A stretch of 63,741 nucleotides of DNA, filler included. It is 9 parts of 9 records of this genome, joined end to end, with 100 filler letters (N's around TTAATTAATTAA, not from the genome) between each part and the next. Parts side by side here need not be neighbours in the genome. Positions count along the whole stretch, not along the records: positions 52,900 to 58,246 come from SRR31147125_49216; 8 more parts are not named here. One strand, written 5' to 3'. The position numbers and the translations under genes were made by a program. Shown piece by piece: positions 1 through 63,741 of this stretch. The notes beneath the pieces were generated by a model. That model searched no databases. It was not told the origin of the DNA and saw only the letters and a program-made list of their open reading frames with translations. Numbering within the stretch: the stretch's first letter is position 1; the number at the start of each line of letters is the position of its first letter.

Positions 1-1
1 T

Positions 2-835
2 TTTACTCGATATAAAATGGCTTCTTTTAATCCATTTTCTATCTTTACCACGCTTACCACGTGCAAAAGCACGGTACACCCCCTTTTCTGTTATTATATA
101 ATAATCACCCAATTCTATTGGCCTAGAAGTTATTAATAGTACATGATAATGAATATGGCCATTTGTCGAGTATTCCATTTTCCAATATCCGCAGGCTTCA
201 TACTTACGCCCTATATACTGTAAGAATACTCTCAAATCCTCTTTGCTTTCTTCTATATCATATACCTTATAAGGGTAGGTTAGTGTCATTTCATAGACAC
301 ATTCCTTATTTACATTTTTCCAATCGAGCGCATAAAGAGACGTTTTCAACCTCAGTTGAGAACGCCTCGATAACCATTGAGAAACGCTACCACGTTTACC
401 CGGTTCACCGCCTTGCGCTCTATATTGAAAACCCCCATTTGTGAAACTTTTGAGCCTTAGACTTTCCCCTTTCAGGGTAAATGAATTTATTGAGTGTTCC
501 TCAAGGAACTGCTCAATTTCTTCATTCGTCAAAAACTCATAAGGGAGTTTATAATAATCATAAAGAGCTAATCGCTCTTGTAAATCGAAATATGTTATTT
601 CTTGATTTATAAACTTCCGCTCAAGCTCCATTGAGTAATAGTCTTTATCTATAACCATTTCTTCACCGTTGTGAGAATATGGTATATAAGACAAGCGCAC
701 GGCTTCCGCCGTGCCATCATTTACCGCCTCTCTCAGGCGATCTCCAACCCCTTTACCCGACCAATACGCTAACTTTTCCTTTTTCAGAGCGTATTGATCT
801 TGCGCTAATTTCAATTCAGCATTATAATTATCCAT
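2..835 (-). CDS. Rolling-circle replication initiator (HUH endonuclease Rep), 3'-truncated by the window edge; absent from the ORF track
   Basis: Manual translation: open from ATG 835 (alternative ATG 658) to the window start with no stop. Contains motif I-like YEMTLTYP (~272-295) and motif II WKMEYSTNGHIHYHVLL (~132-184). Motif III (YxxK) is not reached. Confidence 0.85.
   Translation of the reverse strand, partial: MDNYNAELKLAQDQYALKKEKLAYWSGKGVGDRLREAVNDGTAEAVRLSYIPYSHNGEEMVIDKDYYSMELERKFINQEITYFDLQERLALYDYYKLPYEFLTNEEIEQFLEEHSINSFTLKGESLRLKSFTNGGFQYRAQGGEPGKRGSVSQWLSRRSQLRLKTSLYALDWKNVNKECVYEMTLTYPYKVYDIEESKEDLRVFLQYIGRKYEACGYWKMEYSTNGHIHYHVLLITSRPIELGDYYIITEKGVYRAFARGKRGKDRKWIKRSHFISSK
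692..714 (-). promoter_or_regulatory. Candidate double-strand origin (nick site) of the rolling-circle element
   Basis: Minus strand reads GCACGGC-GGAA-GCCGTGC (perfect 7-bp GC stem) then GCTTGTC. CTTG resembles the pC194/phiX174-type nick core. It lies just upstream of the alternative Rep start at 658. Confidence 0.45.
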
Positions 836-868
836 GTACTGTAGTTCCTATGTGAACTCGATCTTTCC

Positions 869-899
869 ATCCTATAGGTGTTGTCACCACCTATGGGAT
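869..899. repeat. 12-bp inverted repeat (terminator or origin-associated hairpin)
   Basis: ATCCTATAGGTG-ttgtcac-CACCTATGGGAT (one G:T pair), followed by a T-run on the + strand. Confidence 0.55.
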
Positions 900-1010
900 A
901 TTTTTTTGCTCACGAGTCTAAATAAGTAACCGCAAAAAGTTACGTCCTATTATTACCTTGCAGTTTTCCGCTGCCGGAATACCAGGAGCGAAAAACATAC
1001 AAGGTTTTTT

Positions 1011-1250
1011 TTAAATACTTATTGTCTGTGTTTTTTCCTCCAATTCATAAATATCTCTAACTATATCTGCAAACCTTTCTGGTTTTTCTTGCCGGAATTC
1101 ACAAATAATTTTATTCACAGCTTTATAAGTTACAGTCATAGCCATTCCTATTTCCGGCATTAAACTTAAACGCTCTAATTCATGTAATATAAGCATTACA
1201 AAATCTAAATCACTCATACTCAATTCTAAAAATCCTTTATCTCCGTCCAT
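1011..1250 (-). CDS. Hypothetical protein of the mobile element
   Basis: 79-aa ORF with GAGGT RBS, co-oriented with neighbours. Confidence 0.6.
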   Translation of the reverse strand: MDGDKGFLELSMSDLDFVMLILHELERLSLMPEIGMAMTVTYKAVNKIICEFRQEKPERFADIVRDIYELEEKTQTISI

Positions 1251-1275
1251 TTTTACCTCAGTTTATTTCTCAATA

Positions 1276-1431
1276 TTAAATAACCTTTATATGCTTTATT
1301 TCAGAACTGTAAATAATCCTTTTTACCTTTCTTTTGAACTGTAAAAGAGCTATTAACCGGGAAATGCTCTTAATATACATAACTATGCATTTTCCCTTTC
1401 TTGTGGTTGCGACTAATTTATATAATTTCAT
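1276..1431 (-). CDS. Small basic hypothetical protein (51 aa, MKLYKLVATTRKGK...), absent from the ORF track
   Basis: Manual translation; GGAG RBS upstream; fills the gap in the minus-strand gene array. Confidence 0.5.
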   Translation of the reverse strand: MKLYKLVATTRKGKCIVMYIKSISRLIALLQFKRKVKRIIYSSEIKHIKVI

Positions 1432-1497
1432 TATTCTTTCTCCATATATAGTGTTGTTTTTTAAAGGATCTCAAAACTTATTGACACTAGATATGGC

Positions 1498-1659
1498 TCA
1501 GGCAGTAGAAGGGTATACAGTTACCTTTGTAAATTCTTTGAACATCATTAACGATTGTATTGATGCTTCATTCACTGCTTCTGGAAGGTTAGGAGCTTTA
1601 ATCTGTTTCTTGATTAATCGTCCGGCTAAATCGGTAAACTCTGCTATGTACCTATTCAT
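1498..1659 (-). CDS. Small hypothetical protein (probable start MNRYIAEF)
   Basis: Track ORF 1498..1689; the internal ATG at 1659 overlaps the stop of the upstream gene, suggesting translational coupling. Confidence 0.55.
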   Translation of the reverse strand: MNRYIAEFTDLAGRLIKKQIKAPNLPEAVNEASIQSLMMFKEFTKVTVYPSTA

Positions 1660-1843
1660 GTTCTGCCCCCGTGATATGGAGCAAAGCACCGCACATACAA
1701 CGCTTACCTTGATTGTTTAATACTACAGAATGTATTTCTGTGTAGACGTGATGACAAAAAGGGCAGTGCACTTCATATACATTACCTTTTTCCTGTTCGT
1801 TCCTAGCGTACTCGATCTCTCGATACCTCATAGTAGTTGTCAC
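1652..1843 (-). CDS. Small zinc-ribbon-like protein
   Basis: CPFC...CMC cysteine pattern in 63 aa; AGGTAG-like RBS. Confidence 0.55.
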   Translation of the reverse strand: MTTTMRYREIEYARNEQEKGNVYEVHCPFCHHVYTEIHSVVLNNQGKRCMCGALLHITGAEHE

Positions 1844-1858
1844 CTACCTAATTTATAT

Positions 1859-2131
1859 TTACAAGGCCAATTTTTTCTGCCTTGCAGTGATCTCTAATGA
1901 TTTTTCTATTTCTTCGATACTCATTTCTTCCAATACGTAATTCCTTACTACTTCCGAGGTCAATTGATTAATCAACCGCCGACTATATTTCGTATTCGAC
2001 TTAACTACATTTTCAAATTGATGTAGCCACAATTTTTTATAATACTTTTTTACATACCATTCCGGTATTTCTGGAAACCTTCTCCGAAGATTTTCTATAA
2101 ATAAATTCAGACCCTTGTTAATTTTTGGCAT
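1859..2131 (-). CDS. Hypothetical protein, first gene of the element's leftward operon
   Basis: 90-aa ORF with AGGAGG RBS at 2141-2146. Confidence 0.65.
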   Translation of the reverse strand: MPKINKGLNLFIENLRRRFPEIPEWYVKKYYKKLWLHQFENVVKSNTKYSRRLINQLTSEVVRNYVLEEMSIEEIEKSLEITARQKKLAL

Positions 2132-2213
2132 TTTATGTATCCTCCTGTGTAGTTTGGTCTATATTCCTTAGTTTCTACACAGCACATGCCTTGTCAATAG
2201 GGAATTATATCAT

Positions 2214-2241
2214 ACTTCAAATAATGTATATTCTGTCATAT
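2214..2241 (+). other. dif-like XerC/XerD recombination site (candidate att junction)
   Basis: ACTTCAAATAA-TGTATA-TTCTGTCATAT has the 11-6-11 layout. The spacer is identical to E. coli dif, the left arm resembles B. subtilis ACTTCCTAGAA, and the right arm has 3 mismatches to TTATGTTAAAT. Confidence 0.55.
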
Positions 2242-2263
2242 TTAGCCCACAAGGAATTAACTA

Positions 2264-3124
2264 ATGAATGATACCATTAAACATCTGGCAAACAACATAA
2301 AAACTGACAGCACATCATATACTGAAGCATTCTCACGTTTGTACGATGTATTAAAAGTATTAAGAAGTCCAGATGGATGTCCATGGGACCAAAATCAAAC
2401 TCAGGAAACATTTTATAAGAATCTTATTGAGGAATCATATGAATATATTCATGCATGGAATAAAAATGATTTGAATGAATGTGAAGAAGAACTTGGAGAT
2501 ATATTTCTTGTTACGATCATGCTCTCAATAATGCATGAAGAGACAAATCATTTCACACTAAAAAACATATTAGATACAACATCTAAAAAACTTATAAGGC
2601 GTCATCCACATGTATTCAAAAAAGATATTGAGTATCAAGCCGATAATCCTGACGAGGTAGTAACATTATGGGATTCTATAAAGGAAAATGTAGAAGGTAA
2701 AAAAACAAAAAAAAGTGACGCTTTCTCAAAAATACAAGATTCATTGCCAACTTTGCTTCAATCTGTCGAAATACAGAAAAAAGCCGCAAAACAGGGTTTT
2801 AACTGGAATAGCACAGAGGGAATTTTAGACAAAATCCATGAAGAGATTCGAGAATTGGATGAAGAACTCTCACAGGAAAATAAAAACAATAAAAAAATAA
2901 CTGAAGAATTTGGTGATATTCTGTTTACATTGGTAAATTTCGCTAAATATACAGGCATAAATCCCGATGAAGCACTCTTTCTTGCTAATCAAAAGTTTAA
3001 ACGAAGATATAATGCTATGCGAGATCTGATGGAAAAAGAGGGCTTAAAGGAAAATTCACCCATCTCCTTAGAAGAGATGGATGTTTACTGGAATCGAATT
3101 AAGAATTCAGAAATCGATATATAA
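2264..3124 (+). CDS. mazG: Nucleoside triphosphate pyrophosphohydrolase MazG
   Basis: LRSPDGCPWD, EEELGD, KLIRRHPHVF and a second EEFGD motif (tandem MazG domains). Confidence 0.95.
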   Translation: MNDTIKHLANNIKTDSTSYTEAFSRLYDVLKVLRSPDGCPWDQNQTQETFYKNLIEESYEYIHAWNKNDLNECEEELGDIFLVTIMLSIMHEETNHFTLKNILDTTSKKLIRRHPHVFKKDIEYQADNPDEVVTLWDSIKENVEGKKTKKSDAFSKIQDSLPTLLQSVEIQKKAAKQGFNWNSTEGILDKIHEEIRELDEELSQENKNNKKITEEFGDILFTLVNFAKYTGINPDEALFLANQKFKRRYNAMRDLMEKEGLKENSPISLEEMDVYWNRIKNSEIDI

Positions 3125-3137
3125 ACGGTTCTTCGAT

Positions 3138-5205
3138 TCAAATTTCGAATTCTATCTGTTCTGCTGAATAATAATCTCTGTAAAGTTCCTCATTCTCAGC
3201 AAATAAATTAATGCGTTTGACATCATATAAGCTGAGAAACTTGTATTTATCCATATGTTTACTTATAAGTTTCATAAGATTTACTTCTGACTTTAAAATG
3301 ATTGAAAACGTTCGACATTGATTATTATCAGCGATTTCAGTTATTTTCGTAACAATTATACCCAATCCCTCTGAAGAACATAAATCCTCTATAAGCTTCA
3401 AACCACTATTATCAAGTCCTTTAATAGTATATTTTGAAGAACGATATGCCGCTGTCAGTGAAACTTTTTGATGAGCTTGAAAGTAATACACCTGCCCTAT
3501 TTCAAATCCTTCAGCCAAATTATTATTTAATTTTGAAATAAGATCTTTAATGACAATTTTTTCTTTTTCTCGATTATTATCCGTGTCAGGAATATATATG
3601 CTCATTGTCATGAATTCATGCTCACCGGAAATACCCAGCGGAAGCGGTTGGGCAAATTCAAGAATTGGTTTTGGATTATACCCCTGAGTAAAAGCTACCT
3701 GGATCCCTGCCCGCTGCATAGCTTTCTCGAACAAAGACATAACTTGAATGTGTGATATGTAAATTGCTTTACCTTTTTTAGAGTACTCAATGAGGAGTTT
3801 TACTTTATTTTTACCATCTGAGGACAATTTATCAACATGCTTATGTCTTTCATTAATAAACTCTTCAGCTGATTTATTATCAGCTTTTATAGGTTTCACA
3901 TTCCCCTTTTTTGTGCATACACCGCAATTATGTGTGCAAATATCATCACAAACTGATGTTAAAAGCCGATTTCTGGCTTTATCATATTCTTTGAGTAAGT
4001 AACTGGTAGTTGAAGCTAATGTAATTGAATCCCAGGGCAGCAATTCATTTTCTGCAAATTCACTGCAAATTTCTTCTGCAACATTCCAATTCTGATCATT
4101 TATTACTTCATACCAAATATCTTTTTTGAAATATTCATCCCAGGCGTCAAGTCGTGCTCCTTATTATATGCATTGAGAATAATCTCTCCCACTCGTGCAT
4201 CTCCACGACTAATCATACCTTCAATAAAAGATATATCCGGATCATGATAACTCACCTTAACCTTTCTTACATTGGCTATGATGTTGTTTTTAAGTGCACT
4301 TAAATGTTCCCTTGCTTCACGCGGTTTCATGAGAGATGCCCATTGAAAAGCTGTGTGTGGTTTTGGAATGAATGTTCCAATATTTACATGGATCTGTATG
4401 CCTGTTGATCGCTGCACAGTTTCGAGGAAATCCGTTATTTCCTCAATCTCTTTATCTTGCTCAATAAAAGGAAGACCAGTCATGAAATAAAATTTAGCCA
4501 GCTTCCATCCCTTCAGTTTTGCACTTAAAATTATTTCAATAACTTGATCTATTGTGACAATTTTATTAATACTTTTCTGCCAGTCAAGTATCGGTGTTTC
4601 TATTGCGAATGTTAAACCGCTTTTTCTGACTGCTGAAATCTGTTCAAGAATTGATAATGAAAAACTATCAACTTTCAATGAAGGTAAAGAAAAGGAAATT
4701 CTTTTATCACTATATACGGAATTTACGTAGTACATTATTTCCTGAAGTGATTCATGATCACCAGAGGATAATGATGATAATGTGATATTTCTGTATCCCA
4801 AATCATTAACTAACTGGTCAACAGCATCAGAAACAGCAGAAATGTCACATTGCCGGAAAGGTTTATATAACTCTCCGGCATGACAGAACCGACATCCATT
4901 TGGACATCCCCGCATAATTTCAACTACGCCATTATCCTGAACAGGTCTTAATGTCGGTACAGTAAAATAGGAAAATTTATTTGAGTGTTTTTTATCACTG
5001 AAATCATTATCGATTGTTCTTACACTTTTATCCTTACCAGAGAACCAAATATAGTCCTGATTATGAATATGTTCAATGATTTCTGTACGTTTTGTTTTTT
5101 CCTGCTTCATTTTATATATTTGAGAAAGTAAATCCGGCAGTGCAGATTCTGCTTCCCCTAAATAAACTGCATCCAGGAAATTTCCAAAAGGCAGTGGATT
5201 TGTTA
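3138..5205 (-). CDS. Radical SAM protein (TIGR03960-like) fused to a TIGR03936-like domain; 5'-truncated, one frameshift near 4160
   Basis: EIMRGCPNGCRFC (CxxxCxxC) and FIPKPHTAFQW. Shifting frame at NAYNK restores GARLDAWDE and runs into the 3138..4043 ORF carrying YISH and FTQGYNPKP. Confidence 0.85.
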
Positions 5206-5305
5206 NNNNNNNNNNNNNNNNNNNNNNNNNNNNNNNNNNNNNNNNNNNNTTAATTAATTAANNNNNNNNNNNNNNNNNNNNNNNNNNNNNNNNNNNNNNN
5301 NNNNN
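5206..5305. other. Artificial contig spacer
   Basis: N-run / TTAATTAATTAA / N-run, 100 nt, stops in all frames. Confidence 0.97.
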
Positions 5306-5340
5306 GCTATCCCAAAACGCTATAGTCGTGCAAAGATCTC
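5306..5340. mobile_element. Terminal fragment of an IS/MITE copy at the contig start
   Basis: CCCAAAACGCTATAGTCGTGCAAAGATCTC matches 6720-6749 at 29 of 30 nt. Confidence 0.7.
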
Positions 5341-5341
5341 A

Positions 5342-6596
5342 ATGAATCAACTTTTTGAGTTTCTTCTTAAATACCGACAGATAAATATAACAATGCTTGA
5401 TCAAGCAATGGTAAGTGGCACAAGCTTTCTAACCGGAATCCTTTTGGCACGATTTCTTGGCATTGAAGAGTTCGGTCGATTCTCCCTTGCCTGGATGGTG
5501 ATACTTTTTGCAAATAGCATACAAATGGCCATGATCAATACGCCAATGATGTCTATCGGACCAAAACAATCAGAAAATCAAATCGCATCATATTATGGCG
5601 CTGTTATTGTTCAACAGGTATGTTTTACTACCATTTCATTTTTTTCATTCTTCTTGGTATTAACATCAGTGCGGCTGTTTTTCCTGAATGGCGTATTGCT
5701 CACCTCGCATTGCCTCTTGCTACAGTTGCTTTTTTTCCAAAATCAGGATTTTTTACGTCGTTTTTTTTACAATAAACCAGCCTACATGGGCGTTCATAAA
5801 CGATGCAATCAGCAACATTAGCCAGTTACTTTTAATAGTTGTCTTCCCTTTTATCACAGAGATCAGCACAAGTGCGGCATTGACGATCATTGCAGGGACA
5901 TCAGGTTTTGCCGTACTTATAGGAATTTTCTTTATGAGACATTATACACTACGATACAATCAGGTTGCCGAAGTTTTAAAGAAAAACTGGTGCTTTTCCA
6001 AATGGATAACCGCTTCAGCCATACTTCAATGGACTTCGGGAAACCTATTCATCATTACTGCCGGAAACATGGTTGGCCCAACAATAGTCGGAGCAATCAA
6101 GGCTTCACAAAACATCATGGGAATCACCCACATCCTGTTTCAAGGCCTGGAAAACATCGTTCCGGTCAAAGCAAGCTTTTATTACACACAGTCAGGCATT
6201 AGAGGGTTAATCGCATATTTAAAAAAAGTAGCTCTTTGGGGAGGACTTTTAACAGGCTGTATAGCATTTACAGCAGGATTAACACCCGAAATCTGGTTGA
6301 GCATTTTTTATGGAGATCAATACCAAAATTTTGGGTATATTCTACAATGGTATGCTGTGATATATATGCTTATTTTTTTTGGCCTTCTCCTTAGAACTGG
6401 GCTCAGGACTCTTGAAACGACAAGACCCATTTTCATGGCTTATATTCTGATGACCATTTTTGCTATGAGCCTTGCAAAACATTTTATAATTTGGTTTGAT
6501 ATTTCAGGAGTAATGTACGGAATATTAGGAACCCAAATTATTCTGCTGACAAGTCTTGCGGTATCAATGTTTTCAAACATCAAAAAGATAATTTGA
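5342..6596 (+). CDS. wzx: Wzx/MOP-family polysaccharide flippase, frameshifted
   Basis: DQAMVSGTSFLTGILLARFLGIEEFGRF N-terminus; many TM segments; split over ORFs 5342..5821 and 5688..6596 at T-runs. Confidence 0.8.
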
Positions 6597-6621
6597 TGGA
6601 TTCGAGAGGTTTACATAATTA

Positions 6622-6749
6622 GAGAGCTTTGCGTGATTAGAATATTCTTCAATTTAAGCATTTTAAGAAAATTTTGGTAGCTAAGGGAGAAAATAGCGGC
6701 GCGGCCACCAGACTGCTCACCCAAAACGCTATAGTCGTGCAAAGGTCTC
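6622..6749. mobile_element. 128-bp MITE or internally deleted IS with imperfect terminal inverted repeats, flanked by TA
   Basis: Left end GAGAGCTTTGCGTGATTA; right end (reverse complement) GAGACCTTTGCACGACTA; TA at 6620-21 and 6750-51; no ORF inside. Confidence 0.7.
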
Positions 6750-6763
6750 TACCTCACAATTAG

Positions 6764-8241
6764 GTGACTGATATTTTTATTATACCAAAAATCAAGGTAC
6801 TAAGTGCCCTTTCTTATCTGATACTTTCCGGTCTAACAGCTGCATTTATCGTTTACGCACCATTCTACCTTAACCTGGTTCTGATATTCAGTTTCGTATT
6901 CGGAGCAATAATCACCTACACATTTACCAGGGGGAGCAAATATTTTAATGAAAATTTCATTCCCCCTTTTATAACAATTATGCTGGCAATATTTATGGTA
7001 TCTCAAAACATAATTGAAATAACCGGCAATAATTATATTGACGAAATGCTTTTTATCCCCTTTTCATTGTGTGCCATCATTTCTGGGCTCAGCGGCCGCA
7101 CTTTCGTTGTATCGAAAAGACTAAAAAAAATATGTTTTTTACTAACTATGTTCATTCTGTCAGGCGGTATCTCGACCGTTCTAAATCAAGTACCTATACC
7201 CGTTGCCATTAATGGCGGGTTACTGATTTGTAAGCCTATCATCATTTTCGCCATGTTCTTTTTCTTCAGCTTTACTGAAACGTCCAAACAAAAACTGTAT
7301 GTGAATATAGAACGCTTTTTTATTACCTTTAGTATTATTGCTCTATTCTGGATGCTTTTTTTGAAATTCTGCTATCGTATAACCCGATTCAGGGAATTTC
7401 AATAAAACCCGATTCTTTCCATGGGCTATCAGCGTATCGATCATTTTTCAGACATCCAGGAGCATACAGCGCAATGATGTTTATTGGATCTATTTTCTTC
7501 TTTTCTTTGTATTTAAATAAAAGACAAAAAAAAGATTTAATACTCTTAGTCGTCACAACCCTGGGGCTTCTATCTAGCCTCAAAGCAAAAACTATTATCC
7601 TTCTGCCGATCAGTTGCGGTATTATATACGCCCTTTATGCTTTTCAAAAAAACAAACATAAATATACAAATTTTGCCTCCAAATTATCCTTGGGTATAAT
7701 CATAGGATTCGCTTTGATATCAACAGGTTTTTATTTCACAAAGGACAAGCTTCTTTTTTACTCCACAACGGAAAATGTTCGGAAAGAAATCCTGGTTACT
7801 TCTTTTCAGGTGTCTAATGAGAACTTAGGACTGGGAGCGGGCTTTGGAAGGTATGGTAGTGCTGTCAGTACAAGATACTATAGTCCTTTGTACTATAAAT
7901 ACGGGCTCTATACCTTGTACGGCTCCTCTGTTAAGAAATCTAATTTTATTACGGATCAATGGTGGGCCTGGTATATTGGGGAATCCGGCATAATCGGAAT
8001 GCTATTTTTTCTTTCTGGCCTCTTTATAGTTTGTCTTGAACTATCCGAAATTTCGCGCCGGAACCAATTAAAAAATCAAAACCTATCCATCCTATCTTAT
8101 ACTGCTTTGGGTGGACTGATCTATGGGATAGGCAGTGGTTTTGCTGCAGCCAGCCTATCAAGTCCTCCGGCGTCTTATTTTATCATGGGTTTATCTGCCT
8201 TGGCCATGAACAGGCATAAAAACACGCCTATTTTTAATTAA
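6764..8241 (+). CDS. Wzy-like polymerase / O-antigen ligase-like membrane protein, frameshifted
   Basis: Multi-TM ORFs 6764..7405 and 7474..8241; GLGAGFGRYGS loop motif; polysaccharide cluster context. Confidence 0.7.
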
Positions 8242-8527
8242 TTTAAGAGGCTTTGGCCTTAGAAAACAACCACAATTCAACCACATGGAAGACGTTCAAT
8301 TATTAAGAATACAGACTTATCCGTTGAATCCGTTCCAATCTGAAATTCTTAATGATAACATGGATATCGATATAAACTTCTAAACAGGATTAAATATATA
8401 AGGCGCAAAATTATAAATAAACATTCCATCCTATTGAGATGCGTTTTTTGTGCCAATTACAGTTACCATTAAAGCTCAGTTCAAATTTTGGGTGGTTTTA
8501 ATTTAAAAACGAGCCTAACATGAAATT

Positions 8528-9169
8528 TTGCAAAACAAAGATATGAAAAATTATGAAGAATTAAATATCGGTCAATCGATAAGCGAAAAGGACCCGTTCA
8601 CAGAAGACAGGTATAGACTTTTTAATAAATACTTGCCTAAAAACACAATAAACATCCTTGATATAGGCTGCAACACTGGCCGAGGAGGTCGGATACTCAA
8701 AGGATTCGATGGCAGCAGAGTAATCTCGGGTTTGGATGTGGTTAAAAAGAGACTAAAGCAATTACCCCGGGACATCTATCAGAATAACATCTATGGCTCA
8801 TCCACTGATATACCCGTAGAAGACAATTCCTATGATGCCGTTGTTGCAGGGGAATTTATTGAGCATTTGTACCCAGTGGATGTAGATAAAACCTTATGTG
8901 AAATATTTAGAATTCTGAAAATAGGCGGTAGACTATTGCTAACCACACCGAATCCTTGTGACATAAAAATGAAATTAAGAGGAGGCAGTGTTCTTGGTGG
9001 TGCTCATGTTTCACAACACTATCCTGCTTCACTTAAGATCAAATTAAAAATGATCGGGTTCAGTAAAGTCCGAATAAAAGGCAGTGGAAAGGTAACAAAA
9101 TATATTAGTCATAAGGTCCCTTTTCTTTATATATATGGAAGTTATTTAGCAATGGGAGACAAATACTAA
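8528..9169 (+). CDS. Class I SAM-dependent methyltransferase
   Basis: ILDIGCNTGRGG, EFIEHL, LLLTTPN. Confidence 0.9.
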   Translation: MQNKDMKNYEELNIGQSISEKDPFTEDRYRLFNKYLPKNTINILDIGCNTGRGGRILKGFDGSRVISGLDVVKKRLKQLPRDIYQNNIYGSSTDIPVEDNSYDAVVAGEFIEHLYPVDVDKTLCEIFRILKIGGRLLLTTPNPCDIKMKLRGGSVLGGAHVSQHYPASLKIKLKMIGFSKVRIKGSGKVTKYISHKVPFLYIYGSYLAMGDKY

Positions 9170-9268
9170 ACCCTTATTAAACCGTTCAGCTGTGGGTAGA
9201 GCTGATCCCGGCATCAACAATTGAGATCGCCGGTTTTGTTGTTGATACATACGGGGTAAGGCCCTTTA

Positions 9269-9837
9269 TTGCCAACCAGGAAAAAAATGAAAATAGCTCT
9301 TAAATTCATCGCCTTCTTGCTTTTTGTATGTAGGGGAGTAAAAAACAGAGCACTAAGATTTATTCTTAAGCATCAATTTCGTCGTTGTGGAAAAAGAGTC
9401 AAGTTTCGACACAATGACATATTCACTTATAAAAATATAAGCATTGGAAGCGATGTATATATAGGTCCAGGTGCAATGTTCCTTACGAGCCAATCTGAAA
9501 TTCATATTGGCAAAAAAGTATTATTCGGTCCTAATGTCACCATTATAACAGGGAACCATTCAATCGAACTTAAGGGGAAATATATGTTTGATATAAAAGA
9601 AAAAAAAGAGGTGACGATTTGCCTGTAATAATTGAGAAGGATGTTTGGGTGGGAAGTGGGGCCACAATACTAAAGGGTGTTACAATTGAAAGGGGAGCGG
9701 TTATTGCTGCTGGGGCAATTGTAAATAAAGACGTGCCTGCTTATGCAATTGTTGGAGGTTCTCCGGCAACAATCCTGAGGTTCAGAGGCGATAAAGCGAT
9801 GATATTGGAACATGAAACAAAACTATATGGAAATTAA
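9269..9837 (+). CDS. Hexapeptide-repeat (LbH) O-acetyltransferase, frameshifted near 9600
   Basis: [46 protein letters not shown]; break at a long A-run. Confidence 0.88.
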
Positions 9838-11089
9838 AATGAATCTTAGGGCAAGGAGGCCGGACTCTGAGGATAAAACCATCTTAATTTCTGCCTATAG
9901 CTGCGATCCCGATGGTGTTTCAGAATCGCTTGCTGCATTTAATTATCTTAAGATCCTGATTAAAAACTACAATATTATACTTTTAACAACCCATGCCAAT
10001 AAACAACAAATACTGAATTTTTACAAAGGCAGATGTATTACAAATCTGGAAGTAATTTCCTTTCCGGATAAATATCCTTTCAGGCAAAGTAAACTAATAC
10101 ATGAATCCTTAAAAATCGGCTATTTTATTTTTAACTGGCGAATATATAGGTATTTAAAAAAGCATAGTAGATTGATTGAGCGAAGTGATATTTTGTACCA
10201 TAAATCCCCATCGGGATTTAGATACTATTCACTTCTTTACAAATTCAATAAACCATATATTTTTGGTCCAACCGGTGGGGGCCTCCATCCACCGAAAGAA
10301 TTAAAAGAGTTCTTCAAGAAAGAACATAGTATTTTCAAACTCAGAAAATTAGACCAATATATTTTAAAACTGCCTGTATATAAAAAACAGTTTAATGCCG
10401 CAAAAAAAATATTGGTTACATTGCCATATGTAAGGCATATTTTAGGGAATGCATATTGTCAAAAATATTCTGAATTGCTTGACACAGGCATTGATACTAA
10501 AATTCATCGCCCCATTCCAGATATGCAGAAGCGCCACCCCCTGTCAATAATCTATGTTGGCAAACTCACCCGGTATAAAGGTGCAGAATTATTGATCAGG
10601 TCAGTCTTGAAAATACGCACAAGCGTTCCTTTTATAGTTGATATTTATGGTGATGGAGAGGATCGAGAATACCTTGAAACCCTGGTTGAATCTTTAAGCT
10701 TAAGCCGGAATGTGACATTACATGGATACGTTAACAGGGCGGTTATCCCTGAAATTTATACGAAAGCTTCTATTTTCTGTTTTCCGACCATTACCGAAGC
10801 CAGCGGAAACGCTCTGCTTGAGGCCATGAGTTATTCTTTGCCAATTATAACTGTGAACAATGGCGGCCCCCAGTACATGTGTCCGAATGAAGGTACATTT
10901 AAGATTGCAATCTCAACTCCGGAGACAATGATAGAAAACATTGCCCGTGCACTGAAAATACTTATTGAAGATAAAAAAAAGAGAATCCAAATGGGAAGAG
11001 TCAACAGACAGCACTGTATCGACAATTTTGATTGGACGGTCATAGAGAATAATCTGTTATCTTTTTTTAAAGAAGCCCTTAAATCATGA
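9812..11089 (+). CDS. Glycosyltransferase family 4
   Basis: [31 protein letters not shown] (EX7E). Confidence 0.9.
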
Positions 11090-12092
11090 AGAGAATCGTT
11101 CTAATCGGTCCGTTTGAGGGCCCAAAAGGCGGAATCAACGTTCATTTAAACAGGCTGTACGATTTATACACCAATTCAAATAACCATAAGATGTTGAGAA
11201 TAAATGATGGGAAAACATTTTCCTCAGAAATGCCAAATATAAGAAAGCTTGAAATCCTTCATTTTTTCAAAGCATTAATATCGGCAGATATCGTCCACCT
11301 CCATTCTTCATTATGGTACATGATGATCATTTACATCTTAATAGGCAAATTATGCTTTTCAAAAATAATTGTAACCATTCATTCATGGGGATATAAGCCT
11401 TTCCAAAAGAAAATCCTTAAAGTATTATTTTTAATCTGCTCTAAACTTATTGTTGTAAATTCAGAAATCATGAAAGAAATAGGTTTAGAAAAAAAAGCAT
11501 TATCCAATACGCATTTATTCCTCCAAAAATAGAATTTGAGCCAGATTTACCTATAGAAATAAAGAAATCGATAAAGATTAACCGAATAAAAGGGAATCAT
11601 ATTCTGATCGCAAATGCGTGGCAATTATTCATATACAACAATCAAGATCTGTATGGTCTTGATTTGTGTATTGAGTTGGCTAAAATTTCAAAACGAAAAA
11701 ATTCCAAACTATACATCATATTTGTGGTAAGTTCGCCAAATGAAATATTAAAAAACTATCAACGCATTGTTAGCAAAGAGGGCTTAACTGGCCAAATATG
11801 CATCCATTCTGGCAATCTTTCATTTCCAAAGCTAATAGCACAAAGCGACATAGTTTTACGCCCAACCAACAAGGATGGCGACGCAATAACTATCAGGGAA
11901 GCCCTACACCTTAATACACACGTAGTAGCTTCAGATATAATTGATAGGCCTTTAGGAACAATCGTATTTAAAAACAGAAATGTTGATGATTTATATTGTA
12001 AAATCATGGAAACTTTAGAAAAACAACCTCCACATTTCCAACATCAGGTACAGAATTATAAAACCATTTATGATGGTATCTATTCTTTATAA
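11086..12092 (+). CDS. Glycosyltransferase family 4, frameshifted near 11490
   Basis: GPKGGINVH N-terminus and LRPTNKDGDAITIREAL C-terminus in two ORFs. Confidence 0.8.
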
Positions 12093-12116
12093 TACAAAAT
12101 AAACAATTTAAAAAAT

Positions 12117-14247
12117 ATGAATGTATTAGTTCAAAAACTAAAAAACGGCAAAATGCAAATTATTGAAGCCCCGCTTCCTAAGGTTGCCCCCCATCAACTC
12201 CTTGTTAAAACGCACTATTCTCTGATCAGTGCAGGTACTGAAGGTAGCACCGTAAAGGCTGCTAGAAAAGGATACATAGGCAAGGCAAAAGAGCGACCAC
12301 AACAAGTAAAAAAGGTATTGGACACGCTTGTGATCCAGGGACCTGTTCAAACCTACCGCGCAGTAATGAAAAAGTTGGATTCGTATTCTACTTTGGGGTA
12401 CTCCTGTGCTGGTGAAGTTATACAAGTGGGCTCTAATGTTAAGAATTATCACGTAGGTGATCTTGTTGCCTGTGGAGGATTAACGGCTTGCCATGCTGAA
12501 ATTATCAGTGTCCCAAGTAATCTTTGTGTAAAATTAGAGTCCACTGCTGACCTTAAGCAGAGTGCATATAACACTCTGGGCGCCATTGCTCTACAAGGTG
12601 TCAGACAAGCAGATCTTCGTTTGGGAGAAACATGTGCTGTTATTGGTTTAGGGCTTCTTGGCCAATTGACCGCCCTCCTTTTAAAAGCCTCAGGAGTGCG
12701 GGTGGTTGGTGTTGATATAGATCAAGAAATGGTGGATTTAGGACGCAGATATTGCCTTGATCTGGCATTAAATAGAAATGATGTTGGAGTTGATAATACG
12801 ATTATTGAGTTTGCCGATGGTATGGGGTGCGATGCCGTGATCATAACAGCGGCGTCTCCGTCATTGGATCCTATTAATTTCAGCGGTACTATTGCCCGTA
12901 AAAAAGGAAGGATTATTATTGTCGGGGCAGTTCCGACTGGATTTGACAGAGAACCTCATTTTTATAAAAAAGAACTCCAGATAAAAATGTCCTGTTCTTA
13001 TGGTCCTGGGCGCTATGATCCGAGTTATGAGGATAAAGGGATAGATTATCCATACGCGTATGTTCGCTGGACTGAAAACAGAAATATGCAAGCCTTTCAG
13101 GAACTAATTCACTCAGGACAGATTGATCTCAATTATTTAACAACCCATTGTTTAAAACTCGAAGAAGCGCCAAGCGCATATGATATGATCATGGATCAAT
13201 CCGAACCCTTTATCGGCATTTTAATTGAATATGATATTTCAAAAAAAATAACACAAGAGCCTGTTCAAGTAAGCAAACCGAAAAGAAAGGAAGTAAAAAT
13301 TGGTATTGGTTTTATTGGGGCGGGATCATATGCACAAAGCCATTTAATAACAAACATTCCTAAAAAAAACGATATACATCTCATTGGGGTAATGACCGCG
13401 ACCGCTGCAAGTTCGAGATCCGTAGCCGAGCGGTACGGATTTGAATTCAGTACCTGTGAAAACCGAGATATCATTGAAAACCCGAAAATAAACACGGCTT
13501 TTATAGCTACTCGCCACAACACACATGCTGATTATGTCACTCAGTGCCTGCAGATTGGAAAACATGTATTTGTGGAAAAACCACTCTGCCTGAAACCCCA
13601 AGAGCTAAATCAGATAAAACAAGCGAACTCTCCAGACCTTATTCTGATGGTCGGTTACAACAGGCGATTTTCCCCCTGACACAGATGATTAAGAACAAAA
13701 TTCAAAAAAACGGGCCTATGGCCATGGTTTACAGGATAAATGCCGGGAATATCCCCCAGAATCATGGATTCAGGACAAGGAGATCGGCGGAGGTAGAATC
13801 TTGGGAGAAGTCTGTCATTTTGTAGACTATTTAACCTTTATGACCGAATCCCCTCCTGTCTCGGTTTATGCAATGGCCATGAAACAGCCCAATACAGAGG
13901 ATGTGCTGACCATTTCCTTGTCCTATGAGGATGGTTCAATTGGCAGTATTTCTTATTTCAGCAATGGATCTAAATTTTTGCCTAAAGAACGCTTTGAGAT
14001 ATACTGCCATGGTTGCACAGCAGTACTTGATGATTTCAAACAGGTTTCTATTTATGGGGCTGGTAAACCCATCAACAAAAAATTATTGGTCCAAGATAAG
14101 GGACAAAAAATCTGTGTAAGCCGTTTTATAGAATCAGTTCAAAAAGGGCTGCCATCCCCTATATCCGCTGAAGAAATATTCAATTCGATGGAAGTCTGTT
14201 TTGGAATCATTGAATCCCTGAAAACAGGTCAACCGGTTTTTTTATGA
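12117..14247 (+). CDS. Bi-domain oxidoreductase (Zn-ADH-like plus Gfo/Idh/MocA), two frameshifts
   Basis: SLISAGTE, GLGLLG, SCSYGPGRYD, GFIGAG, VFVEKP, VGYNRRFSP, then GEVCHFVD in ORF 13801..14247. Confidence 0.9.
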
Positions 14248-14609
14248 TCGACTCCGGTTCCATAAAAGAGGCCTTTAACAGGGTAAATAAATATGTAATA
14301 CAAGAGCACTTCAAAGGCTGGGATCTGTTTGACGGTCTGAATTCAACGTTTTTTAAATCCTCTGAATATTATCGATACTCTGCATTAAGACTGGCATGGA
14401 TCCAGTTTTTTAAACGGTCCCCTGTAAACCTACGCGCCATTGCAGGAGTGCCCAAAGGATACAACGCCAAAGGACTTGGACTGTTCGCCTCTGGGCTCGT
14501 ACTCACCCAAAGACCGGATGAGGCAAAGCGACTCCTTCATAAGCTCAACGGTATGGCTTGCCAGGGCTACCAGGGAAAGGCCTGGGGATATAATTTCGAT
14601 TGGCAGGCT
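14244..14609 (+). CDS. Polysaccharide-cluster protein of the family usually found after the bi-domain oxidoreductase; 3'-truncated
   Basis: GWDLFDGLNS, RSPVNLR, NAKGLGLF, WGYNFDWQ. Confidence 0.65.
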
Positions 14610-14709
14610 NNNNNNNNNNNNNNNNNNNNNNNNNNNNNNNNNNNNNNNNNNNNTTAATTAATTAANNNNNNNNNNNNNNNNNNNNNNNNNNNNNNNNNNN
14701 NNNNNNNNN
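14610..14709. other. Artificial contig spacer
   Basis: Same 100-nt linker. Confidence 0.97.
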
Positions 14710-16103
14710 CGGTAAGCCTCAACAGCTATTGATTTATGAATTTCCGTAGAAAAATCAATACCATCGTCGCTTCCATACTGAATTCCAAGACCGGCAAGCA
14801 TATCTCCTTCAGCAGTAATACCAACACCTGTTCTACGACCTTCCTCGGCCTTCATCTTAATGTTTTCCCAAAGTTTCTTTTCAACTCTTTTAATTTCCGC
14901 ATCTTCCGGATCAGAGTTAACTTTCTCTAGTATTGCATCGATCTTTTCAAGTTCCAGATCGATAATATCGTCCATAATTCTTTGTGCACTGTGAACATGC
15001 TTTTTGAATAAATCCCAATTAAACTTTGCTTCTTCTGTGAATGGATCTTCAACATAGCTATATAAATTAATTGCTAACAATCTACAGCTATCATACGGAC
15101 ATAGTGGAATCTCACCACATGGATTAGTCGATACCGTTTTAAAACCAAACTCAGAATAACAATCAGCAACCGATTCTCTTGCAACCGTATCCCAGAATAA
15201 AATTCCCGGCTCTGCTGATTTCCAAGCATTATGCACAATCTTCTTCCAAAGGTTTTGCGCATCTGTTTCCTTTTTATATATAGGATCTTTGCTTTCTATT
15301 GGGTATTGCTGTACATAAGGTGTTTTCGTTGTAACAGCTTTCATGAAATCATCATCGATACGAACAGAAACATTAGCTCCCGTTACTTTACCTGCTTGTA
15401 ATTTAGCATCAATAAATTGCTCAGAATCCGGATGTTTAATTGAAATACTTAACATTAAAGCACCTCTACGACCATCTTGAGCCACCTCGCGTGTTGAGTT
15501 TGAATACCTTTCCATAAATGGAACAACACCGGTAGATGTTAATGCACTATTTAATACAGGACTTCCTTTGGGACGAATATGTGAAAGATCATGACCTACC
15601 CCTCCCCTTCTTTTCATAAGTTGGACTTGTTCCTGGTCAATTTTCATAATAGCACCATACGAATCAGCAGAACCTTGATTACCAATAACAAAACAATTAG
15701 ACAGTGAAGCAATTTGGAAATTATTACCAATACCAGTCATAGGACTTCCCTGTGGAACAATATATTTAAAGTCTTTAAGAAGACCGTAAACCTCATCTTC
15801 TGACATTGGATTAGCATATTTCTTTTCAACGCGTGCAATTTCCTTTGCAATTCGTCTATGCATATCATCAGGGGTACGCTCATATAAATTACCAAATGAG
15901 TCTTTTAATGCATATTTGTTTACCCAAACAGTTGCAGCAAGCTCATCTCCCTTAAAATAATCTTTTGATGCGCTAACTGCCTCATCGAACGAATAAGTTT
16001 TTTGGTTTTTTGTATCGCTATTATTAGCAGAATTTTCACTCGATTTGTCGTCCATTACATTGTTATTCTTGTTCTTGTTGGCTACTAATTCGTCTGTTTG
16101 CAT
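14710..16103 (-). CDS. nrdJ: Class II (adenosylcobalamin-dependent) ribonucleotide reductase, 3'-truncated
   Basis: SLSNCFVI, RRGGVG, STNPCGEIPLC, GRRTGVGITAEGD. Confidence 0.92.
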
Positions 16104-16521
16104 ATTTATATTTTTAAGTTCCTGTTACTTTGCGAGATACCAAAAATTTAGGGGCTAAATCCGCAGGTGCAAGTTACGAAGACTCTCTATTTTCATCCTT
16201 CAAAATCACCTCGTATTTATTAACATTTATTTTTAGTTTTCAACTTTTAAAATTACCACCCTCATTTCCAATACACTAAAATGAACAGTCAATTTTTACC
16301 TGTTTTTTAGTGTAACATTTGACGATTATTAAAGTTAAAGAATTAGCATTACCTAAGGTGATTTTTTTATTAACACCAAAGTGTTAAAAAACGGCCAATT
16401 CTACATAAATTCCACGTAGAATTCAACCTAACTGTTAGGAGATAAATAAGAGTTTAAAAAAACTGGGAGTCAAAAATTTACCTAATTAAATATTCGGAAA
16501 AATTTTAAACAAAAAACAAAA

Positions 16522-16552
16522 ATGCCAAGCAATTTTCTAAATAACTTGGCAT
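16522..16552 (-). terminator. Probable intrinsic terminator after phoD
   Basis: ATGCCAAG...CTTGGCAT stem preceded by A-runs (U-tract on the minus strand). Confidence 0.55.
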
Positions 16553-16603
16553 GTTCACATAAACAATTGTGAATCAATAATAAAATTAAGGCTACTTGGC
16601 AAT

Positions 16604-17944
16604 CTACTTGCCTGGAATTTTTTTCTGCCATAATTGATTCCCATTTGAATCTAAGACGGTAATTATAAGGATTCGTTTTTTATCTTCTGTTTTTACATCA
16701 AAAACACCAAAATTTCTTTCCATTACCAAAGTTCCATCAACTCGTAAAGTATTAATCTCCTTATCTGCATGTATGTGGGCCCCGGATGTAAGTGGAGAGA
16801 TCGTGACATCATAAATATCAGGCTTACCTTGCGCTGACAAATAACTTAATTCGCTGTGATGCCTATCTCCTGAAATAACAATAACCCCTTCAATTTCTTC
16901 CTTGTGGATAAAGTTTATTATTTCTTCTCTCTCTTTTTCAAAACCATACGACGAATACATCTCGTACTTGGCAGCATCATTTAATAGTTGCCCTCCCATT
17001 ACCACAAACTTAAACGTTGAATTGCTGCCTGCAAGAGCATCTTTTAACCACTCCAATTGTTCTTTTCCCAAAATCGTTCGTTCACCTGACTTTCTTTCAT
17101 TGGGACTTCGGTTATATCTATTATCTAATAAAAAGAAATCTAAATCCGCCCAATTAAAATATGTTGTGATTCCCCCAATCCCTTCGATACCAGTTGATGG
17201 ATTTGCCCAGAATAAGTCAAATGCTTTTTTTGTTTGTGTTTTATTCCAAAATGAGCAATCACTGTTATTAGGTCCAAAATCATGATCATCCCAAATGGCA
17301 TAGTGATGCACAGAAGCAAGCAATGGCTGTATTTCAGGAATTGACCGATCGTGCGTATACCGCCCAACTATTCCTGTCCATGAATTCCAGTCTGGCTCTC
17401 TTAGATAAACATTATCTCCAAGCCATAACATAAATTCAGGTGACTGCTTCAGAACATTTTCAAATATTTGATAATCTCCTCCATAAGCATCGCCTGGCCT
17501 GTCGTACTTTTCTTCATTTATATATGCACAGCTACCTGCTGCAAAACGAACATCCGGTGGTAGGTTTCGAAATTTCCAAAGGTCTTGTGTTTGAAATTCT
17601 GTCTTATAAGGCAGCTCTACCATTTCATTATTAATATAAAGTTGATAGGAGTATTGATTTCCTGGTTCAACAGAATCAGCAACTAATTCAGCAGTAAAAG
17701 CGGATTCTTTTGTCGTTTCAATTTCATTTGTCCAATGTGAGTCTGATTGATTTTCTTTGTTCGAATATTTTATTTTAACCAAGGCTGATTTACTGGTTTG
17801 CACCCAAAGTGCTACCTCTCGCATATCTGAATATCCAAGCATTGGACCGGATTGAAGTAATTCATTTTGCGAAAATGAGTTTATTGAAATCATTAAAGAA
17901 CAAACAATAAAAATGCTTAACTGCTTCATTTTATATAAATTCAA
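16604..17944 (-). CDS. phoD: Alkaline phosphatase D family protein
   Basis: Signal peptide, AAGSC, LWLGDNVY, IWDDHD, LLDNRY, ISGDRHHS. Confidence 0.9.
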   Translation of the reverse strand: MNLYKMKQLSIFIVCSLMISINSFSQNELLQSGPMLGYSDMREVALWVQTSKSALVKIKYSNKENQSDSHWTNEIETTKESAFTAELVADSVEPGNQYSYQLYINNEMVELPYKTEFQTQDLWKFRNLPPDVRFAAGSCAYINEEKYDRPGDAYGGDYQIFENVLKQSPEFMLWLGDNVYLREPDWNSWTGIVGRYTHDRSIPEIQPLLASVHHYAIWDDHDFGPNNSDCSFWNKTQTKKAFDLFWANPSTGIEGIGGITTYFNWADLDFFLLDNRYNRSPNERKSGERTILGKEQLEWLKDALAGSNSTFKFVVMGGQLLNDAAKYEMYSSYGFEKEREEIINFIHKEEIEGVIVISGDRHHSELSYLSAQGKPDIYDVTISPLTSGAHIHADKEINTLRVDGTLVMERNFGVFDVKTEDKKRILIITVLDSNGNQLWQKKIPGK

Positions 17945-17961
17945 TTAATTAAATCAAAATA

Positions 17962-17986
17962 ACCTCGCAAGTCAAATTTGCGAGGT
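17962..17986 (-). terminator. Stem-loop between the TonB receptor and phoD
   Basis: ACCTCGCAA-gtcaaat-TTGCGAGGT. Confidence 0.55.
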
Positions 17987-18012
17987 ATTTTATTTAGGAA
18001 CTTAAATATCAA

Positions 18013-21000
18013 TTAGAAAATGTACCTCACGCCCAATTGTGCTTGCCATCTAGAGCTTTTTATTCCTGAATCGTCAATATAATAGTACTCATCATCAGGT
18101 CTGTTGAATGTATATTGTGGTGTTGTTCCATCATCTTCCCAACCTTCAAAATCAATTAAGGTATAATTACCATAGCTTACATAGTGCTTTCTTCCCCAAT
18201 CTGGATTTAAAAAGTTAGCTACGTTAAATAAGTCGAATGTAACCTGCACTGTTTGGCGGCGAGAACCTGTATTAACAAATACATCTTGTGCAATTCTTAA
18301 ATCGAAATTATGCCAGAATGGAAGACGCTCTCCATTTCTTTCTGCATATTTTCCTTTTCTTTCTTTTAGGTAATCATTATTTTCAATGAAATCGGCAAGA
18401 TCTGCCCATTGCTGCGCAGCACTTAGTGTTACATTACCATCACTATCTGTAATATCAACAAGATTAATTTCACTAGCTGAAGCTGGCACATAAATAAGGT
18501 CGTTATTAGCTGCCCAAATATCATCGCCAATAATTCCTTTGTTATATACAAAAGAAACCCTATCTCCAGATTGTCCATTATAGAATAAACTAAACGTAGT
18601 TTTTAGCGCTCTTAAATATTCAGCCTGGTAAGTTACGTAACCTGTAATGCGCGAGCCAAGATCAAATTTTGAATATGATAGCTCAATATCGTTTTTACCT
18701 TTAGCAGTCTGCAAGTATATCCATTGCGAACTGTTTTGCGAAGAAGTTGCATCGTTAATAGACATTGAACGACCAAACGTGTAAGAAATTCCTGCTGCAA
18801 TATTTTTTATCATTGGCTTTTGTAGTTGTGCCGTAATATTGTAAGCATAACCTTCATTTGTGTTTGTTCCAACCATAATATGATCGTAGAAACCTTCAAT
18901 TTTGCTACCATAACCATTGTATAATGGTCTGGTATCATTTCCGGAGTTGGTCATATTCTTAGTTGAAGGAGCTACATTGATATTGTAATAATGTACATTA
19001 TTTAGAGTTTTTGAGAAAATACCTTCAACAGTTGCAACCAAACCTACTGGAAGTTTATGGTCAATAGCCAAGTTTGCCTTAAACATTTGTGGGTATTTAA
19101 AATCGCTTGCGAAAAGATCAACTTGTCCGCCTACTGGTGAATCAGATTCTTGATTTAATGGTGGTTGTTGATTGATATCTGCATTTAGTCTCTCACTGTA
19201 CGATGTATAACTACCCGTTGTTAAACCATTGTTTGTATACGCTCCTCCAGGCCACACTAACGGAAGACGGCTTGTAAATATTCCCAATCCTCCACGGATT
19301 TGAGTAGTTTGGTCTCCATTAACATCAAAATTAAATCCAATTCTTGGAGAAATAAGGATTTGAGGATCAGGCATTGCTCCAGACTCAGCACCATAAGTAT
19401 CAATTCCTCTTGCTTCAATTTTTGCAAGTGTTGTATCGAATCCTGGAATTGCCATGGGATCATCTGAAAATATTGGCATATCAAAACGAATACCTGCAGT
19501 AACTTTTAACCTATCAGAAACTTGAATCTCATCTTGAGCATAAATTCCCAATTGCACCATCCCAAATTCAGCAGCAGCGGCAGAACCATCGCCACGAACA
19601 TTATCAACCATTGAAAAACCTCTTCTGTATCTGTTAGCAATGCTATCACCTAAAAAATCTTGCACTGAAGAATATCTATATTCTCCGTATGCTCGACGAA
19701 CAAACAAGTTATATGTTTGAGAAAATTCATTATTCGTACCAACTGTAATGGTGTGCTTACCTTTATATATAGTAAAATTATCAGTAACTGTAATTACATC
19801 CTGGTCTAATTGGTTACCAGTCGAATAAGGCTCAGAGCCGGCATAGATAGTTGCGCTTCCATCCCAAATTTCCAAAGCAGGAAAGTCAGAACCCATTGGA
19901 TCCCTGTCGTCGCGTACTGAAGTATAAGTAACCATTAAAGAGTTAGAAGCTTTGTCTAAATTACTTTTCAGCTCAAGTGCCGTGGAATTAGTAGTACTTG
20001 GAAAATAAACGCCACGGTTGAAGAAATTAATAGCTCCATCAGTTGAACGGCTTGGTGTCTCTGAAACATTTTTAACATACGAGTGACGAAACATTAATTT
20101 ATGTTGTTGACTAAGGTTAAAATCAAGTCGAGCCAAATATTTATCACTCTCAAGTTTTTTTGTGTTTTTCTCAAATCCTCCCGGATCGTAACCATAAACA
20201 TTAATTAATCTATCGCGGATTTGATTAATTTCTTCCAGCGAAGAATTCCCTCTATAACTATCAGAAAAACTATAAGGTTGTGGAGTTTCTTCTCTTTGCT
20301 GCTCAAGGCTAATAAAATAATGAATTTTGTTTTTAACAATTGGCCCACCAATTCTTACCCCATAAGTTTTGGCAGAAAATTCTGCTAATTTTTCGCGATC
20401 TCCATTATCCATATCCCCCGGAGTTTTACCCGCAAAATTTTCATTTCGTGTGTAATAATATACAGAAGCTTTAACATCATTTGTTCCTCTTCTTGTTACT
20501 GCGTTAATTCCGCCTCCAACAAAACCTGATTGTCTAACATCAAAAGGTGCGAGAACAACCTGGAATTGGTCAATTGCATCCATACTAATTGGAGTTCCTC
20601 CTGTTTGCCCCCCATTTGTACCTGTTGGTGAAAGACCAAAAACATCGTTATTAACAGCACCATCAATTGAGATTGAGTTATAACGGTTATTTGCTCCCGC
20701 AATTGAGATAGCACCATTATCATCAACTGACGCTTGAGGTGTTAACCTAACGTAATCTGTTAACTGCCGAGATACTGTTGGCAATGATTCAATCTGCTCA
20801 ACACCAATAACGGTTTCTGCTCCTGTCCTGTTTCCATCAATAATTCTATAGTCGTTTGTACGACCAACTACTTGCGCACCTTCAAGTGCAATTGTAGCTT
20901 CTCCTAATTTTGCATCTAATTTATACGTTTGACCTAAAGAAAGAAAAATGCCTTTTTGTTCATAAGCATCGTATCCTACGTAAGATACTTTCACTAAATA

Positions 21001-21225
21001 TGGTCCACCAACATCCATATTTGGAAGTCTAAAGAAACCATCAAAATCAGTAATAGCACCATATTGAGAACCTGATGCTTCATGTATGGCTAAGATTGTA
21101 GCTCCCGGTAGGGACTCACCTTTGTCATCAAGCACCCTACCATTAATGCCCGATGTAGTTGAACCCTGTCCCATTGCTGAAATAGCAATAAAACTAAAAA
21201 GAATTGCTTTTAAGATTCGTTTCAT
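18013..21225 (-). CDS. Oar-like TonB-dependent receptor with N-terminal carboxypeptidase-regulatory-like domain
   Basis: LPGATI..HEASG, NSISIDGAVNNDVFGL, APFDVRQSGF, C-terminal SRWQAQLGVRYIF; Bacteroidota-type TAnnTTTG promoter element at 21278-21285 (-). Confidence 0.9.
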   Translation of the reverse strand: MKRILKAILFSFIAISAMGQGSTTSGINGRVLDDKGESLPGATILAIHEASGSQYGAITDFDGFFRLPNMDVGGPYLVKVSYVGYDAYEQKGIFLSLGQTYKLDAKLGEATIALEGAQVVGRTNDYRIIDGNRTGAETVIGVEQIESLPTVSRQLTDYVRLTPQASVDDNGAISIAGANNRYNSISIDGAVNNDVFGLSPTGTNGGQTGGTPISMDAIDQFQVVLAPFDVRQSGFVGGGINAVTRRGTNDVKASVYYYTRNENFAGKTPGDMDNGDREKLAEFSAKTYGVRIGGPIVKNKIHYFISLEQQREETPQPYSFSDSYRGNSSLEEINQIRDRLINVYGYDPGGFEKNTKKLESDKYLARLDFNLSQQHKLMFRHSYVKNVSETPSRSTDGAINFFNRGVYFPSTTNSTALELKSNLDKASNSLMVTYTSVRDDRDPMGSDFPALEIWDGSATIYAGSEPYSTGNQLDQDVITVTDNFTIYKGKHTITVGTNNEFSQTYNLFVRRAYGEYRYSSVQDFLGDSIANRYRRGFSMVDNVRGDGSAAAAEFGMVQLGIYAQDEIQVSDRLKVTAGIRFDMPIFSDDPMAIPGFDTTLAKIEARGIDTYGAESGAMPDPQILISPRIGFNFDVNGDQTTQIRGGLGIFTSRLPLVWPGGAYTNNGLTTGSYTSYSERLNADINQQPPLNQESDSPVGGQVDLFASDFKYPQMFKANLAIDHKLPVGLVATVEGIFSKTLNNVHYYNINVAPSTKNMTNSGNDTRPLYNGYGSKIEGFYDHIMVGTNTNEGYAYNITAQLQKPMIKNIAAGISYTFGRSMSINDATSSQNSSQWIYLQTAKGKNDIELSYSKFDLGSRITGYVTYQAEYLRALKTTFSLFYNGQSGDRVSFVYNKGIIGDDIWAANNDLIYVPASASEINLVDITDSDGNVTLSAAQQWADLADFIENNDYLKERKGKYAERNGERLPFWHNFDLRIAQDVFVNTGSRRQTVQVTFDLFNVANFLNPDWGRKHYVSYGNYTLIDFEGWEDDGTTPQYTFNRPDDEYYYIDDSGIKSSRWQAQLGVRYIF

Positions 21226-21647
21226 ACTAAAAAGATTTAGATTTAGATTATCGATTATTTAATATTGTTTGACAGGGCAAAAGTAGAACTGCAATTCAAC
21301 GCTAACGTAATGATTCTTTTAAGTAATCATTAAGAATCACACCAATAAAAAATTAATTAAATATCTGTTATTCAAAACTTTAATTTGAATGGTAATTTTA
21401 AATTAAAAACTAAAATATTCCTTAAACGAATCTTAAGTTTTCCTTAAAATTGAAAATATGATACTGATAACATTTAGATAACTTTTACATTTCAGGAAAT
21501 ATAGATTGATTGCTGGGGAAGTATTAAAAATAAAAAAACCCCGTTAGGAACGGGGTAAAGTTTTGATTTAGGTCTGCAAGATTTAATCTTACTGCGTGTA
21601 TTGAGTGTAAAGAAACAATTTATTTATTTTATTACAAACAAATAGGC

Positions 21648-21747
21648 NNNNNNNNNNNNNNNNNNNNNNNNNNNNNNNNNNNNNNNNNNNNTTAATTAAT
21701 TAANNNNNNNNNNNNNNNNNNNNNNNNNNNNNNNNNNNNNNNNNNNN
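21648..21747. other. Artificial contig spacer
   Basis: Same 100-nt linker. Confidence 0.97.
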
Positions 21748-22575
21748 CCGGGAGTTTTGGATATGAAAGGTGGCTTGACAATAGCGACATACGTAATAAA
21801 GGCATTGAATGAAAATAATGTAGACAAATATAATATTAGGTTCTGTCTAACAGGAGATGAAGAGATAGCTCATATGAAATCTGACGCGGATATCAAGATG
21901 ATAGAGGCAATGAAGGGAGCAAAAGCAGCATTTACATTTGAGACTGGGTTTATTGATAATGGTCTTGTTGTAGGAAGAAAAGGCGGAGCAATTTTCAAAA
22001 TGAAAATTAAGGGAATAGCAGCTCATACTGGAAATGATCCAGATAAAGGCAGAAGTGCTATTTGGGAAGCAGCCGAAAAAATATGCAAAATACAGAAATT
22101 AACTGATGTAGACAATGGACTTTTATTTAATGTAGGTAAAATAAACGGAGGAATGGGAGCAAACTCATTTGCTGAAGATTGTGAGCTTACGATTGGAGTT
22201 AGATATAGAAAAAATTCTCAATTTGAGTATATTGAGTCAGAACTTGAAAGAATATCTAATGAGTCTATTATGGATGGAACTAGTTCAGAACTTAGTTTCT
22301 TAGGGAGAATGCGTCCAATGGAGAGAATGGCTGAAAATGATGAACTATTTGAAATAGTTAAAAAATCAGCACTCGAGCTGGGGATAGATGAACCTCATGC
22401 GAAGATGGTAGGTGGAGCATCTGACTCATCATGCTCAGTGTCAGCAGGAGTACCTACAGTGTGTGCCATAGGTATAAAAGGTCAGTGGAACCATTCAAAA
22501 GATGAATACGCCGTTTTAGACAGTTTAACAGAAAGGGCAAAGTTAGTAATTCAAACTATTTATAACTTAGATTAA
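21748..22575 (+). CDS. M20 family metallopeptidase (carboxypeptidase G2-like), 5'-truncated
   Basis: PGVLDMKGG, GDEE, AAHTG, GGASD, HSKDEY. Confidence 0.88.
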   Translation, partial: PGVLDMKGGLTIATYVIKALNENNVDKYNIRFCLTGDEEIAHMKSDADIKMIEAMKGAKAAFTFETGFIDNGLVVGRKGGAIFKMKIKGIAAHTGNDPDKGRSAIWEAAEKICKIQKLTDVDNGLLFNVGKINGGMGANSFAEDCELTIGVRYRKNSQFEYIESELERISNESIMDGTSSELSFLGRMRPMERMAENDELFEIVKKSALELGIDEPHAKMVGGASDSSCSVSAGVPTVCAIGIKGQWNHSKDEYAVLDSLTERAKLVIQTIYNLD

Positions 22576-22595
22576 AAACTATAGGAGGTAACAAG

Positions 22596-23777
22596 ATGAA
22601 CAGTACTTTGGCATTTACAATATTATTGGTTATATTTGCAGTGGGAGATGTGGTTGCACACAAGACAAAAGCAACAATATCAATGATTTTATTTGTTGCA
22701 GGAGCGATGTTAATTGGATTCTGGACAAATGTATTACCAACTTCGATTATTAAAGATTCTGGAATAATGGCGCTAGGAAGAGTAGCAGCAGGTCTACTAG
22801 TAACATCACTGGGAACAATGTTAGATTTAGACGAATTATTGGAGCAATGGAAAACAGTTCTAATTGGTTTCTTAGCAGTTGGAATGTTGTCAGCATTTTT
22901 ATTTTTTCTAGGAAGTCCTATTATTGGTAGAGATATGGCAATTGCAGGAGCGCCTGTTTTAGCTGGAGGTTCAGCAGCAACTATCATCATGACTAGTGCA
23001 TTAACAGACAAAGGTTTAGTTAATATATCGATATTCTGTGTATTACTTTATGTTACACAAAAATTCTTAGGTATTCCTATAGCTTCATTCATGCTAAAAA
23101 AAGAAGCGAATAGAGTTCTTGGAGAATACAAAGAAAATGGCTCATCAGATGCAAATAAAGCTAAAAAAGCGGAAAAGGTTAAAAAATTTAACTTTAGAAT
23201 TATACCAGAATTAAAACCTGAGCTTCAAACACCGTTTATTTTATTAGCAAAAACTTCTTCAATTGTAGTTTTAAGTAATTTTGTAGCTGGTCTAACAAAA
23301 GGAAACATTAACGCATTCGTATTATATCTAGTTTTCGGCGTGATATTTACTGAAATTGGTTTCTTAGATAAGAACATCCTAAAAAAAGCAAACTCAAATG
23401 GATTTTTAATGTTCTTAGCAATGATGGTTATCTTCGCTAACTTAGTTAAAGCAACTCCAGATATGGTAGCTTCATTTATATTCCCTGCACTTGTAACAGT
23501 TCTAATTGGTTTCTTAGGAATCTCGATTACATCAGTTATAGCTGCAAAGCTACTTAAATTTACCCCTGCAATGGGTATCTCAATCGGAGTATCATGTTTC
23601 TTCGGGTTCCCAGCAACATATTATCTATCGCATGAGGTGGCAAACGCTGTAGGTGAAAATAAAGAAGAACAAGAAGCAATTTTAGATCACATCTTACCTA
23701 AAATGCTAGTTGCAGGATTTACTACTGTAACAATTGCATCAGTTGTATTCGCAGGTATGATGATTAATCTATTATAA
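22596..23777 (+). CDS. Multi-pass membrane protein, probable transporter co-transcribed with the peptidase
   Basis: 393 aa, highly hydrophobic, AGGAGG RBS. Confidence 0.75.
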   Translation: MNSTLAFTILLVIFAVGDVVAHKTKATISMILFVAGAMLIGFWTNVLPTSIIKDSGIMALGRVAAGLLVTSLGTMLDLDELLEQWKTVLIGFLAVGMLSAFLFFLGSPIIGRDMAIAGAPVLAGGSAATIIMTSALTDKGLVNISIFCVLLYVTQKFLGIPIASFMLKKEANRVLGEYKENGSSDANKAKKAEKVKKFNFRIIPELKPELQTPFILLAKTSSIVVLSNFVAGLTKGNINAFVLYLVFGVIFTEIGFLDKNILKKANSNGFLMFLAMMVIFANLVKATPDMVASFIFPALVTVLIGFLGISITSVIAAKLLKFTPAMGISIGVSCFFGFPATYYLSHEVANAVGENKEEQEAILDHILPKMLVAGFTTVTIASVVFAGMMINLL

Positions 23778-23799
23778 TTTAGGCCTGTAACAATCTTTT

Positions 23800-23851
23800 A
23801 AATACAAAGAAACCGGAGTAGTCATTATGACTCTCCGGTTTCTTTGTATTT
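23800..23851. terminator. Bidirectional intrinsic terminator between convergent operons
   Basis: AAATACAAAGAAACCGGAG...CTCCGGTTTCTTTGTATTT, 19-bp perfect stem. Confidence 0.85.
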
Positions 23852-23858
23852 TAGTCTT

Positions 23859-24736
23859 TTATAAAGTATGACTATACCATTTTCTACATGGAAATGATTT
23901 TTGTCCAATGTTTACCAGTGTAGAAGCTTGGCTAAGTTCAATAAATTCATCAACACCATGTTCAACCATAAGTCTTTGAATATCTCGCCATTGTACAGGT
24001 TTAACGATGTTGTCTATTAGATCTTTCTTTATAAGCTCCTTGTTTAGAGTAGCTCTTCCAGTACTATTCATGAGGTATCTGCATCTAGGAGTGTTAAAAT
24101 TAATTCTCTCGATAAACAACTGTACCTCATCAATAATTGGGCTCATCAATATACAATGAGAAGGCACGCTAACGTTTAATGTCGATATTTTTATAGGATA
24201 GTTTTTTTTGATATTATCGTGTAGTGCAGATAATTGATACTTATCACCTGTTACAGTGTTTTGTGTATCTGAGTTGATATTAGCGATGTATATATTATCA
24301 AATTTAGCTATAAACCTCTCTAGGACAGAAAGATTTAGTCCGTTGACAGCAATCATCTTATATTTTTGGAGTGTAGTGTTTGCATCAGCTTTCCACGTAG
24401 ATTTACTAATTTTAGTCCATCTACGAAAGTTATTGCTCCAGAAGCAACAGCGGCAGCATAAGTTCCAACGGAGTGCCCTGCTACAAACTTATAATTAACT
24501 TTATTTTCTATCTCTTTTAGATATATAATTTCGGATAGATAGATAGCTAATTGAACATTTTGATTATTCTTTAGAGCTTCGCTACTATCTAATTCCTCAA
24601 TATTTACTCCTAGTACTTCACTTGCTACTTTTTTAACCTCATCATAATGCTCAGAACACATCAGCTCTCTAACCATACCTGCATATTGATACCCCTGCCC
24701 TGTAAAGAGTAACGCTCTATTTTCCAATGTCAACAA
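23859..24736 (-). CDS. mdcH: Malonyl-CoA:ACP transacylase of malonate decarboxylase (FabD-like), frameshifted near 24360
   Basis: FTGQGYQ, VAGHSVG, ANINS, VSVPSH, PVQW. Confidence 0.85.
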
Positions 24737-25346
24737 GCTCCTCTCCAGTTAAAGTTTTGAATAAATAGGGGGAGTTTGAACTTATAAACTCCTCTAATGG
24801 AAGATACATATTTTGATACCATAAAATAGTATCAATGTTTCTACCATGTTTTTCTTGTAGTTCATTAATACGTTTAGCTATTTCTTTAGCTACTTCTTTT
24901 GATAACTCAGGAACGTCTAATATAAGGTCCAAATCACTTTCATCTGTAACAGCTATATCACTTGTGACATATTCATGCATAAAACTCCCGGTAATACCCA
25001 GCTTGTAGTTATGAGGCAAATGAGAGTATAGCTCGCTGAGTATATCAAAAACATTAACGAAAACAGGCGGTAATTTTGATTGATCTTCCCTGATAATCTT
25101 GAGGGAAATCTCAAAAGGAGTGTAAGTTTCAATTACACTCTCTTTTGAAATAGTAGCTGCAAATCTCTGATCTCTGAATTTCCCTCTAATACCTATGGGA
25201 ATAGTGTCATTACATAAACCTCGACGAACAACAACATAGGGGAAATTTTCTAACTGTGTTTCTACCCATGGGTTAGATGCGGTATCTTCGATTATATAGT
25301 CCAAACTCTTTATTTTCAATATATCATGGGGATTATAAACCTTCAT
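24717..25346 (-). CDS. mdcG: Malonate decarboxylase holo-ACP synthase
   Basis: PHDIL, VVVRR, IGIRG..R.QRFA, GITGS, SDLDL. Confidence 0.85.
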   Translation of the reverse strand: MKVYNPHDILKIKSLDYIIEDTASNPWVETQLENFPYVVVRRGLCNDTIPIGIRGKFRDQRFAATISKESVIETYTPFEISLKIIREDQSKLPPVFVNVFDILSELYSHLPHNYKLGITGSFMHEYVTSDIAVTDESDLDLILDVPELSKEVAKEIAKRINELQEKHGRNIDTILWYQNMYLPLEEFISSNSPYLFKTLTGEELVDIGK

Positions 25347-26928
25347 TTAGTATTTCACCTCTGATACGTTTTGTGAGAATTCTCCCATCTGAATTCTCAG
25401 TTGTTAATCTATAGTTCAATCTATTTCCATTCTTTAGAGACTCTTTTATTCCAAGAGAGATGGATTTCTTTACTACTTCTATTTGTTTATCTTTGTCAGC
25501 TATAGCATTAATATTAATTAGACTGTTTACCGCGCCAAGTTTGTAGTATGATTTTATATCATAGGCTATTCCTGGTACTTTTTTTGCTGAGTCCTCTAAA
25601 TCTTTTTTCGAACGTTTCGTTATTCTAGCAGCGGATCCCTCAGACATGGCATGTACTTTTACGTCATCTGTATCAAGAGCAATCATATAACTAGCCTGTA
25701 GACCATGAGCTAGAAATGCACCAGATATAGCCTTTCCTACTATTAGAGTAATTACTGGATGCCCGGCATGTCTTGCACTGGCATATGCATCAACGGAAGA
25801 GGCACAAGATAAGAAAATTCCCTGTTTTTCTTCCTCATAACCATATGCCTGTGATGGACAATCTACAATGCAAAGGATGGGAGTTTTTTTCTCACTATTT
25901 TCTTCCTTCATAATGAGACTATTAATTAAACGAGCTATCTCGTATCCTTCTTCTAATCCAAACTCTCCTTCTCCGGTTCTAGGAAACTTTGGTTTCTCGC
26001 TAGGGCTAGTAGTAACTACACGAATTTCTTCATCATTGATAATAGCGTCACAGCAAAGTATTGAACTAACTTTACTAAGTTGCTTGTTATGTCCACATAA
26101 ATTGTTGAACCAAAGAGTTCCGTTATTTGTAGGTTGATCAAAAGATCTCATTTTGTCAGGATAAAAAGTTAAATTTTGGGAGTTTTTAATAAAATTCTCA
26201 CTTCTATGTTGGTCAGGTATTTTTTTTAAGCATACATCTATATGGCTTTGAATGTCTGTTAAATCATCTTCTGCTAAATAGTCAGCTATTCCCTGCTCAA
26301 CTCTGGATATACCACCAGTTGTTTTCCAAATTAACTCTCTGTCAGAGGAATCAAACTCTGCACGTCCTGCCTCCTGTTCTATTACTTCAAATCCGTTAAG
26401 AGTAAGTCTGCTTACCTTTGTCATGATTAGGTAGCTAAATAGGGATGCAGTCATAGACATACCGCCGAAACAACCAATTTTACCTGGTATAATACCGATA
26501 ACAGGTACATGTTTTCGAAGTCTGATAACCATATCCTGTATCTCGCTAATAGCAAGTAAACCATAGTTTGCTTCCTGTAGCCTTACCCCTCCTGTATCTA
26601 GTATCATGAAAAAGTTAGTTTTTTTGCCATTCTCATTTAGCTTGAGAGTATACTCCATTGCAGAGGATAATTTTGCACCTGATATTTCTCCTATGGCTCC
26701 ACCCTGAAACTGTCCTTCTATTGAGCATATGACAGTGTCAACTCCATCTCTTTTACCTTTTGCAATAATAACTCCATCATCATTTTGAGCAACGATGTTT
26801 TGGTTAAGTAGGTGAGGGGATCTATTATCTGTAAAGATATCCAATATTTCTAGTGAACTTTTACTATCTAATAAAGCAAAAGCTCTTTGTCTAGCATTTA
26901 GTTCTGAGTAACATATTTTGTTAAGCAT
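25333..26928 (-). CDS. mdcD: Malonate decarboxylase beta-gamma subunit fusion (MdcD-MdcE)
   Basis: DTGGVRLQEANYGL and GCFGG (beta); VDCPSQAYG and AISGAFLAHG (gamma); one 531-aa ORF. Confidence 0.88.
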   Translation of the reverse strand: MLNKICYSELNARQRAFALLDSKSSLEILDIFTDNRSPHLLNQNIVAQNDDGVIIAKGKRDGVDTVICSIEGQFQGGAIGEISGAKLSSAMEYTLKLNENGKKTNFFMILDTGGVRLQEANYGLLAISEIQDMVIRLRKHVPVIGIIPGKIGCFGGMSMTASLFSYLIMTKVSRLTLNGFEVIEQEAGRAEFDSSDRELIWKTTGGISRVEQGIADYLAEDDLTDIQSHIDVCLKKIPDQHRSENFIKNSQNLTFYPDKMRSFDQPTNNGTLWFNNLCGHNKQLSKVSSILCCDAIINDEEIRVVTTSPSEKPKFPRTGEGEFGLEEGYEIARLINSLIMKEENSEKKTPILCIVDCPSQAYGYEEEKQGIFLSCASSVDAYASARHAGHPVITLIVGKAISGAFLAHGLQASYMIALDTDDVKVHAMSEGSAARITKRSKKDLEDSAKKVPGIAYDIKSYYKLGAVNSLININAIADKDKQIEVVKKSISLGIKESLKNGNRLNYRLTTENSDGRILTKRIRGEILNEGL

Positions 26929-27217
26929 TGTTAGCCACCTCCAATGCTTGTTGTAATCTTAAGTTAACCATTCCAGGACTTGCACCACCGTCATTAATTA
27001 TTATATCTGCTAAACAATTTGTTTCGATGAAAAATTCATTTAGAATTTTTCGCCATATTTCAGCATTATTATCTATTTTAGTTGTTATTTTCACTTTGCT
27101 TTTATTAGCCTCAGTTGGAAATAAAAGTAACTCCATATTTCCTGAGCTTACAACTCCAACATGTGCTTTACTCTTTATTTTTTTATTCGCGTTAAACTCA
27201 AATGATAGATTCTCCAT
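26921..27217 (-). CDS. mdcC: Malonate decarboxylase acyl carrier protein (delta subunit)
   Basis: VGVVSSGNMELL attachment-serine motif, INDGGASPGMVNLRLQQA. Confidence 0.9.
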   Translation of the reverse strand: MENLSFEFNANKKIKSKAHVGVVSSGNMELLLFPTEANKSKVKITTKIDNNAEIWRKILNEFFIETNCLADIIINDGGASPGMVNLRLQQALEVANNA

Positions 27218-27244
27218 AATTACTCCTTTATCTTAAAAAAAACT

Positions 27245-28132
27245 CTATAATACAAACTCATCTAAGACCAAATCAACAAAACAGGTTGCTCCTAACAAAT
27301 CAGCGGATCCTCCAGGTGAAAGGTGATTCTGAGTGATATATTTTTCAAGGCTTATAAAATGCATTAATCCCATTTTTCTATTTATTCCACCTGATTCTAT
27401 TACTCTGTTTGCCAATTTTTTTACCTGTCCGAGTTTCTCTTTATTACCTCTATAGAGTATACAGGTGTCATCTACATGACTCATGAGCCTAAATAGAGTA
27501 TTTGACCATGATATGTCATCGCTAATTCCTCTTGCTTTCTGTCTCTTGAAATAGGGATAAGCGATATTTTTTATACTTTGAAAATTTCCAAATGCTTCTC
27601 CCCGTGCCCCTAAGTAACCATATCTACTTTGAACTACCCGCCCATGTGTGAGCTCCGATTCGTTAACTAAAGGTATCCTGGCAATGGCTCCAGCAGTATC
27701 ACATATAGAGATTACACTGAGAGGTAGATTTCTCTTTATAATTAAAGTAACAGCACTAATTAGAAGTCCAATATTCCATAATGCTCCTTTGTGGGTATTG
27801 ACTCCATTTGTAACTTCCTTCATCTGTCTCTCACCACGAATACCTATTTCACTAAGCTTTTGACGTAACTCTACGATTTGATCGATCTCTAGCGAAATTT
27901 CTATCATATCTTTAAAGCTATCCTTGATAGAGTATATTGACCTTTCCATCACCTCTAGATTCATATCCTCATGACAACCGGAGTTTATTTGATCCACTAA
28001 ACCTGGTTTTGGTGACAGATAAAGTTCCTTTAACAGGGCCTGTTCTGCTAAATTTCCTAGGATATTTGGCAGTTCTTTATTCTCAAAATTTTTACCAGTT
28101 TTTAAATTCTTTTGGGGGATTATATAGTCCAT
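27245..28132 (-). CDS. mdcB: Triphosphoribosyl-dephospho-CoA synthase (CitG family)
   Basis: SPKPGLVD, GVNTHKGA, GARGEA, LSPGGSADLL. Confidence 0.9.
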   Translation of the reverse strand: MDYIIPQKNLKTGKNFENKELPNILGNLAEQALLKELYLSPKPGLVDQINSGCHEDMNLEVMERSIYSIKDSFKDMIEISLEIDQIVELRQKLSEIGIRGERQMKEVTNGVNTHKGALWNIGLLISAVTLIIKRNLPLSVISICDTAGAIARIPLVNESELTHGRVVQSRYGYLGARGEAFGNFQSIKNIAYPYFKRQKARGISDDISWSNTLFRLMSHVDDTCILYRGNKEKLGQVKKLANRVIESGGINRKMGLMHFISLEKYITQNHLSPGGSADLLGATCFVDLVLDEFVL

Positions 28133-28316
28133 TTGACCACTCCACTAATTCACTTATATTTTTTGCAGCTAATAGATTTCTGGAAGCATCTGTTACATTA
28201 ATTTCTAAATCTTTTGGATATGCTACAATTCCTTTCTCTCGCAACTTATTGATCTCCTCAGTGCAAATAGTATCACCTAGAGGTGTAACACCTGCAATGG
28301 CAGCAAGAGCTTTTTT
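28092..28316 (-). CDS. mdcA: Malonate decarboxylase alpha subunit, C-terminal fragment
   Basis: Manual translation ...AAIAGVTPLG...LLAAKNISELVEWSNGLYNPPKEFKNW*. Confidence 0.85.
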   Translation of the reverse strand, partial: KKALAAIAGVTPLGDTICTEEINKLREKGIVAYPKDLEINVTDASRNLLAAKNISELVEWSNGLYNPPKEFKNW

Positions 28317-28416
28317 NNNNNNNNNNNNNNNNNNNNNNNNNNNNNNNNNNNNNNNNNNNNTTAATTAATTAANNNNNNNNNNNNNNNNNNNNNNNNNNNN
28401 NNNNNNNNNNNNNNNN
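28317..28416. other. Artificial contig spacer
   Basis: Same 100-nt linker. Confidence 0.97.
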
Positions 28417-30066
28417 AAAGCCCCCAACGGCGGGCGTTTCCAGGTTACCACCAAATCACCGCTTACGGGTGGTATGGGGGAAGGAAACAGCGGCGGCACA
28501 TTCAGCACAAAACTGAAAAGTACTGGTCTGGACGGCATTATCATCAAAGGTGCGGCTGACCATCCTGTACGCGTTGTCATTCAGGATGATGAAGTATCGA
28601 TTCTGGATGCCGCGGATGTATGGGGCCTGGACACATTCACTCTTGATGATCGAATGGTAGAGTGGTACGGGAAAAAACAGGGGACTCTCTGTATTGGTCC
28701 AGCCGGGGAAAACCTGGTAAAAATTGCCTGTATCATGAATGATGGTCGGGATGCCCGAACTCCAGCCAGAACCGGTATGGGAGCTGTAATGGGCTCCAAA
28801 AATCTGAAGGCTATCACTGTTCTGGGAAGTAAAACCACCCCAACCGCCCATCCTGAAGAGCTGAAAAAGACTATAAAAGAACTTATGCTGAGAATTTCCA
28901 AGGATTCACCGGGAATGCGGAATTATGGCACTGGTGAAGCTGTTGAGTTCATTGAAGCGGCCGGAGATTTGCCGATAAAGAACTGGCAGCAAGGTCAACT
29001 GGCAACTTGTGGTCAAATTTCGGGCATCACTATGACCGAAAGCGGACTGCTTAAGAAAAGCTATTTCTGTGGTCAGTGCCCGATCGGCTGCGGACGGATC
29101 GTCGAAATAAAGGAAGGACCATATGCCTGCGAGGAACAGGGCGGTCCGGAATATGAGACGATCGGCATGCTGGGATCAAATTTAATGGTGGATAATTTGG
29201 AAATAATCCAGATGGGCAACAGTATCTGCAACAAATTGGGAATGGATACCATTTCAGCCGGATCGGCTGTCGCTTTTGCCATGGAAGCTTATGAGGCCGG
29301 AGTTATCACCAGAGATATGATGGACGGGCATGCGGCCCGCTGGGGTAACGCGGATGATATCAAATTTTTGCTGAACGCGATCGCTAAGCGTGAATCCATT
29401 GGGGATTTACTGGCTGAAGGCACTCGCGCAGCCGGCAAGAAGCTGGGAGGCATAGCCGAGGAGTTCTCGGTAGATGTCAAGGGATTGGAATTCCCGGCCC
29501 ATGATCCACGTGCCGGCAGTACCATGGCCCTCGCCTTCGCAACAGGTACCCGTGGAGCCGACCACTGCAATGCAAATACCCACCCTGCAGCTCTGACAGG
29601 CGGAACCAGTGGCCATGGATTCATGGACCCAATGAAATATGATCGTTTCGACTTCGGGGATGATACCGTAAAACTGACCAGAGCATTTCAGGATGCTTGT
29701 GCTATGCTGGATTCCATGTCCATCTGTAAATTTGTGCTGTTTGTGCTTGATGCCGATTTCCTCGATTCCTATCTGAAATTGTTCAAGGAAATCGTAGGAT
29801 GGGAGATGACCAAAGAAGAGTGGATGGAAGCCGGTGACCGGATTGTAAATCTGAAACGTGCTTACCAGGTACGCTGCGGTGTCTCACGCAAAGATGACAG
29901 ACTGCCGCCGCGCATGACAAAACGCAGATTTGATGGCGGAGCCGGTGATCATGTACCGAAGGTGGAACCGATGCTGGATCTCTATTACGCGGCTCGGGGC
30001 TGGGATACCTACGGACGGCCTACAAAGGAGACGCTTAAACGCCTGAAGCTGGACTGGCTGGGATAA
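28417..30066 (+). CDS. Tungsten-dependent aldehyde:ferredoxin oxidoreductase family protein, 5'-truncated
   Basis: TKSPLTG, IGPAGENLV, GMGAVMGSKNLKAI, CGQCPIGC, GPEYET, LGMDTIS, HDPR, RGADH. Confidence 0.92.
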   Translation, partial: KAPNGGRFQVTTKSPLTGGMGEGNSGGTFSTKLKSTGLDGIIIKGAADHPVRVVIQDDEVSILDAADVWGLDTFTLDDRMVEWYGKKQGTLCIGPAGENLVKIACIMNDGRDARTPARTGMGAVMGSKNLKAITVLGSKTTPTAHPEELKKTIKELMLRISKDSPGMRNYGTGEAVEFIEAAGDLPIKNWQQGQLATCGQISGITMTESGLLKKSYFCGQCPIGCGRIVEIKEGPYACEEQGGPEYETIGMLGSNLMVDNLEIIQMGNSICNKLGMDTISAGSAVAFAMEAYEAGVITRDMMDGHAARWGNADDIKFLLNAIAKRESIGDLLAEGTRAAGKKLGGIAEEFSVDVKGLEFPAHDPRAGSTMALAFATGTRGADHCNANTHPAALTGGTSGHGFMDPMKYDRFDFGDDTVKLTRAFQDACAMLDSMSICKFVLFVLDADFLDSYLKLFKEIVGWEMTKEEWMEAGDRIVNLKRAYQVRCGVSRKDDRLPPRMTKRRFDGGAGDHVPKVEPMLDLYYAARGWDTYGRPTKETLKRLKLDWLG

Positions 30067-30069
30067 TTC

Positions 30070-30345
30070 ATGTGTGTTAAGTTTTTGTTCTCCAGTTATT
30101 TCTCATCTATTTTGGGAACTGATGAAATTGAGTTATCAGTACTGGATGGTTCAACTATATCCGAAACCATTCAGTTTTTCCTGGATAATAATCCAGAGTA
30201 TCATCAACTGCTGAAAGAGCGTAAGACTTTTCTACTGGGTGAATTCCGGGCAATTTACACGCTAGATGGAAAAATGGTGACAGGAAAACATATACTACAG
30301 GATGGGGACAACCTGAAGATACTGAAAGCTTATATCGGCGGTTGA
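30070..30345 (+). CDS. MoaD/ThiS-family sulfur carrier
   Basis: 91 aa ending LQDGDNL...IGG, directly after the AOR gene. Confidence 0.8.
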   Translation: MCVKFLFSSYFSSILGTDEIELSVLDGSTISETIQFFLDNNPEYHQLLKERKTFLLGEFRAIYTLDGKMVTGKHILQDGDNLKILKAYIGG

Positions 30346-30692
30346 CTGCGATTCCGTTTGACTGCCCCGGCAATAATACCGAATATGCCGACAAGTGCAA
30401 TCGGCAACCCGAAAATCAGGGTCAGCGCGCCATCTTCCCATACCCAGAACACCAGGCACCACTGCAGTCCATACCAAATAAGCCATATGATGCCTGCAAT
30501 CAACTCCCGCTTCCAGAGCAGAATATATCCCGTAAGAAAAATGAGAAACAGCAGGTAGACCGAAATATCCGCAAAGGATACATCTCCGGACAGCGAAATT
30601 CCTTCCCCGATAAGAAAAAGAATGTATCCCACGAAAGCGATAGATCCAAGGATCCTGAGGATACGTCTGCTGCTTGTCATCCTTTCACTCAT
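30330..30692 (-). CDS. Small 4-TM hypothetical membrane protein
   Basis: Hydrophobic ORF (track 30330..30797); probable start MSERMTSS. Confidence 0.6.
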   Translation of the reverse strand: MSERMTSSRRILRILGSIAFVGYILFLIGEGISLSGDVSFADISVYLLFLIFLTGYILLWKRELIAGIIWLIWYGLQWCLVFWVWEDGALTLIFGLPIALVGIFGIIAGAVKRNRSQPPI

Positions 30693-30927
30693 GAATGTAA
30701 GTATATACCCTCTTCGGCGAAACACGAATAGCGTAGTGAGAAAATAGGTATTTATGTCCTCACTGCCCAAAAAAACCGGCAAACTAGGATTGTTCACCGG
30801 TTTCCGGGGTTACCATAAACAGCTCAGGATCAGACAGATGCTGCACATACAGCGTATAACTGTATTCTTCAATCTCCTGCCCTATCCAAGCCAGTTATTT
30901 TATCTTTGTTCTAATCAAACTTTAGCT

Positions 30928-31498
30928 CTATGAACTGAAGGAAACGTTGGGATTTGACCAACGCAGACCATCATCATCGTGGAATGTTCCATACTCGGTC
31001 ATAATACCGCCCTCAGGACCGCCTATGACAAAATGGGGTGCAGTAAGTCGATTCAGATAACGTACATCACCAACTTCTACCAGCTGCCATTTCCCGGCAG
31101 TGATATGTTCCAGCTGACTTTCCGGAATCTTTGCTGTAGTGGGGGGTTTCTGCGTCACCTTCACCAAAGAGGTACAGACTACCGTAGCGTATATGCCATG
31201 CTTCCATTTTTGCCGGGCCTTTGCTGGTTTTTACATGTGCGTGCTCGGGAATCATCTGACCGGGCAGCATAAAGATGTCATGGCCGAAATATCCGCCCTC
31301 CTGTTCATTCACCCAGAAGATTCCTGCCATGCCGACTTCAGGGAACTGACCAAGACCGAAATCCTGTGTCCAGAAGTTGTCACCCCTCAGGGCGTCACAC
31401 ATGGGAAAATGAAATCTCTCAAACATTTCATAGTAGAGTTCCTTAGCTTTCTCTGCCTGGAATACTCCGTCAACATAATACTCATTGTCCAATGCCAT
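30928..31498 (-). CDS. D-lyxose/D-mannose isomerase-family cupin, frameshifted near 31140
   Basis: DFGLG, LPGQMIPEHAH, KMEAW, then PHFVIGG, EYGTFHDD, WSNP in the second frame. Confidence 0.75.
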
Positions 31499-31523
31499 TG
31501 CTGTTACCTCATAATAGAATTTT

Positions 31524-31559
31524 AAAAAAGCATCTGTACCGGCTTGGGCACAGATGCTT
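31524..31559 (-). terminator. Intrinsic terminator downstream of the sugar-binding-protein gene
   Basis: AAGCATCTGT...ACAGATGCTT stem with A-run on + (U-tract on -). Confidence 0.65.
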
Positions 31560-31673
31560 CGGTATAGAATCAGTATAAACCAACTGTTACGGTTTTTACC
31601 AGAAACAATTCCTGCGATAATTTTGCATTGCAGGAACTACTGCAACCAGAAACAGTTCTTTAATGGTTATTCG

Positions 31674-32627
31674 TTAGAACTGTTTTCCTACCATACCCGG
31701 AGCATTGTCTGCTCTTACGATGCGTCCATAGTTGGTCATACGTGTCGGGATATCAGTTTCTCCAGCTACCAGTTTGTCGATTACATCAAAAGCTGAGGGT
31801 CCGAAGAATGGTGAACATTCAACGATTCCGTAGATTTCTCCAGCTACGATTGCGTCGATACCATCGTTTTCACCGTCAATTGAGATGATCTGTACATCTA
31901 CACCAGGAACCATACCGGCAGCTTTCAGTGCTTCGATTGCACCAAGAGCCATCTCATCATTATGAGCGTAGATTGCTTCAATATCAGAGCCTTTAGCCTG
32001 AATAATGTTTTCCATTACTTTCTGGCCATCAGATCTGGTGAAATCAGCTGTCTGTGACGCGATAACTTCCAGTCCAGGATAGTTCTCAAGACCTTCCATA
32101 AATCCCTGCTGTCTCTCTTCTGCACATCCTGAGCCCTGTGTCCCAGTAAGCTCAACGATCTTTGCTGTTCCACCGGTAGCTTCAGCCATCAGTTCGGCAG
32201 CCTGCTGACCTTCCCATACGAAGTCGGCAGCGATGTAGGTTACATAATCTTCACCAGGAACACCTGCGGCGGGTCGAGCAATAACGATTACCGGGATTCC
32301 GGCTTCTTTTGCTGACTGCAGCGCGGGAACTACTCCATAGTCTTCTCGTGCGTTTATAATCAGATAATCAACCTGCTGAGCAATAAGGTCTTCAATATCT
32401 GAAACCTGTTTTGCCGAGTCACTCTGTGCATCGGTCCAGAGTAATTCATAGCCTCTTTCAGCAGCTGTATCGATTATACTGTTAAGTTCCGCAAGACGGA
32501 ATGGCATATTCGTTTCCATTTCCGAGAACCCTACTCTAATTACTCCATCATCCTCGCTTTCAGCGGCAGCAAATACCATACCGGCAGCCAGAACAAGCCC
32601 GATCAGAACCATTAATACCTTCTTCAT
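31674..32627 (-). CDS. Sugar ABC transporter substrate-binding protein (RbsB/YtfQ-like)
   Basis: Signal peptide, VGFSE, TDAQ...KQVSDIEDLI, YAHNDEMALGA, ISIDG. Confidence 0.92.
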   Translation of the reverse strand: MKKVLMVLIGLVLAAGMVFAAAESEDDGVIRVGFSEMETNMPFRLAELNSIIDTAAERGYELLWTDAQSDSAKQVSDIEDLIAQQVDYLIINAREDYGVVPALQSAKEAGIPVIVIARPAAGVPGEDYVTYIAADFVWEGQQAAELMAEATGGTAKIVELTGTQGSGCAEERQQGFMEGLENYPGLEVIASQTADFTRSDGQKVMENIIQAKGSDIEAIYAHNDEMALGAIEALKAAGMVPGVDVQIISIDGENDGIDAIVAGEIYGIVECSPFFGPSAFDVIDKLVAGETDIPTRMTNYGRIVRADNAPGMVGKQF

Positions 32628-32761
32628 TGGTTCTCCTCCTTACTTGGTTTACGTTAATACTATCATATATCTGTTGATTGTCAACAATTAATTGACGATT
32701 ATTTATAAATTCCACCAATCAGCAGTATATCCCTACTCTATTGATCGATTACAACTCATTA

Positions 32762-33739
32762 TTACGCATTCTTATTGGTTTTTTTCAGTGCGCCGGACTG
32801 AATAAGAACTGCCACAAGCAGAATAGCGCCTTTAATTATATGTTCCCACCAGCTGTTGATATTACGGTCCATGTTGAACATGTTGGTTATGATACCGATT
32901 ATCAGCACTCCATAGAGGGTTCCTATAAATTTCCCCTTGCCTCCGGTTAATAGTGTTCCGCCGATAACGACAGATGCAATGGCGTCAAGTTCCCATCCCT
33001 GCCCGGCTACCGGCTGGCCGGCTCCGAGTCGCGCGGTAAGCACGATACCGGCAAAAGCCGATAGAAAACCGCTGACAGTATAGGCAAATATCTTCACCTT
33101 ATCTATATTCACACCCATCATGAGGGCTGCTTCCTCGTTGCCGCCTACCGCATAGAGCTCACGCCCCAACCTGGTGTAACGGGAAAAAATACCGGCGATG
33201 ATGATTGCTCCAATAAATATGATGGCGGGCAGCGGAATCCCAAAGACATACGCCCTTCCAAGGATCAGGAACCCCTCTGAAAGCTTCTCAATCCTGATAG
33301 AAGTCTGTCCCGTGGAGAGAAATGCAATACCGCGCATACCGGTCATCATGGCCAGAGTGGCAATAAAGGGAATGATTTTCATTTTCGTTATGATGAGGCC
33401 GTTCAGAAATCCGGCAGCAATACCAATCAGTATAGGAATGAAGATACAGAGGAAAAGACTCTGCCCGCTCAGGTTCGCGGCCCATACACCTGCCACGGCA
33501 AGTACCGCTCCAACCGAGAGGTCTATTCCGCCGATAAGCAGCACAAATGTCATGCCGATAGCCACAAGACCGATCATACTCACCTGACGCAGTATGTTTT
33601 TCAGGTTCAGTAGGGTGAAAAAATATTCATACCGCAGCGATGCTATGATAAATATCACGATCAACGTCACCAGCGGACCGTTCTGCTTTATGAAATGGAC
33701 AATGCTGTCTAGGATTTTTTTTGCAGTTGACTGTTTCAT
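32762..33739 (-). CDS. Sugar ABC transporter permease
   Basis: GGIDLSVG, YAVGGNEEAA, WELDAIASVVIGGT. Confidence 0.93.
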   Translation of the reverse strand: MKQSTAKKILDSIVHFIKQNGPLVTLIVIFIIASLRYEYFFTLLNLKNILRQVSMIGLVAIGMTFVLLIGGIDLSVGAVLAVAGVWAANLSGQSLFLCIFIPILIGIAAGFLNGLIITKMKIIPFIATLAMMTGMRGIAFLSTGQTSIRIEKLSEGFLILGRAYVFGIPLPAIIFIGAIIIAGIFSRYTRLGRELYAVGGNEEAALMMGVNIDKVKIFAYTVSGFLSAFAGIVLTARLGAGQPVAGQGWELDAIASVVIGGTLLTGGKGKFIGTLYGVLIIGIITNMFNMDRNINSWWEHIIKGAILLVAVLIQSGALKKTNKNA

Positions 33740-34708
33740 TTATGCTTTATCCCTCTGAAAATATACGGCGAGAATGATGATGATCGCTTTCAATACCAGT
33801 GAGTAATTAAATGGAATATCATTCATATTGATGGTTACAGTCAGCACCTGAATTATCAGGGCTCCGATAACCGTTCCGATTACGCGCGGTTTACCGCCTG
33901 CCATGGAGGTACCGCCGATCGCGACTGCGGCTATGGCATCCAGTTCCATCAGCTTACCTATGGTGCTCGCGTCAGACGCGGATATTCTAGCTGTCTCTAT
34001 CAATCCTGCCATGCCCGCAAAGACTGCACATGAGCCATAGATGACCATGGTCACAGCCAGCGTGTTGACTCCGGCCAGCTTAGCCGCCCGTCTGTTCTCC
34101 CCCAGAGCGTGCAGATTGTACCCGAAGCGCAGTTTATTCAGGAGAAAATAACATAGCAGCACCGCTATTATGATGATGAATACCTGAATCGGCACTACGC
34201 CAAAATATTTATGCACTCCGATATAGGTAAATTTGTCATTGGAGAAATTGAGCAGCTTTCCATCGTTTAAAACCTGCGCAATACCTCGCCCCGCCATCAT
34301 CATGATGAGCGTCACAATAATCGGCTGCATCTTGAAACGTCCGACCAGTACACCGCTGAATACACCGACCAGAGCAGAAACTGCAAGAGCAATAATAATA
34401 GAAGGGACAACACCTAATCCGAGGGTTTTCGCGGCAACCATGGATGATATAGCCATAATTGAACCAACCGAAATATCGATTCCTCCGGATGCAATGACCA
34501 TCGTCATTCCCAGGGCTGTCAGCATGATGGTTGTTACCTGGACCAGAATATTCCAGATTGTCTGTACGGTGGCAAAGTTGGGAGTGATGATGATATTCAC
34601 TATGATCAGTACACCCAGGATTATCGCTGTACCACCCATGCTGAATATATCCTGAATTTTCGTTTTCAGGTCGGCTTCCTGTATTCCGTTGTTACTTATA
34701 GCTTTCAC
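33740..34708 (-). CDS. Sugar ABC transporter permease
   Basis: GGIDISVG, ALGENRRAA, MELDAIAAVAIGGT. Confidence 0.93.
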   Translation of the reverse strand: MKAISNNGIQEADLKTKIQDIFSMGGTAIILGVLIIVNIIITPNFATVQTIWNILVQVTTIMLTALGMTMVIASGGIDISVGSIMAISSMVAAKTLGLGVVPSIIIALAVSALVGVFSGVLVGRFKMQPIIVTLIMMMAGRGIAQVLNDGKLLNFSNDKFTYIGVHKYFGVVPIQVFIIIIAVLLCYFLLNKLRFGYNLHALGENRRAAKLAGVNTLAVTMVIYGSCAVFAGMAGLIETARISASDASTIGKLMELDAIAAVAIGGTSMAGGKPRVIGTVIGALIIQVLTVTINMNDIPFNYSLVLKAIIIILAVYFQRDKA

Positions 34709-36242
34709 AGGTTTTCCTTTGTCAGTTGGATTTCACTATCGTGACCCTTCGCAATCATTTTTGTAATATTCTCTACGCTGATATCGGTATTCACCAGTTC
34801 ACCCAGTTTTCTGCCATCCCTGATCACCACTACCCGATCGCAGACACTGGCCAACTCTGCCAGCTCGGATGATATCAGCAGTACACTGAGTCCTTTTTCA
34901 GCCAAGTCCAGAATCAGCTGCATAATTTCGGCTTTTGCCCCGACATCGATTCCTCTGGTTGGTTCATCCAGTATGAGAATCTTTGTATCCTTACAGAGCC
35001 AGCGGGAGAGCAGTACTTTCTGCTGATTTCCACCACTCAGGTTCTTGAGACGCTGAACGGTACTTGGTGTCTTGATGCTCATGGCATCGATAAATTCATT
35101 GGTTACCCGTTCCTGCTCCTGGCGTTGTACCACCCCGCCCTTCGAAAGGTTTTTCAGAATGGTAAGCGTCATATTTTCACGTACGCTCATATCCGGGAAG
35201 ACTCCCTCTTCCTTGCGGTTCTCTGAGCAGAAGCCGATGCCTTTCCGTATCGCGTCGCGCGGGGTTTTAAACTGTACCTGTTCTCCGCTGAACAACAATT
35301 CTCCACTAGTAATATCTCTGTCCCCGAACAATACCCGTGCAATTTCGGTTCGTCCTGATCCAAGCAGTCCGGCCAGTCCCAGAATTTCACCCTTTTTCAG
35401 GATGAAGCTGATATCTTCAAGTTTTTTCCCATCCGAAATACCCGCGAATTCGCACATAGCCTCTTCGGTAAAGTATGCCCGATCGGCATCTTTTCGTTCG
35501 GTCAGGATTCCGCCGGCATCTCGTCCGAGCATGCTGGAGACCAGTTTCAGCTTATCGACCTTATCTATATCGAACTCTCCCACGTTTTCACCGTTTTTCA
35601 GGACAGTAACGCGGTCGCAGACTTCAAATACTTCATCCAGCCTGTGTGTGATGAAAATTACGGATACATCCTGAGCTTTCAGCTGTCTGATAATATCGAA
35701 CAGTACACCTACTTCCTGATCATCCAGAGAGGATGTCGGTTCATCCATAACTACCAGTTTGGCATTCATGGAGAGTGCTCTGGCAATTGCGACCATCTGC
35801 TGTACCGCTATACTCTGCTCCTCCAGCAACTGTTTGACATCAATATGGATTCCCATCAGCGCCAGCTCCTCACGAGCCTTTGTCTCCATGGTTTTCCAGT
35901 CGATGGTGCCGCGCTTCATGGGCTGACGGCCAAAATAGATGTTTTCAGCCACACTGAGCCCGCTTATCAGATTCAGTTCCTGGTAGATGGTACCAATACC
36001 TTCTTCCTGAGCATTGAAGGCTGATTTGGGAGCAAAGGAGGCTCCATCAAATATCATTTCACCCTCATCCAGTGAGAAGATTCCCGTCAGGATTTTGATT
36101 AATGTTGATTTTCCCGCACCGTTCTCACCCATTAATGCGTGCACTTCTCCCGCTTTACGGTAAAATCCACTTTGTTCAATGCATGAACGCCTGGGAAGAA
36201 TTTATCCAATCCTCGTATTTCCAGTAAATTTTCTTTGGTCAA
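34705..36242 (-). CDS. Sugar ABC transporter ATP-binding protein; 5' frameshift near 36155
   Basis: GENGAGKST, MDEPT, LSGGNQQK, LDEPTRGIDVGAK; the upstream frame from TTG 36242 encodes KFFPGVHALNKVDF. Confidence 0.92.
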
Positions 36243-36297
36243 AGCTTTCCTCGCTGATATGATCGCTTTTTGCTGCTGCATTTAGTTGCTAATTCTC

Positions 36298-36523
36298 AAT
36301 TGTTAACATTTATATGCATTCTATATCCTCCACGCGCCCGCGTCAATGAAAAAATCAGCAGATTTGTTGTAAAGATAGGAAGATATGTGATAAATTCTTT
36401 TATTATTGTGCAATTACTCCTATATATTGAGCGTGTCGGCGGTTTACTATGGTATATGTATTTTCGATAATAATTAATTGTTAACATTTATACTTTGACA
36501 AAAAACCATTCTTGGCATAGTAT
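36298..36523. promoter_or_regulatory. Divergent sigma70 promoters with duplicated GntR/FadR-type operator
   Basis: Minus: TTGACG-N17-TAGAAT (36346-36318). Plus: TTGACA-N17-TAGTAT (36495-36523). Identical AATTGTTAACATTTATA at 36298-36314 and 36476-36492. Confidence 0.75.
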
Positions 36524-36562
36524 ACATATATAATATAGTGAGGCAGGAGGTCACGTATATCC

Positions 36563-37165
36563 ATGAAAACGATCTATCGAACTATATCTGAACAGGTAGC
36601 TGACCACATCCGGAACGAAATTATTTCCGGTGATATCCCCGAGAGTGCACTGCTGAAAGAGCAGGAACTTTCTGATCGGTTCAGCGTCAGCCGCGGCACA
36701 GTACGTCACGCACTTATGCAGCTGGTTGCTGAGGGAATTGTTACATCCACCCCCAATATTGGCATGCGTGTTGCCAACCACCCTACTCAGGAATCCCTCT
36801 CGCTTATTATTGAGATTCGCAACAGGATAGAGGATTTTATTCTCCGTAAAGTGTATATAGACCTTAAAGATAACCATCTTGACGGCTGGGAAGCTATTCT
36901 GAACGAGATGCTGGAAGCCAGCAAGAATAAGAATATTTCCACTTTCATGGATGCGGACATGCGTTTCCACCGTTTTTTCATAGACCTCTATCCCGATAAG
37001 CATGTTACTGATCTTTGGGAAGTGGCTTTAGCCCGCATGATGATGCGTTACAATCGCCTGAAAAACCTTAAAAATGGCTACCTGGAACATAAAACAATTT
37101 TTGACGCCATAGCCGTAGGAGATATCGAAAAAGGTTTGGCTTCACTGCACAGCAACGTTATTTAG
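36563..37165 (+). CDS. GntR-family transcriptional regulator (FCD domain)
   Basis: ELSDRFSVSRGTVRHAL wHTH; DMRFH and EH motifs. Confidence 0.9.
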   Translation: MKTIYRTISEQVADHIRNEIISGDIPESALLKEQELSDRFSVSRGTVRHALMQLVAEGIVTSTPNIGMRVANHPTQESLSLIIEIRNRIEDFILRKVYIDLKDNHLDGWEAILNEMLEASKNKNISTFMDADMRFHRFFIDLYPDKHVTDLWEVALARMMMRYNRLKNLKNGYLEHKTIFDAIAVGDIEKGLASLHSNVI

Positions 37166-37300
37166 CCCCTCAGGATTATCTGGAGTTGTTCTGGTTTACC
37201 CGAGATTACTCATAATTGTTCAAACTTCCTGAGATTAGCAGATTCGGAGATATTTTCCGTTACCATTTACATTTAGCTCTATTCTTGCTATGACAGATGT

Positions 37301-38482
37301 ATGCCAAACACTGTAATTCTGCCTGAAAATATGTTCCGGGCGCTCTATGCCGCCAGTCTGATGCTCCATATCGCAATCTCAATGACCGTGCCCTTTATCC
37401 CCCTCTACGCGGGAGACCTGGGAGCATCGCTCGTCCTAATCGGCGTAATCGTGACTGCAAAAAGCATTGGAGCACTGCTGATGAATATTCCTTCCGGGCT
37501 CCTGACCTCCAGACTGTCAGCCCGCTTCCTTATGATTTCCGGCGCAATTGGTGTGGCACTCTCTGGATTGCTGTATGCTTTCAGCAGTAACGCAGTAATG
37601 CTGATGGCAGCCGGTTTCGTTACCGGAATCAGTCTGTCGCTCTGGAGTGTAACCCGTCTGGACCTGATGCGACACTATGTATCTGATTCCTCCCGGGGCG
37701 GCATGCTGGCAAACTACGGGGGTATTTTCCGCATATCCCGCATTATAGGGCCGCTCATCGGCGGATTCTTAATTGAGTTCTTCGGTTACCGGACGCTGTT
37801 CATCACAACTATCATTTTCACGGCAGCGGCTATTGCAATCTCCTATGCGAAAATTCCGGGCATCACCTCCTTTCGACCGGCAGAGAGCACAAAATCTGCT
37901 TTCTCATCAATCGGAACCCATATAAAGGATCAGAGGAGAACAATTACCGGAGCCCTGGTCGGCATACTGGGGTTAACAATCATGCGGTCCGGACGTTCAT
38001 TGATCATACCGCTTTGGGGTGACTATATAGGAATAACTGTAGCGAAGATCGGATTGATAACCAGTCTGGCTGCTGCCATTGAGCTGCTTATGGTACTTCC
38101 CGCGGGAAAAATACTGGACAATAAGGGGCGTAAATGGGCTATGGTCCCAACGATGGGGATAATGGCTGTCGGACTGCTGCTTATTCCGCTCGCCCACTCT
38201 TTCTGGCTGCTTCTGCTTGTATCTGCCGTCATCAGTATTGGGAATGGACTCGGCAGCGGTATCAACATGGTATTCAGCACAGACCTGGCACCGAAAGCAG
38301 GCTCGGGACTTTTTATCGGTGTCTGGCGATCTCTTACCAACCTTGGCATGATGGCGGGATCGTTCGCGATAGGGCTGATTGCCCAGTATATAAACCTGGG
38401 GGTTTCCCCGATTATCATATCGGCAGTTGGGATAGTTTCTATCTGGCCGGTGGTGTCGAGATATAAACAGATTCAGAAATAA
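37301..38482 (+). CDS. MFS transporter
   Basis: About 12 TM segments, PAGKILDNKGRK motif A. Confidence 0.88.
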   Translation: MPNTVILPENMFRALYAASLMLHIAISMTVPFIPLYAGDLGASLVLIGVIVTAKSIGALLMNIPSGLLTSRLSARFLMISGAIGVALSGLLYAFSSNAVMLMAAGFVTGISLSLWSVTRLDLMRHYVSDSSRGGMLANYGGIFRISRIIGPLIGGFLIEFFGYRTLFITTIIFTAAAIAISYAKIPGITSFRPAESTKSAFSSIGTHIKDQRRTITGALVGILGLTIMRSGRSLIIPLWGDYIGITVAKIGLITSLAAAIELLMVLPAGKILDNKGRKWAMVPTMGIMAVGLLLIPLAHSFWLLLLVSAVISIGNGLGSGINMVFSTDLAPKAGSGLFIGVWRSLTNLGMMAGSFAIGLIAQYINLGVSPIIISAVGIVSIWPVVSRYKQIQK

Positions 38483-38489
38483 TCATCAA

Positions 38490-39120
38490 CTATTGCGGAC
38501 ATCCGCATGAGGTTCTTTTCACAAACTCACTTGCAATCATCTCTTTACTGTATTCGGGAAAAAAGTTATGCCGCTGAATATACTGCATTGAGAAAAAAGG
38601 TGGTGAAAGGCTTTAGATCCTAAAAGCTGAATGTTCTGTTCTATAGTGGTAAGATTAAAAATCGGTGCTATTTCAAAATTGGCAAATCCAGTAACTGCGG
38701 TTTGTTGACCACTTTTCTCTATCTCTCGAATAATGGGTACAGCAAGAGTATCGGTAAGGCAGACAAAGACATCCGCATCAGGATTTTTTTCCATAGCCAT
38801 GTTATAGGCACGTATGCTTTCAGAAAATTTATGAGCCGCTATAAATACCACATGTCTGTTCTCATCAAATGTAATTCCGTTTTCTTCAAGGGCATCGATA
38901 TACATGTGATATTTTTCGGTTCTCTGCATACTACCCTGCAGTTCCACCGATACCAACACAGGGTTTCTGTAGCGGTGTTTATTGAACAGATGGTCTAGCA
39001 GCTGTCTAAACGCCGATGCGTCAGAGAAAATCCCGGCTGTTATGGGCGGCTTTTCCACTGCGGTAAGGGGATTAATTAAAATTACTGGGATATTCCGCTT
39101 TATGAGCGGTATCAGCCGCT
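38490..39120 (-). CDS. LacI-family regulator, C-terminal part; 5'-truncated and frameshifted near 38600
   Basis: VFVCLTD, AVTGF, LTTIEQ; the alternative frame ends KRTSCGCPQ*. Confidence 0.75.
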
Positions 39121-39220
39121 NNNNNNNNNNNNNNNNNNNNNNNNNNNNNNNNNNNNNNNNNNNNTTAATTAATTAANNNNNNNNNNNNNNNNNNNNNNNN
39201 NNNNNNNNNNNNNNNNNNNN
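39121..39220. other. Artificial contig spacer
   Basis: Same 100-nt linker. Confidence 0.97.
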
Positions 39221-39224
39221 CCCC

Positions 39225-40088
39225 TTATCTGTGCAAGCCAATCAGCATTTCAACAGTAGCCGGGTCATAGTGGGAGAAGAACAGGCTTTCCCCTTCATCC
39301 AACGCCTGGATTGCCTCCATGTCTGTCTCGTCCAGTGTAAAATCAAACACATTGATGTTATGAATCATACGCTCCTTATGGGTGGACTTTGGAATGACCA
39401 CCACGCCGCTCTGGATCAGGAAACGAAGCGCAGTCTGTGCGGCGCTCTTGCCATACTTATTACCGATTTCTAATAGGACAGGATTCGTAAAGAAGTCCTT
39501 GCGCCCCTCGGCAAAAGGTCCCCAAGATTCATGCTGCACACCGTATTTCACCATGTATTCGTGAGCCGTTTTCTGCTGCTGGAACACATGAGTTTCTACC
39601 TGGTTGACCGCCGGTACGACCTCCACAAACTGACACAGGTCAATCAGCCGATCAGGGTAAAAGTTGGATACACCGATGGCTCGAATCCACCCCTCCTTAT
39701 AGGCTTCCTCCATAGCACGATATGTACCGTAATAGTCGTTGAAGGGCTGGTGAATCAACAGCAGATCGATGTGCTCCGTCTGCAATTTGCGCAGCGATTC
39801 CAGCATTGATGCCTTGGCCTTCTCATAACCGCCATTACCGATCCACACCTTTGTGGTGATAAACAGCTCCTCGCGGGGAACGCCGCATTTGTGGATAGCG
39901 TTGCCAACCGCCTCTTCGTTGCCGTATGCCTGTGCGGTGTCGATAGCGCGATACCCCACACTAATCGCATCCAACACGCAACGCTCACACTCCTCATTGC
40001 TCACCTGATACACGCCGTACCCCAAAACCGGCATTTTGATTTCATTATTCAAAGTCATATATTCCATAGTCTGTTCCTCCGTTCTCAA
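39225..40088 (-). CDS. Aldo/keto reductase
   Basis: GYRAIDTAQAYGNE, LFITTK, LLIHQP, IGVSNF, IPKS. Confidence 0.95.
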   Translation of the reverse strand: MRTEEQTMEYMTLNNEIKMPVLGYGVYQVSNEECERCVLDAISVGYRAIDTAQAYGNEEAVGNAIHKCGVPREELFITTKVWIGNGGYEKAKASMLESLRKLQTEHIDLLLIHQPFNDYYGTYRAMEEAYKEGWIRAIGVSNFYPDRLIDLCQFVEVVPAVNQVETHVFQQQKTAHEYMVKYGVQHESWGPFAEGRKDFFTNPVLLEIGNKYGKSAAQTALRFLIQSGVVVIPKSTHKERMIHNINVFDFTLDETDMEAIQALDEGESLFFSHYDPATVEMLIGLHR

Positions 40089-40189
40089 AATGTTTTGGTA
40101 ATTATATTTTAGCTAGCGCAAGCCTTCAACAGAAGTCTCGCTTTGTTCACCAGTTTCAACCCATAGGTATATACGAATTATTTCAAGGT

Positions 40190-40510
40190 GCTACCATCCT
40201 GAAAGGCGTTGCCCCCCTTCTCACCCAATTTCATATAGTCCATTGTGAACAATATCGTAAGAAATGACTTGCCACATTGCCGGGTTAATCAGCCCGTCCT
40301 CGCCCAAAACGGTTTCCTCAGCACTGACATTGATAATTTCACCGATTATATTTCCGTCTTTCATTTACCTTGACCATTCTGCATCCAATGTCATAAGTGG
40401 CTTTTGAATAACCGGCGCATTCACAAACTTGCTTTTTTTTCGTATGAAAACCGGCTATTCCCATCTTATTGGAAACATCGTTGGGCGACGTCATGCCCAT
40501 GTATTCCCAG
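40190..40510 (-). pseudogene. Degraded flavin-reductase-like gene
   Basis: Fragments YMGMTS, SKFVNAPVI, IIGEIINVSAEETVLGEDG and GNAFQDG in different frames. Confidence 0.6.
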
Positions 40511-40705
40511 TAACTATAAAAAAATTACGCACGCGGAAATCCTCAGAATTTTTTGATTCGGGATTGATGCTTACTGTTGGCGGCATATCCTCCTGAGCGC
40601 TGTCTAGATCAGAAGGAGATGATGGGACATGAGCATCATTCACAGATGCCACCGTTAAACCTCTGTAGCATTCTCAAAAATAAAGTTGTTCATATTCCAC
40701 TCTCC

Positions 40706-41565
40706 TTACTTGCTAATTTGCTTTTCCCAAAATGTAACAGCGTCATCAATCCAGCCCTCTGCTGATCTGCCAATTTCAAGACCGAAGCCATGACCGTGGT
40801 CTGAGTATTTGTGAAACTCTGTGTCAATTCCAAGCACATTTAGATTGTTACTTCTGTTTTCCATCGTCCGCCAGCTCGCGATCCCATCGTTTTCACCTAC
40901 ACATACATAAGTCGGCGAGTCATTGTCAGTATAATCGGTATGTCCAGTATATTGCATAATCACAACGCCTAGCTGCGGCAGGCTCTCGCCGCCAAAGGCC
41001 GCAAAATCATAGGAGCCAAGATAAGCCGTCATTCTTGCGCCGCCGAGCCTCCCCATAGAGAGTGGTAATCAGTATCAACGTTTAAGACATACATGTTTTC
41101 AAATATGAATGAAATCGCTACCGCCAAATCCTCGCAGGCAACCTTTGCGTCGCCATTGCGGTATTGAAGGGCAACGGCATTGCAGGTTGCGCTGCAAGCT
41201 CGCCCACATCTACCGGCTTGCGGATAAAAACGGACGATTGGCAGACACGCAATGAGGTGATAAGCAGCAAGCAGTCCATGATAAGTGAAACAGAGAAGGC
41301 AGGAAGCAAGTTGAACTATGTGGATGGAAACACCGAGGTGATTGATGTTGTCAATAATCCCGCCTTTGACGGCTTCGGTCAATTTCTCTTTCCGATGGAA
41401 TACCATTTACCAGACAGCTCGATTAAATTAAATAACATCGGTAGCTTGCTTCCTTATCACACCCATATTGATGTGAAAACTAATGCGGAAGTTATAAAAT
41501 ATATGCTGGACGAAGTAGTAGCCGCCGGAGAACAATTTTTTACGATATTTACACCGATGAAAAAT
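40706..41565. pseudogene. Disrupted alpha/beta hydrolase: C-terminal half on - strand, N-terminal part on + strand
   Basis: Minus: ACEDLAVAI, SLWGGSA (nucleophile elbow, frameshifted), VGENDGIA, GHGFGL. Plus: DVVNNPAFDGFGQFLFP...FYDIYTDE. Confidence 0.6.
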
Positions 41566-41699
41566 AAACGCTGTCTTTCTCATTTGATTCACCTCCGTTT
41601 TTCTTTTATTGACTTATATTATAAAAAAACCAAGGCTTCCGCAGAAGTCTCGGTTCGTTCACCATGTTATACTTAAAGGTTATAACTTATATTCTGATC

Positions 41700-42632
41700 T
41701 TATTCCAGTATCGTCTGAACTGCAGAAAGAAAACGCTTTACCGTTTCCGATGGTGTCGGGGAATGAAGCAGTCCATACGGAATGGCATGATCCCAGTCAA
41801 CAGGAATAACCTTTAGAAGCGGATGTACATTTGCCCAGCACTCGATTGCCATCAGTATATCATTGCTGTTTTCACATCGGTTGAATACGTCCACATTATA
41901 GAAATCAAAATCAACAATATGGATTTCATTATGGTGCTCCCAAATATAGTCACGTAGTCTATCAACATAATGACTCCAGCCCCGGTGCATCAACATCAGA
42001 TTCTCACCATACATATCCTGAGCAACCAATTTATTCTTATCTGCAAGGTGATGATGAATGGATACCGCACAGCATATAGGTTGCCGTGAAATCTCAAATC
42101 CCGCACAACTTCGCAAATCTAATAACGTATCATCAAAAATTCCGGCAACAATATCAATATTCTGTCCGAGATTTTTTAAAATTTCTCTTGCATTTTCTGG
42201 CGTGTTTTTGAAAGGAATAAGCTGGAATTTGATTTCAGGAAAAAGCTCATGCACTTTCGGCCACAGCTCTACAAGGATTTGAGCCGGGGTCATTGGAGAA
42301 GTTCCGATTCGAATGATGTTGGTATCCGCCTGCATGGCATTCATTGCCCGTATAACAGAATCCTTGCAATACTGAATAATATATTTTGTGTCTTTGTAGA
42401 GAGACATTCCGGCTTTTGTTAAAGTCAGACCCCTATGTGTCCTATCAAAGAGCTGCACACCCAAATCTGACTCCAGTAGATTGATTTGTTTAATTACTGC
42501 AGTGGGAGTAATATAGGATTTCTCTGCCGCTTTATTGAAACTTCCTGCATCGGCCACGCGGATAAAAGTCTCTAATTGTGGATTAAACATCGAGGTCATC
42601 TCCTTTACAATCTGATATGTATTATAGCACAT
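41700..42632 (-). CDS. LysR-family transcriptional regulator (probable start MFNPQ at 42590)
   Basis: GSFNKAAEKSYITPTAVIKQINLLE...LFDR. Confidence 0.92.
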   Translation of the reverse strand: MCYNTYQIVKEMTSMFNPQLETFIRVADAGSFNKAAEKSYITPTAVIKQINLLESDLGVQLFDRTHRGLTLTKAGMSLYKDTKYIIQYCKDSVIRAMNAMQADTNIIRIGTSPMTPAQILVELWPKVHELFPEIKFQLIPFKNTPENAREILKNLGQNIDIVAGIFDDTLLDLRSCAGFEISRQPICCAVSIHHHLADKNKLVAQDMYGENLMLMHRGWSHYVDRLRDYIWEHHNEIHIVDFDFYNVDVFNRCENSNDILMAIECWANVHPLLKVIPVDWDHAIPYGLLHSPTPSETVKRFLSAVQTILE

Positions 42633-42784
42633 TTAGCGTGCGAAAGAACGGACTCATCACCTATCCATTTCCGTTTTTCATGGTATAGCACAAGCGAAAT
42701 ATATTTCTATTACCAAGCTTATATCTTATATTTGATTATTCTCCACGAGAATAAACCTTTCTACATCAAATAGCATTATTTACC

Positions 42785-43483
42785 TCATCCTTCACGAGGC
42801 TTGTAAATTCCATAAATGGTTATCTTTTTTAGCGCATGACCAGAATAGCTAAACGGATAACATGTCACTAACACAAGGCCGAAATTCGAAAACACATCAA
42901 ACCTTAATTCGCTATCGCTATTCACTATCTTAATTTCGCAAACAGTGTAACAATAGTTATTATTTTGTCTTTTCACTATAAGTTTGTCGCCAACATTCAG
43001 ATGCTGTAGAATTCCAAAGTCGGTATCTCTGTGTCCCATAAGCACACAAACGCCTTCTTTTCCCGGCATTGAAGATGACGGTAACCAACCAATATTGTGT
43101 TTCAATGTGCTTTCATACACATCAGGCATCACTGTATATGTGCCGACCTTTTTATCAGTCTTAATGGTTATTCTCGCAAAAGTATCTTTTGATTGCACTA
43201 CAGTAGGTTCCGGAGTTATTAGTGCAGTTGTAGCGGTGGATGGTATTTCAATTGTTGCTGATTCAATATCTTTTATCGGCGTTTCAGTCGTTATATTCTC
43301 ACCTGTTAAATCCTCTTTCTGATTAAATACAGCGGTTTGAATTTTCTTGTCCATGCTCAACACTTCATCCGGTGAAGAATAATCTATATCATAAAAATCA
43401 CTACCAGCCAAATTCGTATGCATACAAAAAAATATGGCGATGGTTAAAAAACCCACCGCCACACAGACTCTTAATATTTTCAT
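42785..43483 (-). CDS. Sortase (class D-like)
   Basis: N-terminal TM, GHRDT, LVTCYPF. Confidence 0.85.
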   Translation of the reverse strand: MKILRVCVAVGFLTIAIFFCMHTNLAGSDFYDIDYSSPDEVLSMDKKIQTAVFNQKEDLTGENITTETPIKDIESATIEIPSTATTALITPEPTVVQSKDTFARITIKTDKKVGTYTVMPDVYESTLKHNIGWLPSSSMPGKEGVCVLMGHRDTDFGILQHLNVGDKLIVKRQNNNYCYTVCEIKIVNSDSELRFDVFSNFGLVLVTCYPFSYSGHALKKITIYGIYKPREG

Positions 43484-43492
43484 TTGTCCTCC

Positions 43493-45322
43493 TCAATTCA
43501 ATACGTATGGTCTGCCACAAGCTACAATACTTGATTCACCAAAGATAGGTCTATATACAACCATTCCTCGGCTGCTGCTTGCATCAATCACCATGCCATT
43601 ACCGGCATAGATTCCTACGTGGGTAATATTCATAAAACGTCCATTTGTATTAAAAGACCAGAAAATCAAGTCTCCAATTTGCAGATCGCTCTTTGCGATA
43701 CATAAATTATTGTTCACACAATACCTAGTTTGCTCTGCTGCTGTTCCTGCTGTGAAGTGCGTGACTCCAGCCTGCTGATAACACCATCTTGCAAAATAGC
43801 TGCAATCAACATAATTGCCTTGTCCACGTAACGAACGTGAATATGGATGTCCGAGTCTTGAGAGTGCATATTCAACGATAACAGAACCCAATTCACCTTC
43901 AGGAAGATTGTTTATCAGCTGTGAAAGCTGCTCTGGAGTTAATCCATTGAAAGTATCCATGCCACGCAGTTCCATATACATCGCTATGTACTGTGGTGAC
44001 ATCATTTCCTCAAGCACTTCAACCTGTTCGTCGGTAAAGTTATATATCTCCGCACCATCGACATACGTTTTGTATTCCATTGTGATGACTAATGTGCGAT
44101 AGATTTCCGGTGTTGGCTCAGGTGTCGGTGATGATGTACTCGGTGATGCACTAGGATTAGGCTTTGGGCTTGGTGTAGGTACGGGAGTCGGGATGATCTC
44201 TTCCTGTATTTCATAATCAATGCTATTCATCTGCCAAAAGATATCTTTTAGTACATCGGCCTTTTCGATATCCATAATTGCCACATCCATGTATTCATCC
44301 GGATTATCATTGATTGTTGACTTTACAGAGAATACCGCAAGAACATCAATCCAGTTGGAAGGTGTATAACCGGATGACGCTGTTTCTCCCTCAATGATGA
44401 TTTTATCAATTTCTCCGGCATCTATAACGATGTTGTTAATGGTTGCTGAATACTCACCGTTAATCTCTTGAACCACTTCTGACAGTGTTGGTGTTTCCCC
44501 ATCACTTTCATTTGTAAATGCACCAAACGGTGATGAGATAATAAGCATAATCACAGCGATAATCAGGATAATTACGATAACCACCCAACCACCAGCAGCG
44601 ATAAGTGCTATCAAGCCCTTTATCGCAGCGACAGCGGCTTTAACGGCAGCTATTGCTGCCTTAACAGTAGCTTTTATTGCTTTCGCTGTCATGATGGCAG
44701 CTTTCTTTGCAACTACTGCCGCTTTTTTAGCCGCTTTTGCCGTTGTCTTGGCGGTCTTCGCCGCTGTTTTTACACCACGTTTCGTAGTTTTGACTGTTTT
44801 CTTCGCTGTCTTTGCAGTGCGTCTTGTAGATTTGATTCCTTGCTTTGCTTTTTTCCCTGTATGAATGGCGCTTTTTGCAGAGCGTTTTTGAGTAGCTGCA
44901 TTTTTTGCTTTTGAAGCTGTGGTTTTTCTCTGATACTCTTTTACAGTGGATTTCTTTGCTGTATTGCTCTGAGCTTTTTCATATGCTTGCTTTGTTTTAG
45001 TCTGCTTGTTCGCTTTGGCTTTCTCAGTTGCTTTTCGTACTCCTTTGCGAACAAGGTCATTTGTTTCTCGTCCTACTTTTCCACCAGCTTTTCTAACTGC
45101 ATATTCAGTTTTTTCCGTTACTTTATCCGTCATATATTCTTCTGGTCTGTGAGACTTATCTTCTCCAGGTATATGTTCATTCAACTTGCGATTTGCAGTC
45201 CTTGTATTGTGAACACCTTTTGATGTTTTTTCTACACTGCTTTTCACACCCTTCACAGTACGTACAGTTCTCTCTAACGTCTTAGGCGGTGGAGCAGTTG
45301 GTTTGACTTTAGGTTTATCCAT
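43493..45322 (-). CDS. ICE/conjugative-element NlpC/P60 cell-wall hydrolase
   Basis: K/A/T-rich N-terminus, TM segment, PT linker, C-terminal DCS...GDLIFW...THVGIYAG. Confidence 0.85.
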   Translation of the reverse strand: MDKPKVKPTAPPPKTLERTVRTVKGVKSSVEKTSKGVHNTRTANRKLNEHIPGEDKSHRPEEYMTDKVTEKTEYAVRKAGGKVGRETNDLVRKGVRKATEKAKANKQTKTKQAYEKAQSNTAKKSTVKEYQRKTTASKAKNAATQKRSAKSAIHTGKKAKQGIKSTRRTAKTAKKTVKTTKRGVKTAAKTAKTTAKAAKKAAVVAKKAAIMTAKAIKATVKAAIAAVKAAVAAIKGLIALIAAGGWVVIVIILIIAVIMLIISSPFGAFTNESDGETPTLSEVVQEINGEYSATINNIVIDAGEIDKIIIEGETASSGYTPSNWIDVLAVFSVKSTINDNPDEYMDVAIMDIEKADVLKDIFWQMNSIDYEIQEEIIPTPVPTPSPKPNPSASPSTSSPTPEPTPEIYRTLVITMEYKTYVDGAEIYNFTDEQVEVLEEMMSPQYIAMYMELRGMDTFNGLTPEQLSQLINNLPEGELGSVIVEYALSRLGHPYSRSLRGQGNYVDCSYFARWCYQQAGVTHFTAGTAAEQTRYCVNNNLCIAKSDLQIGDLIFWSFNTNGRFMNITHVGIYAGNGMVIDASSSRGMVVYRPIFGESSIVACGRPYVLN

Positions 45323-45342
45323 CCATATCTCCTTTCAAAAAA

Positions 45343-45442
45343 NNNNNNNNNNNNNNNNNNNNNNNNNNNNNNNNNNNNNNNNNNNNTTAATTAATTAANN
45401 NNNNNNNNNNNNNNNNNNNNNNNNNNNNNNNNNNNNNNNNNN
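45343..45442. other. Artificial contig spacer
   Basis: Same 100-nt linker. Confidence 0.97.
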
Positions 45443-46292
45443 TGAAGGATTAATTCACGTTTCAGAAATGTCTTGGTCTCAACATTTAAGAAGCGCTCAA
45501 GAATTCATGAATGTGGGCGACGAAGTTGAAGCACAGATTTTAACTCTTGATAGAGAAGAGCGAAAAATGTCTCTAGGAATTAAGCAATTAAAATCCGATC
45601 CATGGGAAAAAATCGAGGAAAAATATGGAGTTGGATCTAAGCATTCAGCAAAAGTTCGCAACTTTACAAACTTCGGTGTTTTTGTTGAAATAGAAGAAGG
45701 AGTTGATGGTTTAATCCACATTTCTGATTTATCATGGACGAAGAAAATTAAGCACCCAGCAGAATTTACTTCAATAGATGCTGATATAGATGTAACTGTT
45801 CTTGAAATTGATAAAGACAACAGAAGACTAAGTCTTGGACATAAGCAATTAGAAGAAAACCCATGGGATGTATTCGAAGAAATGTTTACAATGAATAGTA
45901 TCCATGAGGGAACAATTGCTGAGTTCATTGATAAAGGAGCAATTGTTGCTTTACCATACGGTGTTGAAGGGTTTTCTACTCCAAAACACTTGGTAAAAGA
46001 AGATGGTACTCCTGCAAAAGTTGATGAGAAATTACCATTCAAAGTAATTGAATTCAATAAAGCTGCTAAAAAAATTATAGTATCTCACAGTAGAGTTTTC
46101 GAAGATGAAAAAAGAGCATCTGATGCTGCATCAAGAAAAGCTAGTGATGAAGCTACAAGCAAAGCAAAAGCTAAAATCAAAAGCAATTTAGAGAAGACTA
46201 CATTGGGTGATATTTCAGATTTAGCGGCATTAAAATCAGAAATGGAAGAAAAAGAAAAAAATCCAATAAAAATTAGTATATTGCATTTATAA
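45443..46292 (+). CDS. rpsA: 30S ribosomal protein S1, 5'-truncated
   Basis: S1 repeats EGLIHVSEMSW and DGLIHISDLSW; Bacteroidota-type tail EKTTLGDI. Confidence 0.95.
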
Positions 46293-46309
46293 CATTAAAT
46301 TTCTTTAAA

Positions 46310-46660
46310 ATGGAATTCAAGATTGAAAAGTTGGAAAATCACACGTTGATCCAAGTTTTAGAGGAAAAGTTAGATACTCATATCGCACCCACACTTAAAT
46401 CGGAGTTAGTTCTAGTATCTGGAAATGGAGAAAAAAATATAATTTTAGATTTAAGCAAAGTACGTTATTGTGATTCTTCTGGCTTAAGTGCAATACTAGT
46501 AGCAAACAGACTGTGTAAAAACGCAAATGGCACATTTGTCCTCACAGGATTAAATGATGCTGTTGAGAGGTTAATAACCATTTCTCAGCTTGATACAGTA
46601 CTTAACATTTCGAGTACGATTGATGAGGGAACGGGATTAATACACAATACTGAAGGCTAA
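46310..46660 (+). CDS. STAS-domain (anti-sigma antagonist-like) protein
   Basis: IILDLSKVRYCDSSGLSAIL. Confidence 0.9.
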   Translation: MEFKIEKLENHTLIQVLEEKLDTHIAPTLKSELVLVSGNGEKNIILDLSKVRYCDSSGLSAILVANRLCKNANGTFVLTGLNDAVERLITISQLDTVLNISSTIDEGTGLIHNTEG

Positions 46661-46673
46661 TTCAGGATTCAAT

Positions 46674-47617
46674 TTGAAATTTTCTTTGACTATTTTGGGC
46701 AGTAGCTCAGCTCTGCCTATAAATAATAGATTTCCAAGCGCTCATTTACTAAATGTAAATGAGCGCTTTTATTTAATCGATTGTGGCGAAGGAACTCAAA
46801 TTCAGCTGCGAAAGTTTGGGGTAAATTTCCTCAAGATAAATCATCTATTTTTAAGCCATCTACATGGAGATCATGTATTTGGCATTTTTGGTTTATTGTC
46901 AACTTTTGAGTTAATGGGCAGGAAATCATCATTTACCATTTATGCTCCAAAAGATTTTCAGAAAATTCTAAGATTTTACAAATCTACCTTCACACAAGAA
47001 GGAAGTTTTCCTATCATCCATATTCCCATACCCGATAAAAAATCTCTTATTCATGAAGATAAGCAATGCAGTGTAACCTCATTTCCTCTCACTCACAAAG
47101 TGGAGACATACGGCTTTTTATTTAGAGAACAAAAAAGATTATTGAATCTAAAAAAGATGTGGTAAACATCTACAAAATCCCAGTAAAGGATATTCCAAAA
47201 ATAAAAAAGGGAGAAGATTTCTTTGATGAGGATTCACAGGCTACGATCAAAAACCACATGTTAACATTGCCTCCTTATAAGCAAAGGAGTTATGCGTATT
47301 GCACAGACACCATATATAAAGAAAGCTTAAAAGATCTATTTAAAAACATCGATTTACTATACCATGAAGCAACATTTTTACACGAAGAACTAAAGCGTGC
47401 CCGTGAAACATGTCATTCCACAAGTTTACAAGCAGGTGAGCTTGCAAAAAAAGCGAATGTAAAAAAGTTACTTATTGGTCATTTTTCTGCTAGATATAAA
47501 GATACATCAGCACTTCTTAAAGAAGCGAAAAGCATTTTCAAAAATACAGTAGCAGTTAAAGATGGTAATGTATATAATGTCGACCTAACCAGAGTTATTC
47601 ACAATCCTAATGAATAA
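46674..47617 (+). CDS. rnz: Ribonuclease Z, frameshifted near 47155
   Basis: [34 protein letters not shown]. Confidence 0.92.
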
Positions 47618-47679
47618 TTAAGAAGCGAGGATTAAAACGTATATATATTTTATCTTTGCGCAAATTTAAATTTAGTAAC

Positions 47680-49210
47680 GTGACGGAAAAAATAATAATT
47701 GTTGATTTCGGTTCCCAATACACACAATTAATCGCCAGAAAAGTAAGGGAGTTAAATGTTTATTGCGAGATATATCCTTTCAATAACATCCCAGAGTTTG
47801 ATAAAACAGTTAAAGGTGTTATTCTTTCTGGAAGTCCTTATAGTGTTAGAGATGAGGAAGCCCCAATTATAAAATTAAACGACATAAGAAATAAATGGCC
47901 TTTATTAGGTGTTTGTTATGGAGCACAATTAATGGCCCATAATAATGGAGGCGAGGTTCAGCCATCAAAACACAGAGAATATGGACGCGCAAACCTTTCT
48001 AGTTTTGATAGCGATTCTGAACTTTTAAAAGGATTATCTGAAAACACCCAGGTTTGGATGTCTCACGGAGATACTATCGTTAAATTACCAGAGAGTTTCA
48101 AGATAATTGGTAGTACGGTTGATGTAAAAGTTGGTGCATACAAAATTGACAATGAAAACACCTATGGAATTCAATTCCACCCTGAAGTTTATCATACGAC
48201 TGAAGGAAAAACTCTTTTGCAAAATTTTGTAGTAGGCATTTGTGGCTGCAAGCAAGATTGGACACCAAAATCATTTATTGATGAAACAATCGACTTTTTA
48301 AAATCAGAAATAAAAGACGAAAAAGTTGTTCTTGGATTATCTGGTGGTGTAGATAGTTCTGTTGCTGCAGTTTTATTACACAAAGCAATTGGCAGCAATT
48401 TAACCTGTATCTTTGTTGACAATGGTGTCCTTCGCAAAAACGAATTTGAAGACGTGCTCCACTCCTACCAGGATATGGGATTAAATGTTATCGGTGTTGA
48501 ATCGAAAAACGATTTCTTATCTGAACTTAAAGGAGTTTCTGATCCTGAACAAAAAAGAAAAAATAATTGGCAGGGTATTTATCGAAATATTCGAAAGAGA
48601 AGCGAAGAAAATAGACGGTGTTAAATGGTTGGCGCAAGGAACCATCTATCCTGATGTGATTGAATCCGTTTCAGTAAATGGTCCCTCGGCAACAATAAAA
48701 TCTCATCATAATGTTGGTGGTCTGCCAGAAAAAATGCATTTAAAAATTATTGAGCCACTAAAACTCCTCTTTAAAGATGAAGTACGCAGAGTTGGTAAAG
48801 CATTGGAGATATCGCAAAATATCTTAGGCCGTCACCCATTCCCGGGACCAGGATTATCAATTAGAATTATTAGTGATATTACCGAAGAAAAAGTAAACTT
48901 ACTTCAGGAGGTTGATCATATATATGTAGAAGGTCTTAAAGAATTTGGTTTGTATGACGATGTTTGGCAGGCAGCAGCTATTCTTCTCCCAATCCAATCT
49001 GTTGGTGTTATGGGCGACGAAAGAACATATGAAAACGTAGTTGCATTGCGGGCTGTTACATCAACAGACGGTATGACCGCAGACTGGTGCCATCTCCCCT
49101 ATGAATTTCTTGCTAAGATTTCTAATAAAATCATTAACAATGTTAAAGGTGTAAACAGAGTTGTATATGATATAAGCTCGAAACCACCTGCTACAATTGA
49201 ATGGGAATAA
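47680..49210 (+). CDS. guaA: GMP synthase (glutamine-hydrolysing), frameshifted near 48560
   Basis: [51 protein letters not shown] start follows a TAnnTTTG promoter element at 47651-47658. Confidence 0.95.
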
Positions 49211-49244
49211 CATCTCAAAATTGATTTAATCCATCATAAAAGAT

Positions 49245-49279
49245 AAAAACCATCAACTTCTTAAAGTTGATGGTTTTTT
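49245..49279 (+). terminator. Intrinsic terminator after guaA
   Basis: AAAAACCATCAACTT-ctta-AAGTTGATGGTTTTTT. Confidence 0.85.
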
Positions 49280-49543
49280 GTTAGTTGTAAAATTACAGTT
49301 AGTAGACTTAAGAGTAATACTGTACGTATTTATATTCTTTAATTAGTTAAAAAGAATAGCAAATTCGCACTATTTTTTTGCAAAATTGGAACCAATTAAT
49401 ACAGGCATCGTATGCTATAATTGGCAATTATGTTAAGAAGGGAAATATTAGAGGAAATAGAATAAATTTCCCGTTTGATATTTTAAGTTATTTGTTAAAG
49501 AGTTAATTAGCTTAACGTTATTATTATTGAAATTTAAATATCG

Positions 49544-51277
49544 ATGAAAAATATTTTTTTAAGTCTTATTCTTGTTATTGCTGTAACTGCAACTTTATCA
49601 GCTCAAGAAATAATTACCCATCCAAAACGAATGTATTCAGATCCTGAAGGTAATTTATACATCAACAAAGAATTACCGGTTTACTTCAGGATATCTACAT
49701 CTCCTGATGCAAATGCTGAATCTAAACTTTTGAAAAGTAAAGAGACTGAAGCATATGCAAACCCAATGTATCTGGATACAGAAGGCTTTAACACATTTAG
49801 ATCACCATCAGCGGTTGATACTACTACAAAGAAGCCGGTTTATCCACTAAGAGATGTTGTTTTCGAAATTTATGCAGATAGTGAATCTCCCGTTACAAAA
49901 ATTGATTATGGTAAAGTTCTCACTGTTATCAAAGAAGATAAGGTTTTTATTGGAGGGTTAACTTCAATAACTTTAAATTGTAAAGACAAGCTATCAGGAG
50001 TTCAGAAATTATATTATTCATTAGACAGTAGTGCTTACAAGGAGTATACCGCACCCATTGAGTTCAGTAAGCAAGGTGAATACATTTTGCAATATTATTC
50101 AGTAGATAATGTTGGTAACATGGAAGATGTTACGTATAACCATTTGGTTCTGGATGATGAAAACCCTGCAACAAAACTAGAAGTGAAAAATGATTTATAT
50201 AACGATATATTGTCTGCCCGTTCATCCGTAGAACTAATCGCAAGTGATGACTATGGTATTAAAGCCATAACATATTCGATAGATGGCAAAGAAGAAAGAA
50301 TATATAAAAGTTCAATTAAAGCTGCTTATTTATCGCAAGGCGAACATACTTTAACTTACTTTTCTGAAGATAGACTAGGAAACAAAGAAAATCTAAAAAC
50401 ATATAAATTTTATGTTGATAAAACCCCTCCAACAATTGTAGAAGAAATTATTGGTAAAAGTTTTATCGCAAATGGAAGGGAATTTTCTTCAGGGCGCTCA
50501 AAGCTTAAATTAACAACCTTCGATAACAAATCGGGCGTAAAAGAAATATATTACTCCATTAACGATGAAGAATACCAACTTTACGATAAACCATTTTATC
50601 TGGATAATTCCTCGGGATCATTAAGAATAAAGACTTATGCAATTGATAATGTAAACAACAAAAGTTCTGCAGAAGAACAAAACAGCTCATCGAGCATTCC
50701 TTACATCGATCTCTCAGGTCCTGCTCTTAATCATCGATTTAGTGGCCCATCGTTTATCTTAAAAGACACTGTATTTATTACAAAAAGCACAAAAATTTCT
50801 TTGCGTGCCAACGATGCTGAATCAGGTCTTAATAGAATTGAATATCGGATTGACAATGGCGATAGACAAGACTATACAAAACCATTTTCAATTTCAGAAG
50901 AAGGTACACATACCGTTGAATATGATGGATATGATAATGTAGAGAACACAAACTTCGGTTCGTTTAGCTTTAAAGTTGATACTACAGGACCTGATATTTT
51001 TACCCGGTTTAGCATTCCGACAAACAAACAAAGGATTTACAGCGACAGTCTTAAACTTGATGTGTATCCAAGCCATGTTGTATTATTCCTTTCTGCTACA
51101 GATGCTGAGATTGGTGTAGATAAAATATCTTATTCAGTGGACAATGGCAGCATAAAACCTTATGTTGGCCATATAGATGGATTTGAACCAGAAAAGCATT
51201 ACAAAGTACGTATAGAAGCCATTGATAAACTGGGGAATAAAAATATAAAAGACATCAATTTTGGAATTGAACGTTGA
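49544..51277 (+). CDS. Secreted protein with about five tandem ~90-aa beta-rich repeats (OmpL47/Ig-like)
   Basis: Signal peptide; recurring D..SG(V/L)..I.Y..D and D(N/R/K)(V/L)GN motifs. Confidence 0.7.
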   Translation: MKNIFLSLILVIAVTATLSAQEIITHPKRMYSDPEGNLYINKELPVYFRISTSPDANAESKLLKSKETEAYANPMYLDTEGFNTFRSPSAVDTTTKKPVYPLRDVVFEIYADSESPVTKIDYGKVLTVIKEDKVFIGGLTSITLNCKDKLSGVQKLYYSLDSSAYKEYTAPIEFSKQGEYILQYYSVDNVGNMEDVTYNHLVLDDENPATKLEVKNDLYNDILSARSSVELIASDDYGIKAITYSIDGKEERIYKSSIKAAYLSQGEHTLTYFSEDRLGNKENLKTYKFYVDKTPPTIVEEIIGKSFIANGREFSSGRSKLKLTTFDNKSGVKEIYYSINDEEYQLYDKPFYLDNSSGSLRIKTYAIDNVNNKSSAEEQNSSSSIPYIDLSGPALNHRFSGPSFILKDTVFITKSTKISLRANDAESGLNRIEYRIDNGDRQDYTKPFSISEEGTHTVEYDGYDNVENTNFGSFSFKVDTTGPDIFTRFSIPTNKQRIYSDSLKLDVYPSHVVLFLSATDAEIGVDKISYSVDNGSIKPYVGHIDGFEPEKHYKVRIEAIDKLGNKNIKDINFGIER

Positions 51278-51322
51278 AATAGTTTAAAAATATTTATATT
51301 TAAATGATTTTTAAAATAGATA

Positions 51323-51706
51323 ATGAAACCCTTAAAGATAGATCCGACAAAGTTTACTCCGAAAATAATATTCGATCCGTCGAATAATGTTTTCCTCATA
51401 TCTGGATTTTCTCTACCGGAAGATGTTTCTGGGTTTTATACACCAGTATTGGAATGGCTTGATGAATTTTCTCAAAAAGTTGAAAAAAACAAGGCGCCAA
51501 TCCATTTTTCTTTTCGGTTGGTTTATTATAACTCTGGATCGTTCAAAGTACTAATTAATATACTGCATAAAATTGCACTAATTAAAAGTAAAGATGTTGA
51601 AATTGTTATTGATTGGTATTATGATGACGATGATACCCACTTAAAAGATATTGGCGAAGAACTTTCTGACTTAGTTGAGCTACCATTCAACTATATTACA
51701 AATTAA
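51323..51706 (+). CDS. SiaC-family (DUF1987) protein
   Basis: TPKIIFD, ISGFSLPED, FY.PVLEWL, YYNSGS, WYYDDDD, GEEL. Confidence 0.8.
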   Translation: MKPLKIDPTKFTPKIIFDPSNNVFLISGFSLPEDVSGFYTPVLEWLDEFSQKVEKNKAPIHFSFRLVYYNSGSFKVLINILHKIALIKSKDVEIVIDWYYDDDDTHLKDIGEELSDLVELPFNYITN

Positions 51707-51762
51707 TTTTTGCTATGTTCGTGTAGCGCTTTATAAATCCTATTTTACATACTAAATTTTAC

Positions 51763-52272
51763 ATGGTCTCTTTAAAAGAATTATTAAAAAAAGAAGATAA
51801 TATTTATTATACAATGGACGGTAATTCTCCCTATACCGGAGAATACTATGAAAATCACGAAAACCAAAATCTTGCAGAGAAAGGCTCAATGTTATCAGGT
51901 AAACTGCATGGAGTTGTTGAAATTTATAACGAAAATGGAATCTTACTTATTGAAGCAGAATATAATAATGGTAACAAAGATGGTTTAACAACTACATACT
52001 ATGAAAGTGGTCATTTAAAAGCTACTATTGAGTTAAAAAATAACCTTAGAAATGGAGAGCTTAAAATGTGGTTTGATAATGGTGGAAAAAAATATGATGC
52101 CACTTTCGTAAACGACAAACTACACGGGAAACAAATCAAATATTTTCCCAATGGCAATAAAAATATTGAGACTCACTATTCAAACGGGTTAGAGCATGGT
52201 GAGAAAATAGTATGGAACAACAAAGGCGATATAATTTTTAAAGCGGTATTTAATGAGGGTGAATTAATTTAA
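51763..52272 (+). CDS. MORN-variant repeat (YwqK-like) protein
   Basis: Repeated G.L(H/N)G....YY.NG units. Confidence 0.8.
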   Translation: MVSLKELLKKEDNIYYTMDGNSPYTGEYYENHENQNLAEKGSMLSGKLHGVVEIYNENGILLIEAEYNNGNKDGLTTTYYESGHLKATIELKNNLRNGELKMWFDNGGKKYDATFVNDKLHGKQIKYFPNGNKNIETHYSNGLEHGEKIVWNNKGDIIFKAVFNEGELI

Positions 52273-52700
52273 CTCTTTTTATTTATTATTTCTTGTAAAT
52301 CACTTCTTCTATCAAGTAATTCATCAATCTCATCAGCAGACAAAAACGGATCTTTCAGCAAGAAATCAATCTCATGTATATCTTCAATTAATTCTTTTAC
52401 GCTATCAATATCATCAGCATTTTCTAATGTGTTCCCTATTTGCTCAATTAAATTTTTAATTATACTATCCAATGGCTCACTAACCTCAAATATAATTTCA
52501 TCAGAGATTTCTTGTTCAAGGTTTTGAAATTTATTAACCATCACTTCAAGATTATAAACAATATCATAATCAAGATTTACATCGCAATTAGGATATTTAT
52601 TTTCTTTTAAAATACTAATCAAGTACATTAAATGATCGAGATTTTCAACTAAAGATTTTTTATTCAAGGCCATGGTATTAATTTTAGGATCAAAAGTCAA
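52269..52700 (-). CDS. Acidic hypothetical protein
   Basis: ORF of about 135-143 aa ending EIDELLDRR. Confidence 0.6.
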   Translation of the reverse strand: MTFDPKINTMALNKKSLVENLDHLMYLISILKENKYPNCDVNLDYDIVYNLEVMVNKFQNLEQEISDEIIFEVSEPLDSIIKNLIEQIGNTLENADDIDSVKELIEDIHEIDFLLKDPFLSADEIDELLDRRSDLQEIINKKS

Positions 52701-52799
52701 AATTAGTTAGTTTTTAATATTCTTTTTTTATCAGTAAACTAAATTTTTGTTAAATATTTTCATTAATCAATTAATATGAATTCTATTAAATTTAACCTG

Positions 52800-52899
52800 N
52801 NNNNNNNNNNNNNNNNNNNNNNNNNNNNNNNNNNNNNNNNNNNTTAATTAATTAANNNNNNNNNNNNNNNNNNNNNNNNNNNNNNNNNNNNNNNNNNNN
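52800..52899. other. Artificial contig spacer
   Basis: Same 100-nt linker. Confidence 0.97.
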
Positions 52900-54443
52900 G
52901 GAAGTATAAAATCGACCTCAGATTACGGTCTGGTGGCGGACGTGTTCGGCGTATTGCTTATACGGACAAATATGCCAGTGAGAAGCTTCTCCGCAATATT
53001 ATGGAGCTAGATGCTTGCAAACTTGCTGGAGAGCATCCTGACAGGGATTTGACTGCTTGGTTGGAACGGCAAGACCTCGCACTCAAGGAGTATCTTGCAA
53101 AGAAAGGGGTGATACCTGAATCAATTGTTAATAGATCAAAGACTTTGAAACAACATTTAGAGGACTTTATTCTACACAAAAATAACAAATCAATCAGAGG
53201 TGGGATTGGTGCGAAACAGGTGGGGTTGCTAAATAACCGAATAGGCAAAATGGTCAAGGAGTGCAAGTTCAGAAGTGTTGAGGAGATAACACACTCTGCT
53301 GTTGATACTTGGATTGCTAATAAATATGAGAGTAAAGCATTGTCAGCAAAATCATGCAATGATTACTTGCAATCACTCAAACAATTCTGTAAATGGCTTG
53401 ATGTTAACAACATCATTGCGGACAATCCAATAGCTAGACTTACCCCTATCCCTCTTAACTCTGAGAACACCTCACCGAGGCGAGCACTATCTGAAGTAGA
53501 GCTTACCAAGCTTCTAGCAACCGTCAGAGGAGCAAGCGATACAGTTCAAGGACTGAATGGAGAAGAAAGGTATTTAGTATATCAGTTAATCTTACAAACA
53601 GGGCTGAGACACAACGAAGTAAGGACGCTGCTGCACGACGACTTTGATTTTGAGAATAGCACAGTTACTGTTCGTGATGTAAATGCTAAGAATTCTAAGA
53701 CGGACACTTTACCATATATGGAAGAACTTAGTGTCGAGCTTCAGGAGTACTTTGCAAGCAATTCAATAGAAGGTAAAGAACGAGCGTTTAAGAAGATGGG
53801 AACAAAAGGCTTCAAGATGGTCAAGGCTGACCTTCTCAAAGTCGGTATACCATATGAGACAGATGAAGGAAAGGCAGATTTTCATGCTTTGCGTCATACT
53901 TTCTGTACTATGCTTGCCCGTAATGGTGTGCTACCGCAGGTTACTCAGAGGCTTATGAGGCATAGTGACATAAATTTGACCATGAAGAGCTATACACATC
54001 TTCATGTAGATGATAAGAGAGCAGCGATTGGTGAACTCCCAGTATTACGGAAGACACCTAATAACAGGTGCGAGAGTATAAAAGATAAAATAGAGGGGGC
54101 TGAGCCTGACTCAGCCTCTGACAAATCTATAATGTGCCCAAAAAGTGCCCAAATCGTGCCCAGAACGCCGGACAGCTTAAATATTAATATGGACGCTGAT
54201 GGACAGATTGCAATAAAGAGCAGAAACACTCAGAGCACTACTTTTAGGGCATCAAACGACAAAAACACTGCCAAAGACAGTGTTTTTGAAGGCGAAAATG
54301 AGTTTGCAAATTGTGATACAAATTGGTGGAGGCGGCGGGAATCGAACAGTATTTTAATCTTTTACTCAGCAGTACATTGCAAAAGCATCCACGACAAATC
54401 CACCCCCATAAATACCCCCAATACTATTGTATATAATTACTAA
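52900..54443 (+). CDS. Tyrosine recombinase/integrase; 5'-truncated, reading frame continues across the att site
   Basis: TGLRHNE (R), NAKNSK (K), FHALRHT (HxxR), MRHSD (H), KSYTH (Y); the frame is open from 52902 (KYKIDLRLR...AYTDK). Confidence 0.92.
54134..54162 (+). repeat. Three direct GTGCCCA repeats with 11-bp period, candidate integrase arm-type sites
   Basis: GTGCCCA at 54134, 54145 and 54156, about 160 bp from the att core. Confidence 0.65.
54324..54347 (-). mobile_element. att site: duplicated 3' end of tmRNA (ssrA) or a tRNA-Ala-like gene
   Basis: Minus strand GTTCGATTCCCGCCGCCTCCACCA = T-loop, T-stem and acceptor strand with U70 and ACCA; no 5' T-stem partner, so it is a fragment. 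Confidence 0.85.
54402..54420 (+). repeat. Two ACCCCCA direct repeats, candidate arm sites of a second element
   Basis: ACCCCCA-taaat-ACCCCCA, about 55 bp from the att core on the side opposite the integrase. Confidence 0.5.
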
Positions 54444-54647
54444 TTTCGGTTTACGTTCAATTTATAAAGAAATATTTTATTATTTCTTATTCCTGCTAAT
54501 GATCTTACACCATAACAGAACACACCATTTTTCAGGTTCTGTAATTACACATATTATTTTACAGACTCCCGGAATCTGCGAAAGCCCCTTCTCATCAGTC
54601 TGAAATTCGCTCATATACTGCCCATTCACCATTTTAAAATATAATGT

Positions 54648-55715
54648 TTATCCTGTCACAACCCACTGCATATACTTTTGCTTTAAATCAAAACAATTCT
54701 TTGATGACAAACCTTTTTTACAATATTCTGTAACTCTAGTTTCTCTACCAGATTTTTTAGATGTTTTATATGCTTTAAACTCAAACAATTTACCCGGCAA
54801 AACATGCTCTTCAAATCTAAATTCATTCTTCTCATTAACTCCAATATAATTTCCATTTGAATCAGATGTCCAATATCCTGAATAACTCAATCTCTCAAGA
54901 GCACGACGCATTTCAACAGCTGATTGATATCTCTTTGCTGGCTCAACATTAATTGCTTTATTAATTACACTTTTTAAATTACGCGGAACAAAAAACTGAT
55001 AATCCTTTGAGCGAATAATATTACCATCCTTTACAAGCTGATAGTATTTATCTTCTCCTTGATTATTAAACTTATCCTGAATAGACCCTATTCCATTTAC
55101 TAAACGAAAAGCAGTCAACCCAACCTGATAAATGTCTGTCTGAACATTAATTTGCTCAGAAGTAAGTATTTCTGGAGCTATATGAAGTTTATATGCGCTC
55201 CTAGGCTTCACCGATTCTCCAAATGGTGAGTGACAGGTAATTCCATAATCAGTTAAAATACCTTGTTTATCATCACCAACCAATATATTTTTAGGTTTTA
55301 TATCGCTATGATATAAATTTAATTCATGCAAATATTCTAAGCCTCGTAAAATATCTGATAATATACGAAGCACATCAGGAATAACGATAAAGTTTCTAGA
55401 ATTTACAAATGAAAGAATTGATCCATTAGGATGATAGTCCATTGCGATAATAACTAAACTTTTTCCTTCATGTGGGATTACATCTGCATAATGCATTTTA
55501 ACAAGATTTGCATGGTTTAAATGATTCCCAATTTGAGCTTCTTTAAGACGTTCACTTATAGCGACATTTTGCCCTAGAATTTTCACTGCAATATCTCTAT
55601 TAATAGTCTGGTCATGAGCAAGCCATACATCACCAAAACCGCCACTACCAATAGGTTTTATTAATTGATATTTATAAATATTTTGTTCAGGAACCACAGA
55701 TGGTTTATGAGACAT
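54648..55715 (-). CDS. Hanks-type Ser/Thr protein kinase (soluble, non-RD)
   Basis: IGSGGFGDV, IAVK, KEA, YHSDIKPKN, TDYG, IAPE, DIYQVG; probable start MSHKP at 55715 with GGAGG RBS (track start 55736). Confidence 0.92.
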   Translation of the reverse strand: MSHKPSVVPEQNIYKYQLIKPIGSGGFGDVWLAHDQTINRDIAVKILGQNVAISERLKEAQIGNHLNHANLVKMHYADVIPHEGKSLVIIAMDYHPNGSILSFVNSRNFIVIPDVLRILSDILRGLEYLHELNLYHSDIKPKNILVGDDKQGILTDYGITCHSPFGESVKPRSAYKLHIAPEILTSEQINVQTDIYQVGLTAFRLVNGIGSIQDKFNNQGEDKYYQLVKDGNIIRSKDYQFFVPRNLKSVINKAINVEPAKRYQSAVEMRRALERLSYSGYWTSDSNGNYIGVNEKNEFRFEEHVLPGKLFEFKAYKTSKKSGRETRVTEYCKKGLSSKNCFDLKQKYMQWVVTG

Positions 55716-55717
55716 AC

Positions 55718-56182
55718 TCAACTCCTCCAACGCCATGCAGCAGCAAGCGCATCAGCCATTGAATTATCCCAATATTTTCCTGAGCGTCCAATATTTGATT
55801 CGACAAAATCTTTTATTTTTGATGAACTCATACCTTTTTCAATACTAGTATACAAAAATGCCCTTACTTGCTTTCCATTTTGCCTTGCAAGCAACATTAC
55901 AACTCCATCCATATTTGTTGAATAGCGAGTAGCTTTTTTCTCTGTACCATATTGATTCATCTTAATCGCAACTTTTTCTATATCAGGATAAACCCTAAAA
56001 ATTCTCTCAAACTCTGAATACAACCACTCAAGCTTTAATGCTATATCATCATCACCATATTCAGCAGGAAACACTAATTTATTTTCAGATTCAGCGTTAA
56101 CAAAGCCTACTTCATCACCATTCAACTCTATAACAGCATACCTCACGCATTTTGATGAGGTGCGAATTCCCAATATTTGCAT
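55718..56182 (-). CDS. RuvC-like RNase H-fold protein, predicted catalytically altered
   Basis: By-eye end-to-end alignment to RuvC: ILGIR (ILGID), LKLEWLY (SRLKLIY), VAIK (FAIE), DGVVML (RGVAIV), ADALAAA (ADALAIA). Confidence 0.7.
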   Translation of the reverse strand: MQILGIRTSSKCVRYAVIELNGDEVGFVNAESENKLVFPAEYGDDDIALKLEWLYSEFERIFRVYPDIEKVAIKMNQYGTEKKATRYSTNMDGVVMLLARQNGKQVRAFLYTSIEKGMSSSKIKDFVESNIGRSGKYWDNSMADALAAAWRWRS

Positions 56183-56193
56183 TATTTTCTCCC

Positions 56194-56427
56194 TTACTTA
56201 TTATCTCTTGGAGGACATGAGTCATTACCAAAGCTATTACCGCCTCTAATTTTACCATCAACTCCATGTATTTTAGTATCTGAGTGCTGATTTCTGGCTA
56301 TATCCTGTGCAATTTCGATTGCTTCCTTCTGAGTCGGTGTAACCTTTGTAGCTTTGCTATTACCCTCACCTTTAACAGTCCAGCCATCAGGATGCTTAAC
56401 AACATGCTGGTTCTTACCTTTTTCGAT
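56194..56427 (-). CDS. DUF2188-family small protein with ATC at the expected start; absent from the ORF track
   Basis: Manual translation (I/M)EKGKNQHVVKHPDGWTVKGEGNSKATKVTPTQKEAIEIA...IHGVDGKIR...SFGNDSCPPRDNK*; AAGGAG 7 nt upstream. Confidence 0.8.
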   Translation of the reverse strand: MEKGKNQHVVKHPDGWTVKGEGNSKATKVTPTQKEAIEIAQDIARNQHSDTKIHGVDGKIRGGNSFGNDSCPPRDNK

Positions 56428-56552
56428 TTTCTTTCTCCTTGATTTAACTAATCATAATAGTCTTACGTTGATATTTTTAAAACAAAATACTTCAGCTAAT
56501 CAAAATCTTATCAATATACAAAGAACATTTGTTCCAGTACAATCATATATTA

Positions 56553-58007
56553 TCAAAATGGTTTCTTGGCTTTTACAACCTCTTTAGCAGTAGATTCGAT
56601 AATTTCATGTAATGGCATTTTTTCGCCGTGCTTTCCATTTAGTGTTTCTGAAGCATTAAACGAAACAGACTCTACGGCCTTTGAAAGTAATTCCTTTAGT
56701 AACTCATTGCTTTCTTCTCCAAGTTTTTCAATTTGATCTTTATAGCTATTTATTGAGCTTGCAAGAGACTCTTTATGCGCATACTCCTGCTGTAATCGCT
56801 GTGCTTCACTTCTTCGCTTTGTCGCATAATATGTAAACCATAAAGCTGGTACATAAAATGGGATTTTTAATCCTAAACTTTTTAATAAGTCCTCCCACCC
56901 ACCAATACTTTTGAATGATAGACTAAAAGGGCTAAAAGTTATTGAATCTACTGTAAATACAAATGAAATTACAAGTAGTATCCCAATAGCCACATAAAAC
57001 TGTTTGCTTGATTTTTCGATTTGATCATCAAATGATTCTTTCATTTCTTTATATGCGCTAGAAAGCCCTGCACTTGTCGCCCCAGGTAAAAGAGTTTCAA
57101 TTTGGTCATTCAAGGCTTCATACCGATCGTGCTGTATTTTTTGAAAATTCTCAAGGTCTTCTTTTAGTTTTAACAACTTCTCTTCTAAACCACCTGAAAG
57201 TTTCCCATCTTCATCCTCCTCACCAAAACTTTTTGTATAAAACTTTAACAGATCATCAACCATATACCTTGTATCTTCCAACAACTTCTCAGACTGTTTT
57301 TTATTATTATTTATATTATTAAGCGATTCATATACTTCATCCTTTACAGATACATTACGCTGATCACCAACTAATAATTCACTATGTAATTTCTTTATTT
57401 CAGTACATTTGCTATTAATCTCATTCACATACGTATCTATTTGATGCTTTGTTCCACTATTAATAGTAAACGTATTATTATATAGCTCATTAATCGCATC
57501 ACCTTGCTGTTTAATACCATTATATGTCTCTGTAATTTCTTTCTGTTGTGATTCAAAATCCTTTTTCACAACTCTGACATTCTCCTGAAACACTTCCATA
57601 AACTTATTTGCTGCTTTTTCATATGCGGTGCCAGCTCTTTTTGCAGCAGTCAGTGCCTGTTTAGGCTGAACATAATATGGTTTAACTGTAGATAATAAAT
57701 TATCAGCTTCTTTGTTAGCTTGATTAATATACCCAACATTTTTGCTTGTTTGGTATTGATCCAGTTGCCCCAAACAATTCTGTGAATAAGACTGAACACC
57801 CGACCATAAGCTTAACGGCACTAACTCAGGATCAGAATTCTTGATAAATTCATCAACATAAATGATTACTTTTTTAAGTCTTGCTAATTCATCAATAGAA
57901 TCTACTTGAGTAACATCATCAATTGACAATTCCTCAACTCTTTTATAGAGCCTACCCCATGCACTATGAAACGGATGTTTATCAAACTCTTTAGTGTATC
58001 TAGACAT
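56553..58007 (-). CDS. Hypothetical long coiled-coil protein with two C-terminal TM helices
   Basis: Heptad-rich middle, LLPGATSAGLSSAY, two hydrophobic segments, QQEYAHKE. Confidence 0.75.
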   Translation of the reverse strand: MSRYTKEFDKHPFHSAWGRLYKRVEELSIDDVTQVDSIDELARLKKVIIYVDEFIKNSDPELVPLSLWSGVQSYSQNCLGQLDQYQTSKNVGYINQANKEADNLLSTVKPYYVQPKQALTAAKRAGTAYEKAANKFMEVFQENVRVVKKDFESQQKEITETYNGIKQQGDAINELYNNTFTINSGTKHQIDTYVNEINSKCTEIKKLHSELLVGDQRNVSVKDEVYESLNNINNNKKQSEKLLEDTRYMVDDLLKFYTKSFGEEDEDGKLSGGLEEKLLKLKEDLENFQKIQHDRYEALNDQIETLLPGATSAGLSSAYKEMKESFDDQIEKSSKQFYVAIGILLVISFVFTVDSITFSPFSLSFKSIGGWEDLLKSLGLKIPFYVPALWFTYYATKRRSEAQRLQQEYAHKESLASSINSYKDQIEKLGEESNELLKELLSKAVESVSFNASETLNGKHGEKMPLHEIIESTAKEVVKAKKPF

Positions 58008-58047
58008 TTTATTACCTGCTATTTCATATCTTTTAAACCATAACTCT

Positions 58048-58137
58048 CTATTGCTCGAAATCTACTTCTAATGCATCTGAGATATCAAGGCGTTCCGCAA
58101 TTTTATCCAAATAACGTGAAAATAATGTATTACTCAT
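58048..58137 (-). pseudogene. 29-codon ORF with strong RBS, possible N-terminal stub of a CD-NTase/SMODS nucleotidyltransferase
   Basis: MSNTLFSRYLDKIAERLDISDA... resembles the L..IAE.LDI N-terminal helix recalled for such enzymes; AAGGAG upstream. Confidence 0.3.
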
Positions 58138-58246
58138 ATATATTTCTCCTTTTCCTTAATATTTTTAATATATCATGCAAATTTCATTCCATAACTAACA
58201 GATTTAAAAATATCCACTTAAACATCTTTTTGTCTTGATACCTACA

Positions 58247-58346
58247 NNNNNNNNNNNNNNNNNNNNNNNNNNNNNNNNNNNNNNNNNNNNTTAATTAATT
58301 AANNNNNNNNNNNNNNNNNNNNNNNNNNNNNNNNNNNNNNNNNNNN
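58247..58346. other. Artificial contig spacer
   Basis: Same 100-nt linker. Confidence 0.97.
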
Positions 58347-59248
58347 AAAAAGAGTATGGACCAAATTAGGAGATATAACCTATCCATATATGTGGCACCT
58401 ATGGCGAACCCTTGAGCAAACAGCCCCTGACATCATTTATCAACGATGTGGTATGGCCTTAACCGGGGCCGCAGCCTATTTTGCAAAAAAACACAAGCGC
58501 AGACTCATATTCCACATTGCCTCGGATAAGGATATTTACCCGAGGTCATTGGCTTGGAAAAAGCCATACTCAATATTAGAAGATAAAATGACTGAATATG
58601 GCATACTAAATGCGGATACAATTATTGCTCAAACTCAATTTCAGGCGGATATGCTGGCCGAAAATTTTAAAAAAAGCCATTGTGATTCCTAACGGTCACC
58701 CTGTCCCCAGGGATTATAGTAAGAAAAAGGACAAGATTCTCATTCTCTGGATTGGAAATTGGAAACCTGTCAAAAGACCCGAACTATTTATAAAATTGGT
58801 AAAATCCATAGGCCAAATGAACGAAACCCGCTTTATAATGCTGGGGCGCACTGACAATTACGACGCCCTTGTGGCAGAAGCACGGAAAAATAAAATAGAT
58901 GTTTTAGGAGAAGTTGACAATCAACAGGTAAATCAGCTTCTCGAAAATGCGCATTTATTAATCAACACGAGTAATCATGAAGGATTCAGCAATACGTTCA
59001 TCCAGGCATGGATGCGCCGGGTTCCGGTATTGAGTTTGAAGGTGGATCCCGATAATCTTATAAAGGAAAAAGCAATTGGATATTGCCCAGGCTCCTTAGA
59101 CAATCTTATCCAATCGACAAAAGAATTGATAATAGACCACCAAAAACGAGAATTAATGGGTAAAAAGGCAAGAGAATATGCATTAAAGTATTTAACCTTG
59201 CAAAATATGGATAAAATACTAAAGGCCGCAGCCAAAGACATTTCGTGA
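58347..59248 (+). CDS. Glycosyltransferase family 4; 5'-truncated, frameshifted near 58670
   Basis: VIPNGHP, WIGNWKPVKRPELF, TSNHEGFSNTFIQAW. Confidence 0.85.
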
Positions 59249-59484
59249 AAAGCCAGCTGAGAATTTTTATAATCCTATGCGAGTAATTTCACTCCATCAA
59301 ATGACAGTTTATTTAATTTATACCACGCAGCAGTTGGTAACATAGGCCATCCTGTCCCTTGGTTCAAGAAGGGGCCAGGAGCACATACAGGTGTCATATT
59401 ATGCATAAATCTAAAAAAACACGAAGAAGAATTTGACGTTTATAACTCAAAATCAACCAAGCGGATAAAGGCCTCAGGATCTAT

Positions 59485-60432
59485 ATGCAAAGGAATCAAC
59501 ACTTTTCAATTCGTCATAATTGCCCAGCATGCAGTTCCGGGCAAACAACCGATATATATGAAGCACCCTATGACTGTCCGCCTATCAGTGACTATCTGAC
59601 CCGATTTTATTCGTCCCATAAAATAGAGCCTCTTTTTTTACAGAATGCCACATATCATCTTAAAGAATGTAATGACTGCGGTTTAATATTCCAAAGGGAA
59701 ATTCCCAACCATAAGTTTATGAAACTGCTGTACGAAAATTGGATTGATCCCAAAGAAGACTTTTTGAACCATCAAAAAGGTGATGATCTCAATTTATTTA
59801 CTCTATTTGCAAAAGAAATATCTATAATGATAGAATTATTTCATAAACCCCCTGGGGAATTAAAGTTTATGGACTTTGGCATGGGGTGGGGAAAGTGGGC
59901 TTTAATGGCAAAAGCATTTGGTTGTAAATCCTATGGCCATGAATTGTCTGCAGCCAGGATTGAATTTGCTGTTTCTAACGGAATCCAAGTGATCCCCTGG
60001 GAAAAAATCCCTGGATATAATTTAGATTTTATCAATACAGAACAGGTATTTGAGCACCTTCCAGACCCATTAACAACACTGATCCATCTTAGGAAAGGTC
60101 TAAACGCTGGTGGTGTTATTAAGATTAGCGTTCCAAACGCATACGATATAAAAAGAAGACTAAAAATTATGGATTGGAACGCTCAAAAGGGTGAAAAGAA
60201 TTCGCTAAACCCTGTTGCTCCTTTGGAACATATTAACTGCTATTCCAGACCGTCACTGGTTCAAATGGCTAAAAAGGCTGGTATGGAAGAGGTTATAATA
60301 CCGATGAAAATTCAATATATTCATACATCAAATTGGAAAGGGATACAAAAAACAATAAAAAATATTCTTTTGCCCATCTATAGAAATATTATGAAACGTC
60401 AGAACTATATATTTTTTAAAGCGGCAAATTAA
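59485..60432 (+). CDS. Class I SAM methyltransferase with N-terminal Zn-binding motif
   Basis: CPAC...CNDC, MDFGMGWG, EQVFEHL, ISVPN, PLEHIN. Confidence 0.88.
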   Translation: MQRNQHFSIRHNCPACSSGQTTDIYEAPYDCPPISDYLTRFYSSHKIEPLFLQNATYHLKECNDCGLIFQREIPNHKFMKLLYENWIDPKEDFLNHQKGDDLNLFTLFAKEISIMIELFHKPPGELKFMDFGMGWGKWALMAKAFGCKSYGHELSAARIEFAVSNGIQVIPWEKIPGYNLDFINTEQVFEHLPDPLTTLIHLRKGLNAGGVIKISVPNAYDIKRRLKIMDWNAQKGEKNSLNPVAPLEHINCYSRPSLVQMAKKAGMEEVIIPMKIQYIHTSNWKGIQKTIKNILLPIYRNIMKRQNYIFFKAAN

Positions 60433-60467
60433 TTTTTTAGGATCACCCTCGAATTGGAGAACGCAAT

Positions 60468-62126
60468 ATGTTCGTATTCCGAGCCAGTAAAAGGATTATT
60501 GAGTTTATAAAAATTTACGGTTTTTTACAAACCGCAGTACTAATAAATATATTGGGAATTTGGCCTCTTCGAATGAGGTTTATGCCGATTTATTTGAAGA
60601 TTCACCTTAAATTGAGGCGTATTCGAGAAACTCTTTTTGCCGATAAAGATATTCAGAAATGGCAAAAAAGAAAAAACGAAATTCTTTCAAAGAATAAGAG
60701 CGATTACAAAAGCAGTATTTATGAGTTAGGATTAGATCGAAACAATCTATCACTTCTTCAAAAGAATTTGGTCAAAGACAATGAAGTCATTATAGCCAAA
60801 ATTGATCAAGACGGTTTTTTTCTTTCAAATTTCGGAAAAATAAAAGGACTTCCACAAGTAACAAAAGACCAGTTCGTACAACGGAACAGGTCAGAAATTA
60901 CCTTGGTGGCCATCAAGGAATATCTTGGGGTAAAAAAAGATTATAAATCTAATAAGCAAGGCTTCTTAAATGAAATAACGGCCTTAGATAGGCTCAGAAA
61001 TACCGGATGTAATATCCCATCTATCTTGGACATTGATTTTGAGAATATGACGATAACGATTTCATTCATTACAGGGACAATTCTCCGTGAAGAACTTGCA
61101 AAGAATGGGGCATTACTGAGAGATCGTGATGTAAAAAATGCTCCCTCCTTTAAAAAATTGAAACATAATGAGATCTGGTTAAAATGTTTCCAAGAGGGCA
61201 CCTCTGTTTTATTGGATGTTATTGATAAAAAATTCATCGACACCCTCTTCTCACAATTACAAAGGGCTCACCGTGCTGGTATTATTTTAAATGATATCAA
61301 ATATGGAAATATTGTAATAGAGAAAACGTCTGGGGAGCCCTATTGGATTGATTTTGATCATGCCCAATTCTTTCCGAGTTTGGGAAAGGAGGCATTTAGT
61401 TTATTGCGGGATAAAAATATTGAATTGTTTAATCTATGCTTTGATACTCACAAACTTACATGGAAGAGAATAGAGGACAAAATCAAAAAAATACCCTATC
61501 CCCAAATATATGCACCTGTATATATCTTCCCTGGCCTGACCTTAGGCCCCATTGGCTGTGAAACGGTAGGGTATGGCCGTTGGACCTATATTCTTAGAAA
61601 AAACATACCCAAAGTAGCAGGAAAACGTATTTTGGATATCGGGGCGAATAACGCTCAAAACTCAATGCAACTGATGAGAAAGGGAGCCAAAGAAATAATC
61701 GGCATTGAAATAAATCCTGACAATATCAAACAGGGTGAATTTATTCGGGCTGCTTATGAATGGGCTGACAGCAAGACATATAATTTCAAATATATTGAGT
61801 CGAACATGAATAAGATACCAGATTTGGAATTGGGCAAGTTTGATCTTGTTATGGCGCTATGCTCCCTTTATTATTTGAGTGAAAATGATATGGCCACATT
61901 GGTACAATATGTAAGCACGATCACTGATACTTTCATACTTCAAGCCAATACAAGCCTAAATATTTCACGCCAAAATCCTGAAACCTATAAAAAAGCAAGT
62001 CTATCATTTACACAAAATATTTTAAAATTGAATGGGTTTCCAAAAACCCGGGTAATCTCACCTCATAAATACAGCCGCCCCCTTGTTATCGGGGAAAAGA
62101 ATAAAGTTTCTCACCGGAGCACCTAA
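60468..62126 (+). CDS. Kinase-like (Kdo/RIO-type) domain fused to a C-terminal class I methyltransferase
   Basis: Kinase: LGVKK, FLNE, HRAGIILNDIKYGN, WIDFD. MTase: ILDIGANNA, IIGIE, FDLVMALCSLYYL. Confidence 0.8.
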   Translation: MFVFRASKRIIEFIKIYGFLQTAVLINILGIWPLRMRFMPIYLKIHLKLRRIRETLFADKDIQKWQKRKNEILSKNKSDYKSSIYELGLDRNNLSLLQKNLVKDNEVIIAKIDQDGFFLSNFGKIKGLPQVTKDQFVQRNRSEITLVAIKEYLGVKKDYKSNKQGFLNEITALDRLRNTGCNIPSILDIDFENMTITISFITGTILREELAKNGALLRDRDVKNAPSFKKLKHNEIWLKCFQEGTSVLLDVIDKKFIDTLFSQLQRAHRAGIILNDIKYGNIVIEKTSGEPYWIDFDHAQFFPSLGKEAFSLLRDKNIELFNLCFDTHKLTWKRIEDKIKKIPYPQIYAPVYIFPGLTLGPIGCETVGYGRWTYILRKNIPKVAGKRILDIGANNAQNSMQLMRKGAKEIIGIEINPDNIKQGEFIRAAYEWADSKTYNFKYIESNMNKIPDLELGKFDLVMALCSLYYLSENDMATLVQYVSTITDTFILQANTSLNISRQNPETYKKASLSFTQNILKLNGFPKTRVISPHKYSRPLVIGEKNKVSHRST

Positions 62127-63318
62127 AATGGCAGGATCCCTCAATCTTTTAATTTTTTCAAGCAACTCTTTATATAACAAAAATATTATTGGCGGAGCTG
62201 AATCCGCCCTGCGGCTGATCGGCGAAAAAATGGCTGAACGGGGATATAAAGTAACCTATTTTACAGATGGTATTTCAAGAATACCAGGAGTTAAAGAAAA
62301 GAGAATAAACGGAGTTGACGTCTGCTTTTTTACGCCGCTGAGATGGCCGCTATTAAAAAATAGGATTTTTCCCAAATTAGCAGCAAAGTTTATTAGGATT
62401 CAAAAGCAGGTCGCGCTGGCCAAATTAATTCAGAAAAAAAGAATAAACCTTATCCATACGTTCAATCCCTACCCTGATACATTTGACATTATAAACTTAC
62501 GTAATAAATTTCAGTTGGATTTCAAAATTGTCACAAGAATTGCCGGTATCCATTGGGCCTATCAGCTTGATCAAAAAATAATTAAACCCAAAACCGTTGA
62601 ATTCATCTTCAATAACATTGATGTCTTCAACTTTTTAGATATAGGGTTGGAGAACCTGTTTAACCAAACATGTGACAAATATGGAATTACATTTTCAATT
62701 CCGGATAAATTCATAGAAGACATAGGTGTGGACTTTAATTTTTTTAAAGGGAAAAGACATCTATCTTTAAATGACAAGTTTAAAATTATCTGTCCGGCGA
62801 AATTCAGTCCTTGCCAAAAAAGGCAGGATATTCTCATAGATGCAATTTCAAGTTTGAAACAAGAAAATATACATTTGGAATTTGCAGGACAAGGGGCCTT
62901 TTATAAAAAGTATCGCGCTCATGTAAACCGAAAAGGGATTGGTCACAAGGTTAAATTTCTCGGTTTCTTGTCTAAAAAAGAGTTAAAAAAAGTAATGTTA
63001 TCCGCAGACCTGATGGCACTCCCGACAGAATATGAAGGGGTGAGTAAAGCGGTTGTAGAGGCACAGGCAATGGGATTGCCCGTATTGGTCTCGGATGTGC
63101 CGGCACTTAATAGTTTCTTAACAGACCTTAAAACCGGTTTTCTTGTTGAAAATACAATTGAAGCCTGGGCGGCCATGATTCAAAAACTAAGTAATGATAA
63201 AAAATTACTCAATGACATAGCAGAATCTGGACAACAATACGCCCAGGCCAATTATAATGCCGACAACAACATTCTTGAATATATCAAACGCTTTAAAGAG
63301 GCCATATCAAACCTGTGA
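62083..63318 (+). CDS. Glycosyltransferase family 4 (probable start ATG 62128)
   Basis: IGGAE, KRQDILI, EYEGVSKAVVEAQAMG. Confidence 0.9.
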   Translation: MLSGKRIKFLTGAPKMAGSLNLLIFSSNSLYNKNIIGGAESALRLIGEKMAERGYKVTYFTDGISRIPGVKEKRINGVDVCFFTPLRWPLLKNRIFPKLAAKFIRIQKQVALAKLIQKKRINLIHTFNPYPDTFDIINLRNKFQLDFKIVTRIAGIHWAYQLDQKIIKPKTVEFIFNNIDVFNFLDIGLENLFNQTCDKYGITFSIPDKFIEDIGVDFNFFKGKRHLSLNDKFKIICPAKFSPCQKRQDILIDAISSLKQENIHLEFAGQGAFYKKYRAHVNRKGIGHKVKFLGFLSKKELKKVMLSADLMALPTEYEGVSKAVVEAQAMGLPVLVSDVPALNSFLTDLKTGFLVENTIEAWAAMIQKLSNDKKLLNDIAESGQQYAQANYNADNNILEYIKRFKEAISNL

Positions 63319-63440
63319 CAAGTGATACACCCGATATTTTAAACACTTATTTAAGCGTTTATCGTTCAAATCACAAAAGAAAGACTATGTGGTATATTTT
63401 TACAAATTTTTTATTTAGCTCTAAGGTTAAGGTGTGAATT

Positions 63441-63741
63441 ATGACTGATTTAAAAGAAGTGGAAAAATGGTTAGATGAAGAACAATGGTATCAAAAAATT
63501 GAATTAAACAATGGCCTTTCAACAGGCGGAAAAATATCTATTAACAATCGACTGAAATACTTTAAAGACCTTGAGATTAAAGACAAATCATTCCTTGATA
63601 TCGGATGTAACTCAGGAGGATATTGTTTATGGGCCAAAAAAAATGACGCTTCGAAAGTTGTTGGTATTGATATCTCTTCTAAACGGATTCGACAAGCTGT
63701 CAAATTAAAAGAAATTGAAAAATTAGAGATCGATTTTCTAA
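63441..63741 (+). CDS. Class I SAM methyltransferase, 3'-truncated by the window edge; absent from the ORF track
   Basis: Manual translation MTDLKEVEKWLDEEQWYQKIEL...SFLDIGCNSGGY...VVGIDIS. Confidence 0.8.
   Translation, partial: MTDLKEVEKWLDEEQWYQKIELNNGLSTGGKISINNRLKYFKDLEIKDKSFLDIGCNSGGYCLWAKKNDASKVVGIDISSKRIRQAVKLKEIEKLEIDFL

Follow-up and report, generated by a model that had tools for sequence, protein, structure and literature searches.

Sequence analysis revealed that positions 1-2241 of the window, the 63,741-nucleotide stretch of joined contigs studied here, probably represent the mazG-proximal end of an integrase-less rolling-circle provirus inserted at dif in the chromosome of a member of the Spirochaetia. 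A gene for an HUH rolling-circle replication protein (Rep) and five small ORFs are separated from the host gene mazG by a 28-mer resembling dif (Table 1). The same Rep family, the same host genes and the core of the same site were found in L081, a 207-kb Sphaerochaetaceae-like metagenome contig independent of the window, in which the core is present as a two-sided repeat around a complete element.

Table 1. Features of contig 1, with positions counted along the window
Feature	Position	Strand	Remarks
HUH rolling-circle Rep, N-terminal 278 aa	2..835	-	Open frame to contig end; Pfam match, relatives, alignment
Stem-loop, 12-bp stem	869..899		Terminator-like match directly upstream of Rep start
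Orphan ORF, 79 aa	1011..1250	-	GAGG ribosome-binding motif upstream
Orphan ORF, 51 aa	1276..1431	-	No family
Orphan ORF, 63 aa	1498..1689	-	No family
Orphan ORF, 63 aa	1652..1843	-	CxxC...CxC pattern, zinc-ribbon-like
Orphan ORF, 90 aa	1859..2131	-	First element gene beside the attachment site; AGGAGG upstream
dif-like 28-mer	2214..2241	+	ACTTCAAATAA/TGTATA/TTCTGTCATAT, 11-6-11 layout
XerC-like arm	2214..2224
Spacer TGTATA	2225..2230
XerD-like arm	2231..2241
mazG, nucleoside triphosphate pyrophosphohydrolase	2264..3124	+	Transcribed away from element; PF03819 E 8.4e-30, NF007113 261 bits
DUF2344/TIGR03936 gene	3138..4043	-	Host flank
Radical-SAM gene	4103..5203	-	Host flank; cut by contig end

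The window consists of 9 contigs linked by N44-TTAATTAATTAA-N44, with no mutual overlaps between contig ends, and its DNA is AT-rich (35% GC). The element and the host junction are both located on contig 1 (positions 1 to 5205; 5,205 bp), and the left end of the element lies beyond the edge of this contig. In the read-coverage check proposed with the original prediction, 13% of the words of the stretch were found, in one sequencing run only, and the contigs of that run cover 12 of 30 bins and show none of the joints. A 151-nt contig from the run crosses the junction (2146-2296) with zero differences, which speaks against the chimeric join at 2190-2260 named at the outset as a possible refutation, but the run is perhaps the source sample and thus not independent support, and assembly coverage is low.

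Comparison with Pfam, a classification by HMM that had been suggested for the predicted HUH Rep, gave a match to PF23343 (REP_ORF2-G2P) with E 7.1e-6 and 26.7 bits, short of the cut-off of 27.8. Exhaustive search found 178 relatives at E<=1e-3 (best E 4e-23, 34% identity), and all 26 relatives scanned matched PF23343, with 22 exceeding the cut-off. Since the protein ends after the HUH motif and 26 of 26 relatives match the family, the Rep was treated, on these sequence comparisons, as a cropped member of PF23343. Alignment revealed motif 1 (TLTYP) as well as the HUH motif (HIHYH); T184, T186, H229 and H231 are invariant across the 16 aligned sequences, and the tyrosines conserved in alignment columns 548 and 552 fall past the contig end. 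No homologues were found by word-based search. By tblastn there was no match in phage records, including INPHARED, and a single weak Streptomyces match (E 1e-3) in plasmids. In IMG/VR, three scans, which used the window Rep, P0001 and alignment A2 as queries, turned up no relative.

The stem-loop beside the Rep start may serve as replication origin or as terminator. All five small ORFs of the original prediction were recovered, and none had a significant match in Pfam, PHROGs or NCBIfam. The true start of the ORF at 1498..1689 is probably an internal ATG after a G-rich ribosome-binding motif, and the zinc-ribbon matches of the ORF at 1652..1843 are weak (E 0.008-0.03). The absence of an integrase and of pI/Zot from the visible part, also noted originally, held: family searches found no recombinase on contig 1 and no pI/Zot in that part, nor did they detect any XafT- or RstR-like family. 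Other contigs of the window were found to have no relatives of the L081 element genes.

On the host side of the site, both PF03819 and NF007113 bear out the earlier identification of mazG. The DUF2344 and radical-SAM genes that accompany it are also found beside mazG in L081, where the arrangement is the same; mazG is 38% identical between the two, and host proteins overall are 38-54% identical. Among 120 radical-SAM homologues listed, 45 of the 48 organism-labelled names are spirochaete taxa, in agreement with the spirochaete-like host first suggested, and judged by such homologies the host chromosome looks like that of a member of the Spirochaetia. A mazG search of genome contigs yielded 80 loci with 35-42% identity, mostly from Bacteroidota, among which there was neither a close relative nor an empty site.

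The 28-mer is located 22 nt upstream of mazG and is identical at 20 of 28 positions to the dif site of E. coli and likewise at 20 of 28 to that of B. subtilis; reference dif sites of different phyla are 14-20/28 identical among themselves. With a dif matrix made from five published dif sites, it ranks first of 125,396 window positions at 17.62 bits, the next unrelated site reaching 11.87; an 11-6-11 dif-like site is indeed found where element genes meet mazG. Compared with simulated sequences this score is only borderline (maxima of 60 sequences: median 12.97, 95th percentile 17.1, top 17.8). Compared with real DNA it is exceptional: among the 80 unrelated loci of the mazG search (1,296,719 bases), none reaches 17.6 and a single position scores at least 15 bits (17.5). 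The third base of the XerD-like arm is C, against A in all five reference arms, and in the window the arm also deviates at its outer bases, matching the reference arms at 6-8 of 11 positions. The left arm contributes +5.14 bits to the window score; in L081 site A, where this arm is not repeated, it contributes +2.67. The 28-mer is free of overlap with any sigma-70-like site for mazG, and L081 site A precedes no gene on that strand, which argues against a mere mazG promoter, another refutation envisaged originally. No xerC or xerD gene was seen in the window, and its single tyrosine recombinase (52902-54443) falls far below the XerC/XerD cut-offs. Kono et al. reportedly published dif predictions for spirochaetes in 2011.

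In L081, the Rep gene (9884-11428; 34% identity to the window Rep over 175 aa by tblastn) adjoins a divergent mazG (8383-9210). The borders of the element are the top two matches to the dif matrix among 42,568 positions, 15953-15980 with 21.65 bits and 9265-9292 with 16.52 bits. They are direct repeats (repeat family D4) lying 6.7 kb apart, and both have the XerD-like arm toward mazG, as in the window. The two sites, A and B, share a core of 16 nt; the window 28-mer has 18 nt in common with A and 14 nt with B. Extending the comparison of A and B past the XerD-like arm gave a score of 46, with shuffles reaching up to 38, little gain over the core. A third D4 copy (15463-15486) was rejected as an attachment site, being a palindrome without a dif score. 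The flanking genes converge on the site and the context is terminus-like, with a GC skew of +0.082 in the left flank and -0.062 in the right, a change confounded with gene orientation. No recombinase was found among the 12 ORFs of the element, a search of the element for the Zot family gave no match at E<=0.1, and none of 13 L081 ORFs was found to have a Walker A motif.

Exact 24-mers were scanned against metagenome contigs with 0 matches. The exact 18-mer scan of IMG/VR gave 7 matches, and relatives of Rep or capsid accompany none of them. In two small contigs, L087 and L088, the 18-mer is inside a long ORF, and these matches were treated as chance.

A Sphaerochaetaceae metagenome-assembled genome (MAG) has two proteins with consecutive accessions, MHC1693331 and MHC1693332 (the latter with locus tag AB9828_09955), whose identity to the L081 mazG product and to the product of the 278-aa gene beyond the element is 90% or more. 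For 9 L081 element proteins, a member in this MAG was sought, and none has one. Judged from accession order rather than from DNA, the site in this MAG therefore appears empty. The empty-site comparison proposed originally was thus made for the sister MAG of L081, in this indirect form; the mazG search of genome contigs supplied no such site. As to the predicted Xer-exploiting element in a host outside the Proteobacteria, the placement is supported by L081, with its element in the same place between two dif-like borders, its lack of a recombinase and its apparently empty sister MAG, and catalysis by Xer is the probable mechanism.

In L081 the Rep gene is followed by an 84-aa ORF and then by a gene for a 274-aa protein; a 451-aa repeat-rich, spike-like protein is also encoded. 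The structural model of the 274-aa protein is poor (pLDDT 49.9), and its best matches are the capsid proteins of FLiP, PhiCjT23, PRD1, PR772, STIV and PM2, the top Foldseek match being the FLiP capsid 5oac_A (E 1.1e-7; Z 9.4 over 180 residues). An Atlas lead pointed to PM2 P2 families, found in 17-18% of a cluster's members. By sequence the protein has no match in the PDB or in phage records. On the strength of the model, it is likely to be a double-jelly-roll capsid protein. With such a capsid likely and no Zot ATPase found, the closest known analogues would be PhiCjT23/FLiP-like prophages and not CTXphi, and the L081 relative looks like a tailless phage rather than a filamentous one of the CTXphi/VGJphi/TLC type.

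The PhiCjT23-like prophages of Flavobacterium, as described in the available text of Kejzar et al. (2022, PMC9719478), are tailless, membrane-containing ssDNA phages of 6.0-8.4 kb without an integrase, with a 28-nt dif-like site at both ends, the initiator near one end, the capsid gene closely after it and a spike gene. In size, gene order, lack of an integrase and a dif-like site at each border, the L081 element is similar to what that text reports. It differs in its host (Spirochaetota versus Bacteroidota) and in its Rep, which is an HUH protein of PF23343, whereas the PhiCjT23 initiator is described there as related to the 'replication initiation factor' type of Geobacillus and a Cellulophaga phage; its capsid-like protein has no sequence similarity to phage records or solved structures, and the window shows Rep and small ORFs alone. 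FLiP (Finnlakeviridae, MF361639) is likewise comparable with the L081 element as interpreted here: it has circular ssDNA, a rolling-circle Rep, a double-jelly-roll capsid and no packaging ATPase; in L081 no packaging ATPase was found, the size is within 6-9 kb and the capsid-like gene comes soon after Rep. However, the FLiP Rep belongs to PF05144 (hhalign probability against the window Rep family 0.2%), its genome is 9.2 kb, and no report of FLiP integrated at dif was found.

Integrative mobile elements exploiting Xer (IMEX) provide the other comparison. According to the accessible portions of the sources (PMC12715192, PMC5357621, PMC4246890), rolling-circle replication is common to CTXphi, VGJphi, TLCphi and dif-type PM2-like prophages; lacking an integrase of their own, they use host XerC/XerD at dif, and integration regenerates a dif-like site at one border. 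Some attP sites described there copy one arm plus the spacer (17 bp), comparable with the 16-nt repeat of L081. Unlike the Vibrio IMEX phages, L081 has no detected Zot/pI ATPase or Walker-A protein, its host is a spirochaete, and the shared part is the spacer with the XerD-side arm. The microvirus-related proviruses of Bacteroidales are, in the available part of their description (Krupovic and Forterre 2011, PMC3091885), small ssDNA elements with a rolling-circle Rep, no recombinase and dif-like flanks, and one of them, BMV7, ends inside rep at a contig end, as does the window element. In contrast to these, no microvirus capsid family was detected in L081, and its capsid-like protein would be of another fold class.

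Its location at what looks like a dif site suggests that the element probably borrows host recombinases to integrate. In the proposed pathway, a circular replicative form would carry an attP whose likeness to dif covers, as a minimum, the spacer TGTATA and the XerD-side arm TTCTGTCA, and would recombine with dif through host XerC/XerD, leaving a dif-like site at each border. The 28-mer at 2214-2241, which we read as a junction site, would be the border nearest mazG, its XerC-like left arm coming from the element and its XerD-like, mazG-side arm from the chromosome. Replication would then proceed from the HUH Rep, and the genome would be ssDNA. By analogy with L081, the left part beyond the contig end probably holds the tyrosine motif of Rep, genes for a double-jelly-roll capsid and for a spike, and a second dif-like site; a left part of this kind would make the window element a tailless phage of the PhiCjT23/FLiP type.

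A different source of integration would be a recombinase of the element's own, whether an integrase (of the tyrosine or the serine type) or a transposase, with its gene in the left part and with the likeness to dif being incidental or dif being the target of that integrase. The left part is off the contig, another contig of the window begins with a phage-type tyrosine recombinase, and known tailless phages include integrase variants beside dif-type ones (available text of PMC12715192). Against this, the complete L081 element has no recombinase among its ORFs and yet the same site at both borders, and the recombinase contig shares no overlap with contig 1; we consider such an enzyme unlikely. 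About as unlikely, and if anything a shade more so, is a decayed or immobile remnant, in which an insertion made long ago by Xer has kept just its regulatory genes and a portion of rep. It would fit the 2.2 kb visible, the orphan status of the small ORFs and the absence of the rest of the element from the window, but the rep frame stays open for 278 codons until the contig stops, a ribosome-binding motif precedes every ORF, and the break falls where the contig ends rather than at a stop codon or a deletion.

Some ssDNA elements can integrate by means of HUH enzymes, and the hairpin at 869-899 adjoins rep; the element could thus have been inserted by Rep itself, or by another Xer-independent route, with the repeat as the nick or target site of Rep. 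The sites have, however, the 11-6-11 layout of dif and are the top dif-matrix matches in both the window and L081, and left arms outside the repeated core still score positively (+2.67 in L081 A, +5.14 in the window), which makes this route very improbable. Least probable of all, and hardly credible to us, is chance or artefact, that is, an AT-rich mazG promoter resembling dif or a chimeric contig of plasmid or phage and host DNA. The 35% GC, the borderline score against simulated sequences and the low-coverage assembly would allow it; opposed to it are the recurrence of Rep family, host genes and core in L081, the 0 of 80 real loci at the window score, the run contig without differences over 2146-2296 and the lack of a promoter-like site. 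Integration at dif by host Xer recombinases thus remains the preferred reading.

Dif-integrating ssDNA prophages outside the Proteobacteria have already been published for Bacteroidota, as far as the available texts show (PMC3091885, PMC9719478). The mechanism being known, the gain from the present element would be one of range and annotation, not of principle. No Xer-exploiting or PhiCjT23/FLiP-type element in Spirochaetota was found in the literature searched. Tentatively, and at somewhat less than even confidence, the window element and L081 may belong to one sequence-orphan lineage of rolling-circle proviruses that are tailless and have a double-jelly-roll capsid. The lineage would target the Spirochaetia dif, a site with a TGTATA spacer and a TTCTGTCA XerD-side arm that is kept upstream of mazG across hosts with 38-54% protein identity; for Spirochaetota, no ssDNA-type phage group and no Xer-exploiting element would have been described in print before it. 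If so, Xer-exploiting lysogeny, and probably also the PhiCjT23/FLiP tailless type, would reach this phylum, and a candidate Spirochaetia dif would have a genomic address upstream of mazG. As no relatives were found in three scans of IMG/VR or by tblastn in INPHARED, such proviruses have probably been missed in spirochaete genomes. An attP that copies the XerD-side arm and spacer, and not the XerC side, would point to XerD-first catalysis or to an activation factor among the orphan ORFs.

A position matrix was built from five reference dif sites taken from the text of published papers: E. coli, B. subtilis and Frankia alni (PMC3025954), and Sulfurimonas and Sulfurovum (PMC2731167). The 28-mer next to mazG ranked first of 125,396 window positions with 17.62 bits; the second rank was the same 28-mer reversed, and the best unrelated position reached 11.87 bits. 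Against the maxima of 60 first-order simulated sequences (median 12.97, 95th percentile 17.1, top 17.8) this score is borderline. Against real DNA it is clearly exceptional: 80 unrelated genomic loci (1,296,719 bases) contained a single position of at least 15 bits (17.5) and none at 17.6. The 28-mer agrees with dif of E. coli and with dif of B. subtilis at 20/28 positions each, and reference dif sites of different phyla are 14-20/28 identical among themselves. The XerD-like arm is where it is weakest: the third base is C not A, the outer bases differ and 6-8 of 11 bases are matched. The dif-like site of the original prediction was thus confirmed in the window and against all 80 real loci, with a borderline result against simulated sequences. 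The sole high-scoring control position (L019, about 16527, minus strand) lies 5.8 kb from mazG in a Bacillota MAG and may be the true dif of that genome.

Features of the window and of the related locus L081
Feature	Location	Strand	Remarks
Window Rep frame	835 down to 2	-	278 aa, open-ended; runs off the sequence (ORF listing with open ends)
Window stem-loop	869-899		12 bp, then T-run; directly upstream of Rep start
Window direct repeat (ATAG..GTTGTCACC)	874-888 and 1830-1844		Short, imperfect; precedes rep and the 63-aa zinc-ribbon-like ORF
Window 28-mer	2214-2241		ACTTCAAATAA / TGTATA / TTCTGTCATAT
Window mazG	2264-3124	+
Window DUF2344 gene, then radical-SAM gene	beyond mazG	-
Window linkers	5206-5305, then starting at 14610, 21648, 28317, 39121, 45343, 52800, 58247
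Window tyrosine recombinase	52902-54443	+	At least 513 aa; cut by contig start
L081 radical-SAM/DUF2344 fusion	5624-8215		Adjoins mazG
L081 mazG	8383-9210
L081 site B	9265-9292		16.52 bits; TATTAGTTAAG / TGTATA / TTCTGTCAACT
L081 Rep	9884-11428		Adjoins mazG, divergent; 34% identical to window Rep over 175 aa
L081 capsid-like protein	second gene after rep		274 aa
L081 spike-like protein	13939-15294		451 aa; three internal copies of a 278-nt repeat
L081 palindrome (GACACTGTACACC...GGTGTACAGTGTC)	15463-15500		Perfect, 13 bp; downstream of spike-like gene
L081 site A	15953-15980		21.65 bits; TAAGTATATAA / TGTATA / TTCTGTCAACC
Sphaerochaetaceae MAG genes	MHC1693328, -330, -331, -334		rpoD, radical-SAM, mazG and cmk-S1, respectively

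A metagenome scan in which the nearest relatives of the Rep, aligned, were the query retrieved L081, which is 21.3 kb of a contig of 207,613 bp and has the same Rep, mazG and radical-SAM/DUF2344 arrangement as the window (host protein identities: mazG 38%, DUF2344 33%, radical SAM 54%). A repeat search of L081 found a family present at both 9263-9286 and 15951-15974, and these two places rank 1 and 2 of 42,568 positions by the dif matrix. The corresponding sites A and B have a 16-nt core in common, and at both the XerD-like arm faces mazG, as at the window 28-mer. The latter has 18 contiguous nucleotides (ATAATGTATATTCTGTCA) in common with site A and 14 with site B; the common part comprises the spacer and the inner XerD-side arm. 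In the description of dif by Carnoy and Roten (PMC2731167), conservation is highest in the XerD site and in the inner portion of each arm. Between the two sites, 6.7 kb apart, are 12 ORFs on a single strand. To the left of the site, rpoD, a zinc-ribbon gene and the radical-SAM gene are on the plus strand; to the right, a 278-aa gene, a TPR gene and cmk-S1 are on the minus strand. Over only 21 kb, the GC skew changes from +0.082 left of the site to -0.062 right of it; skew and gene orientation, which are confounded, fit a terminus. The palindrome in L081 has CTAGTTGACA in common with the border site, does not score as dif, and was rejected as an attachment site.

By exact look-up, four L081 host genes (rpoD, radical-SAM, mazG and cmk-S1) fall in clusters of at least 90% identity with one 'Sphaerochaetaceae bacterium' MAG, and the 278-aa gene directly beyond the element clusters with MHC1693332. 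The accessions of mazG and this gene are therefore consecutive in the MAG, and no MAG member was found in the clusters of nine element proteins (seven besides Rep and the capsid-like protein). On the strength of accession order and not of DNA sequence, we read the site as unoccupied in this close relative.

Recombination in the spacer would leave both borders hybrid, with a chromosomal XerD-like arm on the mazG side and the element's own arm on the other. The L081 host dif, so reconstructed, would consist of the left arm of site A and the right arm of site B; in the reconstructed attP the spacer and XerD-side arm would copy dif and the left arm would match it poorly (-2.77 bits, versus +2.67 for the chromosomal left arm). 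On its element side, the window 28-mer has an arm that resembles a XerC arm well (+5.14 bits; 8/11 identical to B. subtilis). PMC12715192 describes full-length or one-armed 17-bp dif mimics in dif-type tailless Vibrio prophages, and the reconstructed L081 attP likewise appears one-armed.

Three other explanations of the junction were considered. A chimeric join is disfavoured by the same join in the independent 207-kb contig of another organism, and weakly by a 151-nt public-run contig that spans 2146-2296 with 0 differences, the run possibly being the source sample. An integrase of the element's own may be encoded in the left part of the window element, which lies outside the contig; among the 12 ORFs of the complete L081 relative, Pfam, PHROGs and NCBIfam gave no recombinase match. 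The 28-mer as a mazG promoter is disfavoured: no sigma-70-like site overlaps it, and the second L081 copy is upstream of no gene on its own strand. Integration at a dif-like site remains the preferred reading.

The HUH Rep was also substantiated. The window Rep matches PF23343 (REP_ORF2-G2P) slightly below the cut-off (E 7.1e-6, 26.7 bits; cut-off 27.8) and, weakly, a PHROG whose annotation is rolling-circle replication initiation (E 0.007). A word-based homologue search gave no match; an exhaustive search gave 178 proteins at E<=1e-3, of which nine reached E<=1e-10; no match was as strong as E<=1e-30, and P0001 came first (E 4e-23, 34% identity). PF23343 is matched by all 26 scanned relatives, and 22 exceed its cut-off. 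An alignment of 16 sequences shows motif 1 (T184, T186) and both histidines of the HUH motif (H229, H231) in every sequence; two near-invariant tyrosines fall C-terminal of the window Rep's end. Since full-length relatives have 350-590 aa, roughly 150-220 rep codons are missing from the window. The Reps P0001, P0003 and P0004 are chromosomal, given the sizes of their contigs (151, 52 and 90 kb); P0004 is among the nearer Rep relatives, and its cluster includes 'uncultured Sphaerochaeta sp.' members whose contigs measure 3.1 and 2.7 Mb. Upstream of rep, on the same strand, are the five small orphan ORFs expected (79, 51, 63, 63 and 90 aa), each preceded by a purine-rich ribosome-binding motif and none with a significant family in Pfam, PHROGs or NCBIfam. 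The stem-loop and direct repeat could be origin or regulatory elements.

A spirochaete-like host was borne out by the window radical-SAM protein: 48 of its 120 listed homologues bear an organism label, and 45 of these are spirochaete taxa (Spirochaetia, Spirochaetales, Treponema, Rectinema, Sphaerochaetaceae and others), with a best identity of 53% among the homologues listed.

The L081 element has no Zot family match, nor a Walker A motif in 13 ORFs; therefore, a CTXphi-type inovirus was ruled out for it. Its 274-aa protein had one other homologue cluster in a word-based search (P0275, 53% identity) and no match among phage records and PDB sequences. The P0275 cluster is labelled Peptostreptococcaceae MAG, and its contigs do not exceed 4.8 kb; this reflects either a family that spans phyla or the mis-binning of a small contig. 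An Atlas feature search (score 0.93, 197 features in common) placed the protein near clusters with the PM2 capsid families P2_N and P2_C in 17-18% of members, which we treat only as a lead. An AlphaFold model from two sequences was poor (pLDDT 49.9); in Foldseek it nonetheless matched the major capsid protein of FLiP best (E 1.1e-7), then the capsid of PhiCjT23 (E 8.7e-6), with PRD1, PR772, STIV and PM2 capsid proteins lower in the list. VIA-align Z scores for residues 1-231 were 10.0 for PRD1 P3, 9.4 for FLiP, 8.2 for PhiCjT23 and 7.0 for PM2 P2; unrelated rows reached Z near 7.6, but covered only about 90-100 residues. On these fold matches a double-jelly-roll capsid protein is likely, though not settled. 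The 451-aa protein, with its internal repeats and matches to tail-fibre-like PHROGs, fits a spike. According to PMC9719478, PhiCjT23-like Flavobacterium prophages are 6,021-8,407 bp long; the capsid gene comes shortly after the initiator, and each end carries a 28-nt dif-like site, taken there as implying XerC/XerD integration. The L081 element matches this architecture; however, the PhiCjT23 initiator is described there as of the Geobacillus 'replication initiation factor' type, unlike the L081 and window Rep module, and the FLiP Rep (PF05144) is unrelated to this Rep family by profile comparison. For the window element, the capsid type would be extrapolated from the homology of the Reps and their shared position; no relatives of the L081 element genes were found on other window contigs.

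Xer-exploiting integration is well known in Vibrio inoviruses and satellites (PMC5357621, PMC4246890); publications also cover PM2-like prophages (PMC12715192), the microviruses of Bacteroidales (PMC3091885) and PhiCjT23-like prophages (PMC9719478). Within the papers and terms that the search covered, no case in spirochaetes was found. The interest lies in a new host phylum, a candidate Spirochaetia dif and a family missing from virus catalogues.

The 63,741-base window consists of nine contigs joined by eight linkers (44 N, TTAATTAATTAA, 44 N), and the finding is on the first (1..5205). No overlap between contig ends was found; position 1 is therefore probably a contig end. The tyrosine recombinase is of phage-integrase type: it scores 102, 77 and 62 bits against XerA, XerC and XerD models, well short of their cut-offs (220-335); no link between its contig and contig 1 was found. 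Pieces 28417-39120 and 39221-45342 have 47% and 42% GC, versus 32-38% elsewhere, and carry a sortase and an NlpC/P60 protein; the bin may therefore be mixed. An acyltransferase (Acyl_transf_1) of a malonate decarboxylase cluster (23859-24736) and GMP synthase (47656-49210) each seem split into adjoining or overlapping ORFs, which suggests frameshifts or low-coverage assembly errors.

Follow-up and report, generated by a model that had tools for sequence, protein, structure and literature searches.

A RuvC-like protein with an altered active site and a Hanks-type kinase form a conserved gene pair, a candidate anti-phage module frequent in restriction-modification and DISARM operons

The window, as we call the whole stretch of DNA analyzed here (63,741 nucleotides), is a pseudo-molecule in which contigs are chained through N44-TTAATTAATTAA-N44 linkers. 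Three genes, all on the minus strand and encoding a DUF2188 protein, a RuvC-like protein and a kinase, form a cassette on one contig of 5,347 bp (52900..58246). Since the cassette is confined to this contig, genes past the contig ends are not its real neighbors. The features are as follows:

52800..52899, no strand: contig-joining linker N44-TTAATTAATTAA-N44, left end of the cassette's contig
53001..54443, plus strand: tyrosine recombinase/integrase (Pfam Phage_integrase, E 2.6e-19; PHROG 1 integrase, E 1.5e-39)
54324..54347, minus strand: exact 24-nt tRNA/tmRNA-like 3' end (T-loop, T-stem 3' strand, acceptor 3' strand, A, CCA)
54648..55715, minus strand: Hanks-type Ser/Thr kinase, second gene of the pair, 355 aa from the ATG at 55715 (Pfam Pkinase)
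54651..54884, minus strand: family-specific C-terminal kinase domain, residues about 285-362 (DSSP, per-block pLDDT)
55718..56182, minus strand: RuvC-like protein, 154 aa, first gene of the pair (ORF, AF2, Foldseek and RuvC alignments)
56194..56427, minus strand: DUF2188 small protein, 77 aa, upstream of the pair (Pfam DUF2188)
56553..58007, minus strand: 484-aa protein with no family assigned, upstream of the cassette on the same contig (Pfam sub-threshold matches only)
58247..58346, no strand: contig-joining linker, right end of the cassette's contig

A sequence-only reading of this DNA had described three tightly coupled minus-strand genes, with gaps of 11 and 2 nt and an RBS before each, and our analysis recovered this layout. 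The 11 nt separate the DUF2188 stop codon from the ATG of the RuvC-like gene, the 2 nt separate the TGA of the latter (55720-55718) from the kinase ATG (55715), and the RBS-type motifs AAGGAG, GGGAG and GGAGG precede the three starts. A longer kinase ORF begins at the ATG at 55736 (362 aa), and kinase homologs align from about residue 8-20 of this long ORF. A cluster look-up of the window's proteins returned no names. The 484-aa neighbor gave no PADLOC match and no tblastn match in related loci; being without a homolog in any related locus, it was rejected as a component of the system.

The AF2 model of the RuvC-like protein is of high confidence (pLDDT 94, pTM 0.90) and adopts the RNase H-like fold of RuvC. 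In a Foldseek search against the PDB, the top 11 matches are all RuvC (TM 0.73-0.79), the best being 7xhj (E 1.8e-10, TM 0.78), while 1hjr gives a TM of 0.76; alignment to RuvC with hhalign covers 139 columns with a probability of 87% and an E value of 4e-6. The family HMMs do not recognize it: a Pfam search returned nothing at E<=0.1, the NCBIfam RuvC model scored 17.3 bits against a cut-off of 163, the protein falls below the cut-off of every RuvC HMM, and it belongs to no PADLOC, Pfam or PHROG family. Compared with the RuvC resolvase (PF02075; 1hjr, 4ld0, 7xhj), it shares the fold, the size and the last catalytic Asp (D144). In contrast to the resolvase, three of the four positions of the catalytic acidic tetrad (Asp, Glu, Asp/His, Asp) are changed, with R7 at the first Asp, K74 at the Glu (the two RuvC alignments differ here by one register, giving K74 or the adjacent M75) and S141 at the Asp/His position. 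The charge reversal noticed from the letters was thus confirmed on the structural model, and it is a property of the family: position 7 is Arg or Lys in 89 of the 94 members, position 74 is Lys or Arg in 92/94, and the Asp/His position, Ser in the window, is Gln or Lys elsewhere. Alignments and models together predict a nuclease-dead protein of the RuvC fold in which basic residues replace the metal-binding Asp and Glu. Position 77 is Glu in 87/94 members and Gln in the window, so some acidic chemistry at this site may persist in most members. A true RuvC is separately encoded in all five host genomes examined (PF02075 detects that true RuvC only), which argues that the RuvC-like protein is not the housekeeping resolvase. 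We would speculate that it binds DNA through its basic pocket. T8, S9 and S10 were considered as a conserved phospho-acceptor and rejected, since these residues vary across the family. For this protein, the ESM atlas offered no more than "hypothetical" clusters and one weak lead, DUF3010.

The downstream gene encodes a Hanks-type kinase scoring 122 bits against Pfam Pkinase (PF00069; cut-off 31.7, E 3.5e-35). As had been read from the sequence, the catalytic apparatus is complete: K52, E66, H143/D145/K147/N150, D163 (of DYG), APE187-189, D201 and R269 are invariant in 17 homologs. The AF2 model (pLDDT 89) has PknB as its top Foldseek match (5u94, E 8e-18). On the strength of these intact motifs and the model, we predict an active soluble Ser/Thr kinase. 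The C-terminal extension, also noticed earlier, turned out to be a compact beta+alpha domain of six strands and a terminal helix (residues about 285-362, block-mean pLDDT 92-98), in which G287, W289, G299, V359, V360 and G362 are invariant across the 17 sequences; a search of the ESM atlas with this domain found nothing.

Counting how often a kinase is the next gene after RuvC-like homologs, as had been proposed, gave a clear answer. The kinase lies directly 3' of the RuvC-like gene in 24/24 genome loci and in 69 of the 70 informative loci (those in which the RuvC-like gene is complete at its 3' end and is followed by 300 nt or more of sequence). Between the point where the RuvC-like alignment ends and the point where the kinase alignment begins lie -12 to +55 nt in 52 loci, and the divergence of the two proteins is correlated (Mantel r 0.88 over 44 non-identical pairs, reached by 0 of 999 permutations). 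This pairing with a kinase is a further difference from the RuvC resolvase. No fusion of the two proteins was seen in the best 150 of 188 representatives (lengths 41-223 aa). IMG/VR yielded no relatives when scanned by pattern with the RuvC-like family, but that scan missed at least one locus, L086, which was the single hit of a reverse IMG/VR search with the kinase and which also carries the RuvC-like gene upstream. The hosts of the pair comprise Firmicutes, Desulfobacterota, KSB1, Planctomycetota, Chloroflexota, Bacteroidota, Verrucomicrobiota, Proteobacteria, Cyanobacteria and one archaeal MAG. RuvC-like proteins linked at >=90% identity (single linkage) occur in different restriction-modification (R-M) types, which indicates that the pair moves as a unit. 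The conserved unit is the two genes and not the three.

Proximity to known defense genes was scored, again along the lines first suggested, in well-flanked clusters, those having 8 kb of sequence or more (24 after de-duplication). In 13 of them the pair sits within type I or type III R-M or DISARM operons, and in 2 more it adjoins Hhe or a Hachiman-like helicase. The remaining 9 have no recognized defense neighbor with the seed set used and no R-M gene within about 6 kb; among 10 neighbors selected from non-R-M loci, 6 had no PADLOC match. The background rate is 19 N6_Mtase matches per 23.3 Mb in five host genomes. Within operons the pair usually occupies one slot, with methylase and specificity genes on one side and the restriction or helicase gene on the other: HsdM-(RhuM)-HsdS-[pair]-HsdR-YgjP in type I, Mod-[pair]-Res in type III and DrmD-DrmMI-[pair]-DrmA-DrmB in DISARM. 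It is also found in a methylase/specificity cluster of the L001 type. The pair is thus strongly associated with defense loci. Guilt by association nominates many candidates that later fail in assays.

We infer from these data that the pair is a self-contained, horizontally mobile two-gene module, often inside R-M or DISARM operons and most likely anti-phage, of the abortive-infection type; we give this reading a probability of roughly 60%. Strict conservation, mobility and occurrence inside R-M and DISARM operons in many unrelated microbes make the pair a promising candidate for an anti-phage module not described before. Its two genes are tightly or translationally coupled. In the mechanism that we propose, the dead RuvC would use its basic pocket to bind, without cutting, either DNA that is branched or foreign or a different ligand that bears phosphate. 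It would act as a sensor or regulator that controls the kinase, perhaps through the kinase C-terminal domain. The kinase, once released, would be the effector and would phosphorylate host or phage proteins, halting phage growth. In R-M and DISARM operons the pair would ride as an added layer.

To our knowledge, few kinase-based phage defense systems are known, and how they sense infection is mostly unclear. If its defense role is true, the pair would be a compact, two-protein and phylogenetically broad case of such defense. As the likely sensor has a DNA-junction-binding fold with a re-engineered active site, sensing would be directly testable, including at R7 and K74. The recurring slot in type I, type III and DISARM operons bears on how restriction is layered with back-up abortive-infection modules.

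A narrower form of this module reading, which we consider rather doubtful, makes the pair a portable guard of restriction systems. Its RuvC scaffold, with the active site converted from a metal-dependent nuclease into a basic phosphate clamp, would sense DNA structures that arise on evasion or inhibition of type I, type III or DISARM restriction, whereupon the kinase would abort the infection. A parallel is the PrrC anticodon nuclease, which PMC12707154 presents as an extra effector inside the EcoprrI type IC R-M locus, thought to be active when restriction is blocked. The pair holds a comparable embedded slot in many loci (the 13 clusters above, although not on the window's contig). Unlike PrrC, it consists of two genes, relies on kinase chemistry rather than on a tRNA nuclease, and also turns up alone or in operons of type III systems and DISARM. 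If true, the guard would be a kinase-based counterpart of PrrC spanning several restriction classes.

The same slot in type I, type III and DISARM operons could also point to a regulatory accessory of methylation-based restriction, in which the dead RuvC would signal the state of the DNA and the kinase would act on R, M or helicase subunits by phosphorylation, turning restriction on or off (alleviation or licensing of restriction). Precedents exist, since a kinase is built into the methylation-based systems MADS (PMC13662399) and Pgl (cited in PMC12707154). MAD6 of MADS and PglW of Pgl/BREX type 2 are likewise Ser/Thr kinases within methylation-dependent defense operons; the kinase of the pair is much shorter and scores 126 bits against a cut-off of 460 with NCBIfam MAD6 and 29 bits against 990 with PglW. 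We nevertheless regard such a regulator as improbable. The 9 clusters described above and the window's own 5.3-kb contig lack an R-M gene, and the pair is the only unit common to those non-R-M loci. Moreover, very similar pairs are found in different R-M types, so that no specific partner subunit co-varies with the pair.

A toxin-antitoxin or addiction module, with the kinase as toxin and the RuvC-like protein as antitoxin, would stabilize mobile elements and R-M operons without any direct role against phages. The arrangement, in which a small gene precedes a larger enzyme gene and is tightly coupled to it, fits this, as does the mobile and patchy distribution of the pair, which adjoins an integrase in the window. 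However, the fully conserved RuvC fold and the conserved basic pocket suggest ligand binding over simple neutralization, and the enrichment is specifically in defense operons, which makes this explanation quite unlikely. It overlaps the anti-phage reading, since many toxin-antitoxin modules are defense systems themselves.

PADLOC matches the kinase best to mad6 (E 1.2e-41) and to many PD-T4-6 profiles (up to E 9.5e-40). PD-T4-6 is by definition a single-gene system, and Stk2, in work of Depardieu from 2016, reportedly acts as an abortive-infection kinase; both are soluble Hanks-type kinases in a defense context, as is the kinase of the pair, which differs from them in its obligate dead-RuvC partner and its own C-terminal domain. 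As a control, three other Hanks kinases from the same genomes were scored with the same profiles and reached E 1e-60 to 1e-106. Ordinary kinases thus outscore the kinase of the pair, and the PD-T4-6 and mad6 matches are generic, the profiles being non-discriminating. That the kinase is simply a known PD-T4-6 or MADS kinase with unrelated neighbors is therefore very improbable, as neither the RuvC-like partner, present in 69/70 loci, nor the special C-terminal domain belongs to those definitions, MAD6 scores far below its cut-off, and PADLOC found no other mad gene among the window's neighboring proteins and no other MADS or Pgl genes on the contig. Current tools would probably label this kinase "PD-T4-6" and miss its partner, a label that carries little information given the control kinases. 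The earlier suggestion that the arrangement is not a named system agrees with these generic matches, with the lack of any family for the RuvC-like protein and with the paper texts searched, in which no description of the pair was found.

The gene upstream of the pair is a clear DUF2188 member, with 80.8 bits against PF09954 (cut-off 22, E 8.2e-23), and it also matches the PADLOC candidate PDC-S16 (E 2.3e-33). According to a preprint (10.1101/2022.04.27.489752), DUF2188 had been linked to defense before. In L005, L017 (a divergent copy), L023 and L029, as in the window, a DUF2188 gene of the same strand precedes the pair. The window copy has no ATG, GTG or TTG start, and an ATC (56427-56425) replaces the ATG of its homologs. 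Although these matches and positions would suit a tmRNA island whose cargo is an obligate three-gene system, as initially proposed, DUF2188 is found with the pair in just 4 of 81 loci and is missing from the other 77 (of the first 80 loci, 69 have 300 nt or more of sequence ahead of the RuvC-like match), which, with the non-canonical start in the window, largely refutes it and leaves it hardly tenable. DUF2188 is thus a facultative neighbor of the pair, an occasional accessory or a co-traveling small gene of defense islands, and not a core component.

The island part of that proposal fared no better. ARAGORN found no tRNA or tmRNA gene in the whole window, and Rfam at the gathering threshold gave no tmRNA between 40000 and 63741. 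The cassette's contig is so short that one could still lie close by in the genome. An 87-nt tmRNA-like stretch folds into a terminal stem that is not significant (z = -1.26). The evidence for a tmRNA-island context of the cassette is weak, and the defense association that carries weight is the embedding in R-M and DISARM operons. Island features on the contig (52900 to 58246) are the integrase and the att-like 24-mer, which occurs as a single copy in the window, was not matched even once in any of 100 shuffles, scores 11.2 bits with the tmRNA model against a gathering score of 47, and is a possible att remnant. The integrase ORF continues across this att-like stretch.

The cassette consists of three minus-strand genes:

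56194..56427, minus strand, ORF of the DUF2188 gene
55718..56182, minus strand, ORF of the RuvC-like protein gene (154 aa)
54648..55736, minus strand, kinase ORF, with the ATG at 55715 as likely start

The sequence-only reading had described them as tightly coupled, each with a ribosome-binding site, and this is what we observe: 11 nt separate the DUF2188 TAA from the ATG of the RuvC-like gene, 2 nt separate the TGA of the latter (55720-55718) from the kinase ATG, and purine-rich Shine-Dalgarno-like motifs lie upstream of all three starts. Since the DUF2188 frame in the window is without ATG, GTG or TTG, this gene would either use a rare start codon or have lost its start; an ATC (56427-56425) occupies the ATG position of the homologues at L005 and L023, two other loci carrying the RuvC-like/kinase pair.

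The 154-aa RuvC-like protein matches no family in Pfam or PADLOC and none meaningful in PHROG, and its NCBIfam RuvC match is weak (E 0.0034, 17 bits; cut-off 163). In the PDB, its confident AF2 model (26 homologues; pLDDT 94, pTM 0.90) comes closest to RuvC resolvases, namely those from D. radiodurans, T. thermophilus, P. aeruginosa and E. coli (TM 0.73-0.79, E down to 1.8e-10), and phage RuvCs give a similar structural match. Profile-profile comparison with the true RuvCs of three host genomes (probability 87%, E 4e-6, 139 columns) aligns ILGIRTSS with ILGVDPGS of RuvC, placing R7 at the first catalytic Asp and D144 at the last one. When the protein is aligned by HMM to the D. radiodurans enzyme, K74 falls on the catalytic Glu (VAIK vs VAIE); hhalign places this Glu one residue off, and no acid is found there in either alignment. 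Counted over 94 family sequences, position 7 carries R 79 times and K 10 times, position 74 K 90 times and R twice, and position 144 D 78 times and E 5 times; R14, N29 and E57 are near-invariant. The charge reversal previously noticed in this single protein is kept through the family, of which it is a defining trait. The fold is thus shown to be that of RuvC, a basic pocket replacing the metal site. This partner is a novel protein, and each of five host genomes also carries a single ordinary RuvC that passes the Pfam cut-off.

The kinase (122 bits against Pfam Pkinase) is intact, with all the catalytic residues that it was said to retain being invariant across 17 homologues. Its model (pLDDT 89) has a PknB-like catalytic domain, and the C-terminal extension proposed earlier corresponds to a domain with six strands plus one helix (residues ~285-362), which is conserved and modelled with confidence, and for which no look-alike was found in the atlas. 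In PADLOC, the kinase hits mad6 with E 1.2e-41 and PD-T4-6 with E 9.5e-40 at best. Three further Hanks kinases encoded in these genomes, scanned as a control on the same profiles, reached E 1e-60 to 1e-106, so that the match is generic to the kinase fold. Scores against NCBIfam MAD6 and PglW were far under the cut-offs; MADS is described as including kinases in a passage of PMC13662399.

The RuvC-like family is small, with 188 representatives (50% identity, E<=1e-3; 143 at E<=1e-10), and no kinase fusion occurs among the best 150 of these 188 (lengths 41-223 aa). A kinase lies directly downstream of the RuvC-like gene in all 24 genome loci, which come from nine or more bacterial phyla plus an archaeal MAG; two of them look degraded (L020, truncated where its contig ends, and L022, frameshifted). 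L008 (Paludibacteraceae MAG) and L010 (Anaerolineaceae MAG) have identical tblastn rows and ORF coordinates, owing to a recent transfer or else to an error in binning. After addition of 56 metagenome loci, pairing was counted where the RuvC-like 3' end was complete and at least 300 nt followed (n=70), excluding ten loci of insufficient length or with no more than a truncated piece of the RuvC-like gene (L074-L076, L078). The kinase was the next gene in 69 of the 70, the sole exception being L046, with an aminotransferase instead. Some loci being duplicates, 44 of the 52 complete pairs are non-identical, and among these 44 the RuvC-like and kinase identities co-vary (Mantel r 0.88, reached in 0/999 permutations), which shows that the two are inherited together as a unit and says nothing on binding. 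L074-L076, which are probably decayed copies, hold the first 100 RuvC-like residues with no kinase downstream, and a YhcG-like fragment ~550 nt upstream on the opposite strand.

DUF2188, in contrast to the two conserved genes, was detected by HMM in only 4 of 81 loci (L005, L017, L023, L029; the L017 copy is divergent), always on the same strand and upstream of the pair. It is thus a recurrent yet facultative companion, and the proposed three-gene system does not hold. A preprint (10.1101/2022.04.27.489752) credits Burroughs & Aravind 2020 with an earlier link between DUF2188 and defence. At L023 alone, where the pair is part of a type I operon, it is separated from DUF2188 by a HAD-type phosphatase gene (L023:5022-5918), possibly an antagonist of the kinase.

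The pair is found on the same strand within type I operons (HsdM-(RhuM)-HsdS-[pair]-HsdR-YgjP), type III operons (Mod-[pair]-Res), class 1 DISARM (DrmD-DrmMI-[pair]-DrmA-DrmB) and an uncharacterised methylase/specificity cluster. Grouping at 90% RuvC-like identity gave 42 clusters, 24 of which have a locus of at least 8 kb. Of these 24, 13 have a restriction-modification (R-M) or DISARM setting, after correction of automatic labels (L006 to type III, L015 and L049 to type I; all three R-M), 2 adjoin Hhe or a Hachiman-like/PDC-M23B helicase, and 9 have no recognised defence neighbour with the seed set used. From 19 N6_Mtase matches in five host genomes (23.3 Mb in total), we estimate chance proximity at around 1%. 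Strict pairing and a defence-operon habitat are shown. Pairs belonging to one 90%-linked group are found in different R-M types, and the pair moves independently.

No neighbour common to the remaining loci was found. L068 has a DUF262/GmrSD-like gene upstream, and at L024 (4313-5532) an IrrE/CapP-like M78 peptidase (292 aa) lies directly upstream of the pair, after a 113-aa ORF, resembling the CapH/CapP regulator pairs reported beside defence operons. In the DISARM operon of L040, the pair and DrmA are separated by an inserted type III-A retron (PRTase + RT; 7514-10094); this slot seems to collect defence cargo. The methylase/specificity cluster is conserved (L001-L004, L025-L028; e.g. L001:737-12451); it comprises, in this order, two specificity genes of type I character, the genes for a methylase (665 aa) and an unknown protein (154 aa), the pair and three large proteins (421, 388 and >835 aa) without match in Pfam or PADLOC, and may be an undescribed methylation-based system. 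In two genomes, a second kinase (532 aa) is encoded ~12 kb downstream (G001:C5:117388, G003:C2:1501486).

The main rival explanation is that the pair regulates the restriction enzymes themselves; its stand-alone loci speak against this as the only role. The main finding is a module of two conserved genes that is strongly associated with defence loci and has a putative defence function, and no description of such a pair was found in the literature searched. The RuvC-like protein, dead as a nuclease, would hold DNA junctions, or some other ligand that bears phosphate, uncut, and would control the kinase; the latter would act as effector in a response of the abortive-infection type. The slot within operons may mean a back-up role upon restriction failure, as in the case of PrrC at the EcoprrI locus (PMC12707154).

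The window is a pseudo-molecule of at least nine chained contigs, as deduced from eight 100-nt linkers (N44-TTAATTAATTAA-N44), and gene neighbourhoods spanning linkers are therefore artificial:

5206-5305, 14610-14709, 21648-21747, 28317-28416, 39121-39220, 45343-45442, 52800-52899, 58247-58346, linkers
53001..54443, tyrosine integrase, on the cassette contig
54324..54347, minus strand, 24-nt tRNA/tmRNA-like 3' end (T-loop to CCA), single copy in the window

The cassette's own contig (52900..58246, 5,347 bp) contains in all the integrase, this 3' end, the three genes and a 484-aa protein whose family is not known. The glycosyltransferase, methyltransferase and MORN/SiaC genes flanking it in the window are not true neighbours. 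The observation made in the sequence-only reading was largely right; its three-gene and tmRNA framing was not. ARAGORN found neither tRNA nor tmRNA genes anywhere in the window, Rfam gave no match at the gathering threshold in 40000-63741, and in E-value mode 54324..54347 reached only 11.2 bits as tmRNA (gathering score 47). This stretch occurs once in the window, and 0/100 shuffles gave one match; beside an integrase, it is a plausible att remnant. Over 87 nt (54324-54410, minus strand), the acceptor strand of the tRNA-like 3' end can pair with a 5' GGGGGUG, the third pair being G-U. Folding of these 87 nt does not surpass that of shuffles (z = -1.26), and they lie within the reading frame of the integrase; they are possibly an internally deleted tmRNA remnant. 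On a different contig (60468-62126, plus strand), a 552-aa ORF lies among glycosyltransferase and methyltransferase-like genes.
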